Part shown: one piece after another, positions 1 through 64,000 of the stretch
Layout of the letters: the number at the start of each line of letters is the position of its first letter
Position numbering within the stretch: the first letter of the stretch is position 1
From: Nannocystis bainbridge
GTDB lineage: Bacteria; Myxococcota_A; Polyangia; Nannocystales; Nannocystaceae
Reading direction: 5' to 3'
NCBI RefSeq assembly: GCF_028368995.1
Contig: NZ_JAQNDL010000001.1
Span: 3,328,001-3,392,000 of the forward strand
DNA length: 64,000 nucleotides
Notes under the pieces: model-generated
Seen by the model: only the letters and a program-made list of their open reading frames with translations
Database searches by the model: none
Told to the model about the DNA's origin: nothing
Program-made: the position numbers and the translations under genes

Positions 1-2
1 AG

Positions 3-218
3 ACCGAGCGCATCGACGGCTCCTGGTACCGCACCTGGGGCACCCTGCTCGCCGGCGGCAGCGACGACCGCGTCGCTTTCAATCAATGGACCATGCGCAA
101 GGGCGAGCAGGACGAGGGCGAGCTCCCGCCCGACGGCCGCGCCACCCTGTTTTATGTCCTGAGGGACAGCCGACTCGGCGTCGACTGGTGGTGGCTCGAG
201 GTCGAGGTCGAGCCCTGA
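3..218 (+). CDS. 3' end of hypothetical protein (partial, runs off the window)
   Basis: Open frame from base 3 with GC-rich third positions, TERIDGSWYRTWG...LFYVLRDSRLGVDWWWLEVEVEP*; TGA at 216-218. Confidence 0.6.
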   Translation, partial: TERIDGSWYRTWGTLLAGGSDDRVAFNQWTMRKGEQDEGELPPDGRATLFYVLRDSRLGVDWWWLEVEVEP

Positions 219-429
219 GCCGCGACCCCGCGAAAGGCGCCGACCGGGTCCGGGCCCGCGATCGACGGCCACGCGGCCTGGACCTGGCTCACGCGCTCGC
301 GGCGACCCCCTGTCGCGCCCGATAGTTTCAGCCCGCCGTCCCGCCTGCGGCCCGGCTCCGCAGGAGCCTCCTGGCCAGGCCCTGCGCCGACGGCTGCGCG
401 GGGCTCCAGCCCGGCCACCGACCCGGGAG

Positions 430-2394
430 GTGCCGCTTGACCCCGCCGGCCCCGGGCGTTACTTCCCCTCTGGATCCGTGCTGGGCCTCACCGTAACCGT
501 GCTCGCCGCCCTGCTCGACGCCCCCGCGCCGGGCACCCTCGACCCGAACACCGGCATGCCCGTGGATGTTCAGCAGCGGGCCAACCCGCCGCCGGTCGAG
601 GCCCGTCCGGCGCCCGGCGTCAACTTCGGCCAGTCGCCCACCAGCGTCACGCCGCCGGCGACCCGGCCCCCGACCTCCTCCGATCCCAGCGCCCCGCGCA
701 CCCCGTTGATGCGGCCGCGGCCCGAGGCTGCCCCGACGAACATGCCCCCGGGGACAGGTCCTTCGGACCAGGCGACGCAGCCCAGCGCGCCTGCCCCCGA
801 CCCGGCCAGCCTCTACCCGCTGTCGTTCGCGGCCGAGTCGCTGTCGCTCAGCGACGTGCTGAAGAGCGCCCTCGACGGCAACATCGACCTGCGCAACAGC
901 GCGATCGACATCGCCATCACCGAGAAGCAGATCACCGCCGCGCTCGGCGCCTACGACGTGTTCTTCCTCGCCGGCGCGACCGCCAGCAAGGCCGTCACGC
1001 CTCAGCGTGGTTCGCAGCTGACCTTCAACGTCGGCCAGCAGCAGCTGTCCGGCAACTTCGGCTTCGAGCGCAAGCTCGAGTCGGGCGGCACGGTCAACTT
1101 CACCGTCACGACCACCCGCAGCTCGACCCTGCAGCCGCTCAACATCCAGAACGCGGCCGCCGGCGTCCGCTCGCTCAACGCGTACTTCGTCTCGCCGAGC
1201 CTGACGCTGACCCATCCGCTGCTGCGCAACGCCGGCGTGCGGGTCAACCGGGCCGACATCGACCGGGCCCGGATCGCGCGCACGCAGATGGAGGCCAACC
1301 AGCTGCAGATGGCGCAGACGGCCATCCACGACATCATCCTCGCCTACTGGGATGTCCTGTTCGCCTCGCGCGACCTCGAGAACAAGCGCCGCAGCGCCTC
1401 CACCACCTCCGAGCAGCACCGCCGCGTCAAGGCCGAGGTCGCGGCCGGTCGCAAGTCGCAGCTCGACCTCGACACCATCTATCAGTCTCTCGTCGCGCGC
1501 GAGAACGAGGTCGTGCTGGCCGAGAACACCCTGCTCGACCGCAGCCTGACCCTGCGGCAGTTCATGGGCCAGGACTTCTCGGGCCGCAAGGTCCTCGGCG
1601 TGCTGCCGCAGACCGACCCGCAGGCCCTCGCGCCGCGGGAGATCGACCTCGAGGGCGAGATCAAGAAGGCGTTCCAGGCCAACCCGCAGCTGCGCTCGCT
1701 CGAGATCGGCATCGCCAGCCGCCGCGTCGACGAGCTCGTGGCCGCCAACGCTCGCCTGCCGATCCTCGACTTCCGGTTCCAGTTCGCCCCCCAGGGCCGC
1801 AGCATCGACCAGATCGCCAACGTCGACACCGGCATCTCCGCCAAGCGGGCCTCGTGGCCCGAGGCGTTCCAGAACTTCTTCACCGCCACCGACGTCGCCA
1901 AGGTCAACTTCAACACCGGCCCGTTCGCCGACTTCAACATCAGCGGCTCGCTCAACTTCAACTTCGACATCCAGGGCCGCACCCCGAAGGCCAACCACGA
2001 GCGCGTGGTCCTCGAGATCCGCAAGGCCGAGTACAACCTGCAAAAGTCGCAGCAGCAGATCTCGATGTCGGTCATCCGCTCGGTCAACGCCATGCGGACC
2101 GCCAGCGCGCGCCTCACGATCACGAGCGAGGCCGTGCGCCTGGCCGAGTCGAACCTGCGCGCCGAGGAGGCCCGCTTCCGCGTCGGCCGCTCGACCAGCT
2201 ACGACGTGCTGTTCCGCCAGGACGAGCTCGCCCTGGCCCAGTTCAACGCCCTCTCGGCCCAGATCGACTACCTGCGCGCGACCGTCGAGCTGCAGACCCT
2301 CACCGGCCAGCTGCTCCCGTCCTACGGCCTCGAGCTGTCCGGCGCCGCCGCCCCGCGCCAGAGCTCCAGCCCCACCGGCGGCCGCTACCGCTGA
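430..2394 (+). CDS. TolC family outer membrane efflux protein
   Basis: Pro-rich N-terminus, then LSLSDVLKSALDGNIDL, AYWDVLFA, AFQANPQLR and EEARFRVGRSTSYDVL OEP-type motifs; exact start uncertain. Confidence 0.85.
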   Translation: MPLDPAGPGRYFPSGSVLGLTVTVLAALLDAPAPGTLDPNTGMPVDVQQRANPPPVEARPAPGVNFGQSPTSVTPPATRPPTSSDPSAPRTPLMRPRPEAAPTNMPPGTGPSDQATQPSAPAPDPASLYPLSFAAESLSLSDVLKSALDGNIDLRNSAIDIAITEKQITAALGAYDVFFLAGATASKAVTPQRGSQLTFNVGQQQLSGNFGFERKLESGGTVNFTVTTTRSSTLQPLNIQNAAAGVRSLNAYFVSPSLTLTHPLLRNAGVRVNRADIDRARIARTQMEANQLQMAQTAIHDIILAYWDVLFASRDLENKRRSASTTSEQHRRVKAEVAAGRKSQLDLDTIYQSLVARENEVVLAENTLLDRSLTLRQFMGQDFSGRKVLGVLPQTDPQALAPREIDLEGEIKKAFQANPQLRSLEIGIASRRVDELVAANARLPILDFRFQFAPQGRSIDQIANVDTGISAKRASWPEAFQNFFTATDVAKVNFNTGPFADFNISGSLNFNFDIQGRTPKANHERVVLEIRKAEYNLQKSQQQISMSVIRSVNAMRTASARLTITSEAVRLAESNLRAEEARFRVGRSTSYDVLFRQDELALAQFNALSAQIDYLRATVELQTLTGQLLPSYGLELSGAAAPRQSSSPTGGRYR

Positions 2395-2400
2395 GTCTCC

Positions 2401-2690
2401 GCCTGTCCCTTCGAACAGGCGCACTGGCCGCAGAAAAACCTGTCTCTTCGGACAGACCGGAGAACCATCTCCGCCTCGCGCGACCGTCCCTTCGGACAGA
2501 CCGCGCGAGCCGCCACCGCCTCGCGCGGTCGTCCACTCTGTCCCTTCCGACAGGCCCGGCGAGCCGCGACCGCTGGCGGTCATCCCCCTCGACGAGGATG
2601 GCTGCGGCCGCGTCTTTCGAACAGGCGAAGCGAATCGCCCCGCCTCCTCGCACACGGTCGCTACAGTCACATGTCTCTTCGGACAGACGA
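2401..2690. repeat. Intergenic cluster of TGTC-N6-GACA hairpin repeats
   Basis: Exact motif at 2441, 2539 and 2672, plus variants, embedded in partly repeated cgcctcgcgcg...gcgagccgc units. Confidence 0.65.
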
Positions 2691-3008
2691 CACTGCGACC
2701 TCTCTCCCGCGGGTGACGGTCGCCCCGAACCGTCCCGGAGCAGCGACCGCGGGCCTGGGCTCCAGAGCCCTCCCCGGGCGGCTGGCCGGCTGGCGAAGAC
2801 GCGCAGCGCCGGCCCCGCGCTCGCCGCTGTCCGATCTCCCGCGGCCTGGCCTCTCGCTGGACCTGGGCCTGCGAGATCTCCGGCTCGCCGCGCCCGGGCC
2901 GCCCAGGCGCGGCGTCCGCCGGCTCTGGGGCGTGCGCTCGGCTTGTTTCGTCGGCGCCGCTCGTGCTAGGTTGCTGCGTGCTCGCCCACGGGCGCCTGGA
3001 GAGCAGCC

Positions 3009-3260
3009 ATGTCCGCTACTGAAATCGCCGACAACAAGTGGGAGCTCGAAGCTTCCAAGCCCCCGGTCTCCGACGTCGGAGGCATCCTCCAAATCGTCGT
3101 CGTCGGGGCTTTCACCCTGATGTTCGCCTGGATGATGTTGTTCACCTTCCAGGGCATCTTCGGCAGCAAGCGCGAGAGCCTCGCCGATCAGTACGGAAAC
3201 CTGACCGTCGACGGCAAGAAGAAGGAGCCGGCGCCCGCACCGGCGCCCGCCGCCGAGTAG
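3009..3260 (+). CDS. Small single-TM hypothetical protein
   Basis: ggag RBS upstream; hydrophobic segment ILQIVVVGAFTLMFAWMMLF; typical codon usage. Confidence 0.75.
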   Translation: MSATEIADNKWELEASKPPVSDVGGILQIVVVGAFTLMFAWMMLFTFQGIFGSKRESLADQYGNLTVDGKKKEPAPAPAPAAE

Positions 3261-3281
3261 CTTCCGGGCGCCGACCGGCGC

Positions 3282-4016
3282 CTAGCGAATGCCGATGAAC
3301 GCGAGCATCTGCCCGATGCCCGCGCCGTCGCGGCGATAGCTGAAGTACTGCTCCGGGTGCTGGCAGGTGCACCCGCCGACGCGTTCGATGCTGTCCTTCG
3401 GGACACCTGCCGCCACCAGCTGAGCCCGGACTGCCGCCACCAGATCGACGTGTGGCCGCGCTCCGGGCTCTCGGCGTACGTGCTCCGCTGCGAATTGGTC
3501 CGCGACCTCCTCGCCGACCTCGAACGCCTCGACCTCGATGCACGGACCGATCGCCGCGATCAGCTGTGACGGCTCGACCCCATCGTCTTTCAGCGCCGCC
3601 ACCGTCGCCCCGACCACGTTCGCCACCGTCCCGCGCCAGCCGCTGTGGATCGCTGCCACTGCCGTCGCCGCGCGATCGGCCAGCAGCACCGGCACGCAGT
3701 CGGCCGTCATCACCCCGACCACGAGCGGCCCGTCGCCCGCGCGGGCCCACAGCGCGTCGCCCTCCGCGCCGGTCGTCAACGCCGACGCGCGCCACGCCGT
3801 CGCCCCGTGGACCTGCCGCACCAGCCGCAGCTGCTCCGGCGCGAAGTCACCGGCCGCCGCCACCCGGCGCAGGTTCTCGTCGACGTTGCCCGGCTCGTCG
3901 CCCCAGCGACGACCGAGGTTGAGGCTCTCGAAGCGCCCGCGACTGACGCCGCCGTTGCGATCGGTGAAGCCGTGGACGAGGCGTGGGGAGGCGAACAGCG
4001 CGGCGCGGGCGAGCAC
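3282..4016 (-). CDS. pgeF: Peptidoglycan editing factor PgeF (YfiH/laccase-like)
   Basis: HGFTDRNGGVS, SLNLG, QVHG, TADCVPVLL, HSGWRG, AIGPCI and YFSYRR motifs; adjacent to an RluA/RluD synthase. Confidence 0.92.
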   Translation of the reverse strand: MLARAALFASPRLVHGFTDRNGGVSRGRFESLNLGRRWGDEPGNVDENLRRVAAAGDFAPEQLRLVRQVHGATAWRASALTTGAEGDALWARAGDGPLVVGVMTADCVPVLLADRAATAVAAIHSGWRGTVANVVGATVAALKDDGVEPSQLIAAIGPCIEVEAFEVGEEVADQFAAEHVRREPGARPHVDLVAAVRAQLVAAGVPKDSIERVGGCTCQHPEQYFSYRRDGAGIGQMLAFIGIR

Positions 4017-4229
4017 CCAGACCTCTTAGGGTCCCCCGCCGTCGAGCGCAACAATCCGGGCGGTCGCGCGGCTCGATGCATGTGCCTCGCCACTTCGAGC
4101 CCGTTGATTCTCCCTGCTCCCGCCCCGGCGAGCGCGACGCTCGGCGTGGGCTCGGCCCTCGAGCGCTCCTCGAGGTCGCGTCCTGCGAGCCTCACCCTGC
4201 CGCCGACCGGCACCTCTGGCGAACGAGCC

Positions 4230-5069
4230 TCACGGCTCTGCGCCGCCGAGCGCCACGATCAGCGCGCGCAGTTCGGGCGGCAGCCGGCTCTCGAAGTCGA
4301 GCTCATCCCCTGACATCGGGTGCTGGAACCCGAGCACCGCCGCGTGCAGCGCGTGGCGTCCGAGCCCCTCCGCCAGCCCACGGATCGCAGCAGGCCCGCC
4401 GAGCCCGCCGTACAGCACGTCGCCGACGATCGGATGACCGAGCATGCGGCAGTGCATCCGGATCTGGTGCGTCCGTCCCGTCTCGAGCCGGAACTCGAGC
4501 ACCGCCGCGCCGGTCAATCGCTGCAGCGTGCGCACGTGCGTCACGGCGCGTCGGCCGTCGCGCGCCTCCCACGTGAAGCGGCGGCGATCGATCGGATCGC
4601 GCGCGTGGCCCGTGCGCAGCGTCTTCTCGGCGAACGTCGGCGCATCGCGGACCACCCCGAGATAGCGGCGGCGCAGCGAATGCCGGCGGAACTGCGCCGC
4701 CAGCCCCTCTTGCGCCCGCATGTGCTTCGCCACCACCAGCAGCCCGCTCGTATCGCGGTCCAGGCGGTGCACGATCCCCGGCCGGGTCGCGTCGTTGCCG
4801 GGCAGCACCGGCAGCGACTCGGCCCCGATCCCCAGGTGGTGCAGCACCGCGTTGACCAGCGTCCCGTGCGAGTGCCCGGGACCCGCGTGGACCACCATCC
4901 CGGCCGGCTTGTCGATCACCAGCAGGTGTTCGTCCTCGAACACCACCGTGAGCGGCAGCGCCTCGGGCGTCGCGTGCAGCGGCTCGGGCGCTTGCAGCTC
5001 GAGCTCCACCTCGACCTCGGCATCGACCACGCGGGACGCCTTCAGCGCCGCCCCATCGGCCGCGCACAC
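4230..5069 (-). CDS. rluD: RluA/RluD family pseudouridine synthase
   Basis: IDKPAGMVVH, GIVHRLDRDTSG, LETGRTHQIR, GHPIVGD and LHA motifs; the frame extends to about 5195 with S4-like GRRLDQAL...RSQLAR, so the true start is probably upstream and non-ATG. Confidence 0.9.
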   Translation of the reverse strand: MCAADGAALKASRVVDAEVEVELELQAPEPLHATPEALPLTVVFEDEHLLVIDKPAGMVVHAGPGHSHGTLVNAVLHHLGIGAESLPVLPGNDATRPGIVHRLDRDTSGLLVVAKHMRAQEGLAAQFRRHSLRRRYLGVVRDAPTFAEKTLRTGHARDPIDRRRFTWEARDGRRAVTHVRTLQRLTGAAVLEFRLETGRTHQIRMHCRMLGHPIVGDVLYGGLGGPAAIRGLAEGLGRHALHAAVLGFQHPMSGDELDFESRLPPELRALIVALGGAEP

Positions 5070-5204
5070 CTTCCCCGCCGCGAACGCGCGGGCCAGCTGG
5101 GAGCGCGTACAAGGGCTCCCTTGGCGGGCGAGTTCGGCGACGAGGGCCTGGTCGAGGCGACGCCCGATGGCGTCGTTTCCGAGGTGGAGTCGCAGGCCCG
5201 GAGC

Positions 5205-5474
5205 CTACCAGATGTGGGTCTTGAGGCTCGCCATCGGCTTGATCACGCGGTCGACGATGGCGCGGTCGTAGTAGTTCTTGCGGAACAGCTCGGGCGTCAC
5301 GCGGCCGCGGAACAGGTCACGACCTTCCATGATCTCCTCGCCGAGGGCATCGAAGAAGTTGTCGTTGATCAGCGCCTCCTCGATCTTCTGCTTGTTGTAG
5401 AGCTGGATGTCCGAGGCGATCGCGCGGGCGAGCTGTTGCGCGCGGGCGTCGTTGTCGATGGGCGTGGCTGCCAT
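5205..5474 (-). CDS. Small hypothetical protein (89 aa)
   Basis: MAATPIDNDARAQQLARAIASDIQLYN...KTHIW; strong codon bias; co-oriented with rluD. Confidence 0.8.
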   Translation of the reverse strand: MAATPIDNDARAQQLARAIASDIQLYNKQKIEEALINDNFFDALGEEIMEGRDLFRGRVTPELFRKNYYDRAIVDRVIKPMASLKTHIW

Positions 5475-5702
5475 CCCGCGAGGATGCCACAGCGCCGCGG
5501 CCCCCGCCAAGTCGCCGCAATTTCGCCGGACGGCCTCGTAAAAGCGCCCTTTGTCCGTGATACGCGGCGGATCTCCCCTGCGCGGGCCGGCCGCCCTGGC
5601 CAGCGCCGCGGGCGGACCGCCGTCATCGGCGGGCGACCCGACGCGCTCGCCCGCTCGGCCCGCCAGGGCCACCAAAATGCCACCAAGTTTGTGGCCCTGC
5701 CG

Positions 5703-5881
5703 CGGCGCATCCTCCGCTGGCGCAGGTGAGCCGTCAACTCATCGTGGACCTACCCGCGGTCACACACGGCGCATCTCCACTGGAGCGGGGAGCCGCGCAT
5801 GGACTCGCTGTCGGGTCGGGCTACATGGGCGCTTCCCGTCGGCAGGGGGAAACTTGCAGCGCCGGCGCATCCCTGCTGGCG
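5703..5881 (-). CRISPR. Degenerate type I-E-like CRISPR array, left segment (3 repeats plus 1 truncated)
   Basis: Repeats at 5703-5732, 5767-5794, 5827-5853 and 5863-5881 match the + strand consensus SGGCGCATCCCCGCTGGCGCGGGGGAGCC; unique spacers of 34 and 32 nt. Confidence 0.7.
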
Positions 5882-6018
5882 ACCTCCCGACGCTGACGGC
5901 TCGGGCGGCACTGTACACAGCGAGGGCTTACGATAGCCCTGCGCGGTGAAGCTCGCTACGGCTGCTCGTCGACGCCCGGGCCGGCGCGCGCGATCATCAT
6001 GGTACGTTCAGCGTTGGC

Positions 6019-7269
6019 ATGGCGCGGGTCCACCTTTGGCGCAGGATATCCCGGGCCGGCGTCGACTCCGGCTTGGACGAACATCTGCGGCGAAAGGTCG
6101 AGCTGACGAACAAGCTCGGCTTCACTGCGGGCGTCCTGGTGTTCACGGGAAATTCGCTGTTCTGGGGGGTCCTCGGCGCCGACGTTCGCATGGTCCTCGT
6201 CTTGTTCGCAGCGGCCCTCGCCTATGCCTCGATCCCCTTGATCAACCGCGCGCGTCGGTACGACCTCTCGCGCGGCGTGCTGACCGTTCTTCCGCCGATC
6301 TTCATCGTCGCGGCGGCTGGCATCATCAGCGACACTCCGCTCCTCAGCTTCAAGTTCGCGCTGCTGTCGGTTATCGCCGGGCCGCTCCTCGTGTTCGGCA
6401 TCGAAGAGCCGCGGAAAATGATCGCCGGCATCGTGTGGGTCGCCGTCTGTCTCGTCGGGATGGACACGATGATGCCGATCATCCCGAAGCTTTCGGGATT
6501 AGACGCAAACCCGCTCGAGGGCTCGCTCTCCGTCACGATCAACGCGGCGGTGAGTTGCCTGATTTTTGTCTCCTCGTTCGTCTATTTTCAGCGCCTCAAC
6601 CTCGCCGCAGAGAGGAAGCTGGAGGCCGAGAAGGTCAAGTCGGAGCGCTTGCTCCTCAACGTCTTGCCGCGAGAGATCGCCGATACGCTCAAAGAGTCCG
6701 AGCGAACCATCGCGGAACACCTCGAGAGCGCCAGCATTCTGTTCGCGGACCTCGTCGGGTTCACACCACTAGCGGCGAAGCTCTCGCCCGGCGCCGTCGT
6801 CGACCTCTTGAACGAGCTGTTCTCCGAGTTCGATCGGATGGCCGAGCGGCTCGGCGTGGAAAAGATCAAGACCATCGGCGACTGCTACATGGCGGCCGCC
6901 GGGGTCCCCAGGCCCACCGATGACCATGCCCACGCACTGACGCGGCTAGCGCTGGCTATGCAGGCGTTCATGACGGAGTACCGGTTCGAGGGACGGCGCC
7001 TGGCGCTGCGCATAGGGATCAACTCCGGGCCGGTGACTGCTGGCGTGATCGGCCGCAAGAAGTTCGTCTACGACCTGTGGGGCCACACGGTGAATGTCGC
7101 TAGCCGAATGGAATCGCAGGGGAGCGGCGGAGTCGTTCAGATCACCGACTCGACTCATGCGCTGATCGAGGACGATTTCGCGTGCGTGTCCGGCGGTGTC
7201 GTCAATGTCAAGGGCACTGGCGAAATGCACGTGTGGCACGTCCTCGGAGCCCGCGACGGCCGAGCTTGA
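6019..7269 (+). CDS. Membrane class III adenylate/guanylate cyclase (complete catalytic set)
   Basis: About 6 TM helices, then FADLVGFT, KIKTIGDCYM, RIGINSGPV, YDLWGHTVNVASRME and VKGTG. Confidence 0.93.
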   Translation: MARVHLWRRISRAGVDSGLDEHLRRKVELTNKLGFTAGVLVFTGNSLFWGVLGADVRMVLVLFAAALAYASIPLINRARRYDLSRGVLTVLPPIFIVAAAGIISDTPLLSFKFALLSVIAGPLLVFGIEEPRKMIAGIVWVAVCLVGMDTMMPIIPKLSGLDANPLEGSLSVTINAAVSCLIFVSSFVYFQRLNLAAERKLEAEKVKSERLLLNVLPREIADTLKESERTIAEHLESASILFADLVGFTPLAAKLSPGAVVDLLNELFSEFDRMAERLGVEKIKTIGDCYMAAAGVPRPTDDHAHALTRLALAMQAFMTEYRFEGRRLALRIGINSGPVTAGVIGRKKFVYDLWGHTVNVASRMESQGSGGVVQITDSTHALIEDDFACVSGGVVNVKGTGEMHVWHVLGARDGRA

Positions 7270-7279
7270 CGGGCTGCGG

Positions 7280-7766
7280 CGGCGCATCCCCGCTGGCACG
7301 GGGGAGCCATCGTCCAAGACCCCCTCATCTTCCAGGCCAAGGGCGCATCCCCGCTGGCGCGCGGGGCCGGCGGCAACCTCGTCGCGGCGAACCTCCGGGC
7401 GGGCGCATCCCCGCTGGCGCGGGAGAGCCCTGACTGCGCTGCCGTCCGGCGCGTGGCAGAGGGGCGCATCCCCGCTGGCGCGGCGGCGCATCCTCGCTGG
7501 CGCGGGGAAGCCCGCACCAACGGAGAGCTGGGAGAGGGTGCCCTTCTGGCGCGGGGGAGCTGGGATCTCCACCCCGCGGCTCTTGAGCTCGTACGGCGCA
7601 TCCCCGCTGGCCCGGGGGAGCCCGCTCGGGGTGCCTGCGGATGTCGTCGAAGGAGGGCGCATCCCCATTGGGTCGTCAAGGACCAGGAGGGCGCATCCCC
7701 ACTGGCCCGGGGGAGCCAAGGTCCCGATGGCCAGCCAGGGCCTCGTGCACGGCGCATCACCACGCC
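7280..7766 (-). CRISPR. Degenerate type I-E-like CRISPR array, right segment (about 10 full or partial repeats)
   Basis: Repeats at 7280, 7341, 7401, 7462 (partial), 7484, ~7543 (partial), 7594, 7655 (partial), 7689 and 7750 (partial); unique 32-nt spacers at 7309-7340, 7369-7400, 7430-7461, 7623-7654 and 7718-7749; minus-strand repeat GGCTCCCCCGCGCCAGCGGGGATGCGCCS resembles the E. coli I-E repeat. Confidence 0.88.
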
Positions 7767-8211
7767 TGCCGACGGCGCCGGCGAGGGCGACACGCCCAAG
7801 ACGGCAATGTTGCGCCGCATCGCCACGTGTACGCGTCTATCAGCGCGACGTGATCCGCGGCCGCCCGCGAGCGGCGATAACCGGGAAATACGAGCGGGAC
7901 GACGACTTGGTTCCCGAGCCGGCGGAAGTGATGGCGCTGTGTCTTGCTGGCGGGCTCGCCGGCAACGGGGTAGCGCTGCGCCACACCGGCGTGCGCAGGC
8001 CGTAAAGGATGATCTCTGGCGAGCTGTCTTTTGGGACACCAAGTACGCTTGGGGGGCGCCAAGCGTGTTTGGCGGTCAAAACACACGGTTTAAGGCGCTA
8101 CGGCTCATGATCCGCGAGGCATCGTCGCGTCACTCTCAGGACGAGCGCGTGTCGTGATGAACGACTCGCTCACTCTCACTCTCTGAGTCTTCACCCTGTA
8201 AGGAGGATACA

Positions 8212-8811
8212 ATGTCTCTCATCGCTACCATGTTCGCACTCGCCACGACGACCACCCCGACGACGCCCAGCGCGTACGATCTTCTCGCCCGTCTGGAGGC
8301 GATGCCCGTGGTGCTCGAGGAAGTCGCGGCCGTCGTCGACCTGAACGACGGCGTGGACCTCGAGGTCAACTTCAATCTGAGCAGCGTCGGTGCGGTCACC
8401 ATCGCCGCGCATGAAGACGACGATGGCTCCGGTCACGGGCTCGTGCTCGTAGGCGCCGCCGTCGTCGCGGAGTTCGAGCTCGCAGGCGACACGGTCGTCT
8501 GGGAGACAGTCGACCTCGCTGGCTTCCGCCCGGAGCAGGTGGAAGCGGTCGCGGCGAGCATCCTGCAGGTCTGGCGCGAGGATGAGGTCGCGGAAGCGCT
8601 CGCCGCCGCGCCCACCGAGCCGACCGAAGACCGGAGCCTCAAGTGCACGGCTGCCGCCGGGATCGCCGGCGCCACGGCAGGCATCTTGATCGGCGCGACC
8701 TGCGGCATCTTCATCAAGAATCCGGTGACGTGCGGCAAGGCCGGGGGGAGCGCCTACGGGGCCGTTTCGCACTATATTTCGAACAAGTGCAACGGCGCGC
8801 AGAACGGGTGA
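8212..8811 (+). CDS. Secreted hypothetical protein with C-terminal Gly/Ala/Cys bacteriocin-like domain
   Basis: aaggagg RBS; signal-like N-terminus; acidic middle; C-terminal C-x18-C-x9-C-x18-C with GxxxG motifs. Confidence 0.75.
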   Translation: MSLIATMFALATTTTPTTPSAYDLLARLEAMPVVLEEVAAVVDLNDGVDLEVNFNLSSVGAVTIAAHEDDDGSGHGLVLVGAAVVAEFELAGDTVVWETVDLAGFRPEQVEAVAASILQVWREDEVAEALAAAPTEPTEDRSLKCTAAAGIAGATAGILIGATCGIFIKNPVTCGKAGGSAYGAVSHYISNKCNGAQNG

Positions 8812-8828
8812 GCAAGGAGGAGGGGGCT

Positions 8829-9554
8829 TTGGACTCGCAGCGAATTACGCCGTACAGACCCCTGCCGCCGCAGCGGTGGGGTTTCCTGGCGACGAACCAG
8901 TTCTGGTCTCGCGCGTGGCTGACGCCCATCTCCATCGTCTTCTGGGCCGGCGCCGCGGTCTTCTTCAGCCTCTTCGACCTCTTCGCCCTCGTGTGGTGGC
9001 AGCAGGCGCTGGGATTCCTGGCGTTCTACGGGGTCTGGGGCGGGCTGGTGGAGCGGTACTCCAGGAAATACCTGGCTCGCCAGCGGGTGCGGGCGCTCGC
9101 CGGCCCCCGAACCGATCCACCAGAAGGTCCCGCGGATGCAGCCGCCGAGACTACATCGAGGGCCCTCCCGGAGCCTCCTGACGCGTCGTCACGCGCCCTC
9201 GTGCCATCACGCGAGCCACGGCCAGAGCCGTCGCTCGTGGCGACGGCCGAAACCTGGGACGACGGGTACGAGAGGCTGTTCGGGCGCGGCGCAGCCGTCG
9301 CCCAGCTCGTGTCCAATGTCGCTTTCGGGCTGGCGATCTTCTACCCGAGCTGGCCGGTCAAGCTCCTGGCATTCCTGGCTCTGCTCGTTACTTCGCTTGG
9401 CCTCGGGTTGTGGCAACGCCGGAGGGCGATGCCGGCCGGTGGGGAAGTACCCCCCGAGGCACTGGAAACCGGCGCGGGGGCGCCGAACGCAGAGTTGGGC
9501 GGCGCCGGTTCCAACACGGCAGGGCGCTCGCCCGGGGCGCTGCCGCATGAGTGA
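8829..9554 (+). CDS. Multi-TM hypothetical membrane protein (candidate immunity protein)
   Basis: AAGGAGG at 8814-8820 before TTG 8829 (alternative GTG at 8808 overlaps the upstream stop); about 4 hydrophobic segments. Confidence 0.65.
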   Translation: MDSQRITPYRPLPPQRWGFLATNQFWSRAWLTPISIVFWAGAAVFFSLFDLFALVWWQQALGFLAFYGVWGGLVERYSRKYLARQRVRALAGPRTDPPEGPADAAAETTSRALPEPPDASSRALVPSREPRPEPSLVATAETWDDGYERLFGRGAAVAQLVSNVAFGLAIFYPSWPVKLLAFLALLVTSLGLGLWQRRRAMPAGGEVPPEALETGAGAPNAELGGAGSNTAGRSPGALPHE

Positions 9555-9730
9555 GCTCGGCCTGTCGGAACCGATCTAACTCGACCTTGCGCATAGCGGC
9601 GTCGCCGCCGTGGGTCTTGGCGACGGTCTCGCCCCCCGGCTGTCGATCACCACAAATTCGTCAGTCCTTAGGCCGTCCCGCCGCAACCGCGCTGGTCGCT
9701 CGTGAGCGCTCAATTCCCCAGATGCAACCC

Positions 9731-10600
9731 TCAGCCGAGCGGCTCGAAGAGCTCGGCCACGGGCGAGTCGTTCGGGGCGGGGTCGTAGTCGCCGATGCCG
9801 TCGAAGCAAGCGTGAACTTCGGGAGATGAGCCACCACGCGCGCGGGCCATCCGGGCACACCCGGCGAGCAGCGCCAGCACCTCTTCGACCCATGGATCCG
9901 CGAGGTCTTCTATGCACGCCGGAAAAGCTGCGAACCCGGCGGGCACATCGACCTCGGACCTGCGATCGTCCTGCAGCTTCGCCAGCGCGACCGCGAAGTG
10001 TAGCGACACCGCGACGATCGCCGGCGCGCTGCCGTGTCTGGCGACCGCGAGCGTGCGCTCGTGGGCCCGCTCGAGACGGCTCGCAGATGCCCGCCAGTAA
10101 CGGCGGAGCAACCGCTCCGACCGCGAGCGCCGGCGGACCTGCTCGCGGTACTCCGCCTTCCAGCGCGCAACACCGGAGCTGCGCTTCCACGCCTCGACGA
10201 AGAAATCGAGGTCGGCCGGGAACTCGAGCGCGATGAGCCGCTCGATGGCCTCGTCCGCGGCGATCATCGCCGCCTGCCCGAGCGCCGAGCGCAGCGCACC
10301 CCGGCGCTTCGGAGCGACCTGGGCCACCCGGCCTCCGGCGCGCCCGGTTCGGCCGCAGCGAACGCGGCGAACATCCCTGCAGCGTCGGCGAAGCGAGCGC
10401 TCGCGACCGCGGCGAGAGCGTCACGCAGCGCGGCAACCTGGTGCGCCGTCGGCGGGACGTCGTCATCCTCGACCGCCTCGTCTGCATCGGCCGCCTCGAA
10501 GCCCGCCGCGAGCTCGCGCGAAGCGCTCGGATACGGCGTCGCTAAAAATTGCCCGCGCTCGAACAGGAGCGCCGTCATCACCACCAGGAGCACGTACACG
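9731..10600 (-). pseudogene. Helical hypothetical protein, possibly frameshifted (ORFs 10264-10683 and 9731-10327)
   Basis: Two overlapping ORFs in different frames whose protein-like parts meet near 10300-10330. Confidence 0.35.
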
Positions 10601-10757
10601 CGGCCGATGAACGAGCGATGAACGCTGCGGATCTCAGCATTCGCGCATGGACTCGACGACCACGAGACCCGTCGAAATAACATGTCCCTTGGGACACGTT
10701 ATGATCCTTCTCGAGGACTCCCGACCTTCGCGGCCTTTCGATTGTCCAGCAGACCTC

Positions 10758-11954
10758 TCAGCCCACCGTCGCCGGGCTGCGGTACCCCTCCGGCTCCCCG
10801 CGCACCACCGCAGCTCGCTCCTCCGCCGTCAGCTCCGCCCACGTCGCCGCGTCCACCACGACTTGCTCCGGCGTCGCTCGCTCTTCCATTGCGAACGCCG
10901 CCTCGATCGCCGCCCCCCACATGTCGTAGGCCAGCTTGTTCGTCCCCACCACCCCAGCGATCACCTCGCCGGTCCCGACCCCGATGCGCACCCGGATTGC
11001 GCGCGCCTGGCAGGCCTCTGCGCGCTCGACTGCCGCGCGCATGCGCAGCGCCAGGTCGACCGCCGCGCGGGCTGACGGCTCGCGGCCTGACAGCCCGACC
11101 GCCGCCACATACGCATCGCCGACCGTCTTCACCTTGTCCGCGCCACGCTCCTTGCAGACCGCATCGAACGCGCTGAACGTCGCGTTGAGCACACGGACGA
11201 TGTCCTCCGCGGCTGCCTCTTCGGCCAGGCGCGTGAACCCGGCGATGTCGCACACCACGATGCTCACCTGCGGGTGACGTCGCCCCACCCCTTCGCCGCC
11301 CTCGCGCAGCGTCGCCACGAACTCGGCCGGCAGCACCGTCCCCAGCAGCGCGTCCGTGCGGCCGCGCAGCGCTCGCAGCTCGTCGCGCGTCCGCGCCGTC
11401 ACCCGCTGCGCGTAGTACGTCGCCACCGCCATCGCCGCCGCCACCAGCGACATGTTGATCTGGAAGTTGCTGCGCACGTCCTCGGGCGCCGCCCCCATCG
11501 CCGGCACCACCGCGAACGCGAAGCAGAAGCCGAGGAACGCCGCCGCGTTGAGACCTGCCACTGCCAGCGCCGTCCGCCGCCGCTCGCTCGGGAACAGCAT
11601 GAACGTCAGCACGATCACCGGCATGTACCAGTACTGCAGCCCGTAGATCGGCCCGAACAGCGACACCGCGCCGGCCGTCGAGAGCAGCGTGTACAGCGCG
11701 AAGATCACCGCCGCTGCTGCGTGACGGCCCTTCGTCGACAGCCACAGCGAGAACATCGGCGGCCCGATCCCCGCCGACAGCCCGTACACCACTCCTGTCA
11801 GCGAGCCCGCCGCGTAGATCGAGCTCAGCAGCACCGTGATCGCCGTGAAGCCGATCGCCAGCAGGCACAGCCCGTGGAGGAACACCACGTGCTGGCGCTC
11901 GAGCGGCGCCGCGTGCGGGGCCAGGCCCTGGCGCAGCAGTCGCCGGAGGCTCAC
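10758..11954 (-). CDS. Membrane class III cyclase, C1-like subunit
   Basis: GTG at 11954 overlaps the upstream stop; TM region; CDIAGFT and VKTVGDAY present; YDMWGAAIEAAFAME lacks the N/R pair; no KGKG. Confidence 0.88.
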   Translation of the reverse strand: MSLRRLLRQGLAPHAAPLERQHVVFLHGLCLLAIGFTAITVLLSSIYAAGSLTGVVYGLSAGIGPPMFSLWLSTKGRHAAAAVIFALYTLLSTAGAVSLFGPIYGLQYWYMPVIVLTFMLFPSERRRTALAVAGLNAAAFLGFCFAFAVVPAMGAAPEDVRSNFQINMSLVAAAMAVATYYAQRVTARTRDELRALRGRTDALLGTVLPAEFVATLREGGEGVGRRHPQVSIVVCDIAGFTRLAEEAAAEDIVRVLNATFSAFDAVCKERGADKVKTVGDAYVAAVGLSGREPSARAAVDLALRMRAAVERAEACQARAIRVRIGVGTGEVIAGVVGTNKLAYDMWGAAIEAAFAMEERATPEQVVVDAATWAELTAEERAAVVRGEPEGYRSPATVG

Positions 11955-13189
11955 GGCGCGCGCCCTGCCTTGCGTGCTCCGCGGACGAAGTACGTCTTCA
12001 TCGCCCCCTTGCCCTTGATCTCCACCCCTTCGCGCCCGCTGCACTCGAAGCGATGGTTGATCTTCGCGAACGTCAGCGGCGACACGTGGACCTCGCCTGC
12101 CAGCCCGTGCATCTCCATCCGCTGGGCCGTGTTGACCGTATCGCCCCACAGGTCGTACGTCGGTCGCACCTGCCCGATCACCCCTGCGACCACCGGCCCC
12201 GAGTTGACCCCGATGCGCACCGCGATCCCCGGCGTCGCCGCGAACTCGTCGCGCAGCGCCAGCCCCAGCGCCACCAGCACCTCCGCGTGGTCCGGGCGGT
12301 ACACCGGCAGCCCGGCCGCCGCGACGAAGCTGGTCCCCGTCGTCTTGATCTTCTCCGCCCCGAACTCGGCGCAGCGGCGGTCGATCGCGGCGAACACCGC
12401 GTGGAGCCGGGCCAGGTACGCCTCTGGCGTCTGGCCCTCGGCCGGGCGGTCGAGCCCGATCACCCGGCAGAACAGCACCGACGCGTCGCCCTGGCGCTCC
12501 GCGATCTCCTGCTCGCCCGCTTGCAGGCGCAGCCCGATCTCCTCCGGGAACACGCTGCGGAGCAGCCGCTCCGACTTCGCCCGCTCGTGCTCGAGGTCTG
12601 CCGCGGCCATCGCGTTGAACGAGCGCGAGCCGTAGCCGACCAGCAGCGTGATCGCCACCAGCAGCCCCTGATGCAGGTACTGGTTGGGCCCGTACTGGGC
12701 CACGCGCCGGGCCAGGTCGCCGTCGAGGTCCCAACCGTAGACCAGCACTGCCAGGCACGTCGAAGCTGCCAGCGCCGTGGCCAGCGCCGCTGTCGGCTCG
12801 CGGCTGGGGAACAGCAGGAACGGCAGCGCCGCCACCAGGATCAGCATGAAGAAGTTGCCGTAGTCGAGCCCGAGGGTCCACGAGCCGACCACGATCGAAG
12901 TCATCACCGCGACGTGGAACACCAGCGCCGCGTCGCGCGGGCGGCCGCGGGCGTGCAGCGCGAACACGGCTCCCAGGCCGCCGACCGTGAGCCCGAGGTG
13001 GGCCAGGAGCGCCGGGTCGAGCGGCCGGCCGGTGCCCATGTGACCCGCGCAGGCCATCACGATCCCGAGCAGCGCCAGCCCGTTGAGCAGGCGGATCCGC
13101 TGACCATCCTCTCGGGACATGTCCTCGCGGACACCCGCCGCGACGGCCCGCGACAGCGCCGCTCGCACCCGCAGGCCCGCGTTCGTCAC
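11951..13189 (-). CDS. Membrane class III cyclase, C2-like subunit
   Basis: TM region; FCRVIGL and IKTTGTSF lack both metal Asp; YDLWGDTVNTAQRME and IKGKG intact. Confidence 0.9.
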   Translation of the reverse strand: MTNAGLRVRAALSRAVAAGVREDMSREDGQRIRLLNGLALLGIVMACAGHMGTGRPLDPALLAHLGLTVGGLGAVFALHARGRPRDAALVFHVAVMTSIVVGSWTLGLDYGNFFMLILVAALPFLLFPSREPTAALATALAASTCLAVLVYGWDLDGDLARRVAQYGPNQYLHQGLLVAITLLVGYGSRSFNAMAAADLEHERAKSERLLRSVFPEEIGLRLQAGEQEIAERQGDASVLFCRVIGLDRPAEGQTPEAYLARLHAVFAAIDRRCAEFGAEKIKTTGTSFVAAAGLPVYRPDHAEVLVALGLALRDEFAATPGIAVRIGVNSGPVVAGVIGQVRPTYDLWGDTVNTAQRMEMHGLAGEVHVSPLTFAKINHRFECSGREGVEIKGKGAMKTYFVRGARKAGRAP

Positions 13190-13343
13190 TTCCCCGGCAC
13201 CTTACCGGAAACCCCCGCCAGCGTCCCGCCGGGCCCGACCGGCGGCTGGCGCGGAAACGAGCCGCCCGCAGCCGTCACATGCCCGAAAGGACATGTCGCA
13301 AAAGCCATACGGACACGCGTTCGCCGACGCGCGTCGTCACGGC

Positions 13344-14939
13344 TCAGTCGGCGAGCTTCAGCGTCACCTCGACCTGCGCACCGTCCGGGGCCTGCACACG
13401 CAGCTCGCCGCGGTCCCGGTCGAGCGTCCAGCATGCGCCCTCCGGGCCGGTCCGCGTCGCCAGTTCGATGTCGAGCGACGCGCCGTCGAACCGGCGCGGC
13501 GGCAGGGCGATCTCGCTGACCCCGCCGTCCGCGGTCCAGCTCGCCGTGACCGTCGTCTGGTCCCACGCGAACGCGCTGTCCGAGCCGGCCACCGCGCGCA
13601 GGTACGGGCGGACGAACACGTCGAGCGAGTCGCGCTCGCTGCCGTCGGCCGCGAGCACCGACAGGTCCTCCGCGTTCCAGTCGACCTCGTTCTGCGAGCA
13701 CTCCCACAGCGTGGCCGACAGCCGGCGCGCGTCCATGCGGTCGAGCGCGCGGGCCAACCACTCCTCCGCGCCCGGCGCCCCGTGCCCGTAGCCGAACTCG
13801 CCGATCAGCACGCCCAGCCCCTCCGCTGCCGCGAAGTCGGCGACGTCGTCGAGGTACGGCTCCGGCATCATCCCGATCGAGGGCAGCCCCTTCACCAGCC
13901 CCGCGTCGTACATGTGCGCGGCGTACACGAGCCCCGAGCCCTCGGGCCGCACGTGCTCGACCGGCTGGAACCCGACCGCGTCGGTGCCCGGGTTGTCGAA
14001 CAGGATCAGCAGCTCGTCGCCGGCCAGCGCCCGCAGCTGGGCCACCGCCTCGGTGTGGAACGGATTGAGGACCTCGTGCTTCCACGCCGGCACGTCGTTC
14101 GCGGTGCCCGAGCCCGGCTCGTTGACGATCTCGAGCCCGACCACCCCGGGGTGGTCGCCGATGCGCGCGATCATCTGGCCCCACATCGCGAAGAACTTGG
14201 CGTGCAGCTCGTCCTCGTCGGCCCAGAAGCGGTCGAACGCGGACCGCACGTCGCCGTCGAGCACGTACTTGAGGCCCCAGTCGGCGTCCGGGCACTCGTG
14301 CGGCGCTGGCATCGGGTCTTGCTGCAACGTCCACGGCGGGAAGCCGTCGCCGCAGAACGTCGACGTGTACACGTCCTGATGGAAATCGACCACGACCCGC
14401 AGCCCGTGGGCCCACGCCGCGTCGACCATCGCCGCGTAGCGGTCGAGGTAGCGCGCGTCGTACTCGCCCGGCGCTGGCTCGAGCGCCTCCCACGAGAACA
14501 GCAGCCGCACCACGTTGATGCCCCAGCTCGGCAGCCGGGCGAAGAACTGCTCCGCCTCGGCGGCGAACCCCGCCGGATCGATCTCCGCCGCGATCGGGAA
14601 CGGCACGAACGGCGCCCACTTCGAGCGCCCGCCGGTGTTGACCCCGCGCAGCAGCACATCGCGCCCGTGCTCGTCGAGCATCCGCCCGCTCGGATCGAGG
14701 CTCACGCGCCCGCTGGTCAACAGCACAGGTTCGATCGGGCTCGTGCACTCGCCCGGGAGCAGCGGCGCCCCCGTGGTCGTCGGCGCCGCCGTCGAGGTCC
14801 CGGTCGGCTCGGTCGGCGCCGTCGCCTCCGTCCCCGCGGTCCCCGTCGTCGTCGTCGTCGCCTCGCTCGCGCCGGTGCTCGGAGACGGATCTCCGCCGCA
14901 GCCGATCGCCGCCGTCAACAGTACAAGCGCTCTGCGCAT
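13344..14939 (-). CDS. GH5 glycoside hydrolase lipoprotein (endoglycoceramidase-like)
   Basis: Lipobox AAIGC; LRGVN, WEALEP, VVVDFHQDVY, GDGFPPW, NEP, IGEFG and RPY motifs. Confidence 0.88.
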   Translation of the reverse strand: MRRALVLLTAAIGCGGDPSPSTGASEATTTTTGTAGTEATAPTEPTGTSTAAPTTTGAPLLPGECTSPIEPVLLTSGRVSLDPSGRMLDEHGRDVLLRGVNTGGRSKWAPFVPFPIAAEIDPAGFAAEAEQFFARLPSWGINVVRLLFSWEALEPAPGEYDARYLDRYAAMVDAAWAHGLRVVVDFHQDVYTSTFCGDGFPPWTLQQDPMPAPHECPDADWGLKYVLDGDVRSAFDRFWADEDELHAKFFAMWGQMIARIGDHPGVVGLEIVNEPGSGTANDVPAWKHEVLNPFHTEAVAQLRALAGDELLILFDNPGTDAVGFQPVEHVRPEGSGLVYAAHMYDAGLVKGLPSIGMMPEPYLDDVADFAAAEGLGVLIGEFGYGHGAPGAEEWLARALDRMDARRLSATLWECSQNEVDWNAEDLSVLAADGSERDSLDVFVRPYLRAVAGSDSAFAWDQTTVTASWTADGGVSEIALPPRRFDGASLDIELATRTGPEGACWTLDRDRGELRVQAPDGAQVEVTLKLAD

Positions 14940-15010
14940 GCCGCATCGTAGGCGGTCCCGGCGGTCCTCGCTCGCCCGCCCGCGGGCGATCTCGAAGTCT
15001 CTGCGAGTGA

Positions 15011-16432
<1,422 letters not shown>

Positions 16433-16436
16433 GCCG

Positions 16437-16541
16437 CCTGTCCGATCGGGCCTGCCCGATCGCGCATGTTCTGAGGGGCATGTCCGCGAGGACATGCCCC
16501 TTCGCGCACGCCCGCGAGGCCATGTCTATTAAATCATGTCC
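16437..16541. repeat. 14-bp-period CATGYY array between convergent genes
   Basis: gcatgttctgaggg/gcatgtccgcgagg/acatgccccttcgc/gcacgcccgcgagg/ccatgtctattaaa/tcatgtcc. Confidence 0.75.
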
Positions 16542-17465
16542 TCACCCGCGCGGCCGGTTGGCCGCGCGGAAGAAGTCGAGGAAGCAGCGCAGCTTGACCG
16601 GCATGTGCGCGCGGTTCGGGTAATAGAACGAGAACCCCGGGAACTCGGCGCAGTGCCGCTGCAGCACGTGGACCAGCCGCTTCTCGGCCAGCGGCGCGCG
16701 CACCAGCCCGGCGAACACCTGCGCCAGCCCGAGCCCGGCGGTCGCCGCCTCGGCGATCGCCACCATGTCGTTGAGGATGATGCGGCCGTCGACGTCGAGC
16801 TCGACCTCGTCCTCGCCGGTACCGAGCCACCAGCGCAGCAGCCGGCCGCTGGTGACGAAGCGCAGGCGGATGCAGTCGTGGTCGAGCAGGTCGCGCGGCG
16901 CGGTCGGCCGCGGCCGGCTGGCGAAATACTCCGGCGCGCCGACGACCACCAGCCGCTGCGGCCCGCCGAGCGGCGCCGTGATCATGTCGCGCGGGATGGC
17001 CTCGCCGAGGCGGATGCCGACGTCGAAGCCCTCGCCGACGACCTCGCTGAGCCCGTCGCTGAGCCCGAACTCGAGCCGGACGTGCGGGTGTTCGCGGCCG
17101 AAGCGGGCCAGGTGCGGGGCGATGAACAGCGTGTACGTGACCCGCGACAGCGCCACCCGGACCAGCCCGCGCGGCGCCTCGCCCTCGCCCTCGAGCGCCT
17201 CGCAGGCCTCGTGAAGCTGCGCCAGCCCGGGCGCGATCCCGGCGAGGAAGCGCGCCCCCGCATCGGTCGGGCTCACGCTGCGGGTCGTGCGGCGCAGCAG
17301 GAGCACCCCGAGGTGGCGCTCGAGCTTGCGCACCGTCTGCGACAGCGCCGACGTCGACACCCCCAGCTCGTCGGCCGCGCGGGTGAAGCTGCAGTGCCGC
17401 GCGACGCACTCGAAGGCCGCGATCGCCGGCAGGTCGGTCGGCTTGATCGTGAAGCGCCGGTTCAT
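16542..17465 (-). CDS. LysR family transcriptional regulator (CrgA-like)
   Basis: SFTRAADELGVSTSALSQTVRKLE, LLRRTTRSVSPTDAG and EGFDVGIRLG. Confidence 0.93.
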   Translation of the reverse strand: MNRRFTIKPTDLPAIAAFECVARHCSFTRAADELGVSTSALSQTVRKLERHLGVLLLRRTTRSVSPTDAGARFLAGIAPGLAQLHEACEALEGEGEAPRGLVRVALSRVTYTLFIAPHLARFGREHPHVRLEFGLSDGLSEVVGEGFDVGIRLGEAIPRDMITAPLGGPQRLVVVGAPEYFASRPRPTAPRDLLDHDCIRLRFVTSGRLLRWWLGTGEDEVELDVDGRIILNDMVAIAEAATAGLGLAQVFAGLVRAPLAEKRLVHVLQRHCAEFPGFSFYYPNRAHMPVKLRCFLDFFRAANRPRG

Positions 17466-17719
17466 GGCCCCGGGATGATAAGGCCGTTTCTCTTCACGCG
17501 GTCCGGGTCCTTCCACGTGTCTGGCAACCAGACGCGCCGCGCTGCCCGCAGGTCCGACGCCAGTCCGGCGGCCCGTGGCCCGCAGCCGGCGAAAAAACAC
17601 CGGTCCGACCAATCGTTCGCGGTTCGGCGGGGACTACTTCGAAGCGTCCCTCGCAAGCGCCGCACGACGGCGCGCTTCGACGATCTTCCCCTCCGGCCCA
17701 GCGCCGCTCCGGAGTCGAC

Positions 17720-18565
17720 ATGCGCATTGTGCTCAACGCGTTCGTGGTACTGACATTGGCCTCCCTCGGCTGCGATCTCGCCGACGAGCCCGACGCCGCG
17801 GGCCTCGACGCCGCCGAGGCGCTCGACTCGCTCGGCAGGCCGCTCGGCCCGCTGTCCCGCAGCATCGTCGAGGCCAACGCCGACCGCGACCACACCATGC
17901 GCCTGCTGGCCCGCGTCGAAGTCCAGCCCGACGAGCTGCTCGAGATCTACGCACCATCGCCCGGCGAGCTCGTGATCGCCAGCGCCGGAGCCCCGGCCAG
18001 CGGTCCGAAGTTCGGCCCCGACGCGCTCGCCGGCCGCTCGCTGTCGGCCGTGTGGGCCGACGCGGCCGCCGACGCGCCGATGCCCCCGGCCCTGGCCGAG
18101 GTCGCGCAGGCCCTCGGCGACCAGCCGCTCGGCGCCCGACGCGGCGACCTGCCGCTCGCCGCCGCGCCGGCCCCCTCGCCCGCGCTCTCGGGCTATTGCG
18201 ACACGACCTTTTACAAACAGGCGGAGTCGGCCTGCGAGGTCGGCGGCGGCCTCGACACCGACTTCAAGCTCTGCCTCGACCACGCGACCAGCGCCAACGG
18301 ATGGGTCGACGACGCCTTCCAGACCCGCGGCACGGTCTGTCCCAACCGCGGCGACGTGGTCCTGCGCCTGAAGACGGGCTCGGGCGGCGACGGCTCGTGG
18401 TTCGTCAAGCACAACACCCATCAATCGTTCGTCTACACCAATTACGGCTGCATCGTGGACGACCCCGCCGACGAAGCCTTGGGCTGCAAGTGGGTCAACG
18501 TCTGGGTCGACGCCGGCGGCACGCGCCGGTTCCACTTCCGCATGGTCGCCGACGTCGAGGAGTGA
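17720..18565 (+). CDS. Hypothetical lipoprotein with Cys-containing C-terminal domain
   Basis: ggag RBS; lipobox ASLGC; normal codon bias. Confidence 0.75.
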   Translation: MRIVLNAFVVLTLASLGCDLADEPDAAGLDAAEALDSLGRPLGPLSRSIVEANADRDHTMRLLARVEVQPDELLEIYAPSPGELVIASAGAPASGPKFGPDALAGRSLSAVWADAAADAPMPPALAEVAQALGDQPLGARRGDLPLAAAPAPSPALSGYCDTTFYKQAESACEVGGGLDTDFKLCLDHATSANGWVDDAFQTRGTVCPNRGDVVLRLKTGSGGDGSWFVKHNTHQSFVYTNYGCIVDDPADEALGCKWVNVWVDAGGTRRFHFRMVADVEE

Positions 18566-18581
18566 CAGCGCGCCCAACAAC

Positions 18582-18625
18582 ATGGCCTCATGGACATGTC
18601 TTTAAAAACATGTCCATGAGGCCAT
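18582..18625. repeat. Perfect 18-bp inverted repeat built from 14-bp units (possible terminator)
   Basis: atggcctcatggacatgt-ctttaaaa-acatgtccatgaggccat directly after the 18565 stop. Confidence 0.7.
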
Positions 18626-18685
18626 AAAGACCGCCTCCGGCCGCGCATGCTTGTCTCCCCGCCCGACGGCGATCATGCTGCCCGC

Positions 18686-19495
18686 ATGTGGACCCGCCGG
18701 GCCGTCGCGCGCCTCGTCTTGCCGCTGGGCGCCTGGCTCGCCTGCGGCGGCCGCGAGCGGGCCCGGCCGTTGCGGCTGGCCGCCACCTCCAGCGTCCACG
18801 ACAGCGGCCTGCTCGCGGTCCTCGGCCCGGCCTTCTCGGCCGCGCACGGCCGCCCGCTCGAGGTCCTCGCCGTCGGCTCGCGGCGGGCCATCGACCTGCT
18901 CGCCACCGGTCGGGCCGACGTCGCCCTCACCCACAGCCCGGTCGAGGAGGCCCAGGCCCTGGCGAGCGGGCGGATCGGCGGGCGCACCCCGGTCATGCGC
19001 AACGCCTACGTGCTCGTCGGCCCGGTCGAGTACGCCGGCATCGTCGCCGGCGCGGCCGACATGCGCGGCGCCCTGCGGGCCGTCGCCGGCTCCGGCCGCC
19101 GCTTCGTCTCGCGCGGCGACGACTCCGGCACCTACCAGCGCGAGCTGCAGCTGTGGGCCGCCGCCGGCATCCCGGGCGAGAGCGCCTTCATCCTCCCGTT
19201 CCAGGGCAGCATGGCCGAGGCGCTGCGCCAGGCCGCGCGCGAGCACGCCTTCACCCTCAGCGACCGTGCCACCTTCCTCGCCCGCCGCGGCGATCTCGGG
19301 CTCGCCATCCTGTTTCAGGGCGGCTCCGACCTCGACAACGTCCACGCCGTGCTCGAGCCCGCTCCGGAGCGCGGCGGCGACATCGAGGGCGCGCGCGCCT
19401 TCGCCGAATTCCTGCGCTCCCCTGCCGGCCGGCGCCTGATCGGCGGCTTCGGCGTCGACACCCTCGGCGAGCCGCTGTTCACTCCGGTCCAGTGA
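18686..19495 (+). CDS. Tungstate ABC transporter substrate-binding protein (TupA-like)
   Basis: LRLAATSSVHDSGLL, AVGS, FVSRGDDSGTYQRE and TLSDRATF. Confidence 0.85.
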   Translation: MWTRRAVARLVLPLGAWLACGGRERARPLRLAATSSVHDSGLLAVLGPAFSAAHGRPLEVLAVGSRRAIDLLATGRADVALTHSPVEEAQALASGRIGGRTPVMRNAYVLVGPVEYAGIVAGAADMRGALRAVAGSGRRFVSRGDDSGTYQRELQLWAAAGIPGESAFILPFQGSMAEALRQAAREHAFTLSDRATFLARRGDLGLAILFQGGSDLDNVHAVLEPAPERGGDIEGARAFAEFLRSPAGRRLIGGFGVDTLGEPLFTPVQ

Positions 19496-19574
19496 GGGCC
19501 GACAGGCGCCCCGGGCCGGCCCGAGGCGAACAGATCCTTGCCCTCCTCGGCGCCAGCGGATACCACCATCCAGC

Positions 19575-20933
19575 ATGCTCGTCCCTCGCCGCCCCCGCGC
19601 CCTCGGCGCGGCGCTCGCCCTGCTCGGGCTCGGCGTCGGTGAGCCCTCGGCCCGCGCCGCCCCGGCCGCTCCGGCCCCTGCGCCTGCCCCCGCTGCGACC
19701 CAGCCCGCGCCGGCCCCCGCCGAACCTGCCCCCAAGGACAGCCCGGCCGCCGACACCGTCCTCGACATCGTCCTGCCGAGCGGCCTGCGCGTGCTCGCGG
19801 CCCGCGATCTCAGCCTCCCGGTCGCCGCCGTCGTGCTCGCCGTCGAGACCGGCAGCGAGGACGACCCGCCCGAGCATCCGGGCCTGATGCACGCCCTCGC
19901 CTACCACCTCCACCAGGGCAACCGCGAGCTGCGCCCCGGCGAGGCGATCGCCGCCGCCCAGGACGCCGGCGGCGTGCACCTCCTGGCCACCGGCGCCGGC
20001 CAGACCCGGTTCGAGTCGCTGGTCCCGATCTCCCGCCTCGACGAGGTCCTGTTCGCCGAATCGCAGCGCCTGCGCTTCCCCACCGTCGACAAGCGCCGCT
20101 GGGACATCAGCCTCGGCTGGGCCGGCAGCGACGCCCGCAGCCCCGCCGGCATGCGCCCGGCCGACCTCGCCGCCCTGCACGGCGCCCCCGGCCTCGGCCA
20201 CGACGGCCGCGCCGTCGACCGCTCGCTCGCCGACATCACCCCGGCGGCCCTCGCCGCGGTCCTGGCGGCCAAGTTCAACTACGCCCGCGCCACCTTGATC
20301 GTCGTCGCCCCCGAGCCGCCGGAGACGATCCTCGAGCAGGTCCGCGCGCGCTTCCAGGACCTGCCCCCGGCCACCCGCGCCTTGCCGGTCCGCTCGCCGC
20401 CGCCGGCGAGGGCCGCCCTCCCGACCGCCCCGCCTGCCGCTTCCGGCAAGCCGCCGCTGTTCGCCTGGCCGATCCCGGCCGACGGCGCCGCTTCGGCCTG
20501 GGCCGGGGCGATCTGCCGCGCCCTCAACCGCCAGAAGCCGGCCGCTGAGGAGCCCCGCAAGTCGCGGATCGGCTGCGACTTCGACCCCGACCCGCGCCGC
20601 GCTGCCCTGGTGATGCGGGCCGTCGGCACCGAGGACCCGGCCGGCTTGTTGCGCGCCCGCCTGGCCCGCCTCGGCGGCCCCGACGCGCCGCTGCTCACCG
20701 CCCAGGCCCAGTTCATGGCCCAGGCGACCCGCCTCTACGCCCGCACCGCGCTCGGCCTGGCCCGCCTGCTGGCCGGCTCGCCGGCGCGCTACCCCGGACC
20801 TGTCCCGGTGGACAGCCCGGTGCCCCGCCGCCGCGACGACCTGCTCGGCCTCACCAGCCTCGCCGGTCGCCCCGGCCTCAACCTCACCGTCGAGGACGCG
20901 CTCCTCCTCGGCGCCGCGGAGCCCAAGCCGTGA
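19575..20933 (+). CDS. M16 (insulinase) family protein, probably inactive
   Basis: LPSGLRV, GSEDDP, GLMHALAYH (degenerate HxxEH) and ATLIVV. Confidence 0.75.
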   Translation: MLVPRRPRALGAALALLGLGVGEPSARAAPAAPAPAPAPAATQPAPAPAEPAPKDSPAADTVLDIVLPSGLRVLAARDLSLPVAAVVLAVETGSEDDPPEHPGLMHALAYHLHQGNRELRPGEAIAAAQDAGGVHLLATGAGQTRFESLVPISRLDEVLFAESQRLRFPTVDKRRWDISLGWAGSDARSPAGMRPADLAALHGAPGLGHDGRAVDRSLADITPAALAAVLAAKFNYARATLIVVAPEPPETILEQVRARFQDLPPATRALPVRSPPPARAALPTAPPAASGKPPLFAWPIPADGAASAWAGAICRALNRQKPAAEEPRKSRIGCDFDPDPRRAALVMRAVGTEDPAGLLRARLARLGGPDAPLLTAQAQFMAQATRLYARTALGLARLLAGSPARYPGPVPVDSPVPRRRDDLLGLTSLAGRPGLNLTVEDALLLGAAEPKP

Positions 20934-22474
20934 CCCGACGCCCCCGGCTGCCCGCCTGCCTGCTGAGCGGCCTGCTCCTGTCTCTCGGGGCAGGTTGCAA
21001 GCGCAAGGACACCGTCAAGGTCGAGATCTTCGACGACGCCCCGCCGCCGGCGCTGACCGAGGCGCTCGGCGCCCTGGCCCCGCCCTGGCCCGCGCCCGAG
21101 CGGGTCGTGCTCGCCGACGGCCTCCTGGTCCACTGGCTGCGCGAGGAGGGCACCCCCGCGGTCCACCTGCGCCTGGTCTTTCCGACCGGCGACCTCAAGC
21201 CCGCGCTCCAGGGCGCGCCGGCGTTGATCGCCGCCCGCAGCGTCGCCCTCGAGCTCGAGGCCCTGGCGGCCCGCCTGTCGCTGCGGGTCGAGTTCACCCC
21301 GCGCGCCGGTCGCTACGAGGTCTCCGTGCACGGCGTCGACGCCGAGCTCCCGGCGATCCTCGCCGGCCTCGGCGACATCTTCTCCGCCCCCGCGCTCGAG
21401 GGCCCGCTGGTGCGCGCCCGCAAGCAGGTCGCCCACGACCTGCGCCCGCCCGACGCCGAAGCCCGCGCGCTCGGGGCCCTCACCACCCGCCTGCTCGGTG
21501 ACGTCGCGGCCGGCGAGCTCATCACCGCCAACGCCGTGCAAGAGGCCTCCGAGACCGCCTTGCGCGACGCCTGGGAGGCCCTCACCGACCCGCGCAGCGC
21601 CCTCTTGATCGTGCACGCCGGCGACACCCTCGCCGGCCACGACGGCGGCCTGTCCGACCTGGCCGGCCGCTGGAAGCCGCGGACCAAGCTGCTCGCCGCC
21701 CGCGGCCCCGCCGAGGAGGCGCTGGTGCGCCTGCGCCAGGGCCCGCGCCCGGCCGCCCCGCCGGCTCTTCACCTCAAGCGCCCGCCGATCGCCCCGCTCG
21801 AGCGCGTCGACCCGCCGCCCCCCAGCACGACCCGCAGCAGCCGCAGCCTGCTGGTCCTCGGCCGCTCGCTGCCCCTCGCCAGCGTGCGCGACCGGAGCCT
21901 CGCCCGCCTGGTCCAGCGCCACCTGCAGGCCGAGCTCGACATCCGCCTCAGCATCACCGGCGACGTCGGCCTCTTCACGATCCACGTGCCGCTCGGCGCC
22001 GCCGGACGCGGCAAGCCGGCCACCGACCCGCTCGAGGAGGTCGAGGCCGCCGACGAGGCCGCCGACCCCTCCGAGGCCGACCCGCTGAACCGCCGCCTCC
22101 GCCGCGAGCTCACCGTCATCCGCGACTACCTGCGCGAGCGCCCCCTCGCCCAGGACCTCATCGGCGCCGCCCAGCTGTGGCTCGGCGCGCGCATGGTCGC
22201 CGCCAGCGTCGACGGCGAGGACTGGACCGCGCTGTGGAGCGAGGCCCTCGACCTCTCCGTCGCCGACGGCGAGATCGTCGCCGCCCTCGCCCGCGACGCC
22301 GAGACCATGCTCGCCGCCACCCCCGACGAGGCCGCCGCCTTCATCACCCGCTGGCTCGACCTCGAGAAGAGCGAGCCCGGCTGGGCCTGGGTCGCGGTCG
22401 GCAGCGAAGCCGACCTCAAGGGCATCATCGCCGCCGAGAGCAAGGGCATCCAGTTCGACCCACCGCCCGAGTGA
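20930..22474 (+). CDS. M16-like lipoprotein partner subunit
   Basis: Lipobox GAGC; VLADGLLVHW and ALLIVHAGD M16-like segments; GTGA overlap with the upstream gene. Confidence 0.65.
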   Translation: MTRRPRLPACLLSGLLLSLGAGCKRKDTVKVEIFDDAPPPALTEALGALAPPWPAPERVVLADGLLVHWLREEGTPAVHLRLVFPTGDLKPALQGAPALIAARSVALELEALAARLSLRVEFTPRAGRYEVSVHGVDAELPAILAGLGDIFSAPALEGPLVRARKQVAHDLRPPDAEARALGALTTRLLGDVAAGELITANAVQEASETALRDAWEALTDPRSALLIVHAGDTLAGHDGGLSDLAGRWKPRTKLLAARGPAEEALVRLRQGPRPAAPPALHLKRPPIAPLERVDPPPPSTTRSSRSLLVLGRSLPLASVRDRSLARLVQRHLQAELDIRLSITGDVGLFTIHVPLGAAGRGKPATDPLEEVEAADEAADPSEADPLNRRLRRELTVIRDYLRERPLAQDLIGAAQLWLGARMVAASVDGEDWTALWSEALDLSVADGEIVAALARDAETMLAATPDEAAAFITRWLDLEKSEPGWAWVAVGSEADLKGIIAAESKGIQFDPPPE

Positions 22475-22945
22475 CGCGCCTGTCCCGAAGGACAGCCCCG
22501 TCACCGGCGACGAGCCCAACCCGCAGCACAGCCCGCCTCGAGTGACGCGCCCTCCTTCGGGAGAGCCTCCCTCCGAGTGACGAGCCCACCCCGCAGGACA
22601 GCCCGCCCCGAGTGACGCGCCCTCCTTCGGGAGAGCCTGCCTCCGAGTGACGAGCCCATCCCGAAGCACTGCCTGCCTCCGAGTGACGAGCCCATCCCGC
22701 AGCACTGCCCGCCTCGAGTGACGCGCCCTCCTTCGGGAGAGCCTCCCTCCGAGTGACGAGCCCATCCCGAAGCACTGCCCGCCTCGAGTGACCAGCTCAC
22801 CCCGCAGGACCGCGTCATCCGAGTGACCAGCCTGTCCCGAGGGACAGCCCATCCGGGTGACCAGCCTGCCGCGAGACCGCGTCACCGGGCGACGAGCCTG
22901 TCCCGAAGGACAGCCCCACCGAGTGACCAGCCCGTCCCGAGGGCT
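22468..22945. repeat. Tandem array of about 14 x 32-37 bp units beginning CGAGTGAC
   Basis: Units at 22468, 22505, 22539, 22574, 22609, 22644, 22680, 22715, 22750, 22785, 22820, 22854, 22886 and 22920; interspersed unit types. Confidence 0.9.
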
Positions 22946-23078
22946 TTGCTTCACCACTCTGTCGACGACTCCGCAGCGCCGAGCCTGTCCGTCAGGGCGT
23001 CTCGATCCACCGCCTGTTCTCCCCGCCGAACATGCCCCTCGGTGCATTCATCATACCGAAGAATGCACCGAGCTCGGC

Positions 23079-23522
23079 TCACTGCGGCTTCGGCAGCCCC
23101 AGGGTGCCCTCGCAGCCCCACCGCCCCCCGCACGACTCGTCGACGGCGCAGTACCGGGTCAACGGCTCGAGCGCGGCCGTGATGTCCGTGACCTCGCAAC
23201 GGCTCCGGGCGCACACGGCGAGGCCGGCGGAGTCGTCGGACATACAACCGAGCACGCAGCTGCACGAGCGGTCGTCGTCGCAGGCCTGGACCCCGTCGCA
23301 GCAGGAGCTCCGCAGGCACGAGCGGCACTCCGAGTCGTCCTCCTCCGGCTCGCACTCGTTGCCCGGCTCCCAGTCGTCGTTGTCGTCGTCTTCGTCGTCT
23401 TCGTCGTTGTCGTCGTCTTCGTCGGTCTCGCCGCCGCCCGACGGCCCCAGATCGCAGTCTTGAATGAAAGGAATGGCGAACACCAGGCTCGCCGCGAGGA
23501 CGCTCGTAGATTGAAATAGCAT
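23079..23522 (-). CDS. Secreted acidic, Cys-rich hypothetical protein
   Basis: gaggag RBS; hydrophobic N-terminus; D/E run; CRSCLRSSCC...C repeats. Confidence 0.7.
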   Translation of the reverse strand: MLFQSTSVLAASLVFAIPFIQDCDLGPSGGGETDEDDDNDEDDEDDDNDDWEPGNECEPEEDDSECRSCLRSSCCDGVQACDDDRSCSCVLGCMSDDSAGLAVCARSRCEVTDITAALEPLTRYCAVDESCGGRWGCEGTLGLPKPQ

Positions 23523-24071
23523 GACTCTCTCTTCTCCTCGACGCTGAGCCGGGTCGGGCCGTACGTCCGTCCGCCCCCGTCGTCGTGTGAAACTCTGCTG
23601 CACACCGCGGTACCGTCAATCGCCGAATGTTGACATTCGGCACACGGTCGCATCTGTGACGCACCCCCCTGATCCGCGACCGCCCGGCGAGCGTGCGCTG
23701 CAGAACACCGGTCCGCAGGCGATCGCCAGCCCGCCCCAGCCCGCTCCGGAGCGCCCGCCTGCCCCGCCGCGCGCCAAAAGTGCCACCCGCCACACTCACG
23801 CCCGCGATCTGGCCCACGCGCTCACCCGCCTCACCGTGTTCACGTCCCCCACATCCATTGCCGGCCCGCGCGTGCGTGCGGCTCCAGGCGCGCGCGCTCG
23901 AATCACCCGGGTCCGCGAAGCCACGGCGAGCTCGAACGCGGCCCGACACGGCAAAATCATCCGAGCGGAAGCCGCGGTGTTGCACCCCCGGCCCACGGTC
24001 GACATGACGAGAATGTGTAGAGGGGCGCCTGGCACCCGGTCTCGCGAGTTCGCGCCGCCGCGCCCCGGCAG

Positions 24072-24491
24072 TCAGTCCTCGTCGCGGGCGCCGTCGAGCC
24101 AGTCGCACGCGCTGGCCGCAGCGTCCGCCAGCTCCGGGTCGTTGTCCGAGGCGAGCGCACGAAGCTCGGGCAGCAGCGCGTCGAGCCCCTCCGCGCCGTA
24201 AGATTTCGCCTGCACGACGACGCCGATCGTGCGCGAGGGATCTTCGACGAGCTTGGTGCGCAAGACGGCCACGCCGCCCGCGCCCCACGCCACGACGAGC
24301 CTGGCGATCCGCCAAAAGACATCGCGGTACTCCGCGGCCGCCCACACGCGCCGCAGCAATTCAGCCCCACGCTCGGGCCCGAGGCCCTGTGCCACCTCCG
24401 CGAGGTGCGCCAGGCGCTGCTGATGCGCGAGCCATGCCTCGTCGGTTCGGCGCTCGGTGCTCTCCGCGAAGTCGCCCAGGAGGTCCGCCAC
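24072..24491 (-). CDS. Hypothetical helical protein
   Basis: 139-aa ORF with plausible composition and codon usage. Confidence 0.5.
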   Translation of the reverse strand: MADLLGDFAESTERRTDEAWLAHQQRLAHLAEVAQGLGPERGAELLRRVWAAAEYRDVFWRIARLVVAWGAGGVAVLRTKLVEDPSRTIGVVVQAKSYGAEGLDALLPELRALASDNDPELADAAASACDWLDGARDED

Positions 24492-24651
24492 GGCAAAAAG
24501 TCTAGCCCGGCGCGACGCCGATCGGCAGCGCCCCTATCGGAGGAGGCCACCTCCCCCTCGCCCCCCGATCGGTCCGTCCCCAGCCTCGCCGCCCACCCCG
24601 AGAGCCCACTTCACTCCCGGCGCCGCGGACCAAGCCGCCCCGCAGCGATCG

Positions 24652-26784
24652 TCAGCCGCGATTTCTTCCCTTACCGTGCTCATCCGCATGATGCTCATGC
24701 GAATGATGCTCGTGCGAATGACGTTCATCCGCATGATGCTCGTGCGAATGATGCTCATCCGCATGATGCTCATCCGCATGATGCTCGTGCGAGTGATGCT
24801 CATCCGCATGATGCTCGTGCGAATGCCCATGCCCGTGCAAGTCCTCGTGCCCGTGCCCGTGCGCATGCCCGTGCCCGTGCCCGTGCCCATGCGTGTGCCC
24901 GTGCTCGTGTGAATGCTCGTGTGAATGCTCGTGCTCATGCGCTCGCGAGTGCACATGCGCATCGTCGTACGAATGTGAGTGCACATGCGAATGATCATGC
25001 CCATGCCCATGATCATGCCCATGATCATGCCCATGATCATGCGAATGCCCCTCGCGCTCCCACAACCTCGCGAAGAACGCCTGCGGCCCCTGGCGCACGA
25101 ACGACAACAAGAACAGCCCGCCGAGCGCCCACGCGGCCACCTCTGCCAGCGGCCCGTGCCCGGCATCCGGCTGCACCCCCGCCACTCCGCGCAGGTCCGG
25201 CAGCGTCAGGTCGACCAGCATCCCCAGCCCGGCCGCCAGCACCAGCATCGCCGCTGCGAAGCGGGCTGCCGTCGCGCGCCCGTGCTCCTGCGCCAGCACC
25301 CCGAACGTCGTCGCGTTCGTCGCCGGTCCCGTCAGCAAGAACGCCAGCGCGGCCCCTGGCGACAGCCCCTTCGCCAGCAGCGCCGCCACCAGCGGCGTCG
25401 CTCCCGACGCGCACACATAGATCGGCACCCCCAGCGCCGCGAACAGCAGCACCTGCAGCGGCCCCGGGATCGCCGTCAACGCCGACGGATCGATCCACGG
25501 CTCGATCAGCGCCGCCACCAGCAGTCCCAGCCCGATCCACGGCGCCGTCGTGTCCACCAGCTCGCCGAACCCCGTGCGCAGCCCTTGCAGCAGCCGCACC
25601 ATCGCCGGCCCGCGCGGCCCCGCCTCCGCCTCGACGCTCCCGCCGAGCCGCCGCGCCTGCCCGCCGACCCACCAGCCGACCAGCCACGCCACCAGCGCCG
25701 CCGCCAGCACCCGCAGCACCGTCATCTCGGCCCCGAGCAGCGGCCACGACAGCAAGATCGCGTCGACCCCCAGCTCCGGCGTGGCGATGAAGAACGCCAT
25801 CGCCGCCGCCGCCGGCACCCCGCGCTGCAGCAGGCTGCGGTACACCGGCACCACCCCGCACGAGCACAGCGGCAGCGGCAGCCCGACCACCATCCCGCGC
25901 AGCGCTTGCCCGGCCGGCCCTCCGCGTCGCAGCCACCGCACCGGCGCCTCCGGCATCAGCCCCGACACCAGCCCCGCCAGCGCGTACGCCAGCAGCAGCG
26001 CCGGCGCGCTCTCTCGCACCAGCCCGCCCAGCGACGCCAGCGTGCGCGCCAGCGGGTCCGCCTCGCCGTGCGTCTCGGCGGCCAGCGCCACCAGCACCCC
26101 CAGCCCCATCAGCCCGCCGACCACCGCGCCGATGCGGGCCCCGCGGCTACCTGTCTCCTGGGACCTGTGCCCCACGACATGCAACAACAGCCCGCCGACC
26201 ACCGCGTGGAACAGCCCCAGCCAGCTGGCGTCGAGCGCCGCGAACGACGCGTCGGCGAACACATAACCGGCCACCGTCGCCGCCCCCAGCAGCAGCAGCG
26301 ACCCCGCCGCCACCACGAACCCGCTCGGCGACAGCAGCCACCACACCCCGACCGCCACCGGCAGCTGATGGGCGATCACCGCCACCTCGAGCCCGTGCGA
26401 ATCGCCCTCCTCGAAGTGCGCCAGCGCCAGCGCCAGCCCGTCGGTGAACGCGTGCAGCGCCATGCCGGCGATCGCCAGCAGCAGCGCCGCGCGGTGCGTC
26501 CCGCGGGCCGCCAGCCGCAGCGGCCCCTCGGCGATCGCCGGCCCTGCCAGCCCGGCCAGCAGCGCCAGGAACGCCGGCCAGCCCGCCATCGCCAGCGCGC
26601 GCGGCACGATCTCGAGCGCCACCAGCCCGCTGACCGCCACCAGCACGAAGCTGTCGAGCGCCGCCATCGTCCCCCGCTCGCGCCGGGCCGCCGCGTGCAG
26701 CACCGGGCCGAGCACCAGCGCCGCCACGCTGATCGCCAGGGTCCAGGTGCCGTGGGAGTCGCCGCTCATCGCGGGCGGGACCAT
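24652..26784 (-). CDS. SO_0444/DUF318-type metal permease with ZIP-like N-terminus and long His-rich tail
   Basis: HAFTDG and AHQLP (ZIP-like); PLPLCSCGVVP, ATPELGVD, YVCASGATP and FLLTGPATN (DUF318); poly-His C-terminus. Confidence 0.88.
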   Translation of the reverse strand: MVPPAMSGDSHGTWTLAISVAALVLGPVLHAAARRERGTMAALDSFVLVAVSGLVALEIVPRALAMAGWPAFLALLAGLAGPAIAEGPLRLAARGTHRAALLLAIAGMALHAFTDGLALALAHFEEGDSHGLEVAVIAHQLPVAVGVWWLLSPSGFVVAAGSLLLLGAATVAGYVFADASFAALDASWLGLFHAVVGGLLLHVVGHRSQETGSRGARIGAVVGGLMGLGVLVALAAETHGEADPLARTLASLGGLVRESAPALLLAYALAGLVSGLMPEAPVRWLRRGGPAGQALRGMVVGLPLPLCSCGVVPVYRSLLQRGVPAAAAMAFFIATPELGVDAILLSWPLLGAEMTVLRVLAAALVAWLVGWWVGGQARRLGGSVEAEAGPRGPAMVRLLQGLRTGFGELVDTTAPWIGLGLLVAALIEPWIDPSALTAIPGPLQVLLFAALGVPIYVCASGATPLVAALLAKGLSPGAALAFLLTGPATNATTFGVLAQEHGRATAARFAAAMLVLAAGLGMLVDLTLPDLRGVAGVQPDAGHGPLAEVAAWALGGLFLLSFVRQGPQAFFARLWEREGHSHDHGHDHGHDHGHGHDHSHVHSHSYDDAHVHSRAHEHEHSHEHSHEHGHTHGHGHGHGHAHGHGHEDLHGHGHSHEHHADEHHSHEHHADEHHADEHHSHEHHADERHSHEHHSHEHHADEHGKGRNRG

Positions 26785-27520
26785 AGCCTGAAATCACCGC
26801 GCGGCGGCACCGGACCGGACGCCGTTTTCAGCCCTCCCCTGGCCCCCTCCGGGCGAGTCGACCGACCCGGCGGACGGCCTGCACCCGCGTCACCCGGCCG
26901 CACGCCCTGCCCGTCCGCGTCGCTGCCGCCGCCCCGCCATCGCAGTCACTCGCCACAGTTCCTCCGCTGCCCGCCTGCGACGCACCTTCGCAGGTGCCTC
27001 GGCTACCGCATCCACCCACGCCCACCACCCGCTGCGACGCCCCCTCGCAGCATCGACAAGCCCCGCTGCAGCCGTCCCCCGGTCGTGCCGACCGACGCCG
27101 CACTCGCAGACACACATCTCCACGGCATCGACCTGCGCCGCCGTCCACTCGCCCTCACCACCGCGGCTCCCCGCAGATCCGCCCTCGCATCACGCCTCCC
27201 TCCCTCTCGACCGCAATCTCGGCCACCACGCCGCGCCCCGGGAATCCTCGTCCCTTCGACCTCGCGCGGTCGGGGTCCGTCCTCGCCGCGCTCGGGGCCT
27301 CACCGTGGCTGCCGCCGTTCACCGGCCATGGCCCTGCCAATGCGACAACCTGTCTAAAAAGACATGACCCAAGCGCCATGTCCCTTCGCACCCGAACCTG
27401 CCGACCGCGCCACACGCGCAATTCGACCTCGTGGAGCCTTCCGCCTTTGCCGTTCGCGGCGGCCCGGACGAGCGACGCTGCGCGTTGACGGCTCGTGGCG
27501 GCGCCCGCCATTCTCCGGCC

Positions 27521-28939
27521 ATGGCCTTTTGGACACGGTATCTCCTCGCGCTGTCGACCCTGGCGGCGTGCGGCGGCGGCGACGGCGACGACACGGGCGC
27601 GACCAGCACCACCCTCGCCTCGACCATGACGATGGCCTCCGCGGCCACCATGAGCGCCGCCACCACCGAAGGGGAAGACGGCACTGCCAGCACCACGGGC
27701 GGCCCGGCCACCACCCTCGAGCCGACCACCGCCACCTCCGTCACCGGCAGCACCACCGCGGTGATGTGCGCCGACGGCGAGGAGGGCTGTCCTTGCCTCC
27801 CGCTCGCCACCTGCTTCCCCGGGCTTCAGTGCATCGACAACTTCTGCTTCGGCCCCGAGGCCACCACCGACGGTCCGCCGATCATCTGCGGCGACGGTGA
27901 AGCCGGCCCCGGCGAGGTCTGCTTCAAGCCCTTCGCCCCGCTCGGCATGGGCTCGGGACCTGTCTCCGTCGTCGTCGCCGACTTCAACGCCGACGGCAAC
28001 GACGACATCGCCTGCGCCAACAACATGACCAATAACGTGACCGTGAGGACCGGCAAGGGCGACGGCGCCTTCAATGCCCTCAACGCTCTCGGCGTCGGCA
28101 TGGGCCCGTACGCCGCCGCCGCGCCCGACCTCAACGCCGACGGCGCGCCCGACCTCGTCACCGCCAACATCACCAGCAACGACCTCTCCGTGTTCCTCAA
28201 CGGCGGCGGCACCCTGGCCCCGCAGGCGGCCGTCCCTGTCGGCGCCCAGGCCCGCCACGTCGTCGCTGCCAGGCTCAACGGCGACGAATTCGACGACCTC
28301 GTGGTCGCCAACTACATGGACAACACCCTCACCGTGCTGCTCGGCGACGGCGTCGGCTTCCCCGCGCCTGCCGGCATCGCCGTCGGCGCCGGTCCGACCT
28401 GGGTCGCGGTCGGCGACATGAACGGCGACGGCACCCAGGACCTCGTCAGCGCCGACTACGGCGCCAGCACCCTCAGCGTCGCGCTCGGCAACGGCCTCGG
28501 CAACTTCGGCCCGCCGACCGCCTCGCCCGCCGGCGGCCAGATCTACGCAGTCGGCGTCGCCGACCTCGACGGCGACGGCGACACCGACGCCGTCGTCACC
28601 GTCCCTGCTGCCGGCCAGGTGTTCGTGCTTCAGGGCAACGGCCTCGGCGGCTTCGGCGGCGCGATCCCCTACCCCTGCGGCGTCGACCCCATCGGCATCC
28701 TCCTCCTCGACGTCTCCAACGACGGCGACACCGACATCGTCGTCGCCAACCGCGGCGGCAACACCGTCAGCGTCCTGCGCGGCAACGGTAAGGGCGGCTT
28801 CGGGGCCCCCGAATCGTTCCCCGTCGGCATCGCCCCGTATGTGGTCGCCGCCGGCGATTTTAATAAAGATGGCGCGATCGACCTCGTCACCGCCAACAAC
28901 GGCGACAGCACCGTCAGCGTCCTCGTCGCCAACCCCTGA
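27521..28939 (+). CDS. FG-GAP/VCBS repeat beta-propeller lipoprotein
   Basis: Lipobox LAAC; Thr-rich linker; seven D-x-N/D-x-D-G-x-x-D repeats. Confidence 0.9.
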   Translation: MAFWTRYLLALSTLAACGGGDGDDTGATSTTLASTMTMASAATMSAATTEGEDGTASTTGGPATTLEPTTATSVTGSTTAVMCADGEEGCPCLPLATCFPGLQCIDNFCFGPEATTDGPPIICGDGEAGPGEVCFKPFAPLGMGSGPVSVVVADFNADGNDDIACANNMTNNVTVRTGKGDGAFNALNALGVGMGPYAAAAPDLNADGAPDLVTANITSNDLSVFLNGGGTLAPQAAVPVGAQARHVVAARLNGDEFDDLVVANYMDNTLTVLLGDGVGFPAPAGIAVGAGPTWVAVGDMNGDGTQDLVSADYGASTLSVALGNGLGNFGPPTASPAGGQIYAVGVADLDGDGDTDAVVTVPAAGQVFVLQGNGLGGFGGAIPYPCGVDPIGILLLDVSNDGDTDIVVANRGGNTVSVLRGNGKGGFGAPESFPVGIAPYVVAAGDFNKDGAIDLVTANNGDSTVSVLVANP

Positions 28940-28969
28940 CGACCGCAGCGACCCGGGCTGCCCGACCGG

Positions 28970-29035
28970 ATGTCCCTTCGTACATGACTCAAGGGACATG
29001 CTCATCAAAGCATGCCCCTTGAAACATGTCCTTCG
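28970..29035. repeat. 14-bp-period CATG array between convergent genes
   Basis: acatgactcaaggg/acatgctcatcaaa/gcatgccccttgaa/acatgtccttcg. Confidence 0.7.
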
Positions 29036-29073
29036 CGCCACCTGCCGTCACGACGGGCGGCCCGGGCCGGCGC

Positions 29074-29598
29074 TCAGCTACCGGCCTTGCCGTTGGCGCG
29101 CAGCCACTGGTTCGTGTACTCGGCCGCCTTTTGATACGACTCGCGCATCGTCTTCTCGAGGAACTTCTCGACCATCCCGCCGACGCCGAACATCTTGACC
29201 TCGATCTCGAACTCGGCGACGCGGTCCGACTGACCGGGCCCCGTGCGCTCGAGCCACATCTCGGCCTTGATCGTCGTCTTGTCGGCCAGCTTCGACGGCA
29301 GCACCCTGGCGAACCACTTCGGCGTGTTCGGCCCGCTGACCTCGAGGCGGCCCTCCTCGACGTACGACACCGAGTCGCCGAGCACCTTGCGGATCGCCGC
29401 CGGCGCGTCGATCTTCGGCGTCACCCGCACCTTCCGCGTCTTGCGGCCGTCCGGCGGGCTCGTCTCCTCGACGACGTCGAACGCCTCGAACTCGAGGCCC
29501 TTCTTGTACAACTTCTCGTTGTAATCGTGGTCGAAGAACACCTCGCGCCAGAACGGCTCCGGCTCGATCGCGTACGGGTGCCTGATCGTGAACTTCAT
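29074..29598 (-). CDS. DUF2505-like (START/SRPBCC fold) protein
   Basis: MKFTIRHPY...FWREVFFD...VKMFGVGGMVEKF pattern. Confidence 0.75.
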   Translation of the reverse strand: MKFTIRHPYAIEPEPFWREVFFDHDYNEKLYKKGLEFEAFDVVEETSPPDGRKTRKVRVTPKIDAPAAIRKVLGDSVSYVEEGRLEVSGPNTPKWFARVLPSKLADKTTIKAEMWLERTGPGQSDRVAEFEIEVKMFGVGGMVEKFLEKTMRESYQKAAEYTNQWLRANGKAGS

Positions 29599-29718
29599 CG
29601 CCCGCGGTTTTTTCACGCGCCCGCCCCCGCGTCAACCGCCGGGCCCCCGCGCGTGCCCGGGCCTCCACGCGCCCGCGGACGCCGTCCGCAGCGGAGTCCG
29701 CGGACCTGGTGTCGCGCA

Positions 29719-29834
29719 ACCCGCGCGACACCACCCCGCGTCGACGAATTCGTGCGTGCTGCCCGAGTCATCGCCCTCACGCGCGCCGACTCGGCGACCC
29801 GCGCGACACCACCCCGCGTCGACGAATTCGTGCG
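29719..29834. repeat. 38-bp exact direct repeat x2
   Basis: acccgcgcgacaccaccccgcgtcgacgaattcgtgcg at 29719 and 29797. Confidence 0.85.
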
Positions 29835-30338
29835 CCCCGAGCCACCGCCATGACGCTCGCGACTCGAGCGGCCGACCGCGCCGCTGCATCGTGCTCCGCG
29901 AATGGCCTCCCAACTCGCGATCTCGCTTCGACCCACGGCCGGCTTGAGTCGAGGGCTGGCGCAGGTCGAGGGGCCAGCGGACGAGCAGCTCTCGTCACGG
30001 TGGCCACGCCTCTCGGAGCGATCGCGTCCGCATCATGTCGCATGAGACATGCCGTCAGCGACGGTCGGCGGATTCGCGAAGGACCTGCCACGAATGCATC
30101 TCCCGCGCTCCCTGCGTATCGTCAGCTCGCCGCAGACCGGCTCGCCATCCCCCGCGATGTGATACCCCATTGAGCTGAAGGCAGCACCAACATGCAGGAT
30201 GTCTCGCAGCTGATCGCCGACGCGTCCGCCCGCGACCTCGCGCCCGAGCGGTCGATCGAGCTCGCGCACACGCCTCTCCCGCCGGTGGCCGCGGCCCTCG
30301 CCGCGTCCGAGCGCCGCCACCCGCGGCTCTACCGGTGA

Positions 30339-30407
30339 GGCCTCCCCGTGTCCGGCTTTGCTGCCCTGCTTCTTGACCCCGCAGCCGCGCCCCGTCTCGT
30401 CCTTCAG
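30339..30407 (-). pseudogene. Duplicated fragment of the FGE-sulfatase gene
   Basis: Near-identical to 31844-31911 (encodes LKDETGRGCGVKKQGSK), with one extra T and one substitution. Confidence 0.8.
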
Positions 30408-31351
30408 ACTCGCCGCGTGCGACCGCTCTGCATGGCGAACGCGATCCCTGTCTGCAGGGTCCCGCGCGTGACGAGCTCGTCGAGGTTGAAGCCGCCCGAG
30501 ACCAGGCCCTGCGCGATCGCGGGCCGGATGCCCGTCAGCACCACCTGCGCGCCCAGCAGCCGCACCGCCTGCGCGGCCTGGACGAGCCCCTGGGTGCCCT
30601 CGGCGTCGATCTCCGGGACCCCCGTGATGTCGAGGATGGCGGTCGTCACTCGCAGCCGCTGCACCTCGTCGAGGAGCACGCTCAGCGCCTGCTGCATGCG
30701 CGTCTGGTCGAGCTGGCCGACGAACGGCATGACGATGATCTCGTCGCTGATCGGGATCACCGGCGCGGACAACCTCGCCAGCAGCTCGCGCTGCGCCTGG
30801 ATCGTCTCCTCCTTGCTCAGGCGCAGCGCCTCCTCCGCCCGCTTGCGGTCCGTGATGTCGACGAGCGACACGAAGCACCGCTCCCACGTCTGCTCGCAGT
30901 CCGCGCCGACGACGACGCGGAACATGATGTTCCTGTCCTCGCCGAGGAGCGTGGAGATGACCGTCTCTTCCTCGTACGACATCGCCCCGCTCCCGAGCGC
31001 GACCAGCTCGCGCCGGAACGTGTCGAGCGATTTCTCGTTGAACACGACGGACAGCGCCCGCAGCAGTTGATCCTTGTCCGGAGCCTGGCACAGCTCGAGC
31101 GTGGCCCGGTTGACATCGAGGATCCGCACTACCTCCAGGCACGCCAAGACGTCGTCGACGTGGTGCCGGAGGTGCGCGTCGAGATCGACGCCAGTGGCGA
31201 GCAGCCGGTCGAGGTGCTGCTTGACCGCGGACCAGTCCTCCTCCCAGAGCGAGATCGGTGAGCTCTCGAAGATGTTGCGGTAACGAGCCTCGCTGCGCTC
31301 GAGCTCCGTCACGCGCTGACGCAGCTGGGTGAGCTCATGGTCCGTATTCAT
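30404..31351 (-). CDS. PAS-STAS (RsbR-like) sensor protein
   Basis: YRNIFESSPISLWEED PAS domain; LSAPVIPI, ILDITGVPEID and VVLTGIRPAIAQ STAS domain. Confidence 0.9.
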   Translation of the reverse strand: MNTDHELTQLRQRVTELERSEARYRNIFESSPISLWEEDWSAVKQHLDRLLATGVDLDAHLRHHVDDVLACLEVVRILDVNRATLELCQAPDKDQLLRALSVVFNEKSLDTFRRELVALGSGAMSYEEETVISTLLGEDRNIMFRVVVGADCEQTWERCFVSLVDITDRKRAEEALRLSKEETIQAQRELLARLSAPVIPISDEIIVMPFVGQLDQTRMQQALSVLLDEVQRLRVTTAILDITGVPEIDAEGTQGLVQAAQAVRLLGAQVVLTGIRPAIAQGLVSGGFNLDELVTRGTLQTGIAFAMQSGRTRRV

Positions 31352-31491
31352 CGATGTCTCCCGCAGCCCGACGCGCAGGCGCTCGCGGCGAGGATGCCAT
31401 GACGGCGCCCGCGAAGGCGAGCGTCAGCATCGACGACTCGCGTCCGCGGCGGGACGCGCGGCGCGCCACCTACATCACGGGCGCGCCGGCC

Positions 31492-32709
31492 TCAGGGCTT
31501 CGCCGCGCGCTGCAGCGCCGCCGCCTCGTCTGCCCGCGCCGCGCAGCGAAACCCGAAGTGATGGAACGGCTGGTTGCTCGGGAAGTGCGGCCGGCGCCAC
31601 ACCCCGGTCGCGTACGACGCGTCCCAGTACCACGACCCGCCGCGGACGATCTTGCGCAGCTTGCCCGGGCACTCGCGGGCGACCTCGCCGTCCTTCGCGC
31701 ACGGCCCGAGTGGGTCGACCCCCTCGCACTCGGCCCCGCACTCCGCGTAGCTGCGGGTGAACCAGTCGGCCACCCACTCCCACGAATTTCCGGACATGTC
31801 GTAAAGGCCATATCGGCCCGGCGGGCGCGACCCGATCTCCCACGGCCTCCCCGTGTCCGGCTTGCTGCCCTGCTTCTTGACCCCGCAGCCGCGCCCGGTC
31901 TCGTCCTTCAGGATCGCCCGCTCGCAGGTCGCCGGCTCGTCGCCCCACGGGTGCAGCGCCCCGTCGGGCCCGCGCGCCCCCTTCTCCCACTGCGCCTCGC
32001 TCGGCAGCCGCTTGCCCTGCGCCTTGCAATAGCCGTCGGCGTGGAACCACGACACCCCGTTGATCGGCTGCTTCGGCCGGTCGAAGTCGGAGTAGGCCGG
32101 CCCGCCCTTCGGGTCGCACTGCTTGGCCTTCACGCACGCCTTGTACTCCGCGTACGTGACCTCGTGGACGTCGAGGTAATACGTCTGCAGCCACACCCGC
32201 GCCTGCGGCCGCGCCTGCTCCGGCCCGGTGTCGGTGCCGCGCACGAACCACCCGGCCGGGACGCACGCCATGCCCGGCGGCGGCGGCTCGAGGCAAGCGA
32301 GCGGCGCAGGCGCCCCGGGCGGCGGCGGATCGCCGGCGCTCGCACCACCTGTCCCTGCGGACAGCCCGATGCCACCTGCCCCTGCGGACAGCCCGGTGCC
32401 ACCTGTCTCTGCGGACGCCCCGTTTCCGCCTGTCCTCGCGGACATCCCGGCGCTCGCCGCTTCGCTACCACCTGTCCCTGCGGACAGCCCAGCTTCGTGG
32501 CCGCCCGCAGATGACCCCGCGCTCGCGGTGCCGGCCCCTGAGGACAGCTCAGCGCCGGGCGCGACCCGCCCCGACTCGGCGCCTGCCCCCGCGGACATGT
32601 CCGAAGAGCCAGACGCAGCGGGCACCGCGGCGCCGGGCGCCTGCTCCGAAGGACCTGTCCGACAGGACAGACCGATCGCCAGCGCCACGATCGCCGCGGA
32701 CGGCCTCAC
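31492..32709 (-). CDS. Formylglycine-generating enzyme (SUMF1) family lipoprotein
   Basis: EVTYAEY, VSWFHA, RLPSEAQWEKGARG, GLYDMSGNSWEW, RGGSW and GFRC. Confidence 0.92.
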   Translation of the reverse strand: MRPSAAIVALAIGLSCRTGPSEQAPGAAVPAASGSSDMSAGAGAESGRVAPGAELSSGAGTASAGSSAGGHEAGLSAGTGGSEAASAGMSARTGGNGASAETGGTGLSAGAGGIGLSAGTGGASAGDPPPPGAPAPLACLEPPPPGMACVPAGWFVRGTDTGPEQARPQARVWLQTYYLDVHEVTYAEYKACVKAKQCDPKGGPAYSDFDRPKQPINGVSWFHADGYCKAQGKRLPSEAQWEKGARGPDGALHPWGDEPATCERAILKDETGRGCGVKKQGSKPDTGRPWEIGSRPPGRYGLYDMSGNSWEWVADWFTRSYAECGAECEGVDPLGPCAKDGEVARECPGKLRKIVRGGSWYWDASYATGVWRRPHFPSNQPFHHFGFRCAARADEAAALQRAAKP

Positions 32710-33800
32710 CCGGCCTTCTTCTCCGTCGCCGGCGCCTTCACGTCGGCCTTGCCGTCGCCGGTCGCGGTCGGCTGCGCGCCCGCGGGCGTGGCCGGCTGGG
32801 CCCCGCCGGGGGCGGCCTGACCGGGCGCCGTGGCGCCGGCCGGCGGCGTCGGGGCCGGCTTGATCGACATCAGCTCGACCGTGAACGTCAGGTCCGAGTT
32901 CGGCGGGATCCGTCCCTTGGCCCGCTCGCCATACGCCACATTCGCCGGGATCTCGAGCTTGCGCAGCGTCCCGACCTTCATGCCGGCGATGCCGATGTCC
33001 CAGCCCTTGATCACCCGGCCCTGGCCGAGCGGGAACACGATCGGCTTGCGGGTCAGCGACGAGTCGAACTCGGTCCCGTCCTTGAGCGTGCCGCGGTAGT
33101 GCACCCCGACCATGTCGCCGGCCTTGGCCTCGGGCCCCTCGCCGACCTTGTACTCCGTGCTCTTGACCCCGTCGGCCAGCGTCTTGGTCGACAGCGGCTT
33201 GGCCTCGAACGCCGTGAGCGGCTGCGGCGGCGGCGGCGGCGGCGTGAAGGCCAGCAGCTCGATGGTGAACACCAGCGTCGCGCCCGGTGGGATCTTCCCG
33301 GCCCGGCGGTCGCCGTAGCCCAGCGCCGCCGGCACGATCAGGCGCCGCTTGCCGCCGACCTTCATCCCGGCCACGCCCTCGTCCCAGCCCTTGATCACCC
33401 GGCCCTCGCCGAGCGGGAACGTGAACGCCCGGTTGCGCTTCTTCGAGGTGTCGAAGATGACGCCGTCGGTCAGGTAGCCGGTGTAGTGGACCTCGACCTC
33501 GCCGCCCTTGACCGCCTCGGCGCCGTCGCCGAGCACGAACTCCTCGACCGTCAGCCCGCTCTCGGTCTTGTTGCTGCTGAGCGGCTTGCCGTCGAACGGC
33601 GCGTCGTACTTGATGTCCGCGCTCGGCTCGAGCGGCAGCGGCGGTCCCTCGGGCTTCGCGGGCTCGGCCTTGACTTCGGCCTTCGCGGGCTCCGCCTTGG
33701 CCGGCTCGGCCTTGGTGGGTTCAGTCTTGGGGGCCTCGCCGGCCGTGCAGGCGACCAGGGCGGAGGCGATGAGGAGCGCGAACGGAGCGCGGACGTGCAT
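32706..33800 (-). CDS. Two-domain FKBP-type peptidyl-prolyl isomerase lipoprotein
   Basis: Two VHY...FD(T/S)S...VIKGWD.G..GMKVG...YG repeats; lipobox LVAC. Confidence 0.93.
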   Translation of the reverse strand: MHVRAPFALLIASALVACTAGEAPKTEPTKAEPAKAEPAKAEVKAEPAKPEGPPLPLEPSADIKYDAPFDGKPLSSNKTESGLTVEEFVLGDGAEAVKGGEVEVHYTGYLTDGVIFDTSKKRNRAFTFPLGEGRVIKGWDEGVAGMKVGGKRRLIVPAALGYGDRRAGKIPPGATLVFTIELLAFTPPPPPPQPLTAFEAKPLSTKTLADGVKSTEYKVGEGPEAKAGDMVGVHYRGTLKDGTEFDSSLTRKPIVFPLGQGRVIKGWDIGIAGMKVGTLRKLEIPANVAYGERAKGRIPPNSDLTFTVELMSIKPAPTPPAGATAPGQAAPGGAQPATPAGAQPTATGDGKADVKAPATEKKAG

Positions 33801-33853
33801 GGCGCGGCGTCTATATCCCACTTTCGCGGCCGGCGCACGCCCCGGCGGACCCG

Positions 33854-34735
33854 TCACGGCCGCGCGTCCGGCGGGACCACCAGCACGGGGATCGTCGCCC
33901 GGGCTGCCAGCTCGCTCGAGGTGCTGAGGGCGATGACCCGCTCCACCCGACTGAGCAGTCGCGAGCCGCACACCAGGAACGGCGCGCCCTGCTCGGTGGC
34001 GACCGCGAGGATCTCGCTGATCGTATCGCCGTAGCGGACCACCACCGGCTCGCTGCGCGCCTGGTCGGCCAGCCACTCGGCGGTCCGGTCCTTGGCGGCC
34101 GCCACGGTCTGGCCCTTGAACTGCGCCAGCGCGTCGGTCGACCAGTAGATCTGCGTGTACTCCTCCGGCACGCTGACCACGCGCACGAACAGCAGCGGCC
34201 GGCCCAGCGCCTTGGCCAGCCCCGCCCCGACCTCGACCGCCCCCGAGCTCGCGTCGGCCGGCGTCACCGCCACCACGATCGGCCCGCTGCCCAACGTGTC
34301 GGGCGCGAGGTCCGGCGGCACCACGAACGTCGGCACCACCAGCCGCTGCAGCAGCCGCCGCGCCACGCTTCCGAGCCGCACCAGGTCGCGCCCGTCGGTG
34401 GCCGCCTTGCGCCCGACGATCATCCCGACCGCCGACCGGGCCGCCCGCGCGGTCGCCAGCGTCTCCGCCGGCTCTTCCGCCTCGACCAGCTCGACCTCCG
34501 CGAACGCGTTGCGCACGCCCGCCCGGTCCATCGCCAGCTCCGCCTCGGTCTTGAGCCGCTCGTGCACCCGCACGCGCCCCTCGAACTGGTCGAGCTGATC
34601 CACCACCGCGGTCGGCGCGGCGTGGATCCCCACCAGCTCGATCGCCCCGCCCGTCTGCTCGCGCAACCACGCCCCGAAGCGCACCGCGCCGTCGCTGCGG
34701 TGGCGAAGATCGACCCCGACGATCCACGTGTTCAT
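33854..34735 (-). CDS. Tandem universal stress protein
   Basis: WIVGVD, LGSVARRLL...PTFVVP, and a second domain ending PVLVVP. Confidence 0.85.
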   Translation of the reverse strand: MNTWIVGVDLRHRSDGAVRFGAWLREQTGGAIELVGIHAAPTAVVDQLDQFEGRVRVHERLKTEAELAMDRAGVRNAFAEVELVEAEEPAETLATARAARSAVGMIVGRKAATDGRDLVRLGSVARRLLQRLVVPTFVVPPDLAPDTLGSGPIVVAVTPADASSGAVEVGAGLAKALGRPLLFVRVVSVPEEYTQIYWSTDALAQFKGQTVAAAKDRTAEWLADQARSEPVVVRYGDTISEILAVATEQGAPFLVCGSRLLSRVERVIALSTSSELAARATIPVLVVPPDARP

Positions 34736-35104
34736 GCCGCAACGATGACCGCGCTTTCGGCCCCGGCAACGCCCGCCCGGCCCGCCGATCTCATCCACCC
34801 CGGGCCCGGCCTGGCCGCCCGCCCGCGCCCCGTCCTTGCGCGCCGGCGCCACCCGGGCGGCCCCAGGCCCCCGTCGCCCGCTTCGCGCCGATCCCGCTCC
34901 GCGAGGTCTTCGGCCCCCGCCCGCTCGCCGGCACGAAGAAACATGTCTCTCGAGACATGTCCTTCATGCACGCCTGTCTCTCGGGACATGTCACACCGCC
35001 CGCCGAGATCCTGTCCTTCGGGACACGTCAACTTCGGTACCTCACGAAAGCTGCCGGGCGCGAGCTCGGCAGCCTACGAAGCGACTGGCCGGTGAGAATC
35101 GCGG

Positions 35105-35584
35105 TCACGCCCCCGCCTTATTAAACCACAGCGCATTGACGATCAGCCACCGCTCGCCGAAGCGCCCCATATGAAAATAGTCGACGAACCATGGGGTCTC
35201 GACGCGCACCACCGCCGCGTTGCCGGTCACGTCGAGCACCAGCACCGAGCGCTTCCACTGCTCGCGCGGCGTCTTCAGGGCGCCCTGTCGCGTCAGCTCG
35301 ATCAGCTCGTCCGCGCTCATGCGGCGCAGCGGGAACACCTCGCGCGCGTTCGGCCCGGCGCCCACCACCGCCCGCTTGGCCAGGTCCGGGTGCAGCGCCC
35401 GGGCCACCCGCGCGGCGTCGCCCTCCAGCTGGCCGTCGAGGTAGTCGAACGCGACCGCCTCGATCGCCGCCCGGGTCTTCGCCTCGATCGGGTTCAGCTG
35501 CACCGGCGTCGGCGGCGGAGCTGCGGCCTGGGGCGCGGCGGCGGAGGCGAGGAGCAAGGCGAGGGCGAGCGCGGGCATGGGCAT
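35105..35584 (-). CDS. Secreted NTF2-like (lumazine-binding-like) protein
   Basis: Signal peptide; DYLDG...ALHPDL, VLDVTGNAAVVRV and WLIVNALW. Confidence 0.8.
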   Translation of the reverse strand: MPMPALALALLLASAAAPQAAAPPPTPVQLNPIEAKTRAAIEAVAFDYLDGQLEGDAARVARALHPDLAKRAVVGAGPNAREVFPLRRMSADELIELTRQGALKTPREQWKRSVLVLDVTGNAAVVRVETPWFVDYFHMGRFGERWLIVNALWFNKAGA

Positions 35585-36151
35585 ATCGGGACGGTGAGAC
35601 CCCGGCCCGGGCCCGATCGGTTCCGCAAAAAAATGTCCGAAGCGTCATGTCGCGGACAGCGCGAGCGCTCCTGGCGCTGGCGACCGCCGGCCGGCCGACG
35701 CCCCATGCCCCGCTGTTGAAAACTTCCCCGCGTTCTCCCGCGACGATTCGCCCCGCGCTGGTGACCGCCCCGACTCTGGCGCGTGCACGTTTGGCAGACG
35801 ACCCAATCGGGTCGCGCCGAAATGGCATGACGCTCGAAGCTCGCGCCATTCGCAATCGACCTCTCCCGCCTCGCCTACCCGCGCGAGGGCCGACGCGATC
35901 GGAACGCCTGCGGACCCGCGCCCCTGTGCCCACGTCGTCGCAAGCCCCCACGTCCGGCGGGACCGGCCAATTCGCGGCGCTTCGGGGGCTTGCCCGACCG
36001 CCTCGAGTTTTTTTGCGACGGCGCAATTGATCGCCGGGCGAAGGGCACTCACCGGGCAAGGGCGCCGATAAGGCACCCGGTCCAATCCACCCACGTCATG
36101 CCACGGCCGCGGGCCGTGCGTCACCTCGATACATCGAGTCAAGGAGTCATC

Positions 36152-36406
36152 ATGCGCTTCATTCGTTCATTCTCTCTCGCCGCTGTCGCCCTCTCGTTCG
36201 GTGCCATCGCTCTCGGCGGCTCGAGCACCGCCAACGCCGCCATCTGCTGCAGCGCCAAGCCGTGCCAGGCCGAGAATCCGCCGGCGTACTGCAACAATTG
36301 CACCCCCACCTGCGTCGACGACGAGGCCGAGGCCGACGCCCCGGTCGCCGGCGACATCGTCTACGACGAGGTCGAGTCGCTCTGCTACGTCGCCGGCACC
36401 CTGTGA
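36152..36406 (+). CDS. Small secreted Cys-rich peptide precursor
   Basis: aaggag RBS; signal peptide ending ANA-A; ICCSAKPCQAENPPAYCNNCTPTC; acidic tail. Confidence 0.8.
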   Translation: MRFIRSFSLAAVALSFGAIALGGSSTANAAICCSAKPCQAENPPAYCNNCTPTCVDDEAEADAPVAGDIVYDEVESLCYVAGTL

Positions 36407-36417
36407 CGAGCTCCTGC

Positions 36418-36470
36418 CCGGCTCATGCCATGGGCGCGCGACCCGGTCGCGCGCCCATGGCGTGAGCCGG
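36418..36470 (+). terminator. 25-bp stem hairpin after the peptide gene
   Basis: ccggctcatgccatgggcgcgcgac-ccg-gtcgcgcgcccatggcgtgagccgg (one G-U pair, no U-tract). Confidence 0.6.
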
Positions 36471-36557
36471 CGTGATGCGGCGCCTCGCGGGGCCGAGCGT
36501 CGGCGTCCTCCCCTGGTATCGGGGCGCGCGGGCGCCCGCCCTTGCGAGGTATCCATA

Positions 36558-36590
36558 AAATTGACGCCTGTCAATTTGACACCCATCAAA
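36558..36590. promoter_or_regulatory. Tandem TTGAC-N4-RTCAA palindromes (operator)
   Basis: aaaTTGACgcctGTCAAtTTGACacccATCAAa, about 20 bp upstream of the ArsR gene start. Confidence 0.65.
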
Positions 36591-36610
36591 TCGGCAAGTA
36601 TCGTCGCCGC

Positions 36611-37204
36611 ATGTCCGCCGCCGACCCGGAGCTCAAGCCGACGCTCGTCCAGCTGTTCAAGGGCCTCGCCGATCCGACCCGCCTGCGGATGATCGCGGCC
36701 ATGGTCGACCGCCCGCGGTGCGGCCAGGACCTCGCGGCCGAGGTCGGTGTCACGCCTGCGACCGTCTCGCATCACCTGCGCGTGCTGACCGAGGCCGGCC
36801 TGCTGCGCGAGACCCGGCAGCCGCCCTACACCTTCTTTCAGCTCGACCTCGAGGTGCTGCAGGGCGCGGTCAAGGCGGTCTCGACGCCCAAGCGGGTGCG
36901 CGAGCTCGGCGGCGGGCCGCGCGACGCCGACACACGCGACGTGCTGCGAGCGTTCTTCGACGGCCCGCGCCTGCTCGCGCTGCCGGCCCAGCGCCGCAAG
37001 AAGGAGATCGTGCTCGAGGAGCTGCTGCGTCGCCTGCCGCGCCGCCGCGAGTACCGCGAGCCCGACCTCAACCGCTTCATCGAGGTCGTCCACCCCGACT
37101 ACTGCACGATCCGCCGCGAGTGGATCACCGGCGGATACATGGAGCGCGAGGCCGGCGTCTACAAGCTCGCGGCCCGCGGGCGCACCGTGCTCGGCGTCGC
37201 CTGA
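36611..37204 (+). CDS. ArsR/SmtB HTH regulator fused to DUF2087
   Basis: FKGLADPTRLRM and TVSHHLRVL (ArsR); LPAQRRKK, EPDLNRFI and DYCTIRRE (DUF2087). Confidence 0.88.
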   Translation: MSAADPELKPTLVQLFKGLADPTRLRMIAAMVDRPRCGQDLAAEVGVTPATVSHHLRVLTEAGLLRETRQPPYTFFQLDLEVLQGAVKAVSTPKRVRELGGGPRDADTRDVLRAFFDGPRLLALPAQRRKKEIVLEELLRRLPRRREYREPDLNRFIEVVHPDYCTIRREWITGGYMEREAGVYKLAARGRTVLGVA

Positions 37205-37453
37205 ACCACCGCGCTCCTATCATAGGAGTAAGGCGCGATCATTCACGTCACGGCGCACCGGCCAATTTCGAATTCGCCGCCAAACAGCGCCTGCGCCGCA
37301 GTTTGACGCGCGATTCCGCTCGGAATCGCAGAGCGCGGCGACACCGCACGACGTCGCGTGGGAGCTGCCGCCCCCGATCGAAGCACCTCTTCGCGCCCGT
37401 ACTCGCCACAATCGCCGCACCGCGCCGTCGGCGGCGACGCTCGCGCGCCGCGC

Positions 37454-38296
37454 ATGCTGTATGTTCGTCGCCCCGTGCGCACCCGACATCACGGCGACAC
37501 CGACGTCGGCCGGCGTCGCAGCCAGAACGAGGACGCGTTCGTCGCCAGCGACGAGCTCGGCCTGTTCGTGGTGTGCGACGGCGTCGGCGGCCGCGCGTGC
37601 GGCGAGGTCGCGTCGCAGACCACGGTCCACCTGATCCACGAGTGGGTCGAACGCGAGGCCGAGCTGATCCAGCAGGCCCACGAGGAGGCCCGGCTGGCGC
37701 AGCGGCGCGTCGTGCACGGCCCGCCGGTCGTCGAGCCGCAGCTCCGCGTCGGCCCCGACACCGTCGCGCGGCTCGTCGGGCTGGTCCGCAACGCGCTGCA
37801 GAACGCCTGCTACCTGGTCCACGGCATGGCCGAGGTCGACGCCCGCTACACCGGCATGAGCACCACAGCCTCGGTCGTGCTGGTCGCCGGCGAGCTGGCG
37901 ATCGTCGGCCAGGTCGGCGATTCGCGGGTCTACATGGCCCGCGGCGACGAAGTCCGCCAGCTCACCGAGGACCACACGCTGCTCAACATGCAGGTCAAGC
38001 AGGGCCTGGCCAGCGCCGACAAGGCCCGCGGGCGCAAGAGCCAGATCACCCGCGCGATCGGCCTGCGCGAGTTCGTCGAGGTCGACATCACCGCCTTCCC
38101 GCTGCAGACCGGCGACCGCCTGCTGCTGTGCTCCGACGGCCTCCACGAGTACCTCGACCAGGCCGCCGAGACCCTGATCGACCTGTTCCGCCTGCATCCG
38201 CGCGTCGCTGCCCCGGCCGCGATCCGCTACGCCAACCTGTGCGGCGGCAAGGACAACATCACCGCCCTGTTCGTCGAGATCGAGGCCGGTCGCTGA
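37454..38296 (+). CDS. PP2C family Ser/Thr phosphatase
   Basis: TDVGRRRSQNED, VVCDGVGG, VGDSRVY, LLLCSDGL and GGKDNIT. Confidence 0.93.
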   Translation: MLYVRRPVRTRHHGDTDVGRRRSQNEDAFVASDELGLFVVCDGVGGRACGEVASQTTVHLIHEWVEREAELIQQAHEEARLAQRRVVHGPPVVEPQLRVGPDTVARLVGLVRNALQNACYLVHGMAEVDARYTGMSTTASVVLVAGELAIVGQVGDSRVYMARGDEVRQLTEDHTLLNMQVKQGLASADKARGRKSQITRAIGLREFVEVDITAFPLQTGDRLLLCSDGLHEYLDQAAETLIDLFRLHPRVAAPAAIRYANLCGGKDNITALFVEIEAGR

Positions 38297-38333
38297 ACGG
38301 ACATGTCCTCCGGGACATGTTCGAAAGATCCCG

Positions 38334-39071
38334 TCAGCGCGGCCGCGCCAGCAGCTCGAGCAGGGTGCTCCAGTGGCGCGCGTTGCCGGCCGCGTCGTAC
38401 ACCGGGATGTCGGCGAACACCCAGCCGTGCCGCGCCGGGTAGGTCTCGAGCGTGAAGGTCACGCCCGCGGCGGTCAGCGCGTCGCGCAGCCGCTGCTGCT
38501 GCTCTTCGGGCAGGCTGGTGTCGTCGGTCGCGGCGGCGACGTAGACCTCGGCGGAGATCTGGGCGGCGAGCAGGTGCGGGCTGTCGGCGCTGCCGTCGGC
38601 CAGGTTGCCGGGGTGATACGCCGCGACCGCGGCGAAGCGGTCCGGGTAGTGACCGGCGGCGGTCAGGGCCATGCGCCCGCCCATGCAGTAACCGACCGCG
38701 CCGACCGGCCCCGGGCGCACCTCGGGCTGGGCAGCGATGTAGTCGAGGAAGGCCCGGGTGTCGCGCATGACGGCGGCGCTGTTGGTGGTGGCCGAGTGGC
38801 GGGCGAACCACGCCTGGCGAACGCCGGGCTCGGCGAAGAAGGCCTGGCCGTCGACCGGCTCGTAGGTCCCGGAGCGCCAGAACAGATCCGGCAAGAGGGT
38901 GAAGTAGCCGGCGTCGGCGAGGCGCTGGCAGTGCTCGACGAGCGTCGGCCGGATGCCGAGGCCGTCCATGAACACGAGCACCGCCGGCCACGGCCCGGGC
39001 ACCTCCGGCGTGTACACGTGCGCGGGACAGACACCGTCCTGGGTCGGGAGCTGGATCTGCGTATGGGTCAC
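38334..39071 (-). CDS. Dienelactone hydrolase family protein
   Basis: GYCMGG nucleophile motif; MDGLGIRP; HGW. Confidence 0.9.
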   Translation of the reverse strand: MTHTQIQLPTQDGVCPAHVYTPEVPGPWPAVLVFMDGLGIRPTLVEHCQRLADAGYFTLLPDLFWRSGTYEPVDGQAFFAEPGVRQAWFARHSATTNSAAVMRDTRAFLDYIAAQPEVRPGPVGAVGYCMGGRMALTAAGHYPDRFAAVAAYHPGNLADGSADSPHLLAAQISAEVYVAAATDDTSLPEEQQQRLRDALTAAGVTFTLETYPARHGWVFADIPVYDAAGNARHWSTLLELLARPR

Positions 39072-39315
39072 GCACGCACGCTAGCCGAAAGCGCGGCCGC
39101 GCGACAAGCCGGGCGTGCCCGCCGCCCATGAGGGCCCGCGAGCGTGGTCGCCGGCGAGCTCGAGCTTGCGAGAGGCCGCGGCCCTGGTCTCGACATGTCT
39201 CTCACGACATGTCTTTATAGACATAAAAAATGCGCTCGGCTTGCGCGCGCGTCATGCTCGCGGCTCGCCTTCGCGCCCGTGGCGGCCGCCGTCGGCGTGG
39301 TACCGTGGCGCCGCC

Positions 39316-39864
39316 ATGTCCGAAGCGATACCGCCCGAGCTGCGCGCCAGAGTGGAGGCGTTCGTCGTCAAGAAGCCGGCCGCGCGCGAGCTCATCGACA
39401 AGCTGTACGCCAAGCACGCTGCCGCGCCGACGGCCGACGAGCGGCGGTCCATCGAGGGCCTGCTGCGCAGCCTCGTCACCCCGAGCCGCCTCGGCCTGTG
39501 GATCTGGGGCGCCATCCTCCTGTTCGTCGCCTTCGTGCTCGGCAGCATCTACTTCTCCGAGCGCCAGCAGCAGGCCGCGCTCGAGCGCAGCGTCCCGGCC
39601 GTCGCCCTGGTCAAGCGCATGGAGGACGGCGACTGCCTGATCGGCACCGAGCGCAGCCGCTGCCTCCGGTTCGAGCTCGAGGTCCACCGCGAGGGCGCCG
39701 CGCCCTACACCGGCTCGCTCACCCACGATCTCGGCCTCGAGTGGATGTCGCGCGTGCAGCCGGGCTCGTGGCTGACCATCGGCGTCAACCCCGACGACCC
39801 CAACGATCTGGTGTTCGACGAGCGGGCGCTGGCCGTCGCCCCGCCCCAGCCGCCGGCGCAGTGA
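39316..39864 (+). CDS. Single-TM hypothetical protein
   Basis: TM segment LWIWGAILLFVAFVLG; C-terminal OB-like beta domain (VQPGSWL..VNPDDP). Confidence 0.75.
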   Translation: MSEAIPPELRARVEAFVVKKPAARELIDKLYAKHAAAPTADERRSIEGLLRSLVTPSRLGLWIWGAILLFVAFVLGSIYFSERQQQAALERSVPAVALVKRMEDGDCLIGTERSRCLRFELEVHREGAAPYTGSLTHDLGLEWMSRVQPGSWLTIGVNPDDPNDLVFDERALAVAPPQPPAQ

Positions 39865-39918
39865 CATGTCTCTCGGGACATGCCCTTTCAGACATACCCC
39901 GAGAGCCATCCACGCCGA

Positions 39919-41322
39919 TCACCCGCCGCCCGGCTCGATCGACAGCCCGAGGTAGATCACCGACGGGTCGCCCGGCAGGAACGTGATCACCGTGTCGTGC
40001 CACATGTTGTGCGTCAGCGTGATCGCGTCCTCGGCGTGGTCGTAGCGGTAGAGGTCGGTCCCATAGCCCTGGAAGTTGGAGCCGAACACGAAGTAGAGCA
40101 CGTCGGGGTCGGTCGGGTGGGCGAACAGGTGGTTGCCGTTGTAGAGCGTGGCCTCGTCGGCGTCGATCACCGCGGTGAACGTCTTGCCGCCGTCCTCCGA
40201 GCGATACACGTGGCGATGGGTCTGGGCATCGGGGTCCTCGAGGTCGAGGCCCTCGACCCACACGATGTCGCCCTGGGCCGGCGACACCACCAGGTTGAAG
40301 CCGTTGGCCGCGCCGGGGCTGAGCCCGGTCGCGCTCTGCCAGCCCTCGCCGCCGTCGTGCGAGACCAGCACGCCCTCGGCGAGCGCGCCGAACAGCACGT
40401 GGTCGAGGTCGTTGGGGTCGAACGCGGCGCGGTACGCCAGCGAGCCGGCGAACGCCGGGATCCCCTGCGGCGCCCAGGTCATGCCGGCGTCGACCGAGTC
40501 CCACACGCGCCCGGCCGAGTCGCCGATCCGCACATGATCGGGGTCGCTCGGATCGACGCCGAGGCCGACGATCCCCTCCTGCCCCGCGGGGGAGCTCAGC
40601 TTTTGGATCACCTCGTCGTCGACCCGCACGATCGCGTCGTTGTTGTCGCCGTACGCATAGGCCCGGGTCTCGCCAGCCGCGTGCAGCCGCACCGCCGGCG
40701 CGTTCGGGTTGCCGGCCGCGCCGATCGAATGCCACGAGCAGCCGGCGTCGCTCGACGCCAGGATCTGCTGGCCCGAGCCGGCCAGCATCGCCCCCGGCTT
40801 GCCGAGCGCGACCAGCCCGAAGGTGTAGGTCACCGGCTTGATCTGCTGATCCATCGGCGCCAGGGTGGCGCCCTGGTCGGAGCTGAAGGTCACCGCGCCG
40901 GTCCCGGTCACCGAATCACAATTCGGCGGCTGCCAGCCCTCGCCCGGCCCGGTCGTCGAATCGCCGGTGTCGCTGGTGCTGGTATTGCTGGTGCTGGTAT
41001 CGCTGGTGCTGGTGCTGTCTTCGGTCGTCGCGGTCGTGTCGACCGCCGTGCTCACCGTCGTCGGCTCCACCGAGGTCTCCGTGCCGGTCGGCTCGACCGA
41101 GGTCGTCGTCGTGCTGGTCGGCGCCTCGGTCGTCGCTTCGGTGGTCGCGGTGGTCGGCTCCTGCGATGTCTCGCTGGCCCCCATGGTCGTGGTGGTGGTC
41201 GGATCGGTGTCGCTGCCGGACTGGCCGACCGGAAGGTCGGAGGTGCACGCCGCGAGCAAGCACGCGGGGCCGGTCAGCAGCAGGAGTCGCAGGGAGTTCA
41301 AAGTTACGGGCGAGTAAGTCAT
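39919..41322 (-). CDS. BNR/Asp-box beta-propeller lipoprotein, DAIP (dispase autolysis-inducing protein)-like
   Basis: Lipobox LAAC; Thr linker; S-x-D-x-G-x-x-W boxes; GWQPPNC..VTGTGAVTFSSDQGATLAP and YGTDLYRYD match Streptomyces DAIP as recalled from memory. Confidence 0.78.
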   Translation of the reverse strand: MTYSPVTLNSLRLLLLTGPACLLAACTSDLPVGQSGSDTDPTTTTTMGASETSQEPTTATTEATTEAPTSTTTTSVEPTGTETSVEPTTVSTAVDTTATTEDSTSTSDTSTSNTSTSDTGDSTTGPGEGWQPPNCDSVTGTGAVTFSSDQGATLAPMDQQIKPVTYTFGLVALGKPGAMLAGSGQQILASSDAGCSWHSIGAAGNPNAPAVRLHAAGETRAYAYGDNNDAIVRVDDEVIQKLSSPAGQEGIVGLGVDPSDPDHVRIGDSAGRVWDSVDAGMTWAPQGIPAFAGSLAYRAAFDPNDLDHVLFGALAEGVLVSHDGGEGWQSATGLSPGAANGFNLVVSPAQGDIVWVEGLDLEDPDAQTHRHVYRSEDGGKTFTAVIDADEATLYNGNHLFAHPTDPDVLYFVFGSNFQGYGTDLYRYDHAEDAITLTHNMWHDTVITFLPGDPSVIYLGLSIEPGGG

Positions 41323-41370
41323 GACGGGGTCTCTCGTTGCGAGTGTGTTTCCCGCCCGCGCCGGCTGCCA

Positions 41371-42261
41371 TTAATCGATCGTCGCCGACCCCTCCGGCGA
41401 TGCAGCCACCGGGCACGCCGCGCGGACCCGCTCGCGGTAGGCCGAGCGCGGGTAGGCGCGCACGAACGCCTGCTGCGCGCGCTCACCTCGCTCGCGCTCG
41501 CCGGTGCCGCACAGCCCCACCACGCGCAGCGCCTCGCGCTCCTCGACCAGGCTGCCGCGCGCGAACTCCCGCGCGTGCGCCTCGATCGCCGCCAGCGCTT
41601 CGCCAGGCCGATCGGCGTCGAGGGCGTCCTTGATCCGCTGGATCAACATCAATTCCTCGAGCACCGGATCGCCCTGCTCCCCGCGGGCCGGCGGGTGGTC
41701 CGCCGCGACGGGCCGCCTGTCCCGCGCCGACCGCCGCGGCGCCGGATCCGCCAATCCTGCGGCCTGCTGCTCGCGCGAGTCACCCGCGGCCTGCTGCTCG
41801 CGCGAGTCACCCGCGGCCCGCTCGCCCGAGTCACGCGCGGCCTGCTCGCTCGAGTCACTCGCGGCCTGCTGCTCGCTCGAGTCACTCGCGGCCCGCTCGC
41901 CCGAGTCACTCGCGGCCCGCACGTGCTGCTCGTTCGCCATCGGTGCGACGACCCCCTGCGCTGGCTCGGAGCGCTGCGGATCCATCAACATATCGGCGGG
42001 CCCGCGCGCCGCCTGATGCCGCGCGCCGACCAGCCAATAGGAGGACGTGCCGATCAACGCCAACGCCGCCGCGACCGCCAACCATCCAGATCGAATCGTA
42101 CGACCACGCCGTGCCGGCGGGCGCAGCGGGATCACCGTGGCCGAGCGCTCCGCCGCCGCTGCCATCAAGGCTGCGGCCATGCGCTCGCGGGCCGCCTCGG
42201 CCGGGCGCTCGCGGTCGCGATACGCGGCGACGAGCTCGGGCGTGGTCCATTCGTCGCTCAT
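41371..42261 (-). CDS. Putative anti-sigma factor (TM plus C-terminal TPR-like domain)
   Basis: ATGA overlap with the ECF sigma gene; TM WLAVAAALALIG; EEREALRVVGLC and FVRAYPRS; internal 24/27-bp repeats at 41757-41920. Confidence 0.7.
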   Translation of the reverse strand: MSDEWTTPELVAAYRDRERPAEAARERMAAALMAAAAERSATVIPLRPPARRGRTIRSGWLAVAAALALIGTSSYWLVGARHQAARGPADMLMDPQRSEPAQGVVAPMANEQHVRAASDSGERAASDSSEQQAASDSSEQAARDSGERAAGDSREQQAAGDSREQQAAGLADPAPRRSARDRRPVAADHPPARGEQGDPVLEELMLIQRIKDALDADRPGEALAAIEAHAREFARGSLVEEREALRVVGLCGTGERERGERAQQAFVRAYPRSAYRERVRAACPVAASPEGSATID

Positions 42262-42830
42262 GCGGGCCTCCGTTGGTCGCGCGCGTGCAGCCGCAGCCGG
42301 AATCGCTCGAGTTTGGCCCGCGCCGCGCGCAGCCGCGAATACACCGTGCCCAGCGGGACCGCCAGCGCCTCGGCGATCTCTTCGGCGGTCATCTCCTCGA
42401 TCTCCGTCATCTGAAACACCAGGCGCTTCTCGAGATCGAGCTCGTCGAGGAACGCCTGCATCAATTCGGCCGCCTGGTGCACCCGCACCGTCGCGTCGGG
42501 CTCGCGCGGCGTCGCCTGCGGCTCCGGCAACGCCGCCAGCCGGCGCTCGCGGCGGGCGTAGCTGCGCTTGTCGTGCAACACCAGGTTGCGGGTGATGCCG
42601 AACAGCCACGCCCGCACCGACGACCCCGGCCGGAATGTCGCCAGTCGGTGGTGCACGCAGAGGAACACCTCCTGCGTGACGTCCTCCGCGGCGTCGGCGG
42701 GGATCCCCAGGCTCCGCGCGATCCGCCACACGTAGTCCACGTGCGCGCGATAGATCTCCATCAGCGCCGGCGCGCGCGCCTCTGCCGACTCGGGCGCGTC
42801 GGCGGCAGGCGGCTCGGCCAGGGGCATCAT
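42258..42830 (-). CDS. ECF RNA polymerase sigma factor
   Basis: AEDVTQEVF, RAWLFGITRN and EIAEALAVPLGTVYSRLRAAR. Confidence 0.93.
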   Translation of the reverse strand: MMPLAEPPAADAPESAEARAPALMEIYRAHVDYVWRIARSLGIPADAAEDVTQEVFLCVHHRLATFRPGSSVRAWLFGITRNLVLHDKRSYARRERRLAALPEPQATPREPDATVRVHQAAELMQAFLDELDLEKRLVFQMTEIEEMTAEEIAEALAVPLGTVYSRLRAARAKLERFRLRLHARDQRRPA

Positions 42831-42862
42831 GCGCGCCTGCTTTCCCGCCGGCCGGCGCTGCC

Positions 42863-42893
42863 ATTAATATAATTATAAATATAAATGAGAATG
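42863..42893. promoter_or_regulatory. Very AT-rich patch upstream of the ECF sigma gene
   Basis: attaatataattataaatataaatgagaatg in otherwise very GC-rich DNA. Confidence 0.5.
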
Positions 42894-42939
42894 CAGCGCG
42901 ACCTCGCGCAGGCGCGGCGCTCTGTCCTCGCCTTCCTCT

Positions 42940-44346
42940 TCAAAAGAGGCGGGCCTCCAGCTGCAGCCCGGCGCGCATGCCCACGGCGCCGAGGCGGAAG
43001 ATCGGCTCGCGGTTGTAGAGGAGGTTCGGCCGGTGCAGCGGCACCACCAGCTCCGCGTGGACCTGCAGCGCTCCGCGGCCTCGCAGCGCCCGCGGGGCCC
43101 AGGCCAGCGCCCCGCCGACCAGCGCCCCGCCCCACCAGGTTCTCCTCTCGAGATCGACCTCGCTGCCGAACCCCGCCGCCCGCAGCGCCCCGAACTCGAG
43201 GCCGAGCCCCGCCTGCAGCTCGACCGGCCCGACCCGCCGCACTGGCCCCGCCCGCAGCGACGCGACGTGCAGCGACAGGTCGGCGCCGATCTGCCGCTCC
43301 TCGGCCCAGCGCGCCGGGCTGCGAAACCACCGCGCGTAGCCCAGCGCCACCCGCAGCCGCGGCCACGCCACGCCCACCGCCGCCGTCAGCCCCGCCGTCG
43401 CCCGCGGCAGCACACCCACCGCCAGCGCCGGCCCGACGTGCACGAAGGCGCGCACCCGCACCGCCGCCGAACGCGGCCCACCGTCGGCCCCGCGCTCACT
43501 CCCCTGCCCCGCGCGCCCGTGCCCATCGCTCTCCGTCGCGCCGTCAGCCCCCGCCTCGCGCCCGCCCGTCGCTGCACCTGCCGCGCGCTCGCGCCCCCTC
43601 GCCTCGAACCCCGCCGCGCGCTCGCGCCCGCCCGATTCGCCCACGCCCATCCCCGCCGCATCCTCGCGCCCATAGCTCGCCCTCTCGTCCCCCTGCGCCG
43701 CGCGCCCGCGCCCCTCGCTCCCTGCGCCGCCGTCCCCCGCTGCGCGCCCGCGCCCCTCGTCTCCCGCCTCGCCCTCCCCCTCCCCCTCGCGCACCGGCAC
43801 CGGCACCGCTTGCGGCATGCCCTCCGGCCCCGCGGGCGGCCCCACCAACGCGATGCCGACCAGCAGCGCCGTCGCGTTCGCCGTCGCCTCGCAGTCGTGA
43901 AGCGTCAGCCGGCGCTCCGTCGCCCCGTCGCGGCCCGAGAACACCACCACCAGCAGCCAGCCCGCGCCCTGCTTCTCGACCCGCGCGCGCACGGCCGTCA
44001 CCGCGGGCGACACCGGCCGCGCGCCCACCACCTCGCCGATCCGCCGCGCCACCCGCTCCGCCGAGGGGCAGCCCGCCGGCGCCTCCCAGCCGATCGTCGG
44101 CATCGCCACCGCCCGCGCCGGCAGCAGCCCGAGCAGCCCGGCCAGCGCCGCGATCCGGCCGCGACGCGCGCGATCACGACTCCTGGGCTGCTGCGGGCTG
44201 CGCACGCTCGTCCGCGGTGTACCACCTGCGCCGGGCCAGCGCCCGGCGCCGAGTCGCGACGCGCGCCCGAGAATCACCGCATCCGCCGACACCCCGCGCA
44301 TGTCGCCCGGCGACCCGCGAATCATGGCACTCGCGACCGGCGACAA
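42940..44346 (-). CDS. Secreted/outer-membrane protein typical of myxobacterial ECF clusters
   Basis: WEAPAGCPS..., RRLTLHDC...ALLVGIAL, low-complexity linker, beta-barrel-like C-terminus ending in F; true start probably near 44170. Confidence 0.7.
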   Translation of the reverse strand: MSPVASAMIRGSPGDMRGVSADAVILGRASRLGAGRWPGAGGTPRTSVRSPQQPRSRDRARRGRIAALAGLLGLLPARAVAMPTIGWEAPAGCPSAERVARRIGEVVGARPVSPAVTAVRARVEKQGAGWLLVVVFSGRDGATERRLTLHDCEATANATALLVGIALVGPPAGPEGMPQAVPVPVREGEGEGEAGDEGRGRAAGDGGAGSEGRGRAAQGDERASYGREDAAGMGVGESGGRERAAGFEARGRERAAGAATGGREAGADGATESDGHGRAGQGSERGADGGPRSAAVRVRAFVHVGPALAVGVLPRATAGLTAAVGVAWPRLRVALGYARWFRSPARWAEERQIGADLSLHVASLRAGPVRRVGPVELQAGLGLEFGALRAAGFGSEVDLERRTWWGGALVGGALAWAPRALRGRGALQVHAELVVPLHRPNLLYNREPIFRLGAVGMRAGLQLEARLF

Positions 44347-44629
44347 AAGCGAAGACCATCGATTTCCGACTCACGCCAATCGAGCCTATCGCCATACCGA
44401 TCATCTCGCCCGATTCGAGCGCACCGCCGATCCGCGACCCCGATAGCTCCACCATGACGTGAAGCCTCCCCGCGCGCGCATTCGCGCCAATTGCGCCGCC
44501 GTCGTCCGCAAGCTCGCGCCGATCTCGCGGCGCAGCGAGCCCTGCCGCTCGCGACTGCCCGCGCGCTCGCCTCCTCGTCCGCGCATTGACAGGCTCGGCG
44601 CGTGTGCCACGAGTTCCGCGGAGAAGACC

Positions 44630-45511
44630 ATGGCCAACGCATCGAAGCGCGACGAGAAGACCGAACAGCGGCCGGAGCAGACCCAGAAGCCGCCGGGCAA
44701 GGAGTCCGCCATGGACCCGCGGCCCAAGTTCCGCCGGCCCGAGTACCGCGGCAGCGGCAAGCTCGAGGGTCGCGTCGCGCTCGTCACGGGCGGCGACAGC
44801 GGCATCGGCCGCGCCACCGCCGTGCTGTTCGCCCGCGAGGGCGCCGACGTCGCCATCGTCTATTTGAGCGAGGACGCCGACGCCCGCGAGACCGCCGCCC
44901 AGGTCGAAAAAGAGGGCCGCGTCTGCCTGTCGATCCGCGGCGACATCGGCGACTCCAAGTTCTGCGACCACGTCGTCCGCCAGGTCACCGACCGCTTCGG
45001 TCGCCTCGACATCCTCGTCAACAACGCCGCCGAGCAGCACCCCCAGGACAAGCTCGAGGACATCGACGACGCCCAGCTCGAGAAGACCTTCCGCACCAAC
45101 ATCTTCTCGATGTTCTTCCTGACCCGGGCCGCGCTGCCGCACCTGCGCGAGCAAGACGGCGCCTGCGTCCTCAACACCACCTCCGTCACCGCCTACCGCG
45201 GCAGCGGCGGCCTGCTCGACTACAGCGCCACCAAGGGGGCGATCGTCGCCTTCACCCGCTCGCTCGCCGCCAACCTCGCCAAGGAGGGTATCCGCGTCAA
45301 TGCCGTCGCGCCTGGCCCGATCTGGACCCCGCTGATTCCTTCCACCTTCGAGCCCGAGAAGGTCGCCTCGTTCGGCAGCGACAGCCCGCTCGGCCGCGCC
45401 GGCGAGCCCGAGGAGTGCGCCACCTGCTTCGTCTTCCTCGCCAGCGCCGACGCCTCGTACATGACCGGCCAGGTTCTCCACCCGAATGGCGGCGCGATCG
45501 TCAACGGCTGA
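44630..45511 (+). CDS. SDR oxidoreductase (general stress protein 39/YhdF-like)
   Basis: GSGKLEGRVALVTGGDSGIG, NNAA, DYSATKGAI and VAPGPIWTPL. Confidence 0.93.
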   Translation: MANASKRDEKTEQRPEQTQKPPGKESAMDPRPKFRRPEYRGSGKLEGRVALVTGGDSGIGRATAVLFAREGADVAIVYLSEDADARETAAQVEKEGRVCLSIRGDIGDSKFCDHVVRQVTDRFGRLDILVNNAAEQHPQDKLEDIDDAQLEKTFRTNIFSMFFLTRAALPHLREQDGACVLNTTSVTAYRGSGGLLDYSATKGAIVAFTRSLAANLAKEGIRVNAVAPGPIWTPLIPSTFEPEKVASFGSDSPLGRAGEPEECATCFVFLASADASYMTGQVLHPNGGAIVNG

Positions 45512-45983
45512 GCGGCTCGCGGCTGCCCTCGCGCTCGCCTGCGCCTGCGGCCTGCCCCGCGATCCCGAGCGCACCGCCGAGCGCGTCGCCGCCCACGGCC
45601 TCCGCGTCGGCGTCGTGCTCGAAGCGCCGTGGGCCTGTCGGCTCGGCGTCGATTCGCTGGCCGGCGCCGAGGTCGAGCTCGTGCGTCGATTCGCCCGCAT
45701 GCGCGGCCTGGACATCACCTTCACGCGCGGCGGCGAGACCCGCCTGCTCGCCGCCCTGCGCCGCTTCGAGCTCGACCTCGTGATCGGCGGCCTGCTCGCC
45801 GACAGCCCTTACGCCGCCACCGTCGGCTTCACCCGCGGCTATCACGAGGCCGACGACGGTGACCACGTGCTGGCCGTCCCGCCGGGCGAGAACGCCTGGA
45901 CCATGCAGCTCGAGGCCTTCCTCGCCGGCGCCGACGTCGACGCCGCGCTCGCTCGCGGCCGGGCCGACTGCGAGGCCACGTGA
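45486..45983 (+). CDS. Short ABC substrate-binding domain lipoprotein
   Basis: LACAC lipobox; LPRDPERT, LRVGV and ELDLVIGGL; start uncertain. Confidence 0.65.
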   Translation: MAARSSTAERLAAALALACACGLPRDPERTAERVAAHGLRVGVVLEAPWACRLGVDSLAGAEVELVRRFARMRGLDITFTRGGETRLLAALRRFELDLVIGGLLADSPYAATVGFTRGYHEADDGDHVLAVPPGENAWTMQLEAFLAGADVDAALARGRADCEAT

Positions 45984-46963
45984 GCGAGCGCTGGGACCGG
46001 ACCCCGGCGCACGAGCTCTCGCCCGCCCGCGAGCCGGCGATGCGCCGCGCCGTGCGGGTCGAGGTCGTCTCGCTGATTTATTTCGCCACCGCGATCGGCT
46101 TCACCGCCGTCGTCATGGGCGAGTCGCAGGCCATGAAGTCGGTGTGGATCGACGACATCCTCGGCGTGGTCCCGCCGATCGCCGTGTTGATCGCCGCTCG
46201 CCTGCGCCGGCGCGAGGCCACCGACGCCTACCGCTACGGCTATCACCGCGCCGTCACCATCGCCTTTTTGGTCGCCGCCGTGGCCCTCCTCGGCTTCGGC
46301 CTCTACCTGCTCGCCGAGGGCCTCTACACCCTCATCCGCGCCGAGCGGCCGACCATCGGCACCGTCACCGTGTTCGGCCGCGACCTCTGGCTCGGCTGGC
46401 TCATGCTCGCCGCCCTGGCCTGGAGCGCCGTGCCGACGCGGATCCTCGGGCGCATCAAGCTCCGCCTCGCCGAGGAGCTGCACGACAAGGCGCTCTACAC
46501 CGACGCCCTCATGAACAAGGCCGACTGGATGACCGGCGCCGCCGGCATCCTCGGCGTCATCGGCATCGGCCTCGGGCTGTGGTGGGCCGACGCCGCGGCC
46601 GCCTGCGCGATCGCCCTCGACATCACCCGCGACGGTGTCCGCAACCTCGCTGCCGCCTTCGCCGACCTCATGGACCGTCGCCCGCGCGACGTCGCCTGCC
46701 GCTGCGACGACCCCTTGCCCGAACGCATCACCGGCGCGTTGCTCGCCCTCCCGTGGGTCCGCAGCGCCTCCGTCCGCCTGCGCGAGCACGGCCACGTCCT
46801 CGTCGGCGAGGCCTTCGTCGTGCCCGCCGACGAGGCCGACCCGCTGGCGCGCACCCTACAAATCGGCGCCGTCGCCCGCGCCCTCGACTGGCGCCTCACC
46901 GACCTCACCGTCCAGCTCGTCCCCGCCTTGACCCGCGACGACGACGACGACTGCGAAGCCTGA
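45980..46963 (+). CDS. Cation diffusion facilitator family transporter
   Basis: SQAMKSVWIDD, YRYGYHR, ALYTDALMNKADW and RLREHGH. Confidence 0.85.
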   Translation: MSERWDRTPAHELSPAREPAMRRAVRVEVVSLIYFATAIGFTAVVMGESQAMKSVWIDDILGVVPPIAVLIAARLRRREATDAYRYGYHRAVTIAFLVAAVALLGFGLYLLAEGLYTLIRAERPTIGTVTVFGRDLWLGWLMLAALAWSAVPTRILGRIKLRLAEELHDKALYTDALMNKADWMTGAAGILGVIGIGLGLWWADAAAACAIALDITRDGVRNLAAAFADLMDRRPRDVACRCDDPLPERITGALLALPWVRSASVRLREHGHVLVGEAFVVPADEADPLARTLQIGAVARALDWRLTDLTVQLVPALTRDDDDDCEA

Positions 46964-47117
46964 CCGCGCCTCGACATCGGCACGGGCCGCGAGCGCCATC
47001 CGGCGCGGCTTCTCCCGTCCCTGGCCAGCATCCCGCCGTTCCGTGGCGGCCCCCGTCGTGATTCGTCGGCCGCCGTGGCGCATGCAAGATTTCGCCGCAC
47101 CCGCCATCCTGACAAAC

Positions 47118-48740
47118 ATGCGTCGCGGCTCCCCGTTCGTCCTCGCCCTCGCCCTCGCCTGCGGCCCCGATACTGCCAGTGACAGCGAGACCGCCGGCAC
47201 CGGCGAGCCCGGCACCACCAGCGGCGGCGACAGCACCGACGGCCACGGCACCACCGACGACGGCACCACCGACGCCTCGCCGATGACGACGACCGCCGCC
47301 ACCACCACGACCGCCGCCACCACCACCGACCTCACCACCGACGACCCCGCCACCAGCACCACGGCCCCGCCCGTCGTGGAATGCACCGAGATCGCGCTCG
47401 CCGACCCGTTGCTCGAGCAGTACATGCGCCTGCGCCTCGAAGTCCCCGAGGGCCCGATCCCGGTCGACCTCGCCGCAGCGCTCGACAGCATCGGGGTCAG
47501 CAGCAAGGTCGCCTCGCTGGCCGGCATCGAGTGCTTCACCGGCCTCGTCGAGGTCACCTTCTACTCCTCCGACATCGCCGACCTCGGCCCGCTCGCCGGC
47601 CTCACCAACCTCACCCACCTGCAGGTCTCGAGCGCCCAGGTCACCGACCTGGCCCCTCTCGCCGGCCTCTTCCAGCTCGAATCCCTCAACATCTCCGGCA
47701 ACCCGATCGCCTCACTCGCCCCGCTCGCCGGCCTGCCGCTCAAGAGCCTGAGCGGCGCCGGCCTGCCGGGCCCCGACCTCACCGGCCTCGGGAAGATCGT
47801 CACGCTCGAAGAGCTCAACCTCGGCGGCGCCGCATTGACCGACCTCGGCGAGCTCGCCCCGCTCGTCAACCTCCAAACCCTCGCCCTCTACGCCAACGAC
47901 CTCACCGACATCTCGCCGCTCGCCGGCCTCACCACGCTGCAGCAGCTCAACCTGCAGGACAACAAGCTCGCCGACCTCGCCGCCCTCGCCGACATGGCCG
48001 CCCTGCAGCTCCTCGACCTGAGAAAGAACCTCGTCGCCGACCTCGCCCCGCTCGCCGACCTCGGCGCTCTCACCGTGCTCCGGGCCGAGAACAACCTCAT
48101 CGCCGACCTCGCCCCGCTCGCCGGCCTGACCGCGCTCGTCGACCTCGAGCTCTCGAACAACGAGATCGTCGACCTCACCCCGCTCGCCGGCCTTCACGCG
48201 CTCACCGACCTCGATCTCGACTTGAACCACATCGTCGAGGTCACCGCGCTCGCCTTGCCCGCGCTCACCGACCTCGACCTCTCCGACAACCAGATCGTCG
48301 ACCTCGCCCCGCTGCTCGGCGCGCCCGTGCTCGACAGTCTCGATGTCTCGCGCAACCCGTTCTCCCCCAGCCTGAACAGCCTGGCCTCGCACCCGGCGCT
48401 GCAGTCCGTCCTGGCCGACGACGCCGGTCTCTTCGCGGTGCCCGAGTTCGCCACCGCCGGGCTCTTCTACCTCTCCCTCGCGGGCAACGCGATCGTCGAC
48501 CTCGCCCCGCTGGCTGCCTATCAATCGCTCGGCTACATCGACCTCGCCGGCAACAGCATCACCGGCCTGGCGTCGATCCTCGACGACCCATGGCTCAGCA
48601 CATGCGACTCCGTCCGCATCGAGGGCAACCCGCTCGACGCCTTCACCCTCTCGACCACGGTCCCCCAGCTGTGCGAGTTCCCGGTCGACGTCCAGGTCAC
48701 CGGCCTCGACCCGTGCTGGGACTGCTTCGATCACAACTGA
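47118..48740 (+). CDS. Internalin-like leucine-rich repeat lipoprotein
   Basis: Lipobox ALAC; Thr linker; many 22-aa LxxLxxLxLxxNxIxDLxPL repeats. Confidence 0.92.
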   Translation: MRRGSPFVLALALACGPDTASDSETAGTGEPGTTSGGDSTDGHGTTDDGTTDASPMTTTAATTTTAATTTDLTTDDPATSTTAPPVVECTEIALADPLLEQYMRLRLEVPEGPIPVDLAAALDSIGVSSKVASLAGIECFTGLVEVTFYSSDIADLGPLAGLTNLTHLQVSSAQVTDLAPLAGLFQLESLNISGNPIASLAPLAGLPLKSLSGAGLPGPDLTGLGKIVTLEELNLGGAALTDLGELAPLVNLQTLALYANDLTDISPLAGLTTLQQLNLQDNKLADLAALADMAALQLLDLRKNLVADLAPLADLGALTVLRAENNLIADLAPLAGLTALVDLELSNNEIVDLTPLAGLHALTDLDLDLNHIVEVTALALPALTDLDLSDNQIVDLAPLLGAPVLDSLDVSRNPFSPSLNSLASHPALQSVLADDAGLFAVPEFATAGLFYLSLAGNAIVDLAPLAAYQSLGYIDLAGNSITGLASILDDPWLSTCDSVRIEGNPLDAFTLSTTVPQLCEFPVDVQVTGLDPCWDCFDHN

Positions 48741-48764
48741 GCCCGCGCGCCGAAGATGACTTGG

Positions 48765-48991
48765 ACCGCGCGCCTAGACCTTCCGTCGTCGTCGAGGTGC
48801 CGGGCTCCGTCGCACCTTCCGTCGTCGGTGCGTCGCCGGTGACCGGGGTCGTGTCGGATTCGGTTCCCGGCCCCGGCCCCGGGTTCGAATCGGTATAGAC
48901 TCCTGGGTCGCCTGCATGGGACAGCCCGTGGCTCCCACGAACGAGGTGATGAGTACGAGATGGAAATAGAGCTTCGCAGCACGTGTGGATG
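48765..48991 (-). pseudogene. Truncated, frameshifted lipoprotein remnant
   Basis: MSSTRAAKLYFHLVLITSFVGATGC (signal plus lipobox) continues in another frame as a Thr-rich linker TDSNPG...TTTEG, with no domain following. Confidence 0.5.
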
Positions 48992-49354
48992 ACATCGAAC
49001 AGGTAATTTCCCGGCCGTCGCAATTTCGTGGGCGTCCGAAAATTCTTTCGGCGCACTTCGAAGCTCCGCTCGAACGACGCGCCCGGGGCCGCCTCGATGG
49101 ATAGCTCCTCGGCGGCGTTCGCCAGCCGGCGGGCGGGGTCGAATGCCAGACCGTCCCCGCCGCGCATCGCCGCAGCCCGCGCTGTCGACCGCACGGAATC
49201 GGCGGCCGAAGCCGTCCTCGTCCTTCGGCTGCGCCGGCTTCGCCGCGCTGGCGCGCTTTCGTCCGGGCTCGCGCTCCTCGGGCCCAACAATCACCGCACG
49301 CGGTCGTCGGGCGCGCCTGCTGAAGCGGCGAGAAAGAAGAGACAGGAGGTCAGC

Positions 49355-50314
49355 ATGTTCCGCGGCTTCGCACATGTCTGGACGATCGTCGGCCTCGCCC
49401 GGGACCTGAAGCGCCGCGCGCCGCTCCCGCTGCAGGTCGCCGAGGAACGGGTAGTGCTGTTCCGGGACGGAGAGGGGCGGGCCTGCGCGCTCGTCGATCG
49501 CTGCCCGCATCGTGGCGTGCGGCTGTCGCTCGGCAAGGTCGAGGGCGGATGCCTCGAGTGCCCGTTCCACGGCTGGCGCTTCGCTGGCGACGGTAGCAAC
49601 CAGCTCGTCCCGTGGAACCCGGACGCCAGGCGCGAGCGACTCGGCGCGACGCCGTTGCCCGTGCTAGAGCGCGGCGGGCTCCTGTGGTTGTACACGGCCC
49701 CCGGGCTCGCGGCGCCGTCGGAGCCCGACGTCCCCGACGTGCTGCAGCGCGACGGCCTCGCACTCAACAGCGTCACCATGCCGTTCGCCGTCCACTGGAC
49801 GCGCGTCATGGAAAACTCGCTCGACTGGCCGCACCTCCCGTTCGTCCACCGGCGGACGCTCCGCGACGCCCTGCCGCTCCGTCCCGGCTCGCGGCTCGAC
49901 ATCTCCTGGGAGGATCGGCCGTGGGGCGGTCGGACAGCGACCGCGATCGACGGCGTCGCCCAGCCGATCACCCTCGACTATCGCTTCCCCAACACGATGC
50001 ATCTGCACGTCCCCTCCGGCAGACGCATCTTCGAGCTGATCTTGAGCGTGCTCCCCGTCGACGACACGACCACCCACATGATCATGGTGACGATCCGCGA
50101 CTACCTGCGGTCGCGCCTGTTCGATCGCTACTTTGCCCTCGCCAGCCGGAAGATCGGCGGCGAGGATCGAGTCGTCATCGAGACCTCGCTGCCGCGAGAG
50201 GTCCCGCCCGTCGGCGAAGAGCGTTCGGTCCGCACCGACGAGCCGACCCTGCGGTTCCGCAAGCTCTACCGCGACCGCCTGATGGGCTCGTTCGCCGGCG
50301 AGTCGGATCGTTAG
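49355..50314 (+). CDS. Rieske oxygenase alpha subunit (VanA-like)
   Basis: aggagg RBS; DRCPHRG and ECPFHGW; ENSLDWPHLPFVH. Confidence 0.92.
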   Translation: MFRGFAHVWTIVGLARDLKRRAPLPLQVAEERVVLFRDGEGRACALVDRCPHRGVRLSLGKVEGGCLECPFHGWRFAGDGSNQLVPWNPDARRERLGATPLPVLERGGLLWLYTAPGLAAPSEPDVPDVLQRDGLALNSVTMPFAVHWTRVMENSLDWPHLPFVHRRTLRDALPLRPGSRLDISWEDRPWGGRTATAIDGVAQPITLDYRFPNTMHLHVPSGRRIFELILSVLPVDDTTTHMIMVTIRDYLRSRLFDRYFALASRKIGGEDRVVIETSLPREVPPVGEERSVRTDEPTLRFRKLYRDRLMGSFAGESDR

Positions 50315-51735
50315 GCGAACAGCCGCAGCAGCAGCGCGTCGAGCAGCGCTCGCAGCCCGCCCGGCTCGCCGACCGCGAAGCTCTCGCCGTCCAGCGCCCA
50401 GCGCGGCTCGCCGACCCGCACCCATGCTCGCGCGCCCGCGCGTGGATCCTCTTGATGGGCCGCGAACACCACCAGCCCGCGCGGCGGCGTCTCTTGCCAG
50501 TCGCTCACCGTCGCCAGCGTCACCCGTCGGTGCGCCAGCTCGTCGGCCAGCGTCATCGCCATCAGCCGCGCCTCCTCCTCGGCCGCCTCCGCGTCGGCCT
50601 TGCCGCTCGCGCGCCAGCGCAGGTGCAGCTCCGCCCCCGCCGGCCCGAACACCTGCATCATGTCAGCCTGCAGCCGCAGCACCGCCGCGTCGACCAGCAC
50701 CAGCGTCTGCGCGTCGAGCTCCGGGTGCTTGTGACGCTGGTCGAGCGGCCGCTCGACGACCACGGTCACGCGCCGCCGTTGATCGAACAGCGGGCTCTCA
50801 TCCCGGGTGTAGAACAGCAGCTCGCCCTGAGCGAACCGCACGTCGAAGAGATCGATCTCCCCCAATTCCTCGCGCCCCGAATCGACATACGCCACCTCGC
50901 TGCGCACCAGATTTTCAAACCGCCCGCGGGTGCTCAGCGCATCGAAGCCGCCGGCCGGGTAGTGGCTCGCGTCCTCCTCCTCGACCGCCACCTCCTGCGC
51001 CCGCCGGCGCACCGCCATCGCGATCCCCGGGCTCACCCCGCCGATCGCCGCCGTCGCCCGATGCAGCTCGCGCAGCGCCAGCCGGCTCGACTCGTTGGGA
51101 AGGTCGGCCAGATGCGCCAGCTCCCACAGGTCCTCCGGCGAGAACAGCTTGCCCTCGCCGAGCCGGCCCACGATCGCCGCCCGGATCGCCAGCGCCCAGC
51201 CGCGCCAGTTCGCATCGACCGGCGGCTCCTGCCACGCCCCGTGGCGCGCCGGCCACGACTCGACCAGCGCCAGCGCCTCGCGCCACGACGAGCGCAGGAT
51301 CGCCGGGTTGCCCGCGTCGAGCTCGGCGTCTCGCGCGGCTGTCCCGAGGGCCAGGCCGATCGCGTGCGCCAGCGCCCGCGGCTGCAGCTCGCCCGACAGC
51401 GCCGCGATCGCCACGTGCGCGTCGCCCACGCTCGCATCGAGCACCCACCTGCCGAGCACCCGATCCTCGTACGCCAGTCGCTCCGCTCGCTCCTCCTCCG
51501 GCCAGTCGGCCAGGTCGCGGCTCGACGCGAACGCGAACGCCCGGCCCTCCACCAGCAGCGTCCCGAGGTCGTGCACGAGGTCGAGCGGCAGCGCGTCGTG
51601 GCCCTCCTCCCACAGCGCGCGCAGCCAGCCGAGCGCCGGCGGCAGCGACTCTGCCCGCGAGCCGCCGTAGCCGCTCACGTAGGCCCACGCCTTCAGCGCC
51701 GGCAGCAGTTCTTCGCGGCTCAGTCGCCGGCCCAC
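50311..51735 (-). CDS. vWA-like component of FtsH/MoxR ternary system
   Basis: YPAGGFDALSTRGRFENLVRSE and FDVRFAQGELLFYTRD; immediately downstream of MoxR. Confidence 0.65.
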   Translation of the reverse strand: MGRRLSREELLPALKAWAYVSGYGGSRAESLPPALGWLRALWEEGHDALPLDLVHDLGTLLVEGRAFAFASSRDLADWPEEERAERLAYEDRVLGRWVLDASVGDAHVAIAALSGELQPRALAHAIGLALGTAARDAELDAGNPAILRSSWREALALVESWPARHGAWQEPPVDANWRGWALAIRAAIVGRLGEGKLFSPEDLWELAHLADLPNESSRLALRELHRATAAIGGVSPGIAMAVRRRAQEVAVEEEDASHYPAGGFDALSTRGRFENLVRSEVAYVDSGREELGEIDLFDVRFAQGELLFYTRDESPLFDQRRRVTVVVERPLDQRHKHPELDAQTLVLVDAAVLRLQADMMQVFGPAGAELHLRWRASGKADAEAAEEEARLMAMTLADELAHRRVTLATVSDWQETPPRGLVVFAAHQEDPRAGARAWVRVGEPRWALDGESFAVGEPGGLRALLDALLLRLFA

Positions 51736-51739
51736 GCCG

Positions 51740-52726
51740 TCACCCGCCGAGCCCCAGCAGCGCCTTGACCTTGCTCGCCACCACCGGGATCTCGTCGCGG
51801 CGGTTGCCCACGTACGCCAGCAGGTTCAGGTCCGAAGTCTGCACCGCCCCGCCGTGATTGAGGAACGCCTGCGTGCGAATGACTTTGTAGAGCTTGACCA
51901 GCTTGCGGTCGCTGACCATCACCTTGTCCTCCGTCTCGAGCGCCCGCACGATCCGCCGCATCTCCGCGAACACCGGTCGCGGGAACCACTGCGCCCGGTC
52001 GCGGCCCGGCTCGCGGCCCATCCCGAAGCTCAGGTCCATGAACCGCTTGAGCTTGAGGAAATCGTCGAGCGACGCCGCCCCGCGGGTCCACGGCTTGTGC
52101 CCGCTCGCCCGGTACGACTCGTTCATCACCCCCGCGTCGATCAGCTCCTCGAAGTGGCGGTCCTTCACCGGCTTCGTCTCGATCTTGAGGATGAAGCGGT
52201 CGGCCATCGCCTCGAGCTCGCTCTGGTCGGGGATGTCGTTGGTCGCCGCGAACAGCATCACCAGCCGCACCGGCGTCGGCTGCCCGTCCTGGTAGAACTT
52301 GCGCTCGTTGAGGATCGTCAGCAGCGTGTTGAGGATCGCCGAGTTCGACTTGAAGATCTCGTCGAGGAACGCCACCCGGCAGTCGGGCAGCATCCCGCGG
52401 GTGCGCCGGAGGTAGCGGCCCTCCTTGAGCACTGCGATGTCGATCGGCCCGAGGATCTCGCTCGGTTCGGTGAACTTCGTCAGCATGTACTCGAAGTAAT
52501 CACCGGCCCCGAGCCCCAGGCTCTCGGTCAGCTTGACCACCAAGTCGCTCTTCGCCGTGCCCGGCGGCCCCACCAGCAGCAGCGGCTCCTGGGCCACCGC
52601 GCACAGGATCGCCAGATCGATCTCCTCGTCGCGGGCCACGAAGTACTCCTTCAGCCCGCGGCGGTGCTGCTGGATCCGCGTGCGGATGTCGTCGATCTCG
52701 GGCTCGAGCTCCTCTAGCGTCCACAT
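51740..52726 (-). CDS. MoxR/RavA family AAA+ ATPase
   Basis: LLVGPPGTAKS, FTEPSEILGP, FLDEIFKSNSAILNTLL and AMADRF. Confidence 0.93.
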   Translation of the reverse strand: MWTLEELEPEIDDIRTRIQQHRRGLKEYFVARDEEIDLAILCAVAQEPLLLVGPPGTAKSDLVVKLTESLGLGAGDYFEYMLTKFTEPSEILGPIDIAVLKEGRYLRRTRGMLPDCRVAFLDEIFKSNSAILNTLLTILNERKFYQDGQPTPVRLVMLFAATNDIPDQSELEAMADRFILKIETKPVKDRHFEELIDAGVMNESYRASGHKPWTRGAASLDDFLKLKRFMDLSFGMGREPGRDRAQWFPRPVFAEMRRIVRALETEDKVMVSDRKLVKLYKVIRTQAFLNHGGAVQTSDLNLLAYVGNRRDEIPVVASKVKALLGLGG

Positions 52727-55700
52727 ACTGCGCTCCAGTCGGTGACGATGCGCCGCCGCAGCGCGTGCTCCTCCTGGTCGAGGAACCCCTGCACGCGGTC
52801 GCTGTGGCGAGTGCGGCTGTCGGCCAGGCTGTCGACGACAGACTCCAAGATCAGGATCTTGTGCGTATCGTAATAGCGGCTGGTGGTGAAGGTGTCGCGG
52901 AACACCGGCAGCTTGGCGACGAACCGGCGGAACCGCTCGACCCGCGGCGAGTTGGGCCAGTGCCGCAGCGCCTGCGCCACCGCCAGCCCGCCCTGGGCCC
53001 GCGTCACGTAGTCTAGCCCGTTGCCGAGCACCTGCGTGCAGAGCGTGTCGAGCACCTCGTCCGCGACCCGCTCCTCGCCGATCTGCACGAACCCGGTCGC
53101 CACCGTCGCCGACAGCGCGATCTGGTCGCCCGACGTGTACGCGTGCACCCGCGCCAGCGCCTCGAGCAGCGCCCGCGCCGGCTCGAGCCCGCCGAACCGC
53201 CGCAGCGCCGCCAGCCCGCGCTGCGTCGCCCGCACCAGCTCGCGCGCCGACCCCAGCTTGTCGCTGCGGGCGATGTTCACCAGCGCCTCGAGCAGGCGCC
53301 CGAGCATCGCGTCGTCGCCCAGGCTCGCCGCCCCGTGGATGCACGCCGCCACCGCCTCCGCGCGGTGGCTCAAGATCTGGATGTTGGCGAGGCCCGGCTC
53401 CGCGTTCGCGAGCACCTCCGCCACCACCGCGTCGCTGCCGCTCGCCAGCGCCCGGCGCACGCACACGTCGACCGCCTCCGCGATCAAGTAATCGAACGAC
53501 CGCGCCCCGGCCGACACCTCGCGCGCCACCACCTCCGCCAGCCCACTCACGTCGACCCCCGGCGGCAGCTTGAAGCGCGTCGCCCGGCTCGCCGCCGCCT
53601 CCTCCACGGGGCCCGTGCGCAGCCACATCGACCGCTTCTGCAGCCACAGCACCGCCTGCTGGGCCCGCGGCTCGCGGATGCCCTCGACGGTCCGCGCCAC
53701 CTCGGCCGCCCACACCTCCGCGCTGCCGCCCGAGCTCTCGTGGGCCAGCCGCGCCATGTACAGCCGGAACAGCGCGCGGTTGGGGATCTCGTGCACGTCG
53801 AGCTCGAGCTCGACCGGCGCCACCAGCTCGTGCGCCAGCCCGCGGGCCCCGAGCCGCGCGAACCCGACGGCGAAGATCAGCCGCAAGAAGGCCGTCGGCG
53901 CGTCCATGTCGGGCAGCCCCGCGTGCACCGCCTCGTGCCACATCGCCTCGAGCGCGATCAGCTGGCCCTGCTGCAGGCGGTCGGCCCGGGCCTCGCTGGT
54001 CTCCTCGCTCGCGTCTTCCCCCTCGCGCGCCAGCGCGTGGCGCACGAACCGCGGCAGGTCGTGCAGCTCGCTCAGCCCGCGCTCGTTGATCCCGCCGAGG
54101 ATCGCCTCCTTCGCCCGCGTGACCCCGAGGCGGTCGCGCGCGTGCCGGTGCCATCCTGCCAGCACCGCCCACGCCAGCCGGCGCGACACCGGCAGCCGCG
54201 GGTCGGCGAAGATCGGCAGCGCCAGCTGCATCAACTCGTCGGCCGGGAACCGCTGCGCCGCCACCCGGGCCACCAGCGACGCGCCCAGCCGGCTCGCCTC
54301 CGCCGGCGTGCGCCGGTCGGCCACCACCCACTCCGTCAACGCGTCGTCCGAATCACTGCCGCGGATCGCGACCATCAATCGCTCGGCCAGCCGCGCGTCG
54401 TACGGCGGCCCCGCGTGCAGCAGCGCCATCTCGAAGCAATCGGCCGCCTCGTCGCCCTCGCCGAGCTCCGCCTTGATCTCGCCCAGCTCCTGCCACACCT
54501 CGGGCTCGTCGCAGCCGCCCGCGACCACCCGCCGCTCGAGCGTGCGCACCTGCTCTCGCAGCGCCCGCAGGTGCGCCGCCGCGTCGAAGTCGACAGCGCT
54601 CGCCACCTCCTCGACCACCTTCGGCTTCGGCGGCGGCGCCCGCTTGATCGGCGCCTCGCGCGGCCCCGGCTTCTTCGGCGCCGGCTGCCGCACCTCCTTC
54701 GGCCACTCGATCGTCACCTCCGGGAACTCGAACACGCTGCGCTCGAGCAGCTTGTCGAGCTCGAGCCGGCGGTCGGTCGCCACGTAGTCGATCCACCGCT
54801 GCAGCGGCTGCTCGTCGACCGCCGCGATCGTCACCACCCGCGGCCCGTCGCGGTCCTCCGTGATCACCACCGCGTGCGCCCGCTCGAGCCCCAGCAGCGC
54901 CCGCAGATCGTCGCGCCGCAGCACCGGCATCAGCCGCCGCCCCGTCGGCACATAAAGATTGTCGGCCCCCGCCACCTGCGAGTAACCCGGTACCCCGAGC
55001 GTATCGCTGACCCGCCCCGCCATGCGCGGCACCCCCGGCCGCACCCGCTCGCGCAGCAGGTACACCGTCCCGTCCGCGCCCGTCAGTCGCCCCACCGTCA
55101 GCCGCGACAGCTCGTCGCTCGTGCTCACCTCGATCAGCGGCTCGAGCTCGAGCAGCTGCTCAGACGTCAGCAGCCACAGATCCGGATCGACCATCGCCGC
55201 CGGCGCCAGCCGGATCGGCACCCGGAACCGCACCTCCGACGCGATCGAAGTCAGCGCCACCCGCGGCGCCTCCAGCTCCGGCGCCACCGCGTCGAGGATC
55301 GCCCGCACCCGCCACTCCGCCGAAGTACGCAGCCACGCGCCGTCGCGGTCGACCAGCGCCGCCTGGTTCGTCCGCGCCAGCGAGGCCGCCGCCGGCCCCG
55401 GGCTCGCATGTTCGAAGGACCAGGCGACCCATAGCGGACTGCCACCATTGCGTCCGTACACCGCGACCTCGTCGCCGCCGTCGCGCGCCGCCATCATCAA
55501 GTAGATCGGCGGCGCCTTGACCTTGACCGCGAAGCGGCCCGCGCCCGCCTCGTCGACGAAGCTCACCACCTGCGCGTCCGAGCGCCCCAGCAAGAGCAGC
55601 CGCTCCAGCAGCCGCCGCGGCGCCTCCGAGTCGCTGCGCATCACGAACAGCGCCTCCTCGACCAGCGGCTCGCCCGGCACCCGCCGCAATCGCAGCGCCT

Positions 55701-56001
55701 CCACCAATCGCGGCGCGCTGCGCTGCTTCCACCAGCTCCAGCGCACCTGCCCCTCGCCGCGCAGCGGCCGGAGCACCAGCGTCTCGTCCTCCTCCGCCGC
55801 CGTCGCCAGCGGCAGCCCGCGCGGCATCAACCTGTCCGCGAGGACAGCATCGAGCGCCTCACAGGCGATCGCGCTGCCCGGCCCCGACATGTCGAGCATC
55901 ACCGACCATGTCCTTTCGGCCAGGAACGGCGCCGCCTCGAGCAGCACCGCCAGCGTCGCCCCGTCGCTCGCCGTCCCTGTCAGCAGCAGGCAGTACCGCA
56001 C
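52714..56001 (-). CDS. Large helical-repeat protein of the ternary system (1095 aa)
   Basis: Long ORF with good codon bias; overlaps the MoxR start; TPR-like segment WQELGEIKAELG..EAADCFEMAL. Confidence 0.75.
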   Translation of the reverse strand: MRYCLLLTGTASDGATLAVLLEAAPFLAERTWSVMLDMSGPGSAIACEALDAVLADRLMPRGLPLATAAEEDETLVLRPLRGEGQVRWSWWKQRSAPRLVEALRLRRVPGEPLVEEALFVMRSDSEAPRRLLERLLLLGRSDAQVVSFVDEAGAGRFAVKVKAPPIYLMMAARDGGDEVAVYGRNGGSPLWVAWSFEHASPGPAAASLARTNQAALVDRDGAWLRTSAEWRVRAILDAVAPELEAPRVALTSIASEVRFRVPIRLAPAAMVDPDLWLLTSEQLLELEPLIEVSTSDELSRLTVGRLTGADGTVYLLRERVRPGVPRMAGRVSDTLGVPGYSQVAGADNLYVPTGRRLMPVLRRDDLRALLGLERAHAVVITEDRDGPRVVTIAAVDEQPLQRWIDYVATDRRLELDKLLERSVFEFPEVTIEWPKEVRQPAPKKPGPREAPIKRAPPPKPKVVEEVASAVDFDAAAHLRALREQVRTLERRVVAGGCDEPEVWQELGEIKAELGEGDEAADCFEMALLHAGPPYDARLAERLMVAIRGSDSDDALTEWVVADRRTPAEASRLGASLVARVAAQRFPADELMQLALPIFADPRLPVSRRLAWAVLAGWHRHARDRLGVTRAKEAILGGINERGLSELHDLPRFVRHALAREGEDASEETSEARADRLQQGQLIALEAMWHEAVHAGLPDMDAPTAFLRLIFAVGFARLGARGLAHELVAPVELELDVHEIPNRALFRLYMARLAHESSGGSAEVWAAEVARTVEGIREPRAQQAVLWLQKRSMWLRTGPVEEAAASRATRFKLPPGVDVSGLAEVVAREVSAGARSFDYLIAEAVDVCVRRALASGSDAVVAEVLANAEPGLANIQILSHRAEAVAACIHGAASLGDDAMLGRLLEALVNIARSDKLGSARELVRATQRGLAALRRFGGLEPARALLEALARVHAYTSGDQIALSATVATGFVQIGEERVADEVLDTLCTQVLGNGLDYVTRAQGGLAVAQALRHWPNSPRVERFRRFVAKLPVFRDTFTTSRYYDTHKILILESVVDSLADSRTRHSDRVQGFLDQEEHALRRRIVTDWSAVCGR

Positions 56002-56023
56002 GATCGCGCTCGCCCGTCTCGCC

Positions 56024-56287
56024 TCAGCCGCGCGCCTTGGCCTTGTCGCGCGCCGCCTCGTCGCTGGCCGCCGCGCCGGCCTTCGGCGCCTTCTCGACCA
56101 CCACCCGGTCGACCGTCATCCCGCCGAGCACCTGCTCGAGCGGCCGACCGATCAGCCGCTCTGCCAGCGCCCGGTGGTCGCGCTCGTGCTCGTGCGGCAG
56201 CGCGTCGCTGTCCGACTCGTAGTGGATCACCACCTCGCGCTCGCCCGTGCGCGGGTTGTGGCGCAGACGGATCGTCACCTCAGCCAT
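56024..56287 (-). CDS. Small conserved-looking protein of the ternary system
   Basis: MAEVTIRLRHNPRTGEREVVIHYESDSDALPHEHERDH; overlaps the FtsH stop; ggagag RBS. Confidence 0.8.
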   Translation of the reverse strand: MAEVTIRLRHNPRTGEREVVIHYESDSDALPHEHERDHRALAERLIGRPLEQVLGGMTVDRVVVEKAPKAGAAASDEAARDKAKARG

Positions 56288-58394
56288 GGCTCTCTCCCTT
56301 CGTCAGCGCGCTCAGCTCGGCGCGGTCGAGCACCTTGCGCGTCAGCAGCGTCTCCGCCAGCGCCTCGAGCAGCCCCCGGTTGCCGGTCAGCAGCGCCTGC
56401 GCCCGCGCCAGCTCCTTCTCGAGGATCTCCGTCACCTCGGCGTCGACCCGCTCGCGGCGGCGCTCCGACATCGGCGTCCCGTGGCGCGGCGTATCGTCGA
56501 GGCGCACCAGCACCCCCGTGCTCGCGCCCATCCCGTACTCCTCGACCATCGCCCGCGCGATGCGGTTGACCTGCTGCAGATCGGTATGCGCCCCGATCGA
56601 CACCTCGCCGAACACCAGCCGCTCCGCGCACATGCCCCCGAGCCCGACGCAGATGTCGGCGCGCATGTCGGCCGCCGTGATCGCGTACGGCCGCGCCCGC
56701 GCCGCGCGCAGCACGTAGCCGAGCGCCCCTTCCATGTCGGCCGCGATCGAGATCCGCTCCGGCGGCGTCGCGTGTTCGACCAGCATCGCCAGCAGCGCGT
56801 GCCCGGCCTCGTGGATCGCCACCACCCGCTCCTCCGACGGGCTCAGCACCACCACCGCCCGCGTCTTGCGTTGCAGCGCGCGGTCGATGTCCTCCGGCGC
56901 GAACTTCTTCTCGCCGGTGCGGATCGCCTGCCGCTTCAGCGCCCGGCACACCGCGTAGATGTGATCGCCCGTGAACGGCAGCCCACGCGCCCGCTCCGCC
57001 AGCCCCTCGGTGCGCCGCACCAGGTGCTCCTGCAGTTCGCGCGACAGCCCCAGCTCGAGCTTGCGGTCGTAGATCTCCACGATCTCGCGCCGGTCCTGCA
57101 CCCCCGGCGCCGGGATCTCGATGAGGAACTCGAACCGCCCCGGCCGCAGCAGCGCCCCGTCGAGGCTCTCCAAGAAGTTCGTCGTCCCGACCACGAACAC
57201 GCTCTCGCTGCCGCGGAACCCGTCCATCTCGGTCAGCAATTGATTCACCATCGAGTGCTCGACCCCCGAGCCCTCGTACGTCCCGCGCGCGTGGGCGAAC
57301 GCGTCGATCTCGTCGAACACGATCACCGCCGGCGCGCTGCGGCGGGCCTGGCGGAACACCCGGCGCAGGTTCTCCTCGCTCTCGCCGACCCACTTCGACT
57401 TCAGCTCCGGCCCCGACACGATGATGACCGTCGCGTCCATCGCCGTCGCCATCGCCTTGGCGAAGTACGTCTTGCCGGTCCCGGGCGGCCCGTGAAAGAT
57501 GATCCCGCGCGGCAGCAGCCCCTCGAGCGCCTGGATCTCGCCCTCGCTGCCGAGGCTGTCCTTGCGCCTCAGCAGGTCGAGCAGCTCCTCGCGCAGCCGC
57601 AGCTTGACCTCCGGATAGCCGCCGATGTCGCGCTCGAGGTCGACGTTGGGCAGCTCGACGTCCTCGCTGACCGTCTGTCGCCGCAGCTCGCGGTACACCT
57701 GCGCCGCCTGCGAGCGGCCCGGCATCGCTTCGCGCCGCAGCCCGACCGCTTGCATGAGCCGCCGCAGCCGCACCGGGTTGAGCCCCGAGACATACTTGTA
57801 GAGCGCGAACGGATCGAACTTGTCGGCGTCGATCGCCCTGGCCTCGCGCTGGGTCACGATCTTGGCCAGCGAATCGCGCGGCACCCCGACGATCTCGCGG
57901 CGGACCGCGAACACCCCCTCGATCACCCGCGGCAGCGGGAAGCTCGGGTCGCGGAAGCCCAGCAGCACCGCCTCCGGGTTCTCGTACAGCAGCGGGATCG
58001 CCTCGCGCGCCTCCATCGTCAGGCTCGTGTGCGTCGTCGTCAGCACGTCGAGGTGCAGCAGCACGATGATCGTGCGCTCGACGCTGCCGCGGATCGCCGT
58101 CGTCAGCTGCGTCAGCATCACCGCCAGGTTGCCGCGGCTCTCCTCGCCCTCGCGCGGGCGCCCGTCGACGATCACGATCTGCGGCCCGCGCTCCCTGCCC
58201 GCCCCGCCGCGCAGCCGCGCGCGCACGGCCAGATACACGTGCAGCGCCAGCTCCTTGTCGCACTCGACCAGCACGCTCATCCCGCGACGCAGCCGCTCCT
58301 CGATGAACGTCACGTCCTGCGCGCATGCCATCTCGACCGCGTCCTCGACCCGCACCTCGCCCGGCAGGCCCTCGATCGGCTCCGTGCGGCGCAC
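56280..58394 (-). CDS. Soluble FtsH-like AAA+ / M41 metalloprotease
   Basis: GPPGTGKT, VIVFDEID, LDGALLRPGRF, HEAGH and GAHTDL...ARAMVEEYGM; no TM segments. Confidence 0.92.
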   Translation of the reverse strand: MRRTEPIEGLPGEVRVEDAVEMACAQDVTFIEERLRRGMSVLVECDKELALHVYLAVRARLRGGAGRERGPQIVIVDGRPREGEESRGNLAVMLTQLTTAIRGSVERTIIVLLHLDVLTTTHTSLTMEAREAIPLLYENPEAVLLGFRDPSFPLPRVIEGVFAVRREIVGVPRDSLAKIVTQREARAIDADKFDPFALYKYVSGLNPVRLRRLMQAVGLRREAMPGRSQAAQVYRELRRQTVSEDVELPNVDLERDIGGYPEVKLRLREELLDLLRRKDSLGSEGEIQALEGLLPRGIIFHGPPGTGKTYFAKAMATAMDATVIIVSGPELKSKWVGESEENLRRVFRQARRSAPAVIVFDEIDAFAHARGTYEGSGVEHSMVNQLLTEMDGFRGSESVFVVGTTNFLESLDGALLRPGRFEFLIEIPAPGVQDRREIVEIYDRKLELGLSRELQEHLVRRTEGLAERARGLPFTGDHIYAVCRALKRQAIRTGEKKFAPEDIDRALQRKTRAVVVLSPSEERVVAIHEAGHALLAMLVEHATPPERISIAADMEGALGYVLRAARARPYAITAADMRADICVGLGGMCAERLVFGEVSIGAHTDLQQVNRIARAMVEEYGMGASTGVLVRLDDTPRHGTPMSERRRERVDAEVTEILEKELARAQALLTGNRGLLEALAETLLTRKVLDRAELSALTKGESHG

Positions 58395-58395
58395 G

Positions 58396-58947
58396 CTAGA
58401 CCCGCACCTTGATCGTCAGCTCGAGCTCGCCGTCGGCCCCGCGGCCCTCGTGCACGCTCTCGATCTGGCCCATCGACGCCGCCTTCTGGCGCAGCGCCTC
58501 GGCGTAGACCTTCTGCAGCGCCGCCTGCAGCTCGCCGCGGATCTCGCCCTCGTGCGCGCCGAGCCGCCGCGCGACCTCCTGCGCCAGGTCGCGCTCCGCT
58601 CGCTTGCCCGCCGCGTCCAGCTTCGACGCCGCCTGCGCCTCGCTGGTCGCCCGCGTCGTCACCTGCTTCGACGCCGCCGCGCGCACCGTCACCGTGCGGC
58701 CGTCGGGCGAAAGCGTCACCGCGACCTCGCCGAACTGGCGCGCCATCGAATTGTCCTGCTCCTCGGACCAGCCGGCCGCCGCCAGCTGCTCGCGCAGCAG
58801 CGCCGTCATCGCCCCCTCGGGCAGGATCTCGAGCATCCCGACGTCCATCTCGATCGCGTCGGTCGTCTCGACCTGTCGCGAGGCGTCGTGATACGTGACC
58901 GGTCGCCAGTTCGGATCGCTGATGCGAATGCGGTACCCTCGGCTCAC
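58396..58947 (-). CDS. Hypothetical protein of the ternary system
   Basis: gaggagg RBS; MSRGYRI...ALRQKAASMGQIESV...ELTIKVRV; abuts the FtsH gene. Confidence 0.8.
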   Translation of the reverse strand: MSRGYRIRISDPNWRPVTYHDASRQVETTDAIEMDVGMLEILPEGAMTALLREQLAAAGWSEEQDNSMARQFGEVAVTLSPDGRTVTVRAAASKQVTTRATSEAQAASKLDAAGKRAERDLAQEVARRLGAHEGEIRGELQAALQKVYAEALRQKAASMGQIESVHEGRGADGELELTIKVRV

Positions 58948-59282
58948 GCTGCCTCCTCGCGGTCGCTCATCCTAACCGACCCGCGCGCGCCCTGGCGAGG
59001 CCAAACGCCAGCATCGACGCGCGCCAGCGACCACGACCTGGCCGACACCACCGCGCACGTCACATCAGGCGGCCGGCGACTCAGCTCGACGCGTCGCCAG
59101 CGCGCCCCGGGATCCTCGATGCGGGTCCACCCGCATCCTTCGCACGCCCCGCGACAGACCTCGCTCGCGGACCGCAGAGCAAGCCATCACGCGCCCCTCG
59201 CGGATCGCACCGCCTCACGCCCGCCTCGTCGAAAGCTGTCCCTTGCGACATGTCTCATCGGGCTTGTCACATGACCGCTCGT

Positions 59283-60389
59283 TCACCCGAGCCGCCCCGT
59301 CAGCGCCCGCGACAGCGCGTCGAGGCGCCCCAGGTGCGGCCGCAGCAGCGAATCGTGGAGCTCGAGATACACCTGTGATTCTTCGTAGCGGCGATCGCCG
59401 AACGCGTGCCGCGTCATCGCCTCGCGCAGCCCTGCCAGCCGCTCGCCCAGCCCGACGATGCGCGCCAGGGCGCGCCGCAGCGCGTCCTGTTGCGAGCGCA
59501 GCGCCAGCCCCGAATCGACGACCAGCCGCGCCGCCACCATCGCCGGCGGATCGGCCCACTCGCCGGTCGCCAGGCGGCCCAGCGCCACCACCAGCGGCCG
59601 CGCCAGGTCGAGCCGCGCGCGAAAGTCGATCGCGTGCACGAATTCCTCGAGCACCCGCGCGGCCGTCAGCAGCCGCTCGGCCCGCTCCTCGCCCGGCGAC
59701 CAGCGCATGCAGCGACCGATCTGCTCCGCCCACTGGTCCGCCAGCACGTCGTCGAGGCACTCGAGCAGCACCACCTGCGGCCCCTCGAGCAGCAGCGCCG
59801 GCTTGCCCGCCGACTCCTCGCCGTCGACCTGGCGCGACCAGTCCTCGAGCGCGAACAACGTCGCCAGCGGCGAACCCAGACACAGCCGGCGCCCCAGGTC
59901 TTCGCGGATCTCCCGCGGCATGTTGGCGCGCGCCAGGTGGCGCACCGCCAATGCGTAGACCAGCCAATCACCGGTGTCGGTCCCCGCGATCTTGATGATG
60001 CGCTTGATCTGCCGCCGCGCCCGCCGCGAGCTGCCCTCGCCCTCCACCACCTCGGTGGGCCGGGCGATCTCCGCCAGCCGCTGCGTCGCCTGCACCCACA
60101 GCTCGTATGTCGCCTCGGTGAAGCGCAGGCGAAAGCCCTCGCTGCGGGCCGCGTCCCAGATCCGTCCGCGCACGCGACGACCGCGGCGCAGCACCACGCG
60201 CTCGCGCCGACCCGACTCGACCAGCAGGCGCAGGCACGTCACCGCGATCCTTCGCCCCGCCACCTCGGCCACCTCCGCGCGCGGCTGCGACACCGGATGC
60301 GTCGGCACGATCCGGACCGGCCGCCCGCGGATCAGCATGTCGAGCACCTCGAGCGCGTGCCCCTCGTCGACGCTGACGGACAGGCTCAT
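59283..60389 (-). CDS. Hypothetical protein of the ternary system
   Basis: ATGA overlap with the radical SAM gene; 368-aa helical ORF. Confidence 0.75.
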   Translation of the reverse strand: MSLSVSVDEGHALEVLDMLIRGRPVRIVPTHPVSQPRAEVAEVAGRRIAVTCLRLLVESGRRERVVLRRGRRVRGRIWDAARSEGFRLRFTEATYELWVQATQRLAEIARPTEVVEGEGSSRRARRQIKRIIKIAGTDTGDWLVYALAVRHLARANMPREIREDLGRRLCLGSPLATLFALEDWSRQVDGEESAGKPALLLEGPQVVLLECLDDVLADQWAEQIGRCMRWSPGEERAERLLTAARVLEEFVHAIDFRARLDLARPLVVALGRLATGEWADPPAMVAARLVVDSGLALRSQQDALRRALARIVGLGERLAGLREAMTRHAFGDRRYEESQVYLELHDSLLRPHLGRLDALSRALTGRLG

Positions 60390-60979
60390 CGCGTCACCCG
60401 CGTGCGCGGCCCCAGCAGCGGCCAACCATTGAGCGTGATCTCGCCGCCGCGGATCCGCAGCTCCACCGTATTGCCGCCCGCGAACTTCGGATCGTCCTGC
60501 GCATAACGATCGCTCAAGAAATGCAGCACCTGGTTGTCCGAGCCGATGAAGCGCCGCGTCTGCGAGCGCGCCTTGGCCTCGAAGCGCCCGTCGACCAGCA
60601 GGTCGGTCGCCGCCAGCAGCCGCGCCGCCGCCGGTCCGCGCGCCTGCAGCTCCGCCAGCGTGTAGCCCGAGAAGATCATCACCGACAGCCCGCGCGCCCG
60701 CACCCCCTCGGCCAGCGGCGCCAGCCCCTCCGCCTGCGCGAACGGCTCGCCGCCGAGCAGCGACACCCCCTCGGCCCCCGAATCACATGCCTCTTCGACC
60801 AGGTCCACCACGCGCCGCCGCGTCGCCCCCTCGCCGCCGAACTCGAGCATCTCCGGGTTGCAGCAGCCGACGCAGCGCAGCGCACAACCCTGCACCCACA
60901 CCGCATAGCGCACCCCCGGCCCCTCCGCCTCGGTACGCGGCACGATCATCGCCACCTCGATCGTCGCCTCGTCCGCCAT
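60386..60979 (-). CDS. Radical SAM protein (NrdG/activase-like)
   Basis: EGPGVRYAVWVQGCALRCVGC, GVSLLGGEPF, DLLVDGRF and GSDNQ. Confidence 0.9.
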   Translation of the reverse strand: MADEATIEVAMIVPRTEAEGPGVRYAVWVQGCALRCVGCCNPEMLEFGGEGATRRRVVDLVEEACDSGAEGVSLLGGEPFAQAEGLAPLAEGVRARGLSVMIFSGYTLAELQARGPAAARLLAATDLLVDGRFEAKARSQTRRFIGSDNQVLHFLSDRYAQDDPKFAGGNTVELRIRGGEITLNGWPLLGPRTRVTR

Positions 60980-61086
60980 CGCCGCGCCCAGCGTATCACG
61001 ACCTCACACGCGGCCGACCCGCGTCACACGCTCCACGCCGCCGACCACGAGCGCCTCTATCCCCGTCGCCGCGCGCGGTCGGCCCT

Positions 61087-61325
61087 CGCGATCACACCGC
61101 CGACCGCAAGCGTCGAGGACGCGCCAACGCCCTGGTGTATCATCCTCGCCGCGCGCTGCCGGCCCACGCCACGCGATCGTGCCTCCGACCGCGAGCATCG
61201 AGGACGCGCCAGCACCTGGCATCCTCGCCGCGCACTGCCGGCCCGCGCCACGCGATCGTGCCTCCGACCGCGAGCATCGAGGACGCGCGAGCGCCCTGGT
61301 GTATCATCCTCGCCGCGCGCTGCCG
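61087..61325. repeat. Three tandem ~80-bp imperfect repeats in a divergent promoter region
   Basis: Units start at 61087, 61172 and 61251 (cgcgatc...gaggacgcg...catcctcgccgcgc.ctgccg). Confidence 0.85.
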
Positions 61326-61334
61326 CGCTCGTCC

Positions 61335-63425
61335 ATGGCCACGCCGATCGACCGCGCGAGCCTGCTCGCCGACCTCTGCAACGACCGCGAGCTCGCGCGA
61401 CCGCGGCGCCTGATTCACGGCGCAGTCCTGCCCGGCGCTCACCTCGATCTCGAGGGCCTCGCGCTCGCCGACCTCCTCCCCGCGCTCGACCTCCCCGCCC
61501 TGCGCGGCCTGTGGCTCGGCGGCTGCGACCTCGGCCCCGACGCCGCCCGGACGCTCGCCGCCTTGCTCGCCCGTCACCCGAACCTCGGGCACCTCTCCCT
61601 GCGCAAGACCCCACTCGGCCCCCGCTCGCTCTCCGACCTCCTGCCCGCGCTCGCCGCCCACCCCGCGCTGCGCAGCCTCGACCTCGGCCACACGGGCCTC
61701 ATGCCTCACGAGACATGTCGCATCGGACATGCCCTCAAGGACATCGACGACCTCCGCCTCGACGGCCCCATCCCCCTCGACGGCCCCGCGATCGCCGAGT
61801 GGGCCGGGCTGCTCGCGCGAGGTCGCTGGCACCGCCTCGCCCTCCCCGCCGCCCTCGAAGCGCGCCCGCTGCTCGCCGCCCTCGAAACCAACTCCCGCCT
61901 CTGCGTCCTCGACCTCGAGGGCCTCGCCCCCGACCTGCGCGCCGACCTCCTCGCCCGCCTCGCCCGCAACGCCAACCGCAACCCCACGCGCCGGCCCGTC
62001 CCCGACCTCGCCCGCCTGCGCCGCGCCCTCCCGCCCCTCGCGCCCGCCTCCGACCTCCCGCCCCCGCTCACCGAGCCCGACCTCGACATCGCCCTCCGCC
62101 TCCTCTCGCACCTGTCCCTTCGGCCATCTCTCCTCCGTGGCGACCACCCCCGGCTCGTCGCCCTGCGTCAGGCTATTTACAACTTTCACCGCGACGATCG
62201 CCGCCACGCCCGCAGCGAGCGGCGCCGCGATCGTCAGCGGCGCGACGCCCAGGAGGCCGAAGATCGCCAGCGCGCCGAAGCGGCCGCCATTCGCAAGCGC
62301 CACCTCGGCGTCGCCGCCACCCCCGAGCCCCCGCCCGAGCCCACCGTCCACGAGTTGCACGCCCCGCGCCCCTGCTACGTGTGCAAGCAGCCCTACACCC
62401 GCCTGCATTTCTTCTACGACCGCCTGTGCCCCGCCTGCGCCGCCCGCAGCTACGCCCGCCGCGGTGATGCTGTCGACCTGCGCGGACGGATCGCCCTCGT
62501 CACTGGCGGCCGCATCAAGATCGGTCACCAGGTCGCCCTCCGTCTCCTGCGCTGGGGCGCGCGCGTCCTCGTCACCTCGCGCTTCGCCCGCGACACCGCC
62601 CGTCGCTTCGCCGACCAGCCCGACTTCGAAGCCTTCCGCGATCGCCTCGAGATCATCGCCCTCGATCTGCGGCAGATCCCCCGCGTCGAGGCCTTCGCCG
62701 CCAGGCTCGACGCCGAGCTGCCCGCCCTCGACATCCTCGTCAACAACGCCGCCCAGACCATCCACCGCCCGCCCGAGTTCTACGCCGCCCTGCTCGCCGA
62801 CGAGGCCCGCCCCGAGGCCCTGCCGCCGGCCCTGCAGTCCTTGCTCGCCGAACCACATGTCCCCGGGGACATCTCACTCCCCGAACACCCGCTGTTCCCC
62901 CAGCGCAGCGACGACGGCTTCGGCCAGCCGCTCGACCTGCGCGAGCGCAACAGCTGGCGCCTCCGCCTCGACGAGGTCGGCACCCTCGAGATGGTCGAGG
63001 TCCAGCTGATCAACGCCGTCGCCCCCTTCGTCCTCAACGCCCGCCTGCGGCACACCATGGCCCGCGCCGACCGGGCCGCCTTCGTCGTCAACGTCAGCGC
63101 CCCCGAGGGCCGGTTCGACCGCGACTGGAAGGCCCCCTTCCACCCGCACACCAACATGGCCAAGGCCGCCCTCAACATGATGACGCGCACCGCCGCCGAC
63201 GACTACGCGACTGACCGCATCTTCATGACCAGCGTCGACACCGGCTGGGCCTCCAACGAAAACCCCGCGCCGATCGCCGACGCCATGCGCGACCGCGGCT
63301 TCATGCCCCCCCTCGACCTCGTCGACGCCGCCGCCCGCGTCTGCGACCCAATCGTCCGCGGCCTCCGCGACGGCGAATTCCTGCGCGGCGTATTTTTAAA
63401 GGATTTCGAGCCGATCAGCTGGTAA
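61335..63425 (+). CDS. LRR + Zn-finger + SDR oxidoreductase fusion
   Basis: RI-like LRRs (LRGLWLGGCDLG, LRSLDLGHT); CYVC...CPAC; TGGRIKIG, LVNNAAQT, HTNMAKAALNMMT and VDTGW. Confidence 0.85.
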   Translation: MATPIDRASLLADLCNDRELARPRRLIHGAVLPGAHLDLEGLALADLLPALDLPALRGLWLGGCDLGPDAARTLAALLARHPNLGHLSLRKTPLGPRSLSDLLPALAAHPALRSLDLGHTGLMPHETCRIGHALKDIDDLRLDGPIPLDGPAIAEWAGLLARGRWHRLALPAALEARPLLAALETNSRLCVLDLEGLAPDLRADLLARLARNANRNPTRRPVPDLARLRRALPPLAPASDLPPPLTEPDLDIALRLLSHLSLRPSLLRGDHPRLVALRQAIYNFHRDDRRHARSERRRDRQRRDAQEAEDRQRAEAAAIRKRHLGVAATPEPPPEPTVHELHAPRPCYVCKQPYTRLHFFYDRLCPACAARSYARRGDAVDLRGRIALVTGGRIKIGHQVALRLLRWGARVLVTSRFARDTARRFADQPDFEAFRDRLEIIALDLRQIPRVEAFAARLDAELPALDILVNNAAQTIHRPPEFYAALLADEARPEALPPALQSLLAEPHVPGDISLPEHPLFPQRSDDGFGQPLDLRERNSWRLRLDEVGTLEMVEVQLINAVAPFVLNARLRHTMARADRAAFVVNVSAPEGRFDRDWKAPFHPHTNMAKAALNMMTRTAADDYATDRIFMTSVDTGWASNENPAPIADAMRDRGFMPPLDLVDAAARVCDPIVRGLRDGEFLRGVFLKDFEPISW

Positions 63426-63470
63426 TGATAATATGTCCTTCGGGACATATTAGCATTCCTTCGGCCGCTT

Positions 63471-63908
63471 TCAGCATATGAACTGCTTGAACACCGCGCG
63501 CCGCACCTGCGCGCGGTCCCACGCCTCTCGCAACGGCGGAGCGTTCGCCGCCCTGTCGCGCGTCGAGTGCGGCGCCTCGGCGAAATCGACATCGTCGAGG
63601 TCCGCCTCGCTCGCCACCACCCGCAGCGACAGCGCCGCCAGCGTCAGCCCGCCCGCATCGCGGACGAACCGCAGCACCGGCGCCGCCCGGCCCGCCCCGC
63701 AGCGACAGCCACGATCGCCGCGCCGACCGATCAGCGTCAGCCCGCCCCGCGTCACCGGATGGCGCAGCCGCGTGTAGTAGCCGCGGTCGACGTCCTCTTC
63801 CAGCCACGCGACCTCGCCCGCGATCCGGCAGCCCGGCCGCAGCGTCCCGCCGGTCCATGCCGACCCGAAGAACGACTGCGCATAGTCCGGGTGCGACAGC
63901 AGCAACAT
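63471..63908 (-). CDS. Hypothetical protein (start may be further upstream or off-window)
   Basis: Protein-like ORF LLLSHPDYAQSFFGSAW... Confidence 0.5.
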   Translation of the reverse strand: MLLLSHPDYAQSFFGSAWTGGTLRPGCRIAGEVAWLEEDVDRGYYTRLRHPVTRGGLTLIGRRGDRGCRCGAGRAAPVLRFVRDAGGLTLAALSLRVVASEADLDDVDFAEAPHSTRDRAANAPPLREAWDRAQVRRAVFKQFIC

Positions 63909-64000
63909 CTCCGAGCGCTCGCGCCGGTCTCCGCACGCTTCGCATTGGAACTCGCCTGCGACGTGGGTCCACGGCGACGACCCGTCCTCCGGTTCCGACG

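What the first reader, a model, noticed from the sequence alone, without database searches (positions are those of the whole stretch)
5703..7766. Intact adenylate cyclase gene sitting inside a CRISPR array
Seen: the same 28-29-nt repeat with 32-34-nt unique spacers occurs in the same orientation on both sides of the cyclase gene. The left segment ends in a truncated repeat at 5881, and the right segment starts 10 bp after the stop codon. The cyclase has visibly more A/T-ending codons than flanking genes. Inference: a ~1.4-kb cassette entered the array by repeat-targeted insertion or recombination, or less likely as an oversized acquisition. The predicted array transcript (minus strand) would run antisense through the gene, so Cas6 processing or regulation in trans is possible.
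Basis: partly seen in the sequence, partly recalled or inferred. Interest (0 to 1): 0.8.

Follow-up and report, generated by a model that had tools for sequence, protein, structure and literature searches.

The report
Cyclase gene lodged in dead CRISPR array
An intact adenylate cyclase gene does sit between two stretches of the same CRISPR repeat, but the array is a decayed leftover in a genome with no detectable cas genes, so this looks like a stray gene fragment captured in junk DNA, not a new CRISPR function.

Summary
A type I-E-like CRISPR repeat (28-nt consensus, 60-61-nt period) occurs as ten units at 7280-7777 and as three or four eroded units at 5703-5881. Both sets share one orientation, and the repeat occurs nowhere else in the 11-Mb genome. 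Between them lies an intact 416-aa membrane class III adenylate cyclase (6019-7269).

The array is a dead orphan. None of the 14 units equals the consensus, and several are truncated. Searches for six cas families and for nine proteins of a related I-E operon found nothing in the genome.

The 5.2 kb from 5577 to 10766 are species-specific. They join two blocks that lie far apart in sister genomes.

The cyclase's only orthologues sit at other, repeat-free loci in two sister species. Homology runs from 78 nt before the start codon to 5 nt after the stop. The junctions cut one repeat at nt 19 and one spacer 5 nt before the next repeat. There are no terminal repeats or mobility genes.

Best reading: a chromosomal fragment was captured by illegitimate recombination in decaying CRISPR DNA, possibly replacing a cas operon between two arrays. 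No CRISPR-cyclase function is supported. Interest is low.

The parts
5577..10766 (.). Species-specific 5.2-kb stretch between two conserved blocks that are not neighbours in sister genomes
   Evidence: Five sister genomes match the window up to 5529-5576. They match again from about 10766, at a different chromosomal place. Nothing in between is syntenic.
5703..5731 (-). Left segment, repeat unit 1 (29 nt; 3 mismatches and a 1-nt insertion)
   Evidence: Alignment score 44. Background never reached 32 in 300 kb. Genome-wide profile rank 9. Strand is by analogy with G061.
5767..5793 (-). Left segment, repeat unit 2 (27 nt, eroded)
   Evidence: Score 38. Genome-wide profile rank 8.
5828..5850 (-). 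Left segment, possible unit 3, heavily eroded
   Evidence: Score 22, which is background level. Accepted only because it lies 60 nt after unit 2.
5863..5881 (-). Left segment, truncated unit (first 19 of 28 nt on the + strand); left junction of the insert
   Evidence: Score 34. Profile rank 11. A contig of run X3 spans 5854-6004 with no differences.
5882..5940 (.). 59 nt of unknown origin between the truncated repeat and the part shared with G007
   Evidence: No match in sister loci, in the genome itself or to G061 leader or inter-array DNA.
5941..6018 (+). 78-nt upstream region of the cyclase, conserved with G007; presumed own promoter and 5' UTR (inferred)
   Evidence: blastn and MAFFT alignment to G007. 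No sigma-70-like site was found.
6019..7269 (+). Intact class III adenylate cyclase, 416 aa: hydrophobic N-terminal half, then a catalytic domain
   Evidence: PF00211, E 5.8e-57. PDB chain 7yzi_A matches residues 42-412, E 3.8e-63. Five to six hydrophobic segments in residues 30-190. dN/dS is 0.18 against G001 and 0.16 against G007.
7270..7279 (.). Right junction: 5 nt still shared with G007 (7270-7274), then 5 nt that look like the end of a spacer (7275-7279)
   Evidence: Three-way alignment. A contig of run X1 spans 7133-7384.
7280..7777 (-). Right segment: ten repeat units, two of them truncated by internal deletions and two eroded, with unique 32-34-nt spacers
   Evidence: The 22-nt tandem at 7463-7505 is a truncated unit followed by a full unit. 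Spacers match only themselves in the genome.
7778..8211 (-). Presumed leader remnant of the right segment (inferred only)
   Evidence: G+C falls to 0.60-0.65 at 7800-8400. Its position is upstream of the array in the transcribed orientation. No similarity to G061 leaders and no promoter-like site.

Best explanation
WHAT IT IS. This is the eroded remnant of a type I-E-like CRISPR locus in a genome that no longer has (or never had) the matching cas genes. It lies in a 5.2-kb species-specific stretch at a variable, rearranged position downstream of the rluD block.

WHAT HAPPENED. A 1.33-1.39-kb piece of the lineage's own chromosomal DNA became joined into this remnant by non-homologous, end-joining-type recombination. 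The piece carries one complete gene: a membrane class III (Cya/Rv1625c-like) adenylate cyclase with 78 nt of its own upstream region. One junction cuts a repeat after nt 19. The other lies in a spacer 5 nt before the next repeat.

HOW IT WORKS NOW. The CRISPR DNA has no immune function, so nothing selected against the event. The cyclase presumably works as an ordinary cAMP-forming signalling enzyme expressed from its own upstream region. The repeats are passengers.

TWO HISTORIES I CANNOT TELL APART.
(a) One array was split by the insertion, with about 36 nt lost. I rate this about 0.45.
(b) Two arrays flanked a cas operon, which was deleted and replaced by the fragment. I rate this about 0.35.

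SHOWN: repeats on both sides; the repeat unique to this locus; erosion of the units; no cas genes found; broken synteny; orthologues at other loci; junction positions; gene intact and under purifying selection.
INFERRED: the joining mechanism, the order of events, the gene's own promoter, its enzymatic activity, and the absence of any coupling to the repeats.
For: REPEATS.
- Real on both sides and found only here.
- 0 of 14 units equal the consensus. Four are truncated or badly eroded in the right segment, and all left units are eroded. The consensus folds into the 6-bp stem plus tetraloop (-17.2 kcal/mol), while the units give -2.8 to -14.9.

REPEAT TYPE. A related repeat in G061 (2 mismatches) flanks an operon with Cas3-HD, Cas7e (E 3e-96), Cas5, Cas6e and Cas1.

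NO CAS GENES IN THE OWN GENOME.
- 0 matches for PF01867, PF08798, PF09344, PF18019, PF09827 and PF01881.
- tblastn with 9 G061 operon proteins gave none at E<=0.1 genome-wide, while the cyclase control was found. The best hit within window 1-20000 had E 0.21.

RARITY OF THE REPEAT. Absent from 10 of 10 same-genus genomes. Present in 1 of 72 other family genomes at up to 3 mismatches. Present in 1 of 400 other sampled class genomes at up to 2 mismatches.

SYNTENY. It breaks at 5576 and resumes at about 10766 with a block from elsewhere.

ORTHOLOGUES OF THE CYCLASE.
- Found only in G007 (89% nt and aa) and G001 (77% nt, 76% aa) among 72 other family genomes. All other hits are at or below 55%.
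- Both loci lack the repeat.
- The own genome lacks the gene at the G001-syntenic site.
- The 89% identity to G007 matches the 87-91% of the flanking conserved blocks, so the gene is native to the genus while the array is not.

JUNCTIONS. Mapped. No terminal inverted repeats.

LOCAL ASSEMBLY. Short-read contigs of three soil runs cover both junctions.

GENE STATE. Intact, with dN/dS 0.16-0.18.
Against: - The genome is 90.5% complete and looks like a metagenome-derived assembly, so a cas operon on a missing or unbinned piece is not excluded.
- PF08798 and PF09344 rang in only 1 of 14 control genomes. PF01867 scores the G061 I-E Cas1 at only 22.5 bits. The Pfam negatives alone are therefore weak, and the tblastn negatives carry more weight.
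- About half of the right-hand units can still form a 5-6-bp hairpin, so erosion is partial.
- The 3' junction lies only 5 nt after the stop codon and the 5' junction keeps 78 nt. This is a strikingly tight fit around one gene for a random capture. It could reflect selection for an intact gene, or a mechanism I did not recognise.
- No sister strain with an uninterrupted array or a cas-bearing version was found, so the order of events is not observed.
- I have no expression data. The single RNA-library contig at 6315-6536 does not show transcription.
Confidence: 0.78

Rival explanations
1. Variant history (compatible with the best explanation). The two repeat segments are the remains of two arrays that flanked a cas operon. 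That operon, its leader and parts of both arrays were deleted and replaced by the cyclase fragment, perhaps in one deletion-and-capture event. That single event would explain both the loss of cas genes and the position of the gene.
For: G061 is the only other genome found with this repeat family. It has exactly this layout: an array of at least 28 units, then cas3 to cas1 plus an exonuclease gene (9.3 kb), then an array of about 33 units. All are in one orientation. In the window both segments share one orientation, and the gap between them sits where the operon would be. One event is more economical than a separate cas loss plus an insertion.
Against: No cas remnant is present between or beside the segments. 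The 59 nt at 5882-5940 show no likeness to the G061 leader or to its array-to-cas3 DNA (275 and 186 of 300 shuffles scored as high or higher). No left/right repeat variant separates the two segments, as the loop variants do in G061. One example of the layout is a thin prior.
Confidence: 0.35
2. Functional coupling. The array remnant is still transcribed from its leader on the minus strand. The transcript either regulates the cyclase by antisense RNA, or is processed by a Cas6-type enzyme acting in trans, so the arrangement is selected.
For: The geometry is right: the array orientation inferred from G061 runs antisense through the gene. The gene is kept intact very close to the repeats. Some units can still fold.
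Against: No Cas6e, Cas6 or any other cas gene was found. No promoter-like site lies in the presumed leader. The units are eroded and internally deleted. The arrangement occurs in 1 of 3 genomes that carry the orthologue, so it is not conserved. No stranded RNA data exist for it.
Confidence: 0.05
3. Directed insertion. The cassette entered through a mechanism that recognises CRISPR DNA. Candidates are a repeat-targeting transposon (as described for Tn7-like elements of cyanobacteria) or Cas1-Cas2 integrating an oversized 'spacer'.
For: Array-targeting Tn7-like elements exist and insert at a fixed position in spacers (PMC11837452, abstract read). The right junction here is in a spacer, 5 nt from a repeat.
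Against: The insert holds one ORF, the cyclase, and no transposase. There are no terminal inverted repeats at its ends, and I saw no target duplication in the sequence. The left repeat is cut at nt 19, not intact or duplicated, which Cas1-Cas2 integration would require. The site is at least nine units from the leader end. No Cas1 was found.
Confidence: 0.03
4. Assembly artefact. The contig is chimeric at this point, so the neighbourhood (rluD block, array, cyclase, far block) does not exist in one cell.
For: The genome appears metagenome-derived. The stretch joins two blocks that are apart in 5 of 5 sister genomes. The block that follows rluD in G010 and G001 lies on another contig here.
Against: Short-read contigs of runs X1-X3 cover the local junctions with 0-1 differences: 5622-5939, 5741-5933, 5854-6004 and 5908-6636. 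One contig, 7133-7384, bridges the right junction with 7 differences and looks like a second strain. X1 has depth in 30 of 30 bins over 4800-8800. These runs may be the source of the assembly, so they are not independent. They do not test the outer joins at 5577 and 10766.
Confidence: 0.05
5. Joint import. The array and the cyclase arrived together by horizontal transfer from a donor in which the gene already sat between repeats.
For: The whole 5.2 kb is species-specific and has lower G+C than the flanks. The repeat is foreign to the genus (0 of 10).
Against: The cyclase is 89% identical to the G007 copy, like the conserved backbone at 87-91%, so it is native to the genus. No donor was found. 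A 21-nt core of the repeat occurs only as single hits in 8 loci of the species-representative genome collection. None of 71 metagenome loci encoding cyclase relatives carries the repeat, and none is a close orthologue: the best full-length match is 35%, and the best segment is 63% over 111 residues.
Confidence: 0.07

Closest known systems
Orphan (cas-less) and degenerate CRISPR arrays, e.g. the orphan CRISPR2 locus of Enterococcus faecalis (PMC4580645; seen only as a search listing and the start of the abstract)
   Same: Regularly spaced repeats with unique spacers and no cas genes beside them or, here, anywhere in the genome searched.
   Different: This one is much more eroded (0 of 14 units equal the consensus, with internal deletions). 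It is unique to one species of its genus, and a cellular gene lies between two of its parts.
Type I-E CRISPR-Cas loci, as in genome G061 of the same family. From recall, not tested here: the E. coli K-12 repeat shares the CCCCGC-GCCA-GCGGGG hairpin core
   Same: A 28-nt repeat with a 6-bp G+C stem and tetraloop, a 60-61-nt period and 32-34-nt spacers. It differs from the G061 repeat by 2 of 27 positions.
   Different: No Cas3, Cse1, Cas7e, Cas5e, Cas6e, Cas1 or Cas2 here, no recognisable leader, and mutated units.
CRISPR arrays interrupted by mobile elements: IS elements (recalled) and array-targeting Tn7-like transposons of cyanobacteria (PMC11837452; outline and abstract read)
   Same: Foreign DNA sits inside an array, with one junction in a spacer close to a repeat.
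   Different: No transposase, no element ends and no fixed, clean insertion site. The insert is a single housekeeping-type signalling gene of the host lineage.
Membrane class III adenylate cyclases of the Cya/Rv1625c type (PDB 7yzi, 4p2f; that these entries are the mycobacterial Cya is recalled, as the table says only 'Adenylate cyclase')
   Same: A hydrophobic N-terminal half followed by a helical linker and one catalytic domain. The match to 7yzi_A covers residues 42-412, E 3.8e-63. The stretches FADLVGFT, KTIGDCYMA and YDLWGHTVNVASRME are present. Their roles as metal-binding, substrate-specifying and transition-state residues are recalled.
   Different: Nothing unusual in the protein itself. 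Only its genomic position is odd.

Membership tests
CRISPR array | Three or more direct repeats of 23-50 nt at regular spacing, separated by unique spacers of similar length | tested here: met
   Ten units at 7280-7777 with a 60-61-nt period, and three or four at 5703-5881. Spacers match only themselves in the genome.
CRISPR array | Repeat units (nearly) identical to each other | tested here: not met
   0 of 14 units equal the consensus. Units at 5863, 7462 and 7655 are truncated. Units at 5828, 7533 and 7750 are eroded.
CRISPR array | Not a dispersed repeat: the copies are confined to arrays | tested here: met
   All hits at up to 4 substitutions, and 10 of the 11 best profile hits in 11.05 Mb, lie at this locus.
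Functional type I-E CRISPR-Cas system | cas3, Cascade genes (cse1, cse2, cas7e, cas5e, cas6e), cas1 and cas2 in the genome | tested here: not met
   0 matches for six Pfam families. No tblastn hit for nine G061 operon proteins. Caveats: the genome is 90.5% complete, and two of the Pfam searches rang in few control genomes.
Functional type I-E CRISPR-Cas system | Repeat RNA folds into the Cas6e hairpin (6-bp G+C stem, tetraloop, 8-nt 3' handle) | tested here: inconclusive
   The consensus folds so at -17.2 kcal/mol. About half of the right-hand units keep a 5-6-bp stem and the left units do not. No Rfam family matched.
Functional type I-E CRISPR-Cas system | A+T-richer leader with a promoter next to the newest repeat | tested here: inconclusive
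   G+C is 0.60-0.65 at 7800-8400. No promoter-like site was found and there is no likeness to G061 leaders.
Functional type I-E CRISPR-Cas system | Spacers match phages or plasmids | tested here: not met
   No phage hit better than E 0.08. Plasmid hits fall only in the cyclase domain. 0 exact matches for three spacer cores in viral contigs. Phages of this lineage are poorly sampled.
Class III adenylate/guanylate cyclase (Cya/Rv1625c-like membrane form) | Catalytic domain PF00211 over the curated cut-off | tested here: met
   192.7 bits against a cut-off of 21.9, E 5.8e-57, residues 233-408.
Class III adenylate/guanylate cyclase (Cya/Rv1625c-like membrane form) | N-terminal multi-pass membrane domain joined to one catalytic domain | tested here: met
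   Five segments above the hydropathy threshold, plus one probable segment, in residues 30-190. The alignment to 7yzi_A covers residues 42-412. MASE7 scores only 17.8 bits, below its cut-off.
Class III adenylate/guanylate cyclase (Cya/Rv1625c-like membrane form) | cAMP-forming activity; Lys/Asp substrate-specifying pair | not testable with these tools
   The K of KTIGD and the D of YDLWG are present in the sequence. Their assignment is recalled. Activity needs an assay.
Transposon or IS insertion in an array | Transposase gene, terminal inverted repeats and a target-site duplication | tested here: not met
   The cyclase is the only ORF with a family in 5882-7279. No inverted repeat pairs the two ends. 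No duplication is seen at the junctions.
Cas1-Cas2 integration product (spacer-like) | Insert bounded by two intact repeats, at the leader end | tested here: not met
   The left repeat is cut at nt 19. Five nt of spacer remain on the right. The site is at least nine units from the leader end.

The most novel reading that the evidence does not exclude
The remnant is not inert. Its old leader still drives a minus-strand transcript through the degenerate repeats and antisense across the cyclase gene. Leftover CRISPR DNA would then have been co-opted, without Cas proteins, as a regulator of a cAMP signalling gene. A milder novel reading is that one deletion-and-capture event replaced the cas operon with the cyclase fragment, giving a snapshot of how a CRISPR-Cas locus dies; I rate that at about 0.35, with lower interest.
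Probability: 0.05. Interest if true: 0.55.

Novelty: new member of a known kind. Interest (0 to 1): 0.22.

Why it matters
If the best reading is right, this is a small, clean example of what happens to CRISPR DNA after the system dies. The repeats mutate, spacers and repeat parts are deleted, and the locus becomes a tolerant landing place for other DNA at a rearrangement-prone position.

It is also a warning for annotation pipelines. Such a locus may be called as two small arrays, or as a 'gene within a CRISPR array', and then over-interpreted.

It bears on no open question about CRISPR mechanism or cAMP signalling unless the antisense-regulation reading holds. That reading has no support at present.

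Tried and rejected
- RFAM. A search of 5400-8300 at E<=1 gave 0 matches.
- TANDEM REPEATS FINDER. It saw only the 22-nt doublet at 7463-7505, not the array.
- MY CRUDE GENOME-WIDE CRISPR FINDER. It used exact 20-mers at 40-99-nt offsets. It returned 106 clusters, mostly coding or short-unit tandem repeats, and did not even recover this array. I draw nothing from it about other arrays.
- FIRST TBLASTN OF G061 CAS PROTEINS. It timed out with no output. I repeated it on the window and on the genome with default settings and a positive control.
- LEADER AND JUNCTION LIKENESS TO G061. None above shuffles.
- PROTOSPACER SEARCHES. Phage records, plasmids, three spacer cores in viral contigs and the genome itself gave nothing beyond chance.
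- SISTER-STRAIN SEARCH. One spacer core in metagenome contigs gave 0 hits. A cyclase-based locus search in metagenome contigs gave 71 loci, none orthologous and none with the repeat. The 21-nt repeat core in species-representative genomes gave 8 loci; the exact core occurs once in each, though the repeat profile hits L037 four times, so L037 may hold an array of its own.
- RUNS AND READS.
  - Two joints (6764 to 6862, and 7492 to 7852) rest on one contig each, with sides of 25 and 20 letters. I treat them as unreliable.
  - Bins without cover in X2, X3 and X9 say nothing.
  - The single 222-nt contig of the RNA library X9 (6315-6536) does not show transcription.
- PROMOTER/TERMINATOR SCAN. 0 promoter-like sites. 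3 terminator-like sites, against 1.7 expected.
- NCBIFAM. Nothing above cut-off for the cyclase or the island ORFs.
- THE MATCH AT 5565-5586 (score 28). I reject it as a repeat unit. It sits at the end of DNA shared with sister genomes that lack the array, and 11 such scores occur in 300 kb of background.
- LITERATURE. Two searches, read as listings only apart from one abstract. They do not establish that a gene within an array remnant is unreported. Supplementary files were not opened.
- No structure prediction, complex prediction or large protein-database search was run. The family of the protein was clear without them.


Full report
WHAT IS THERE

The window is G000:C1:3328001-3392000 of an 11.05-Mb assembly in 5 contigs with 71-72% G+C. 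Around the finding, the + strand carries a 28-nt unit with the consensus CGGCGCATCCCCGCTGGCGCGGGGGAGC.

- Seven places match its 27-nt core at up to 3 mismatches, all at 7281-7716. The same search found 0 in 100 shuffles.
- A gapped scan resolves ten units between 7280 and 7777, mostly 60-61 nt apart. Two are cut short by internal deletions (7462-7483 and 7655-7671). Two are eroded (7533-7560 and 7750-7775).
- Tandem Repeats Finder sees only the 22-nt doublet that one of these deletions created.
- Left of the gene lie units at 5703-5731, 5767-5793 and 5863-5881. The last stops after nt 19. A weak in-phase candidate lies at 5828-5850.

ARE THE LEFT COPIES MORE THAN CHANCE?

Yes. With the same scoring on 300 kb of random genome sequence, nothing reached 32, while the three left units score 44, 38 and 34. 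Score 22, the level of the 5828 candidate, occurs about once per kb, so that unit rests on its phase alone.

A profile of six right-hand units was run over the whole genome. It ranks the seven right-hand hits first. The left units come 8th, 9th and 11th, with one unrelated hit between them.

The repeat is not dispersed: at up to 4 substitutions it occurs only here.

WHAT KIND OF REPEAT

- Among 72 other genomes of the same family, only G061 (another genus) has a related unit, differing at 2 of 27 positions. None of the 10 same-genus genomes has one.
- Among 400 other sampled genomes of the class, G061 is again the only one at up to 2 mismatches.
- In G061 the repeat forms two arrays, of at least 28 and about 33 units, in one orientation. 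They flank a 9.3-kb operon with Cas3-HD/helicase, Cas7e (PF09344, E 3e-96), Cas5, Cas6e (PF08798, E 1e-26), Cas1 and an RNase_T-type exonuclease.

This makes the repeat type I-E-like and fixes its transcribed strand. In the window that is the minus strand, so the leader would lie at about 7778-8211, where G+C falls to 0.60-0.65. The consensus RNA folds into a 6-bp G+C stem with a tetraloop. That this core equals the E. coli K-12 repeat core is my recollection and was not tested. Rfam gave no match.

THE ARRAY IS AN ERODED ORPHAN

- None of the 14 units equals the consensus. Fold energies of the units run from -2.8 to -14.9 kcal/mol, against -17.2 for the consensus.
- The genome gave 0 matches for Cas1, Cas6e, Cas7e, Cas3-HD, Cas2 and Cas6.
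- These Pfam searches are imperfect. PF08798 and PF09344 rang in only 1 of 14 control genomes, and PF01867 scores the G061 I-E Cas1 at only 22.5 bits.
- I therefore also ran tblastn with nine G061 operon proteins. There was no hit at E<=0.1 in the genome, while the cyclase control was recovered. The best hit within window 1-20000 had E 0.21.
- The genome is 90.5% complete, so a cas operon on a missing piece is not excluded.
- Cas1 is patchy in the group: 2 of 10 same-genus genomes and 33 of 72 other family genomes.
- Spacers are unique in the genome. They have no significant match in phage records, plasmids or viral contigs.

THE GENE

ORF 6019-7269 encodes 416 aa.

- It has a class III cyclase domain (PF00211, E 5.8e-57).
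- It has five to six hydrophobic segments in residues 30-190.
- It aligns over residues 42-412 with PDB chain 7yzi_A (E 3.8e-63), and with the catalytic halves of mammalian membrane adenylate cyclases.
- It is intact. dN/dS is 0.18 against the G001 orthologue and 0.16 against the G007 copy.
- Its GC3 (0.84) and G+C (0.635) are lower than those of the conserved neighbours (GC3 0.89-0.94). The G001 orthologue has GC3 0.885.

WHERE THE GENE COMES FROM

Among 72 other family genomes, only two hold an orthologue. All other hits are paralogues at or below 55% identity over the catalytic half.

- G001: 76% aa, intact.
- G007: 89% aa, read in two frames because of a 2-nt deletion opposite window 6614-6615.

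Both copies lie at loci unrelated to this one and carry no CRISPR repeat. At the site syntenic with the G001 copy, the own genome has 780 bp of non-coding DNA instead.

Identity to G007 (89% nt) equals that of the conserved backbone (87-91%). The gene is therefore native to the genus, whereas the array is not.

THE JUNCTIONS

Homology with G007 begins at 5941, 78 nt before the start codon. It ends at 7274, 5 nt after the stop.

- On the right, five more bases follow (7275-7279, presumably the end of a spacer), and then a nearly perfect repeat at 7280.
- On the left, 59 nt of unknown origin (5882-5940) separate the shared part from a repeat cut after nt 19.
- No inverted repeat pairs the two ends, no duplication is visible, and the insert holds no other gene.

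This does not fit a transposon. It does not fit the array-targeting Tn7-like elements described in PMC11837452 (abstract read). It does not fit Cas1-Cas2 integration, which would leave intact repeats on both sides. It does fit non-homologous joining.

THE WIDER SETTING

- Five sister genomes match the window up to 5529-5576, the end of a conserved block with a laccase-like gene, an RluD-type pseudouridine synthase and a small ORF. They then diverge.
- From about 10766 the window matches a block that lies megabases away from the rluD block in the same genomes.
- In G010 and G001 the block that follows rluD, after a few variable kb, maps to another contig of this genome.
- So 5577-10766 is species-specific DNA at a variable, rearranged position. 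Besides the array and the cyclase it holds three hypothetical ORFs without a family.

IS THE ASSEMBLY SOUND?

Contigs of three soil runs of one study cover 5622-5939, 5741-5933, 5854-6004 and 5908-6636 with 0-1 differences. One contig, 7133-7384, bridges the right junction with 7 differences, perhaps from a second strain. X1 has depth in 30 of 30 bins. These runs may be the source of the assembly, and they do not test the outer joins.

INTERPRETATION

The best-supported account is a decaying orphan I-E remnant into which a fragment of the lineage's own DNA, carrying one whole cyclase gene, was joined by illegitimate recombination. I cannot tell whether one array was split or whether the fragment replaced a cas operon between two arrays, as laid out in G061.

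No cas gene was found, the repeats are mutated, and the arrangement is present in only one of the three genomes that carry the gene.

Orphan and degenerate arrays are well known, and so are arrays interrupted by mobile DNA (listings, abstract). A non-mobile host gene in that position is an unusual instance, not a new kind of system.

Noticed in passing
window 10797-11651 and 11957-12850, minus strand: Two further class III cyclase paralogues lie in tandem (29-38% identical to the array cyclase). They sit exactly where synteny with sister genomes resumes at about 10766.
   Followed up: partly
window 8212-8811 (+) and 8829-9554 (+): A pair of island ORFs without any Pfam or NCBIfam family. The first ends in a Gly/Cys-rich hydrophobic tail, and the second is hydrophobic. 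They have distant paralogues in this genome, and 70-74% nt matches at several places in sister genomes.
   Followed up: partly
L013 (G007:C2:320000-338000), opposite window 6614-6615: The closest orthologue of the cyclase (89%) carries a 2-nt deletion that shifts the frame near residue 199. I could not tell whether this is a pseudogene or an assembly error.
   Followed up: partly
L026 (G061:C30:36000-54000): A type I-E operon flanked by two arrays whose repeats differ in the loop (CCAG against CTGG), with an RNase_T/DnaQ-like exonuclease ORF after cas1.
   Followed up: partly
window 5577 onward; L015-L019: The position just after the rluD block is variable in all five sister genomes examined. 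In G010 and G001 the next conserved block corresponds to G000 C2:2047573-2056442. This genome therefore carries a large rearrangement, or a mis-join, here.
   Followed up: partly
G000 C1:1912534-1913314: The 780-bp non-coding stretch at the site where G001 has its cyclase copy plus a second ORF contains an internal direct repeat of about 40 nt.
   Followed up: no
window 5205-5474, minus strand: A conserved 89-aa ORF next to rluD has no family in Pfam or NCBIfam. It is present in all five sister loci.
   Followed up: no

What the first reader, a model, noticed from the sequence alone, without database searches (positions are those of the whole stretch)
10758..13189. Two coupled cyclase genes with complementary active-site losses: a eukaryote-style C1/C2 heterodimeric adenylyl cyclase
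Seen: two TM-anchored class III cyclase genes overlap by 4 nt (GTGA). 10758-11954 keeps both metal-binding Asp (CDIAGFT, VGDAY) and the RIG Arg, but lacks the transition-state N/R (GAAIEAAFAM) and KGKG. 11951-13189 lacks both Asp (FCRVIGL, TGTSF) but keeps the substrate K and D, the N/R (TVNTAQR) and KGKG. The intact paralog at 6019 has all of them and serves as an internal control. Established: this is the same residue split as mammalian AC C1/C2 and soluble guanylate cyclase alpha/beta, whereas most bacterial class III enzymes are homodimers. Inference: each protein alone is inactive, and the pair forms one ATP-specific site plus a degenerate pocket at the position of the forskolin site, possibly an AND-gate between two membrane sensors.
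Basis: partly seen in the sequence, partly recalled or inferred. Interest (0 to 1): 0.85.

Follow-up and report, generated by a model that had tools for sequence, protein, structure and literature searches.

The report
Two-gene split adenylyl cyclase in Nannocystis
Two overlapping membrane cyclase genes in a soil myxobacterium have each lost the opposite half of the catalytic residues, so they probably work only as a pair, the arrangement known from animal adenylyl cyclases but encoded here by two separate bacterial genes.

Summary
On the minus strand, gene B (13189..11951, 412 aa) and gene A (11954..10758, 398 aa) overlap by GTGA. Both are Rv1625c-type class III cyclases with six membrane helices, a helical linker and a cyclase domain.

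- **Gene B:** it lacks both metal-binding Asp (R242, T286). It keeps K282, D346, N353, R357 and K392.
- **Gene A:** it keeps D236, D280 and R323. It has E351 and A355 in place of the Asn and Arg, and it lacks the C-terminal strands that carry KGKG.

The split is not random decay.
- **Residue pattern:** it holds in 17 of 17 B-clade and 21 of 21 A-clade sequences, down to about 40-50% identity.
- **Linkage:** the overlapping B-then-A gene order recurs in six further Nannocystis genomes. It also recurs in three separate paralogous pairs in a sister genus.
- **Phylogeny:** A and B each form one clade.
- **Selection:** dN/dS of the catalytic halves is 0.17-0.19.
- **Heterodimer model:** it scores 0.67 against 0.00 for the best control.

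The most likely reading is an obligate heterodimeric adenylyl cyclase with one active site and one degenerate site. This is analogous to mammalian C1/C2, and common descent with C1/C2 is not shown. There is no biochemistry and no expression data. Constraint is looser than in a canonical paralogue, and one species carries a frameshift in B. I rate it a new variant of a known kind.

The parts
11951..13189 (-). Gene B, the upstream gene (412 aa): the C2-like subunit. It lacks both metal Asp and keeps the substrate and transition-state residues.
   Evidence: ORF and translation. PF00211 E 3e-41. PDB matches to AC9 and to Cya/Rv1625c.
12620..13114 (-). B membrane domain, about residues 26-190, with six predicted helices.
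   Evidence: AlphaFold2 helices H26-52, H59-80, H84-106, H110-126, H132-153 and H159/169-213. Hydropathy. The match to 7yzi runs from residue 78.
11981..12502 (-). B cyclase domain (residues 230-403). R242 (12464-12466) and T286 (12332-12334) replace the metal Asp. K282, D346, N353 (12131-12133), R357 (12119-12121) and K392 are kept.
11951..11954 (-). GTGA overlap of the B stop codon and the A start codon, which suggests translational coupling.
   Evidence: Conserved in L001-L007. ATGA or GTGA also in the paralogous pairs L141-L143.
10758..11954 (-). Gene A, the downstream gene (398 aa): the C1-like subunit. It keeps both metal Asp and lacks Asn, Arg and KGKG.
   Evidence: Translation. PF00211 E 1.4e-37, truncated at profile position 166 of 183. 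Best PDB match is Cya/Rv1625c 7yzi.
11400..11906 (-). A membrane domain, about residues 17-185, with six predicted helices.
   Evidence: AlphaFold2 helices H17-46, H52-74, H78-100, H107-120, H123-148 and H157-207. The 7yzi alignment runs from residue 101.
10797..11279 (-). A cyclase domain (residues 226-386). D236 (11247-11249), D280 (11115-11117), R323, K276 and D344 are kept. E351 (10902-10904) and A355 (10890-10892) replace Asn and Arg. The last two strands are missing.
10550..10567 (-). Terminator-like hairpin with a T-run, about 190 nt after the stop of A. It may mark the end of the transcription unit.
   Evidence: Two sites were found against 0.9 expected, so this is weak evidence.

Best explanation
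B and A are the two subunits of an obligate heterodimeric, membrane-bound class IIIa adenylyl cyclase.

Each subunit has six membrane helices, a helical linker and one cyclase domain. The domains pair head to tail, as in all class III cyclases. Only one of the two interface sites is complete. In that site A gives the two metal-binding Asp (D236, D280) and R323. B gives the adenine-specifying K282 and D346, the transition-state N353 and R357, and K392. The mirror site is built from B R242 and T286 with A K276, D344, E351 and A355. It cannot bind the catalytic metals and is left as a non-catalytic, possibly regulatory, pocket.

The 4-nt overlap of the B stop and the A start would couple the translation of the two subunits.

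**Shown here:** the sequence anatomy, its conservation, the gene linkage, the co-divergence and the purifying selection. A modelled interface is also shown.

**Inferred:** physical pairing, inactivity of each subunit alone, cAMP as the product, and any regulatory role of the second site or of the two different membrane domains.
For: 1. **Complementary residues.** They were verified codon by codon and against solved cyclases.
2. **The pattern is fixed in both families.**
   - B clade: 17 of 17 lack the first Asp (R, T, A, S or N instead). 14 of 17 lack the second. 17 of 17 keep K, R, D, N, R and K.
   - A clade: 21 of 21 keep both Asp, the RIG Arg and the substrate Asp. None of 21 has the Asn (E in 11, D in 8, H in 2) or the Arg (A in 20, L in 1). 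None has a residue at the KGKG Lys.
   - The residues that replace the lost Asp vary while the retained ones are invariant.
3. **Controls.** 81 of 81 unrelated cyclase domains keep D1, D2, N and R. 23 of 24 canonical domains have the full set.
4. **Linkage.**
   - B is followed by A, with the GTGA overlap, in all 7 Nannocystis loci that hold B. One of these is at only 56% identity.
   - Three metagenome B/A homologue pairs share contig lengths: 11942, 3717 and 3882.
   - Three further pairs in a sister genus show the same order, the same residue split and an ATGA or GTGA overlap.
5. **Phylogeny.** A and B each form one clade, with SH-aLRT 95 and 99. With the trait columns and the C-terminus removed, support is 81 and 91. 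The branching is parallel, as expected if the whole pair was duplicated.
6. **Selection.** Median dN/dS of the linker-plus-catalytic halves is 0.19 for A and 0.17 for B across 6 species.
7. **Complex model.** For B 192-412 with A 186-398, ipSAE is 0.67 and the best of 3 controls is 0.00. That mark was reached by 58 of 80 solved complexes and 2 of 110 mismatched pairs. The runs agree in at least 92% of contacts and the partner pLDDT is at least 79. Solved cyclase dimers exist, so this pass shows likeness to them. It does not show that this pair binds.
8. **Experimental precedent.** The Rv1625c point mutants D300A and R376A are each inactive, and together they give an active dimer. This is as described in passages of PMC4821796, which cites Guo et al. 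2001; I could not read that paper.
Against: - There are no activity, binding or expression data. No RNA run was listed.
- Constraint on the catalytic halves (dN/dS 0.17-0.19) is about seven times looser than in a canonical cyclase of the same six genomes (0.026).
- The B orthologue of N. punicea carries a 1-nt deletion that breaks the frame near codon 114. This is either a sequencing error or a sign that the gene is dispensable.
- The pair was not found in 4 of the 10 other genomes of the genus. All four are fragmented assemblies, 82-88% complete.
- The complex model cannot tell a heterodimer from homodimers, and it may pass from memory of solved cyclase dimers.
- A keeps K276, D344 and R323, so residual homodimer activity is not excluded.
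- A lacks the last two strands of the fold, and its models are only of moderate confidence (mean pLDDT 71.5).
- Three B-clade members still have the second Asp.
Confidence: 0.68

Rival explanations
1. B is a catalytically dead pseudo-cyclase. It acts as a regulatory or dominant-negative partner of A or of other cyclases among the 19 cyclase domains of this genome. A works on its own as a weak homodimer.
For: - A keeps both metal Asp, K276, D344 and R323.
- The genome has 19 PF00211 matches. One is an unpaired C1-like cyclase on contig C3 that could also use B.
- dN/dS is looser than in a canonical cyclase.
Against: - B keeps exactly the residues that a dead regulator would not need. N353, R357, K282, D346 and K392 are invariant in 17 of 17 sequences.
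- A has lost exactly those residues in 21 of 21.
- The gene overlap and the co-duplication of the whole pair argue for a dedicated one-to-one partnership.
- The R376A mutant of Rv1625c is described as inactive (passages of PMC4821796).
Confidence: 0.13
2. The pair forms a heterodimer that no longer makes cAMP. It serves as a nucleotide-binding receptor or scaffold, or it makes a different product.
For: - Selection is relaxed compared with a canonical cyclase.
- A has a truncated C-terminus.
- An acidic residue is fixed at the Asn position of A in 19 of 21 sequences, which suggests a new function for that site.
Against: One complete set of catalytic residues is kept across the two proteins in every lineage examined. 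That is hard to explain without catalysis. K and D at the specificity positions are the adenylyl cyclase pattern.
Confidence: 0.12
3. The two genes are decaying duplicates with no function, and the complementarity is a coincidence.
For: - The B orthologue of one species has a frameshift.
- The pair was not found in four draft genomes of the genus.
Against: - The same pattern holds in 17 of 17 and 21 of 21 sequences, down to 40-50% identity, and in three paralogous pairs.
- dN/dS is well below 1.
- The frames are intact in 5 of 6 other B loci and in all A loci that are not cut by a contig end.
- None of 81 background domains is degenerate.
Confidence: 0.03

Closest known systems
Mammalian membrane adenylyl cyclases: C1/C2 pseudo-heterodimer, 2 x 6TM (PDB matches AC9 7pd4/6r3q, AC5 8sl3, AC8 8buz, VC1/IIC2 1azs)
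   Same: - One domain supplies the two metal Asp. The other supplies the substrate Lys and Asp, the Asn, the Arg and the KGKG Lys.
- There is one active site plus one degenerate pseudo-symmetric site.
- Each half has its own, different six-helix membrane domain and helical linker.
- These are among the best sequence matches in the PDB search.
   Different: - Here there are two separate genes and polypeptides, not one chain.
- The gene order is C2-like first.
- A still has the Lys and Asp pair at the specificity positions, which C1 lacks.
- A has no C-terminal strands.
- The tree gives no support for common descent of A with C1 or of B with C2.
- No G-protein or forskolin regulation is implied.
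M. tuberculosis Rv1625c/Cya (7yzi), and its engineered complementing mutants D300A + R376A
   Same: - Same architecture of 6TM, helical domain and one class IIIa cyclase domain.
- It is the best PDB match of A (E 1.5e-35) and a strong match of B (6.6e-40), reaching into the membrane part.
- The engineered mutant pair is the laboratory version of what this locus encodes naturally (passages of PMC4821796).
   Different: Rv1625c is a symmetric homodimer with two active sites. The asymmetry there is man-made, whereas here it is natural, conserved and spread over several positions.
Soluble guanylate cyclase alpha/beta (6jt0, 3uvj)
   Same: Two separate gene products form an obligate heterodimer with one catalytic and one pseudo-symmetric site. 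It was matched by sequence.
   Different: sGC is soluble, heme/NO-regulated, GTP-specific and eukaryotic. Here the specificity residues are K and D, and the proteins are membrane-anchored.
Chytrid fungal NeoR/RGC heterodimeric rhodopsin-guanylyl cyclases (passages of PMC10622942)
   Same: Neighbouring genes arose by duplication and encode membrane-sensor cyclase subunits that work only as heterodimers. The two sensor domains differ.
   Different: They are eukaryotic, have rhodopsin sensors and make cGMP. The paper's passages attribute the hetero or homo choice to the cyclase domain. They do not describe a complementary loss of catalytic residues in the parts I read.
sAC-like tandem-domain cyclases (CHD-CHD-STAND ATPase-TPR), one of which is in this same genome (L149:477-4961)
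   Same: A bacterial protein with a C1-like and a C2-like cyclase domain.
   Different: It is a single soluble polypeptide with the class IIIb-type residue pattern and no membrane sensor. That sAC has this architecture is recalled knowledge and comes from no call.

Membership tests
Class III nucleotidyl cyclase (Pfam PF00211) | Significant match to the cyclase catalytic domain profile, above the curated cut-off | tested here: met
   A scores 129.5 bits and B 141.5 bits against a cut-off of 21.9.
Rv1625c-type class IIIa membrane cyclase | Six N-terminal transmembrane helices, then a helical linker, then one cyclase domain | tested here: met
   AlphaFold2 models show six helices, a long helix and the beta-alpha fold. 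The alignment to 7yzi covers A 101-370 and B 78-408. The helix count comes from models with pLDDT of 50-80 in the membrane part.
Self-sufficient homodimeric class III adenylyl cyclase | Each chain carries both metal Asp plus the Asn, the Arg and the KGKG Lys | tested here: not met
   B has R242 and T286 at the Asp positions. A has E351 and A355 and no KGKG.
C1/C2-type heterodimeric cyclase (mammalian AC, sGC) | One subunit supplies both metal Asp and the other lacks them | tested here: met
   A has D236 and D280. B has R242 and T286. 21 of 21 A-clade sequences keep both Asp, and 17 of 17 B-clade sequences lack the first.
C1/C2-type heterodimeric cyclase (mammalian AC, sGC) | The other subunit supplies the specificity Lys and Asp, the transition-state Asn and Arg, and the KGKG Lys, while the first lacks the Asn and Arg | tested here: met
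   B has K282, D346, N353, R357 and K392, invariant in 17 of 17. A lacks Asn and Arg in 21 of 21.
C1/C2-type heterodimeric cyclase (mammalian AC, sGC) | The two subunits bind each other head to tail | tested here: inconclusive
   The model has ipSAE 0.67 against 0.00 for the best control. That mark was reached by 58 of 80 solved complexes and 2 of 110 mismatched pairs. The interface uses the linker helices and the canonical dimer surfaces. It may be recalled from solved dimers, and it does not distinguish a heterodimer from homodimers.
C1/C2-type heterodimeric cyclase (mammalian AC, sGC) | Activity only when both subunits are present | not testable with these tools
   This needs expression and a cAMP assay.
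Eukaryotic membrane AC lineage (descent from the same C1/C2 split) | A groups with C1 domains and B with C2 domains in a phylogeny | tested here: inconclusive
   In a quick ML tree of 124 rows, A (26 rows, support 95), B (17 rows, 98), the C1-type clade and the C2-type clade are separate branches of an unresolved fork. The origin of the two-domain proteins used is not known to me.
Eukaryotic membrane AC lineage | Both halves in one polypeptide (TM1-C1-TM2-C2) | tested here: not met
   There are two ORFs with their own start and stop. A profile search of 1.84 billion representatives of all lengths found no close fused form. After P0131 (727 bits) and P0167 (415 bits), the next hit is an 894-aa protein at 291 bits.

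The most novel reading that the evidence does not exclude
Nannocystaceae evolved their own split adenylyl cyclase independently of eukaryotes. It is a dedicated heterodimer of two different six-helix membrane receptors with one catalytic site. The second site has been turned into an allosteric purine-nucleotide pocket: A keeps the adenine-specifying K276 and D344 there, and it fixes an acidic residue where the Asn was. The whole two-gene module was then duplicated into at least three partner-specific pairs. That would make it a bacterial family of asymmetric receptor cyclases. It would also be a simple two-gene model for how mammalian TM1/TM2 and the forskolin-type site work.
Probability: 0.3. 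Interest if true: 0.8.

Novelty: new variant of a known kind. Interest (0 to 1): 0.66.

Why it matters
Reviews and papers of the field state that bacterial class III cyclases act as homodimers. They describe the complementary C1/C2 arrangement as a eukaryotic feature that arose after gene duplication and fusion (passages of PMC4821796 and PMC9552081).

A natural bacterial pair that has already divided the catalytic residues between two unfused genes would have three consequences:
- It would show that this division of labour can arise without fusion, and outside eukaryotes.
- It would give a small, genetically tractable model of an asymmetric membrane cyclase with two unlike membrane domains.
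- It would offer a natural test of whether the second, non-catalytic site and the paired membrane domains carry regulatory signals.

It also warns annotators. Cyclase genes that look 'dead' one at a time may be halves of an active enzyme.

Tried and rejected
**Wider homologue context.**
It returned 80 generic cyclase loci (at most 48% identity) and none of the close B relatives. I used them only as a background sample.
- The phylum-wide search with P0017 (401 genomes) found no closer relative than the window itself. The genome that holds P0017 turned up later in the family scan.
- The genome context of B-clade proteins P0013-P0016 could not be obtained. Whether they have an A-type neighbour is unknown.

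**Limits of the surveys.**
- The family-wide PF00211 scan listed 150 matches and left 168 unlisted. My pick of six other tandem pairs from the listed rows is therefore not a complete census.
- The intact paralogue at 6019-7269 could not serve as a dN/dS control, because it was found in only 2 of 5 other Nannocystis genomes. I used another canonical cyclase instead.

**Expression and regulatory signals.**
- No RNA holder was listed for the locus.
- The promoter scan found nothing on the coding strand upstream of B. The single sigma-70-like hit is on the plus strand at 10677-10705. Myxobacterial promoters may not fit that consensus.

**Literature.** Six searches found no description of a natural bacterial two-gene cyclase with a C1/C2-type residue split.
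- The gcyB/gcyC genes of Rhodospirillum centenum are called non-catalytic subunits and are annotated as hypothetical proteins (passages of PMC4681086). I rejected them as a precedent.
- The library lacks most subscription journals, among them the main class III cyclase reviews, and supplements were closed. A prior mention cannot be excluded.
- For PMC2447327 only the abstract-level text was searchable.

**Readings considered and rejected.** Random decay and pseudogenes; see the rival explanations.

**Complex model.** It cannot discriminate a heterodimer from homodimers.
Full report
**What is there**

The window has 72% G+C. It lies at C1:3328001-3392000 of an 11.05-Mb genome in 5 contigs. Orthologous loci in named records place it in the myxobacterial genus Nannocystis.

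On the minus strand, gene B runs 13189..11951 (412 aa). Gene A runs 11954..10758 (398 aa). The plus strand reads TCAC at 11951-11954. The GTG start of A therefore overlaps the TGA stop of B by 4 nt.

Both proteins match the class III cyclase domain PF00211, with E 1.4e-37 for A and 3e-41 for B. The match of A stops at profile position 166 of 183. Their best solved relatives are M. tuberculosis Cya/Rv1625c (7yzi) and mammalian AC9, AC5 and AC8. The 7yzi alignment reaches into the membrane part.

AlphaFold2 monomer models have mean pLDDT 76.7 for B and 71.5 for A. They show six N-terminal helices. The last helix runs on into a long cytosolic helix, followed by the cyclase fold. A lacks the final two strands that B has at 381-391 and 395-405.

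**The residue split**

I aligned both proteins to the 19 cyclase domains of the same genome and to solved structures. Codons were checked.
- A has D236, K276, D280, R323 and D344. It has E351 and A355 where Asn and Arg should be, and it has no KGKG.
- B has R242 and T286 at the two Asp positions. It keeps K282, R325, D346, N353, R357 and K392.
- The neighbouring paralogue at 6019-7269 has every residue.

The only addition is that the genes are on the minus strand.

**Is it decay or design?**

*Orthologues.*
- Orthologues of both genes lie side by side in five other Nannocystis genomes. A is 84-88% identical and B 87-92%.
- They are also adjacent in a sixth, more distant draft genome. There B is 56% identical and A is cut by the contig end after 174 residues.
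- All seven loci keep the GTGA overlap.
- The upstream GH5 cellulase gene is syntenic in 5 of 5.

*Database homologues.*
- B has full-length relatives down to 37% identity (P0004-P0017).
- A has relatives down to 50% identity (P0125-P0141).
- Three B/A homologue pairs share contig lengths (11942, 3717 and 3882). This points to the same contigs.

*Sister genus.*
- A scan of 41 genomes of the family with PF00211 (150 of 318 matches listed) showed other tandem cyclase genes.
- I fetched six of them. Three pairs (L141, L142 and L143) repeat the pattern. The upstream gene lacks the first Asp (A or N), with or without the second, and keeps Asn, Arg and Lys. The downstream gene keeps both Asp, lacks the Asn (E or H) and the Arg (L or A), and is C-terminally truncated.
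- Their junctions are ATGA, GTGA and GTGA.
- The other three tandem pairs keep all residues in both genes. Tandem arrangement alone therefore does not go with degeneracy.

*Counts over all sequences.*
- B clade: 17 of 17 lack the first Asp and 14 of 17 lack the second. 17 of 17 keep K, R, D, N, R and K.
- A clade: 21 of 21 keep both Asp, the RIG Arg and the substrate Asp. None of 21 has the Asn or the Arg.
- The substitutes at the lost positions vary (R, T, A, S or N; T, A, G, M or H), which is the signature of relaxed positions. The retained positions are invariant.

*Background.* 81 of 81 domains from 80 unrelated metagenome loci keep D1, D2, Asn and Arg.

**Phylogeny and selection**

*Trees.*
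- In a quick maximum-likelihood tree of 67 cyclase domains, A (21 rows) and B (17 rows) are each one clade, with SH-aLRT 95 and 99. Their internal branching is parallel.
- I then removed the trait columns and everything after the point where A ends. Both clades remain, with support 81 and 91.
- The groups were defined by the trait, so this second tree is the fairer one. Its support is moderate.
- This fits one origin of the pair followed by duplication of the whole module.
- I also added 24 two-domain cyclases from the profile search. Their origin is unknown to me, but many have the residue pattern typical of animal enzymes. Their first and second domains form clades of their own. A does not join the C1-type clade and B does not join the C2-type clade. 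The likeness to C1/C2 is therefore analogy as far as I can show.

*dN/dS (Nei-Gojobori, 6 species).*

| Region | A | B |
|---|---|---|
| Linker plus catalytic half | 0.19 | 0.17 |
| Membrane half | 0.52 | 0.38 |

A canonical cyclase of the same six genomes gives 0.026 for its catalytic part. A and B are thus under purifying selection, but a much looser one.

**Pairing**

A complex model was run for B 192-412 with A 186-398.
- It scored ipSAE 0.67, and the best of 3 controls scored 0.00.
- That mark was reached by 58 of 80 solved complexes and 2 of 110 mismatched pairs.
- The runs agree in at least 92% of contacts, and the partner pLDDT is at least 79.
- The interface uses the linker helices and the usual head-to-tail surfaces.

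Solved cyclase dimers exist, so the pass shows likeness to them. It does not show that this pair binds, and it cannot tell a heterodimer from homodimers.

**Mechanism proposed**

The heterodimer has one complete ATP site. A contributes D236, D280 and R323. B contributes K282, D346, N353, R357 and K392. K and D at the specificity positions are the adenylyl cyclase pattern, which is established knowledge of class III cyclases.

The mirror site cannot hold the catalytic metals. It keeps A K276 and D344 and has an acidic residue at the Asn position in 19 of 21 A sequences. I suggest, as inference only, that it may still bind a purine ligand.

Each subunit alone should be inactive. The precedent is the Rv1625c pair D300A and R376A: each is inactive and together they are active (passages of PMC4821796).

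**Against**

- There is no biochemistry and no RNA evidence.
- Selection is looser than in a canonical cyclase.
- The N. punicea B orthologue has a 1-nt deletion.
- The pair was not found in four draft genomes of the genus, which are 82-88% complete.
- A might keep some homodimer activity.
- Three B-clade members keep the second Asp.

**Novelty**

The papers I read state that bacterial class III cyclases homodimerize. One calls this a fundamental difference from the eukaryotic enzymes. Six full-text searches found no natural bacterial counterpart. The library lacks most subscription reviews of this field, so an earlier mention is possible.

A profile search of 1.84 billion cluster representatives found only two close A-type clusters. 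About ten of 56 single-domain hits have a C1-like residue pattern. Such half-enzymes therefore exist beyond this genus but are uncommon.

I rate the finding a new variant of a known kind. The principle is that of mammalian AC, sGC and the chytrid NeoR/RGC pairs. The bacterial form, with two genes and a translationally coupled junction, is new to what I could search.

- The search of earlier findings
- The listing of cluster members
- The look-up of encoding contigs (not called)
- paper supplements
- PMC125536

Noticed in passing
window 10680-10699 and 13277-13296 (and 14 more sites, e.g. 38301-38320, 62855-62874): A palindromic motif ACATGYCC-N4-GGRCATGT occurs 16 times in the window with up to 2 mismatches, against 0.03 expected. 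Two copies bracket the B-A unit. It could be a REP-like hairpin element, a terminator or an operator. The exact pattern was not found in the flanks of the five named Nannocystis loci.
   Followed up: partly
L006 (G001, N. punicea) about 1504-1507; equivalent to window about 12850: The B orthologue of N. punicea has a 1-nt deletion in a TTCTT context that breaks the frame near codon 114. The rest is 92% identical with no further stop. This is either a sequencing error or recent inactivation.
   Followed up: partly
G000:C3:781303-782553 (L148:1304-2554); orthologue L147 in G005: An unpaired 417-aa cyclase keeps both metal Asp but has Ser and His at the Asn and Arg positions and no KGKG Lys. No second cyclase gene is nearby. 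It may be another taker of a C2-like partner.
   Followed up: partly
G000:C3, L149:477-4961: A large protein has two cyclase domains followed by a STAND-type AAA_16 ATPase and TPR repeats. The first domain keeps the Asp and has Glu at the Asn position. The second lacks the Asp and keeps Asn and Arg. It is a fused pseudo-heterodimer in the same genome.
   Followed up: partly
G000:C5:213744-214280: One of the genome's cyclase domains has Glu and Cys at the two specificity positions instead of Lys and Asp. From recalled knowledge this is the guanylate cyclase pattern.
   Followed up: no
window 6019-7269: The intact paralogue used as an internal control is less conserved in the genus than the degenerate pair. 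It was found in 2 of 5 other Nannocystis genomes, in one of them as two pieces, and not in the same neighbourhood.
   Followed up: partly
L144 (G451:C51) and L145 (G444:C1): Two canonical cyclase genes in tandem keep all catalytic residues in both. In L144 they overlap by ATGA. This may be what the ancestral state of a split pair looked like.
   Followed up: partly
protein P0168 (894 aa, source unknown): A fused protein has two membrane-plus-cyclase halves. The first domain has all residues. The second keeps the Asp but has Val and Gly at the Asn and Arg positions.
   Followed up: no
window 10699-11868, 11274-12635, 12053-13519 and others: Long ORFs overlap the two genes in other frames and on the opposite strand, including a 707-aa frame that extends A upstream into B. 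These are the usual open frames of 72% G+C DNA and are not genes.
   Followed up: partly
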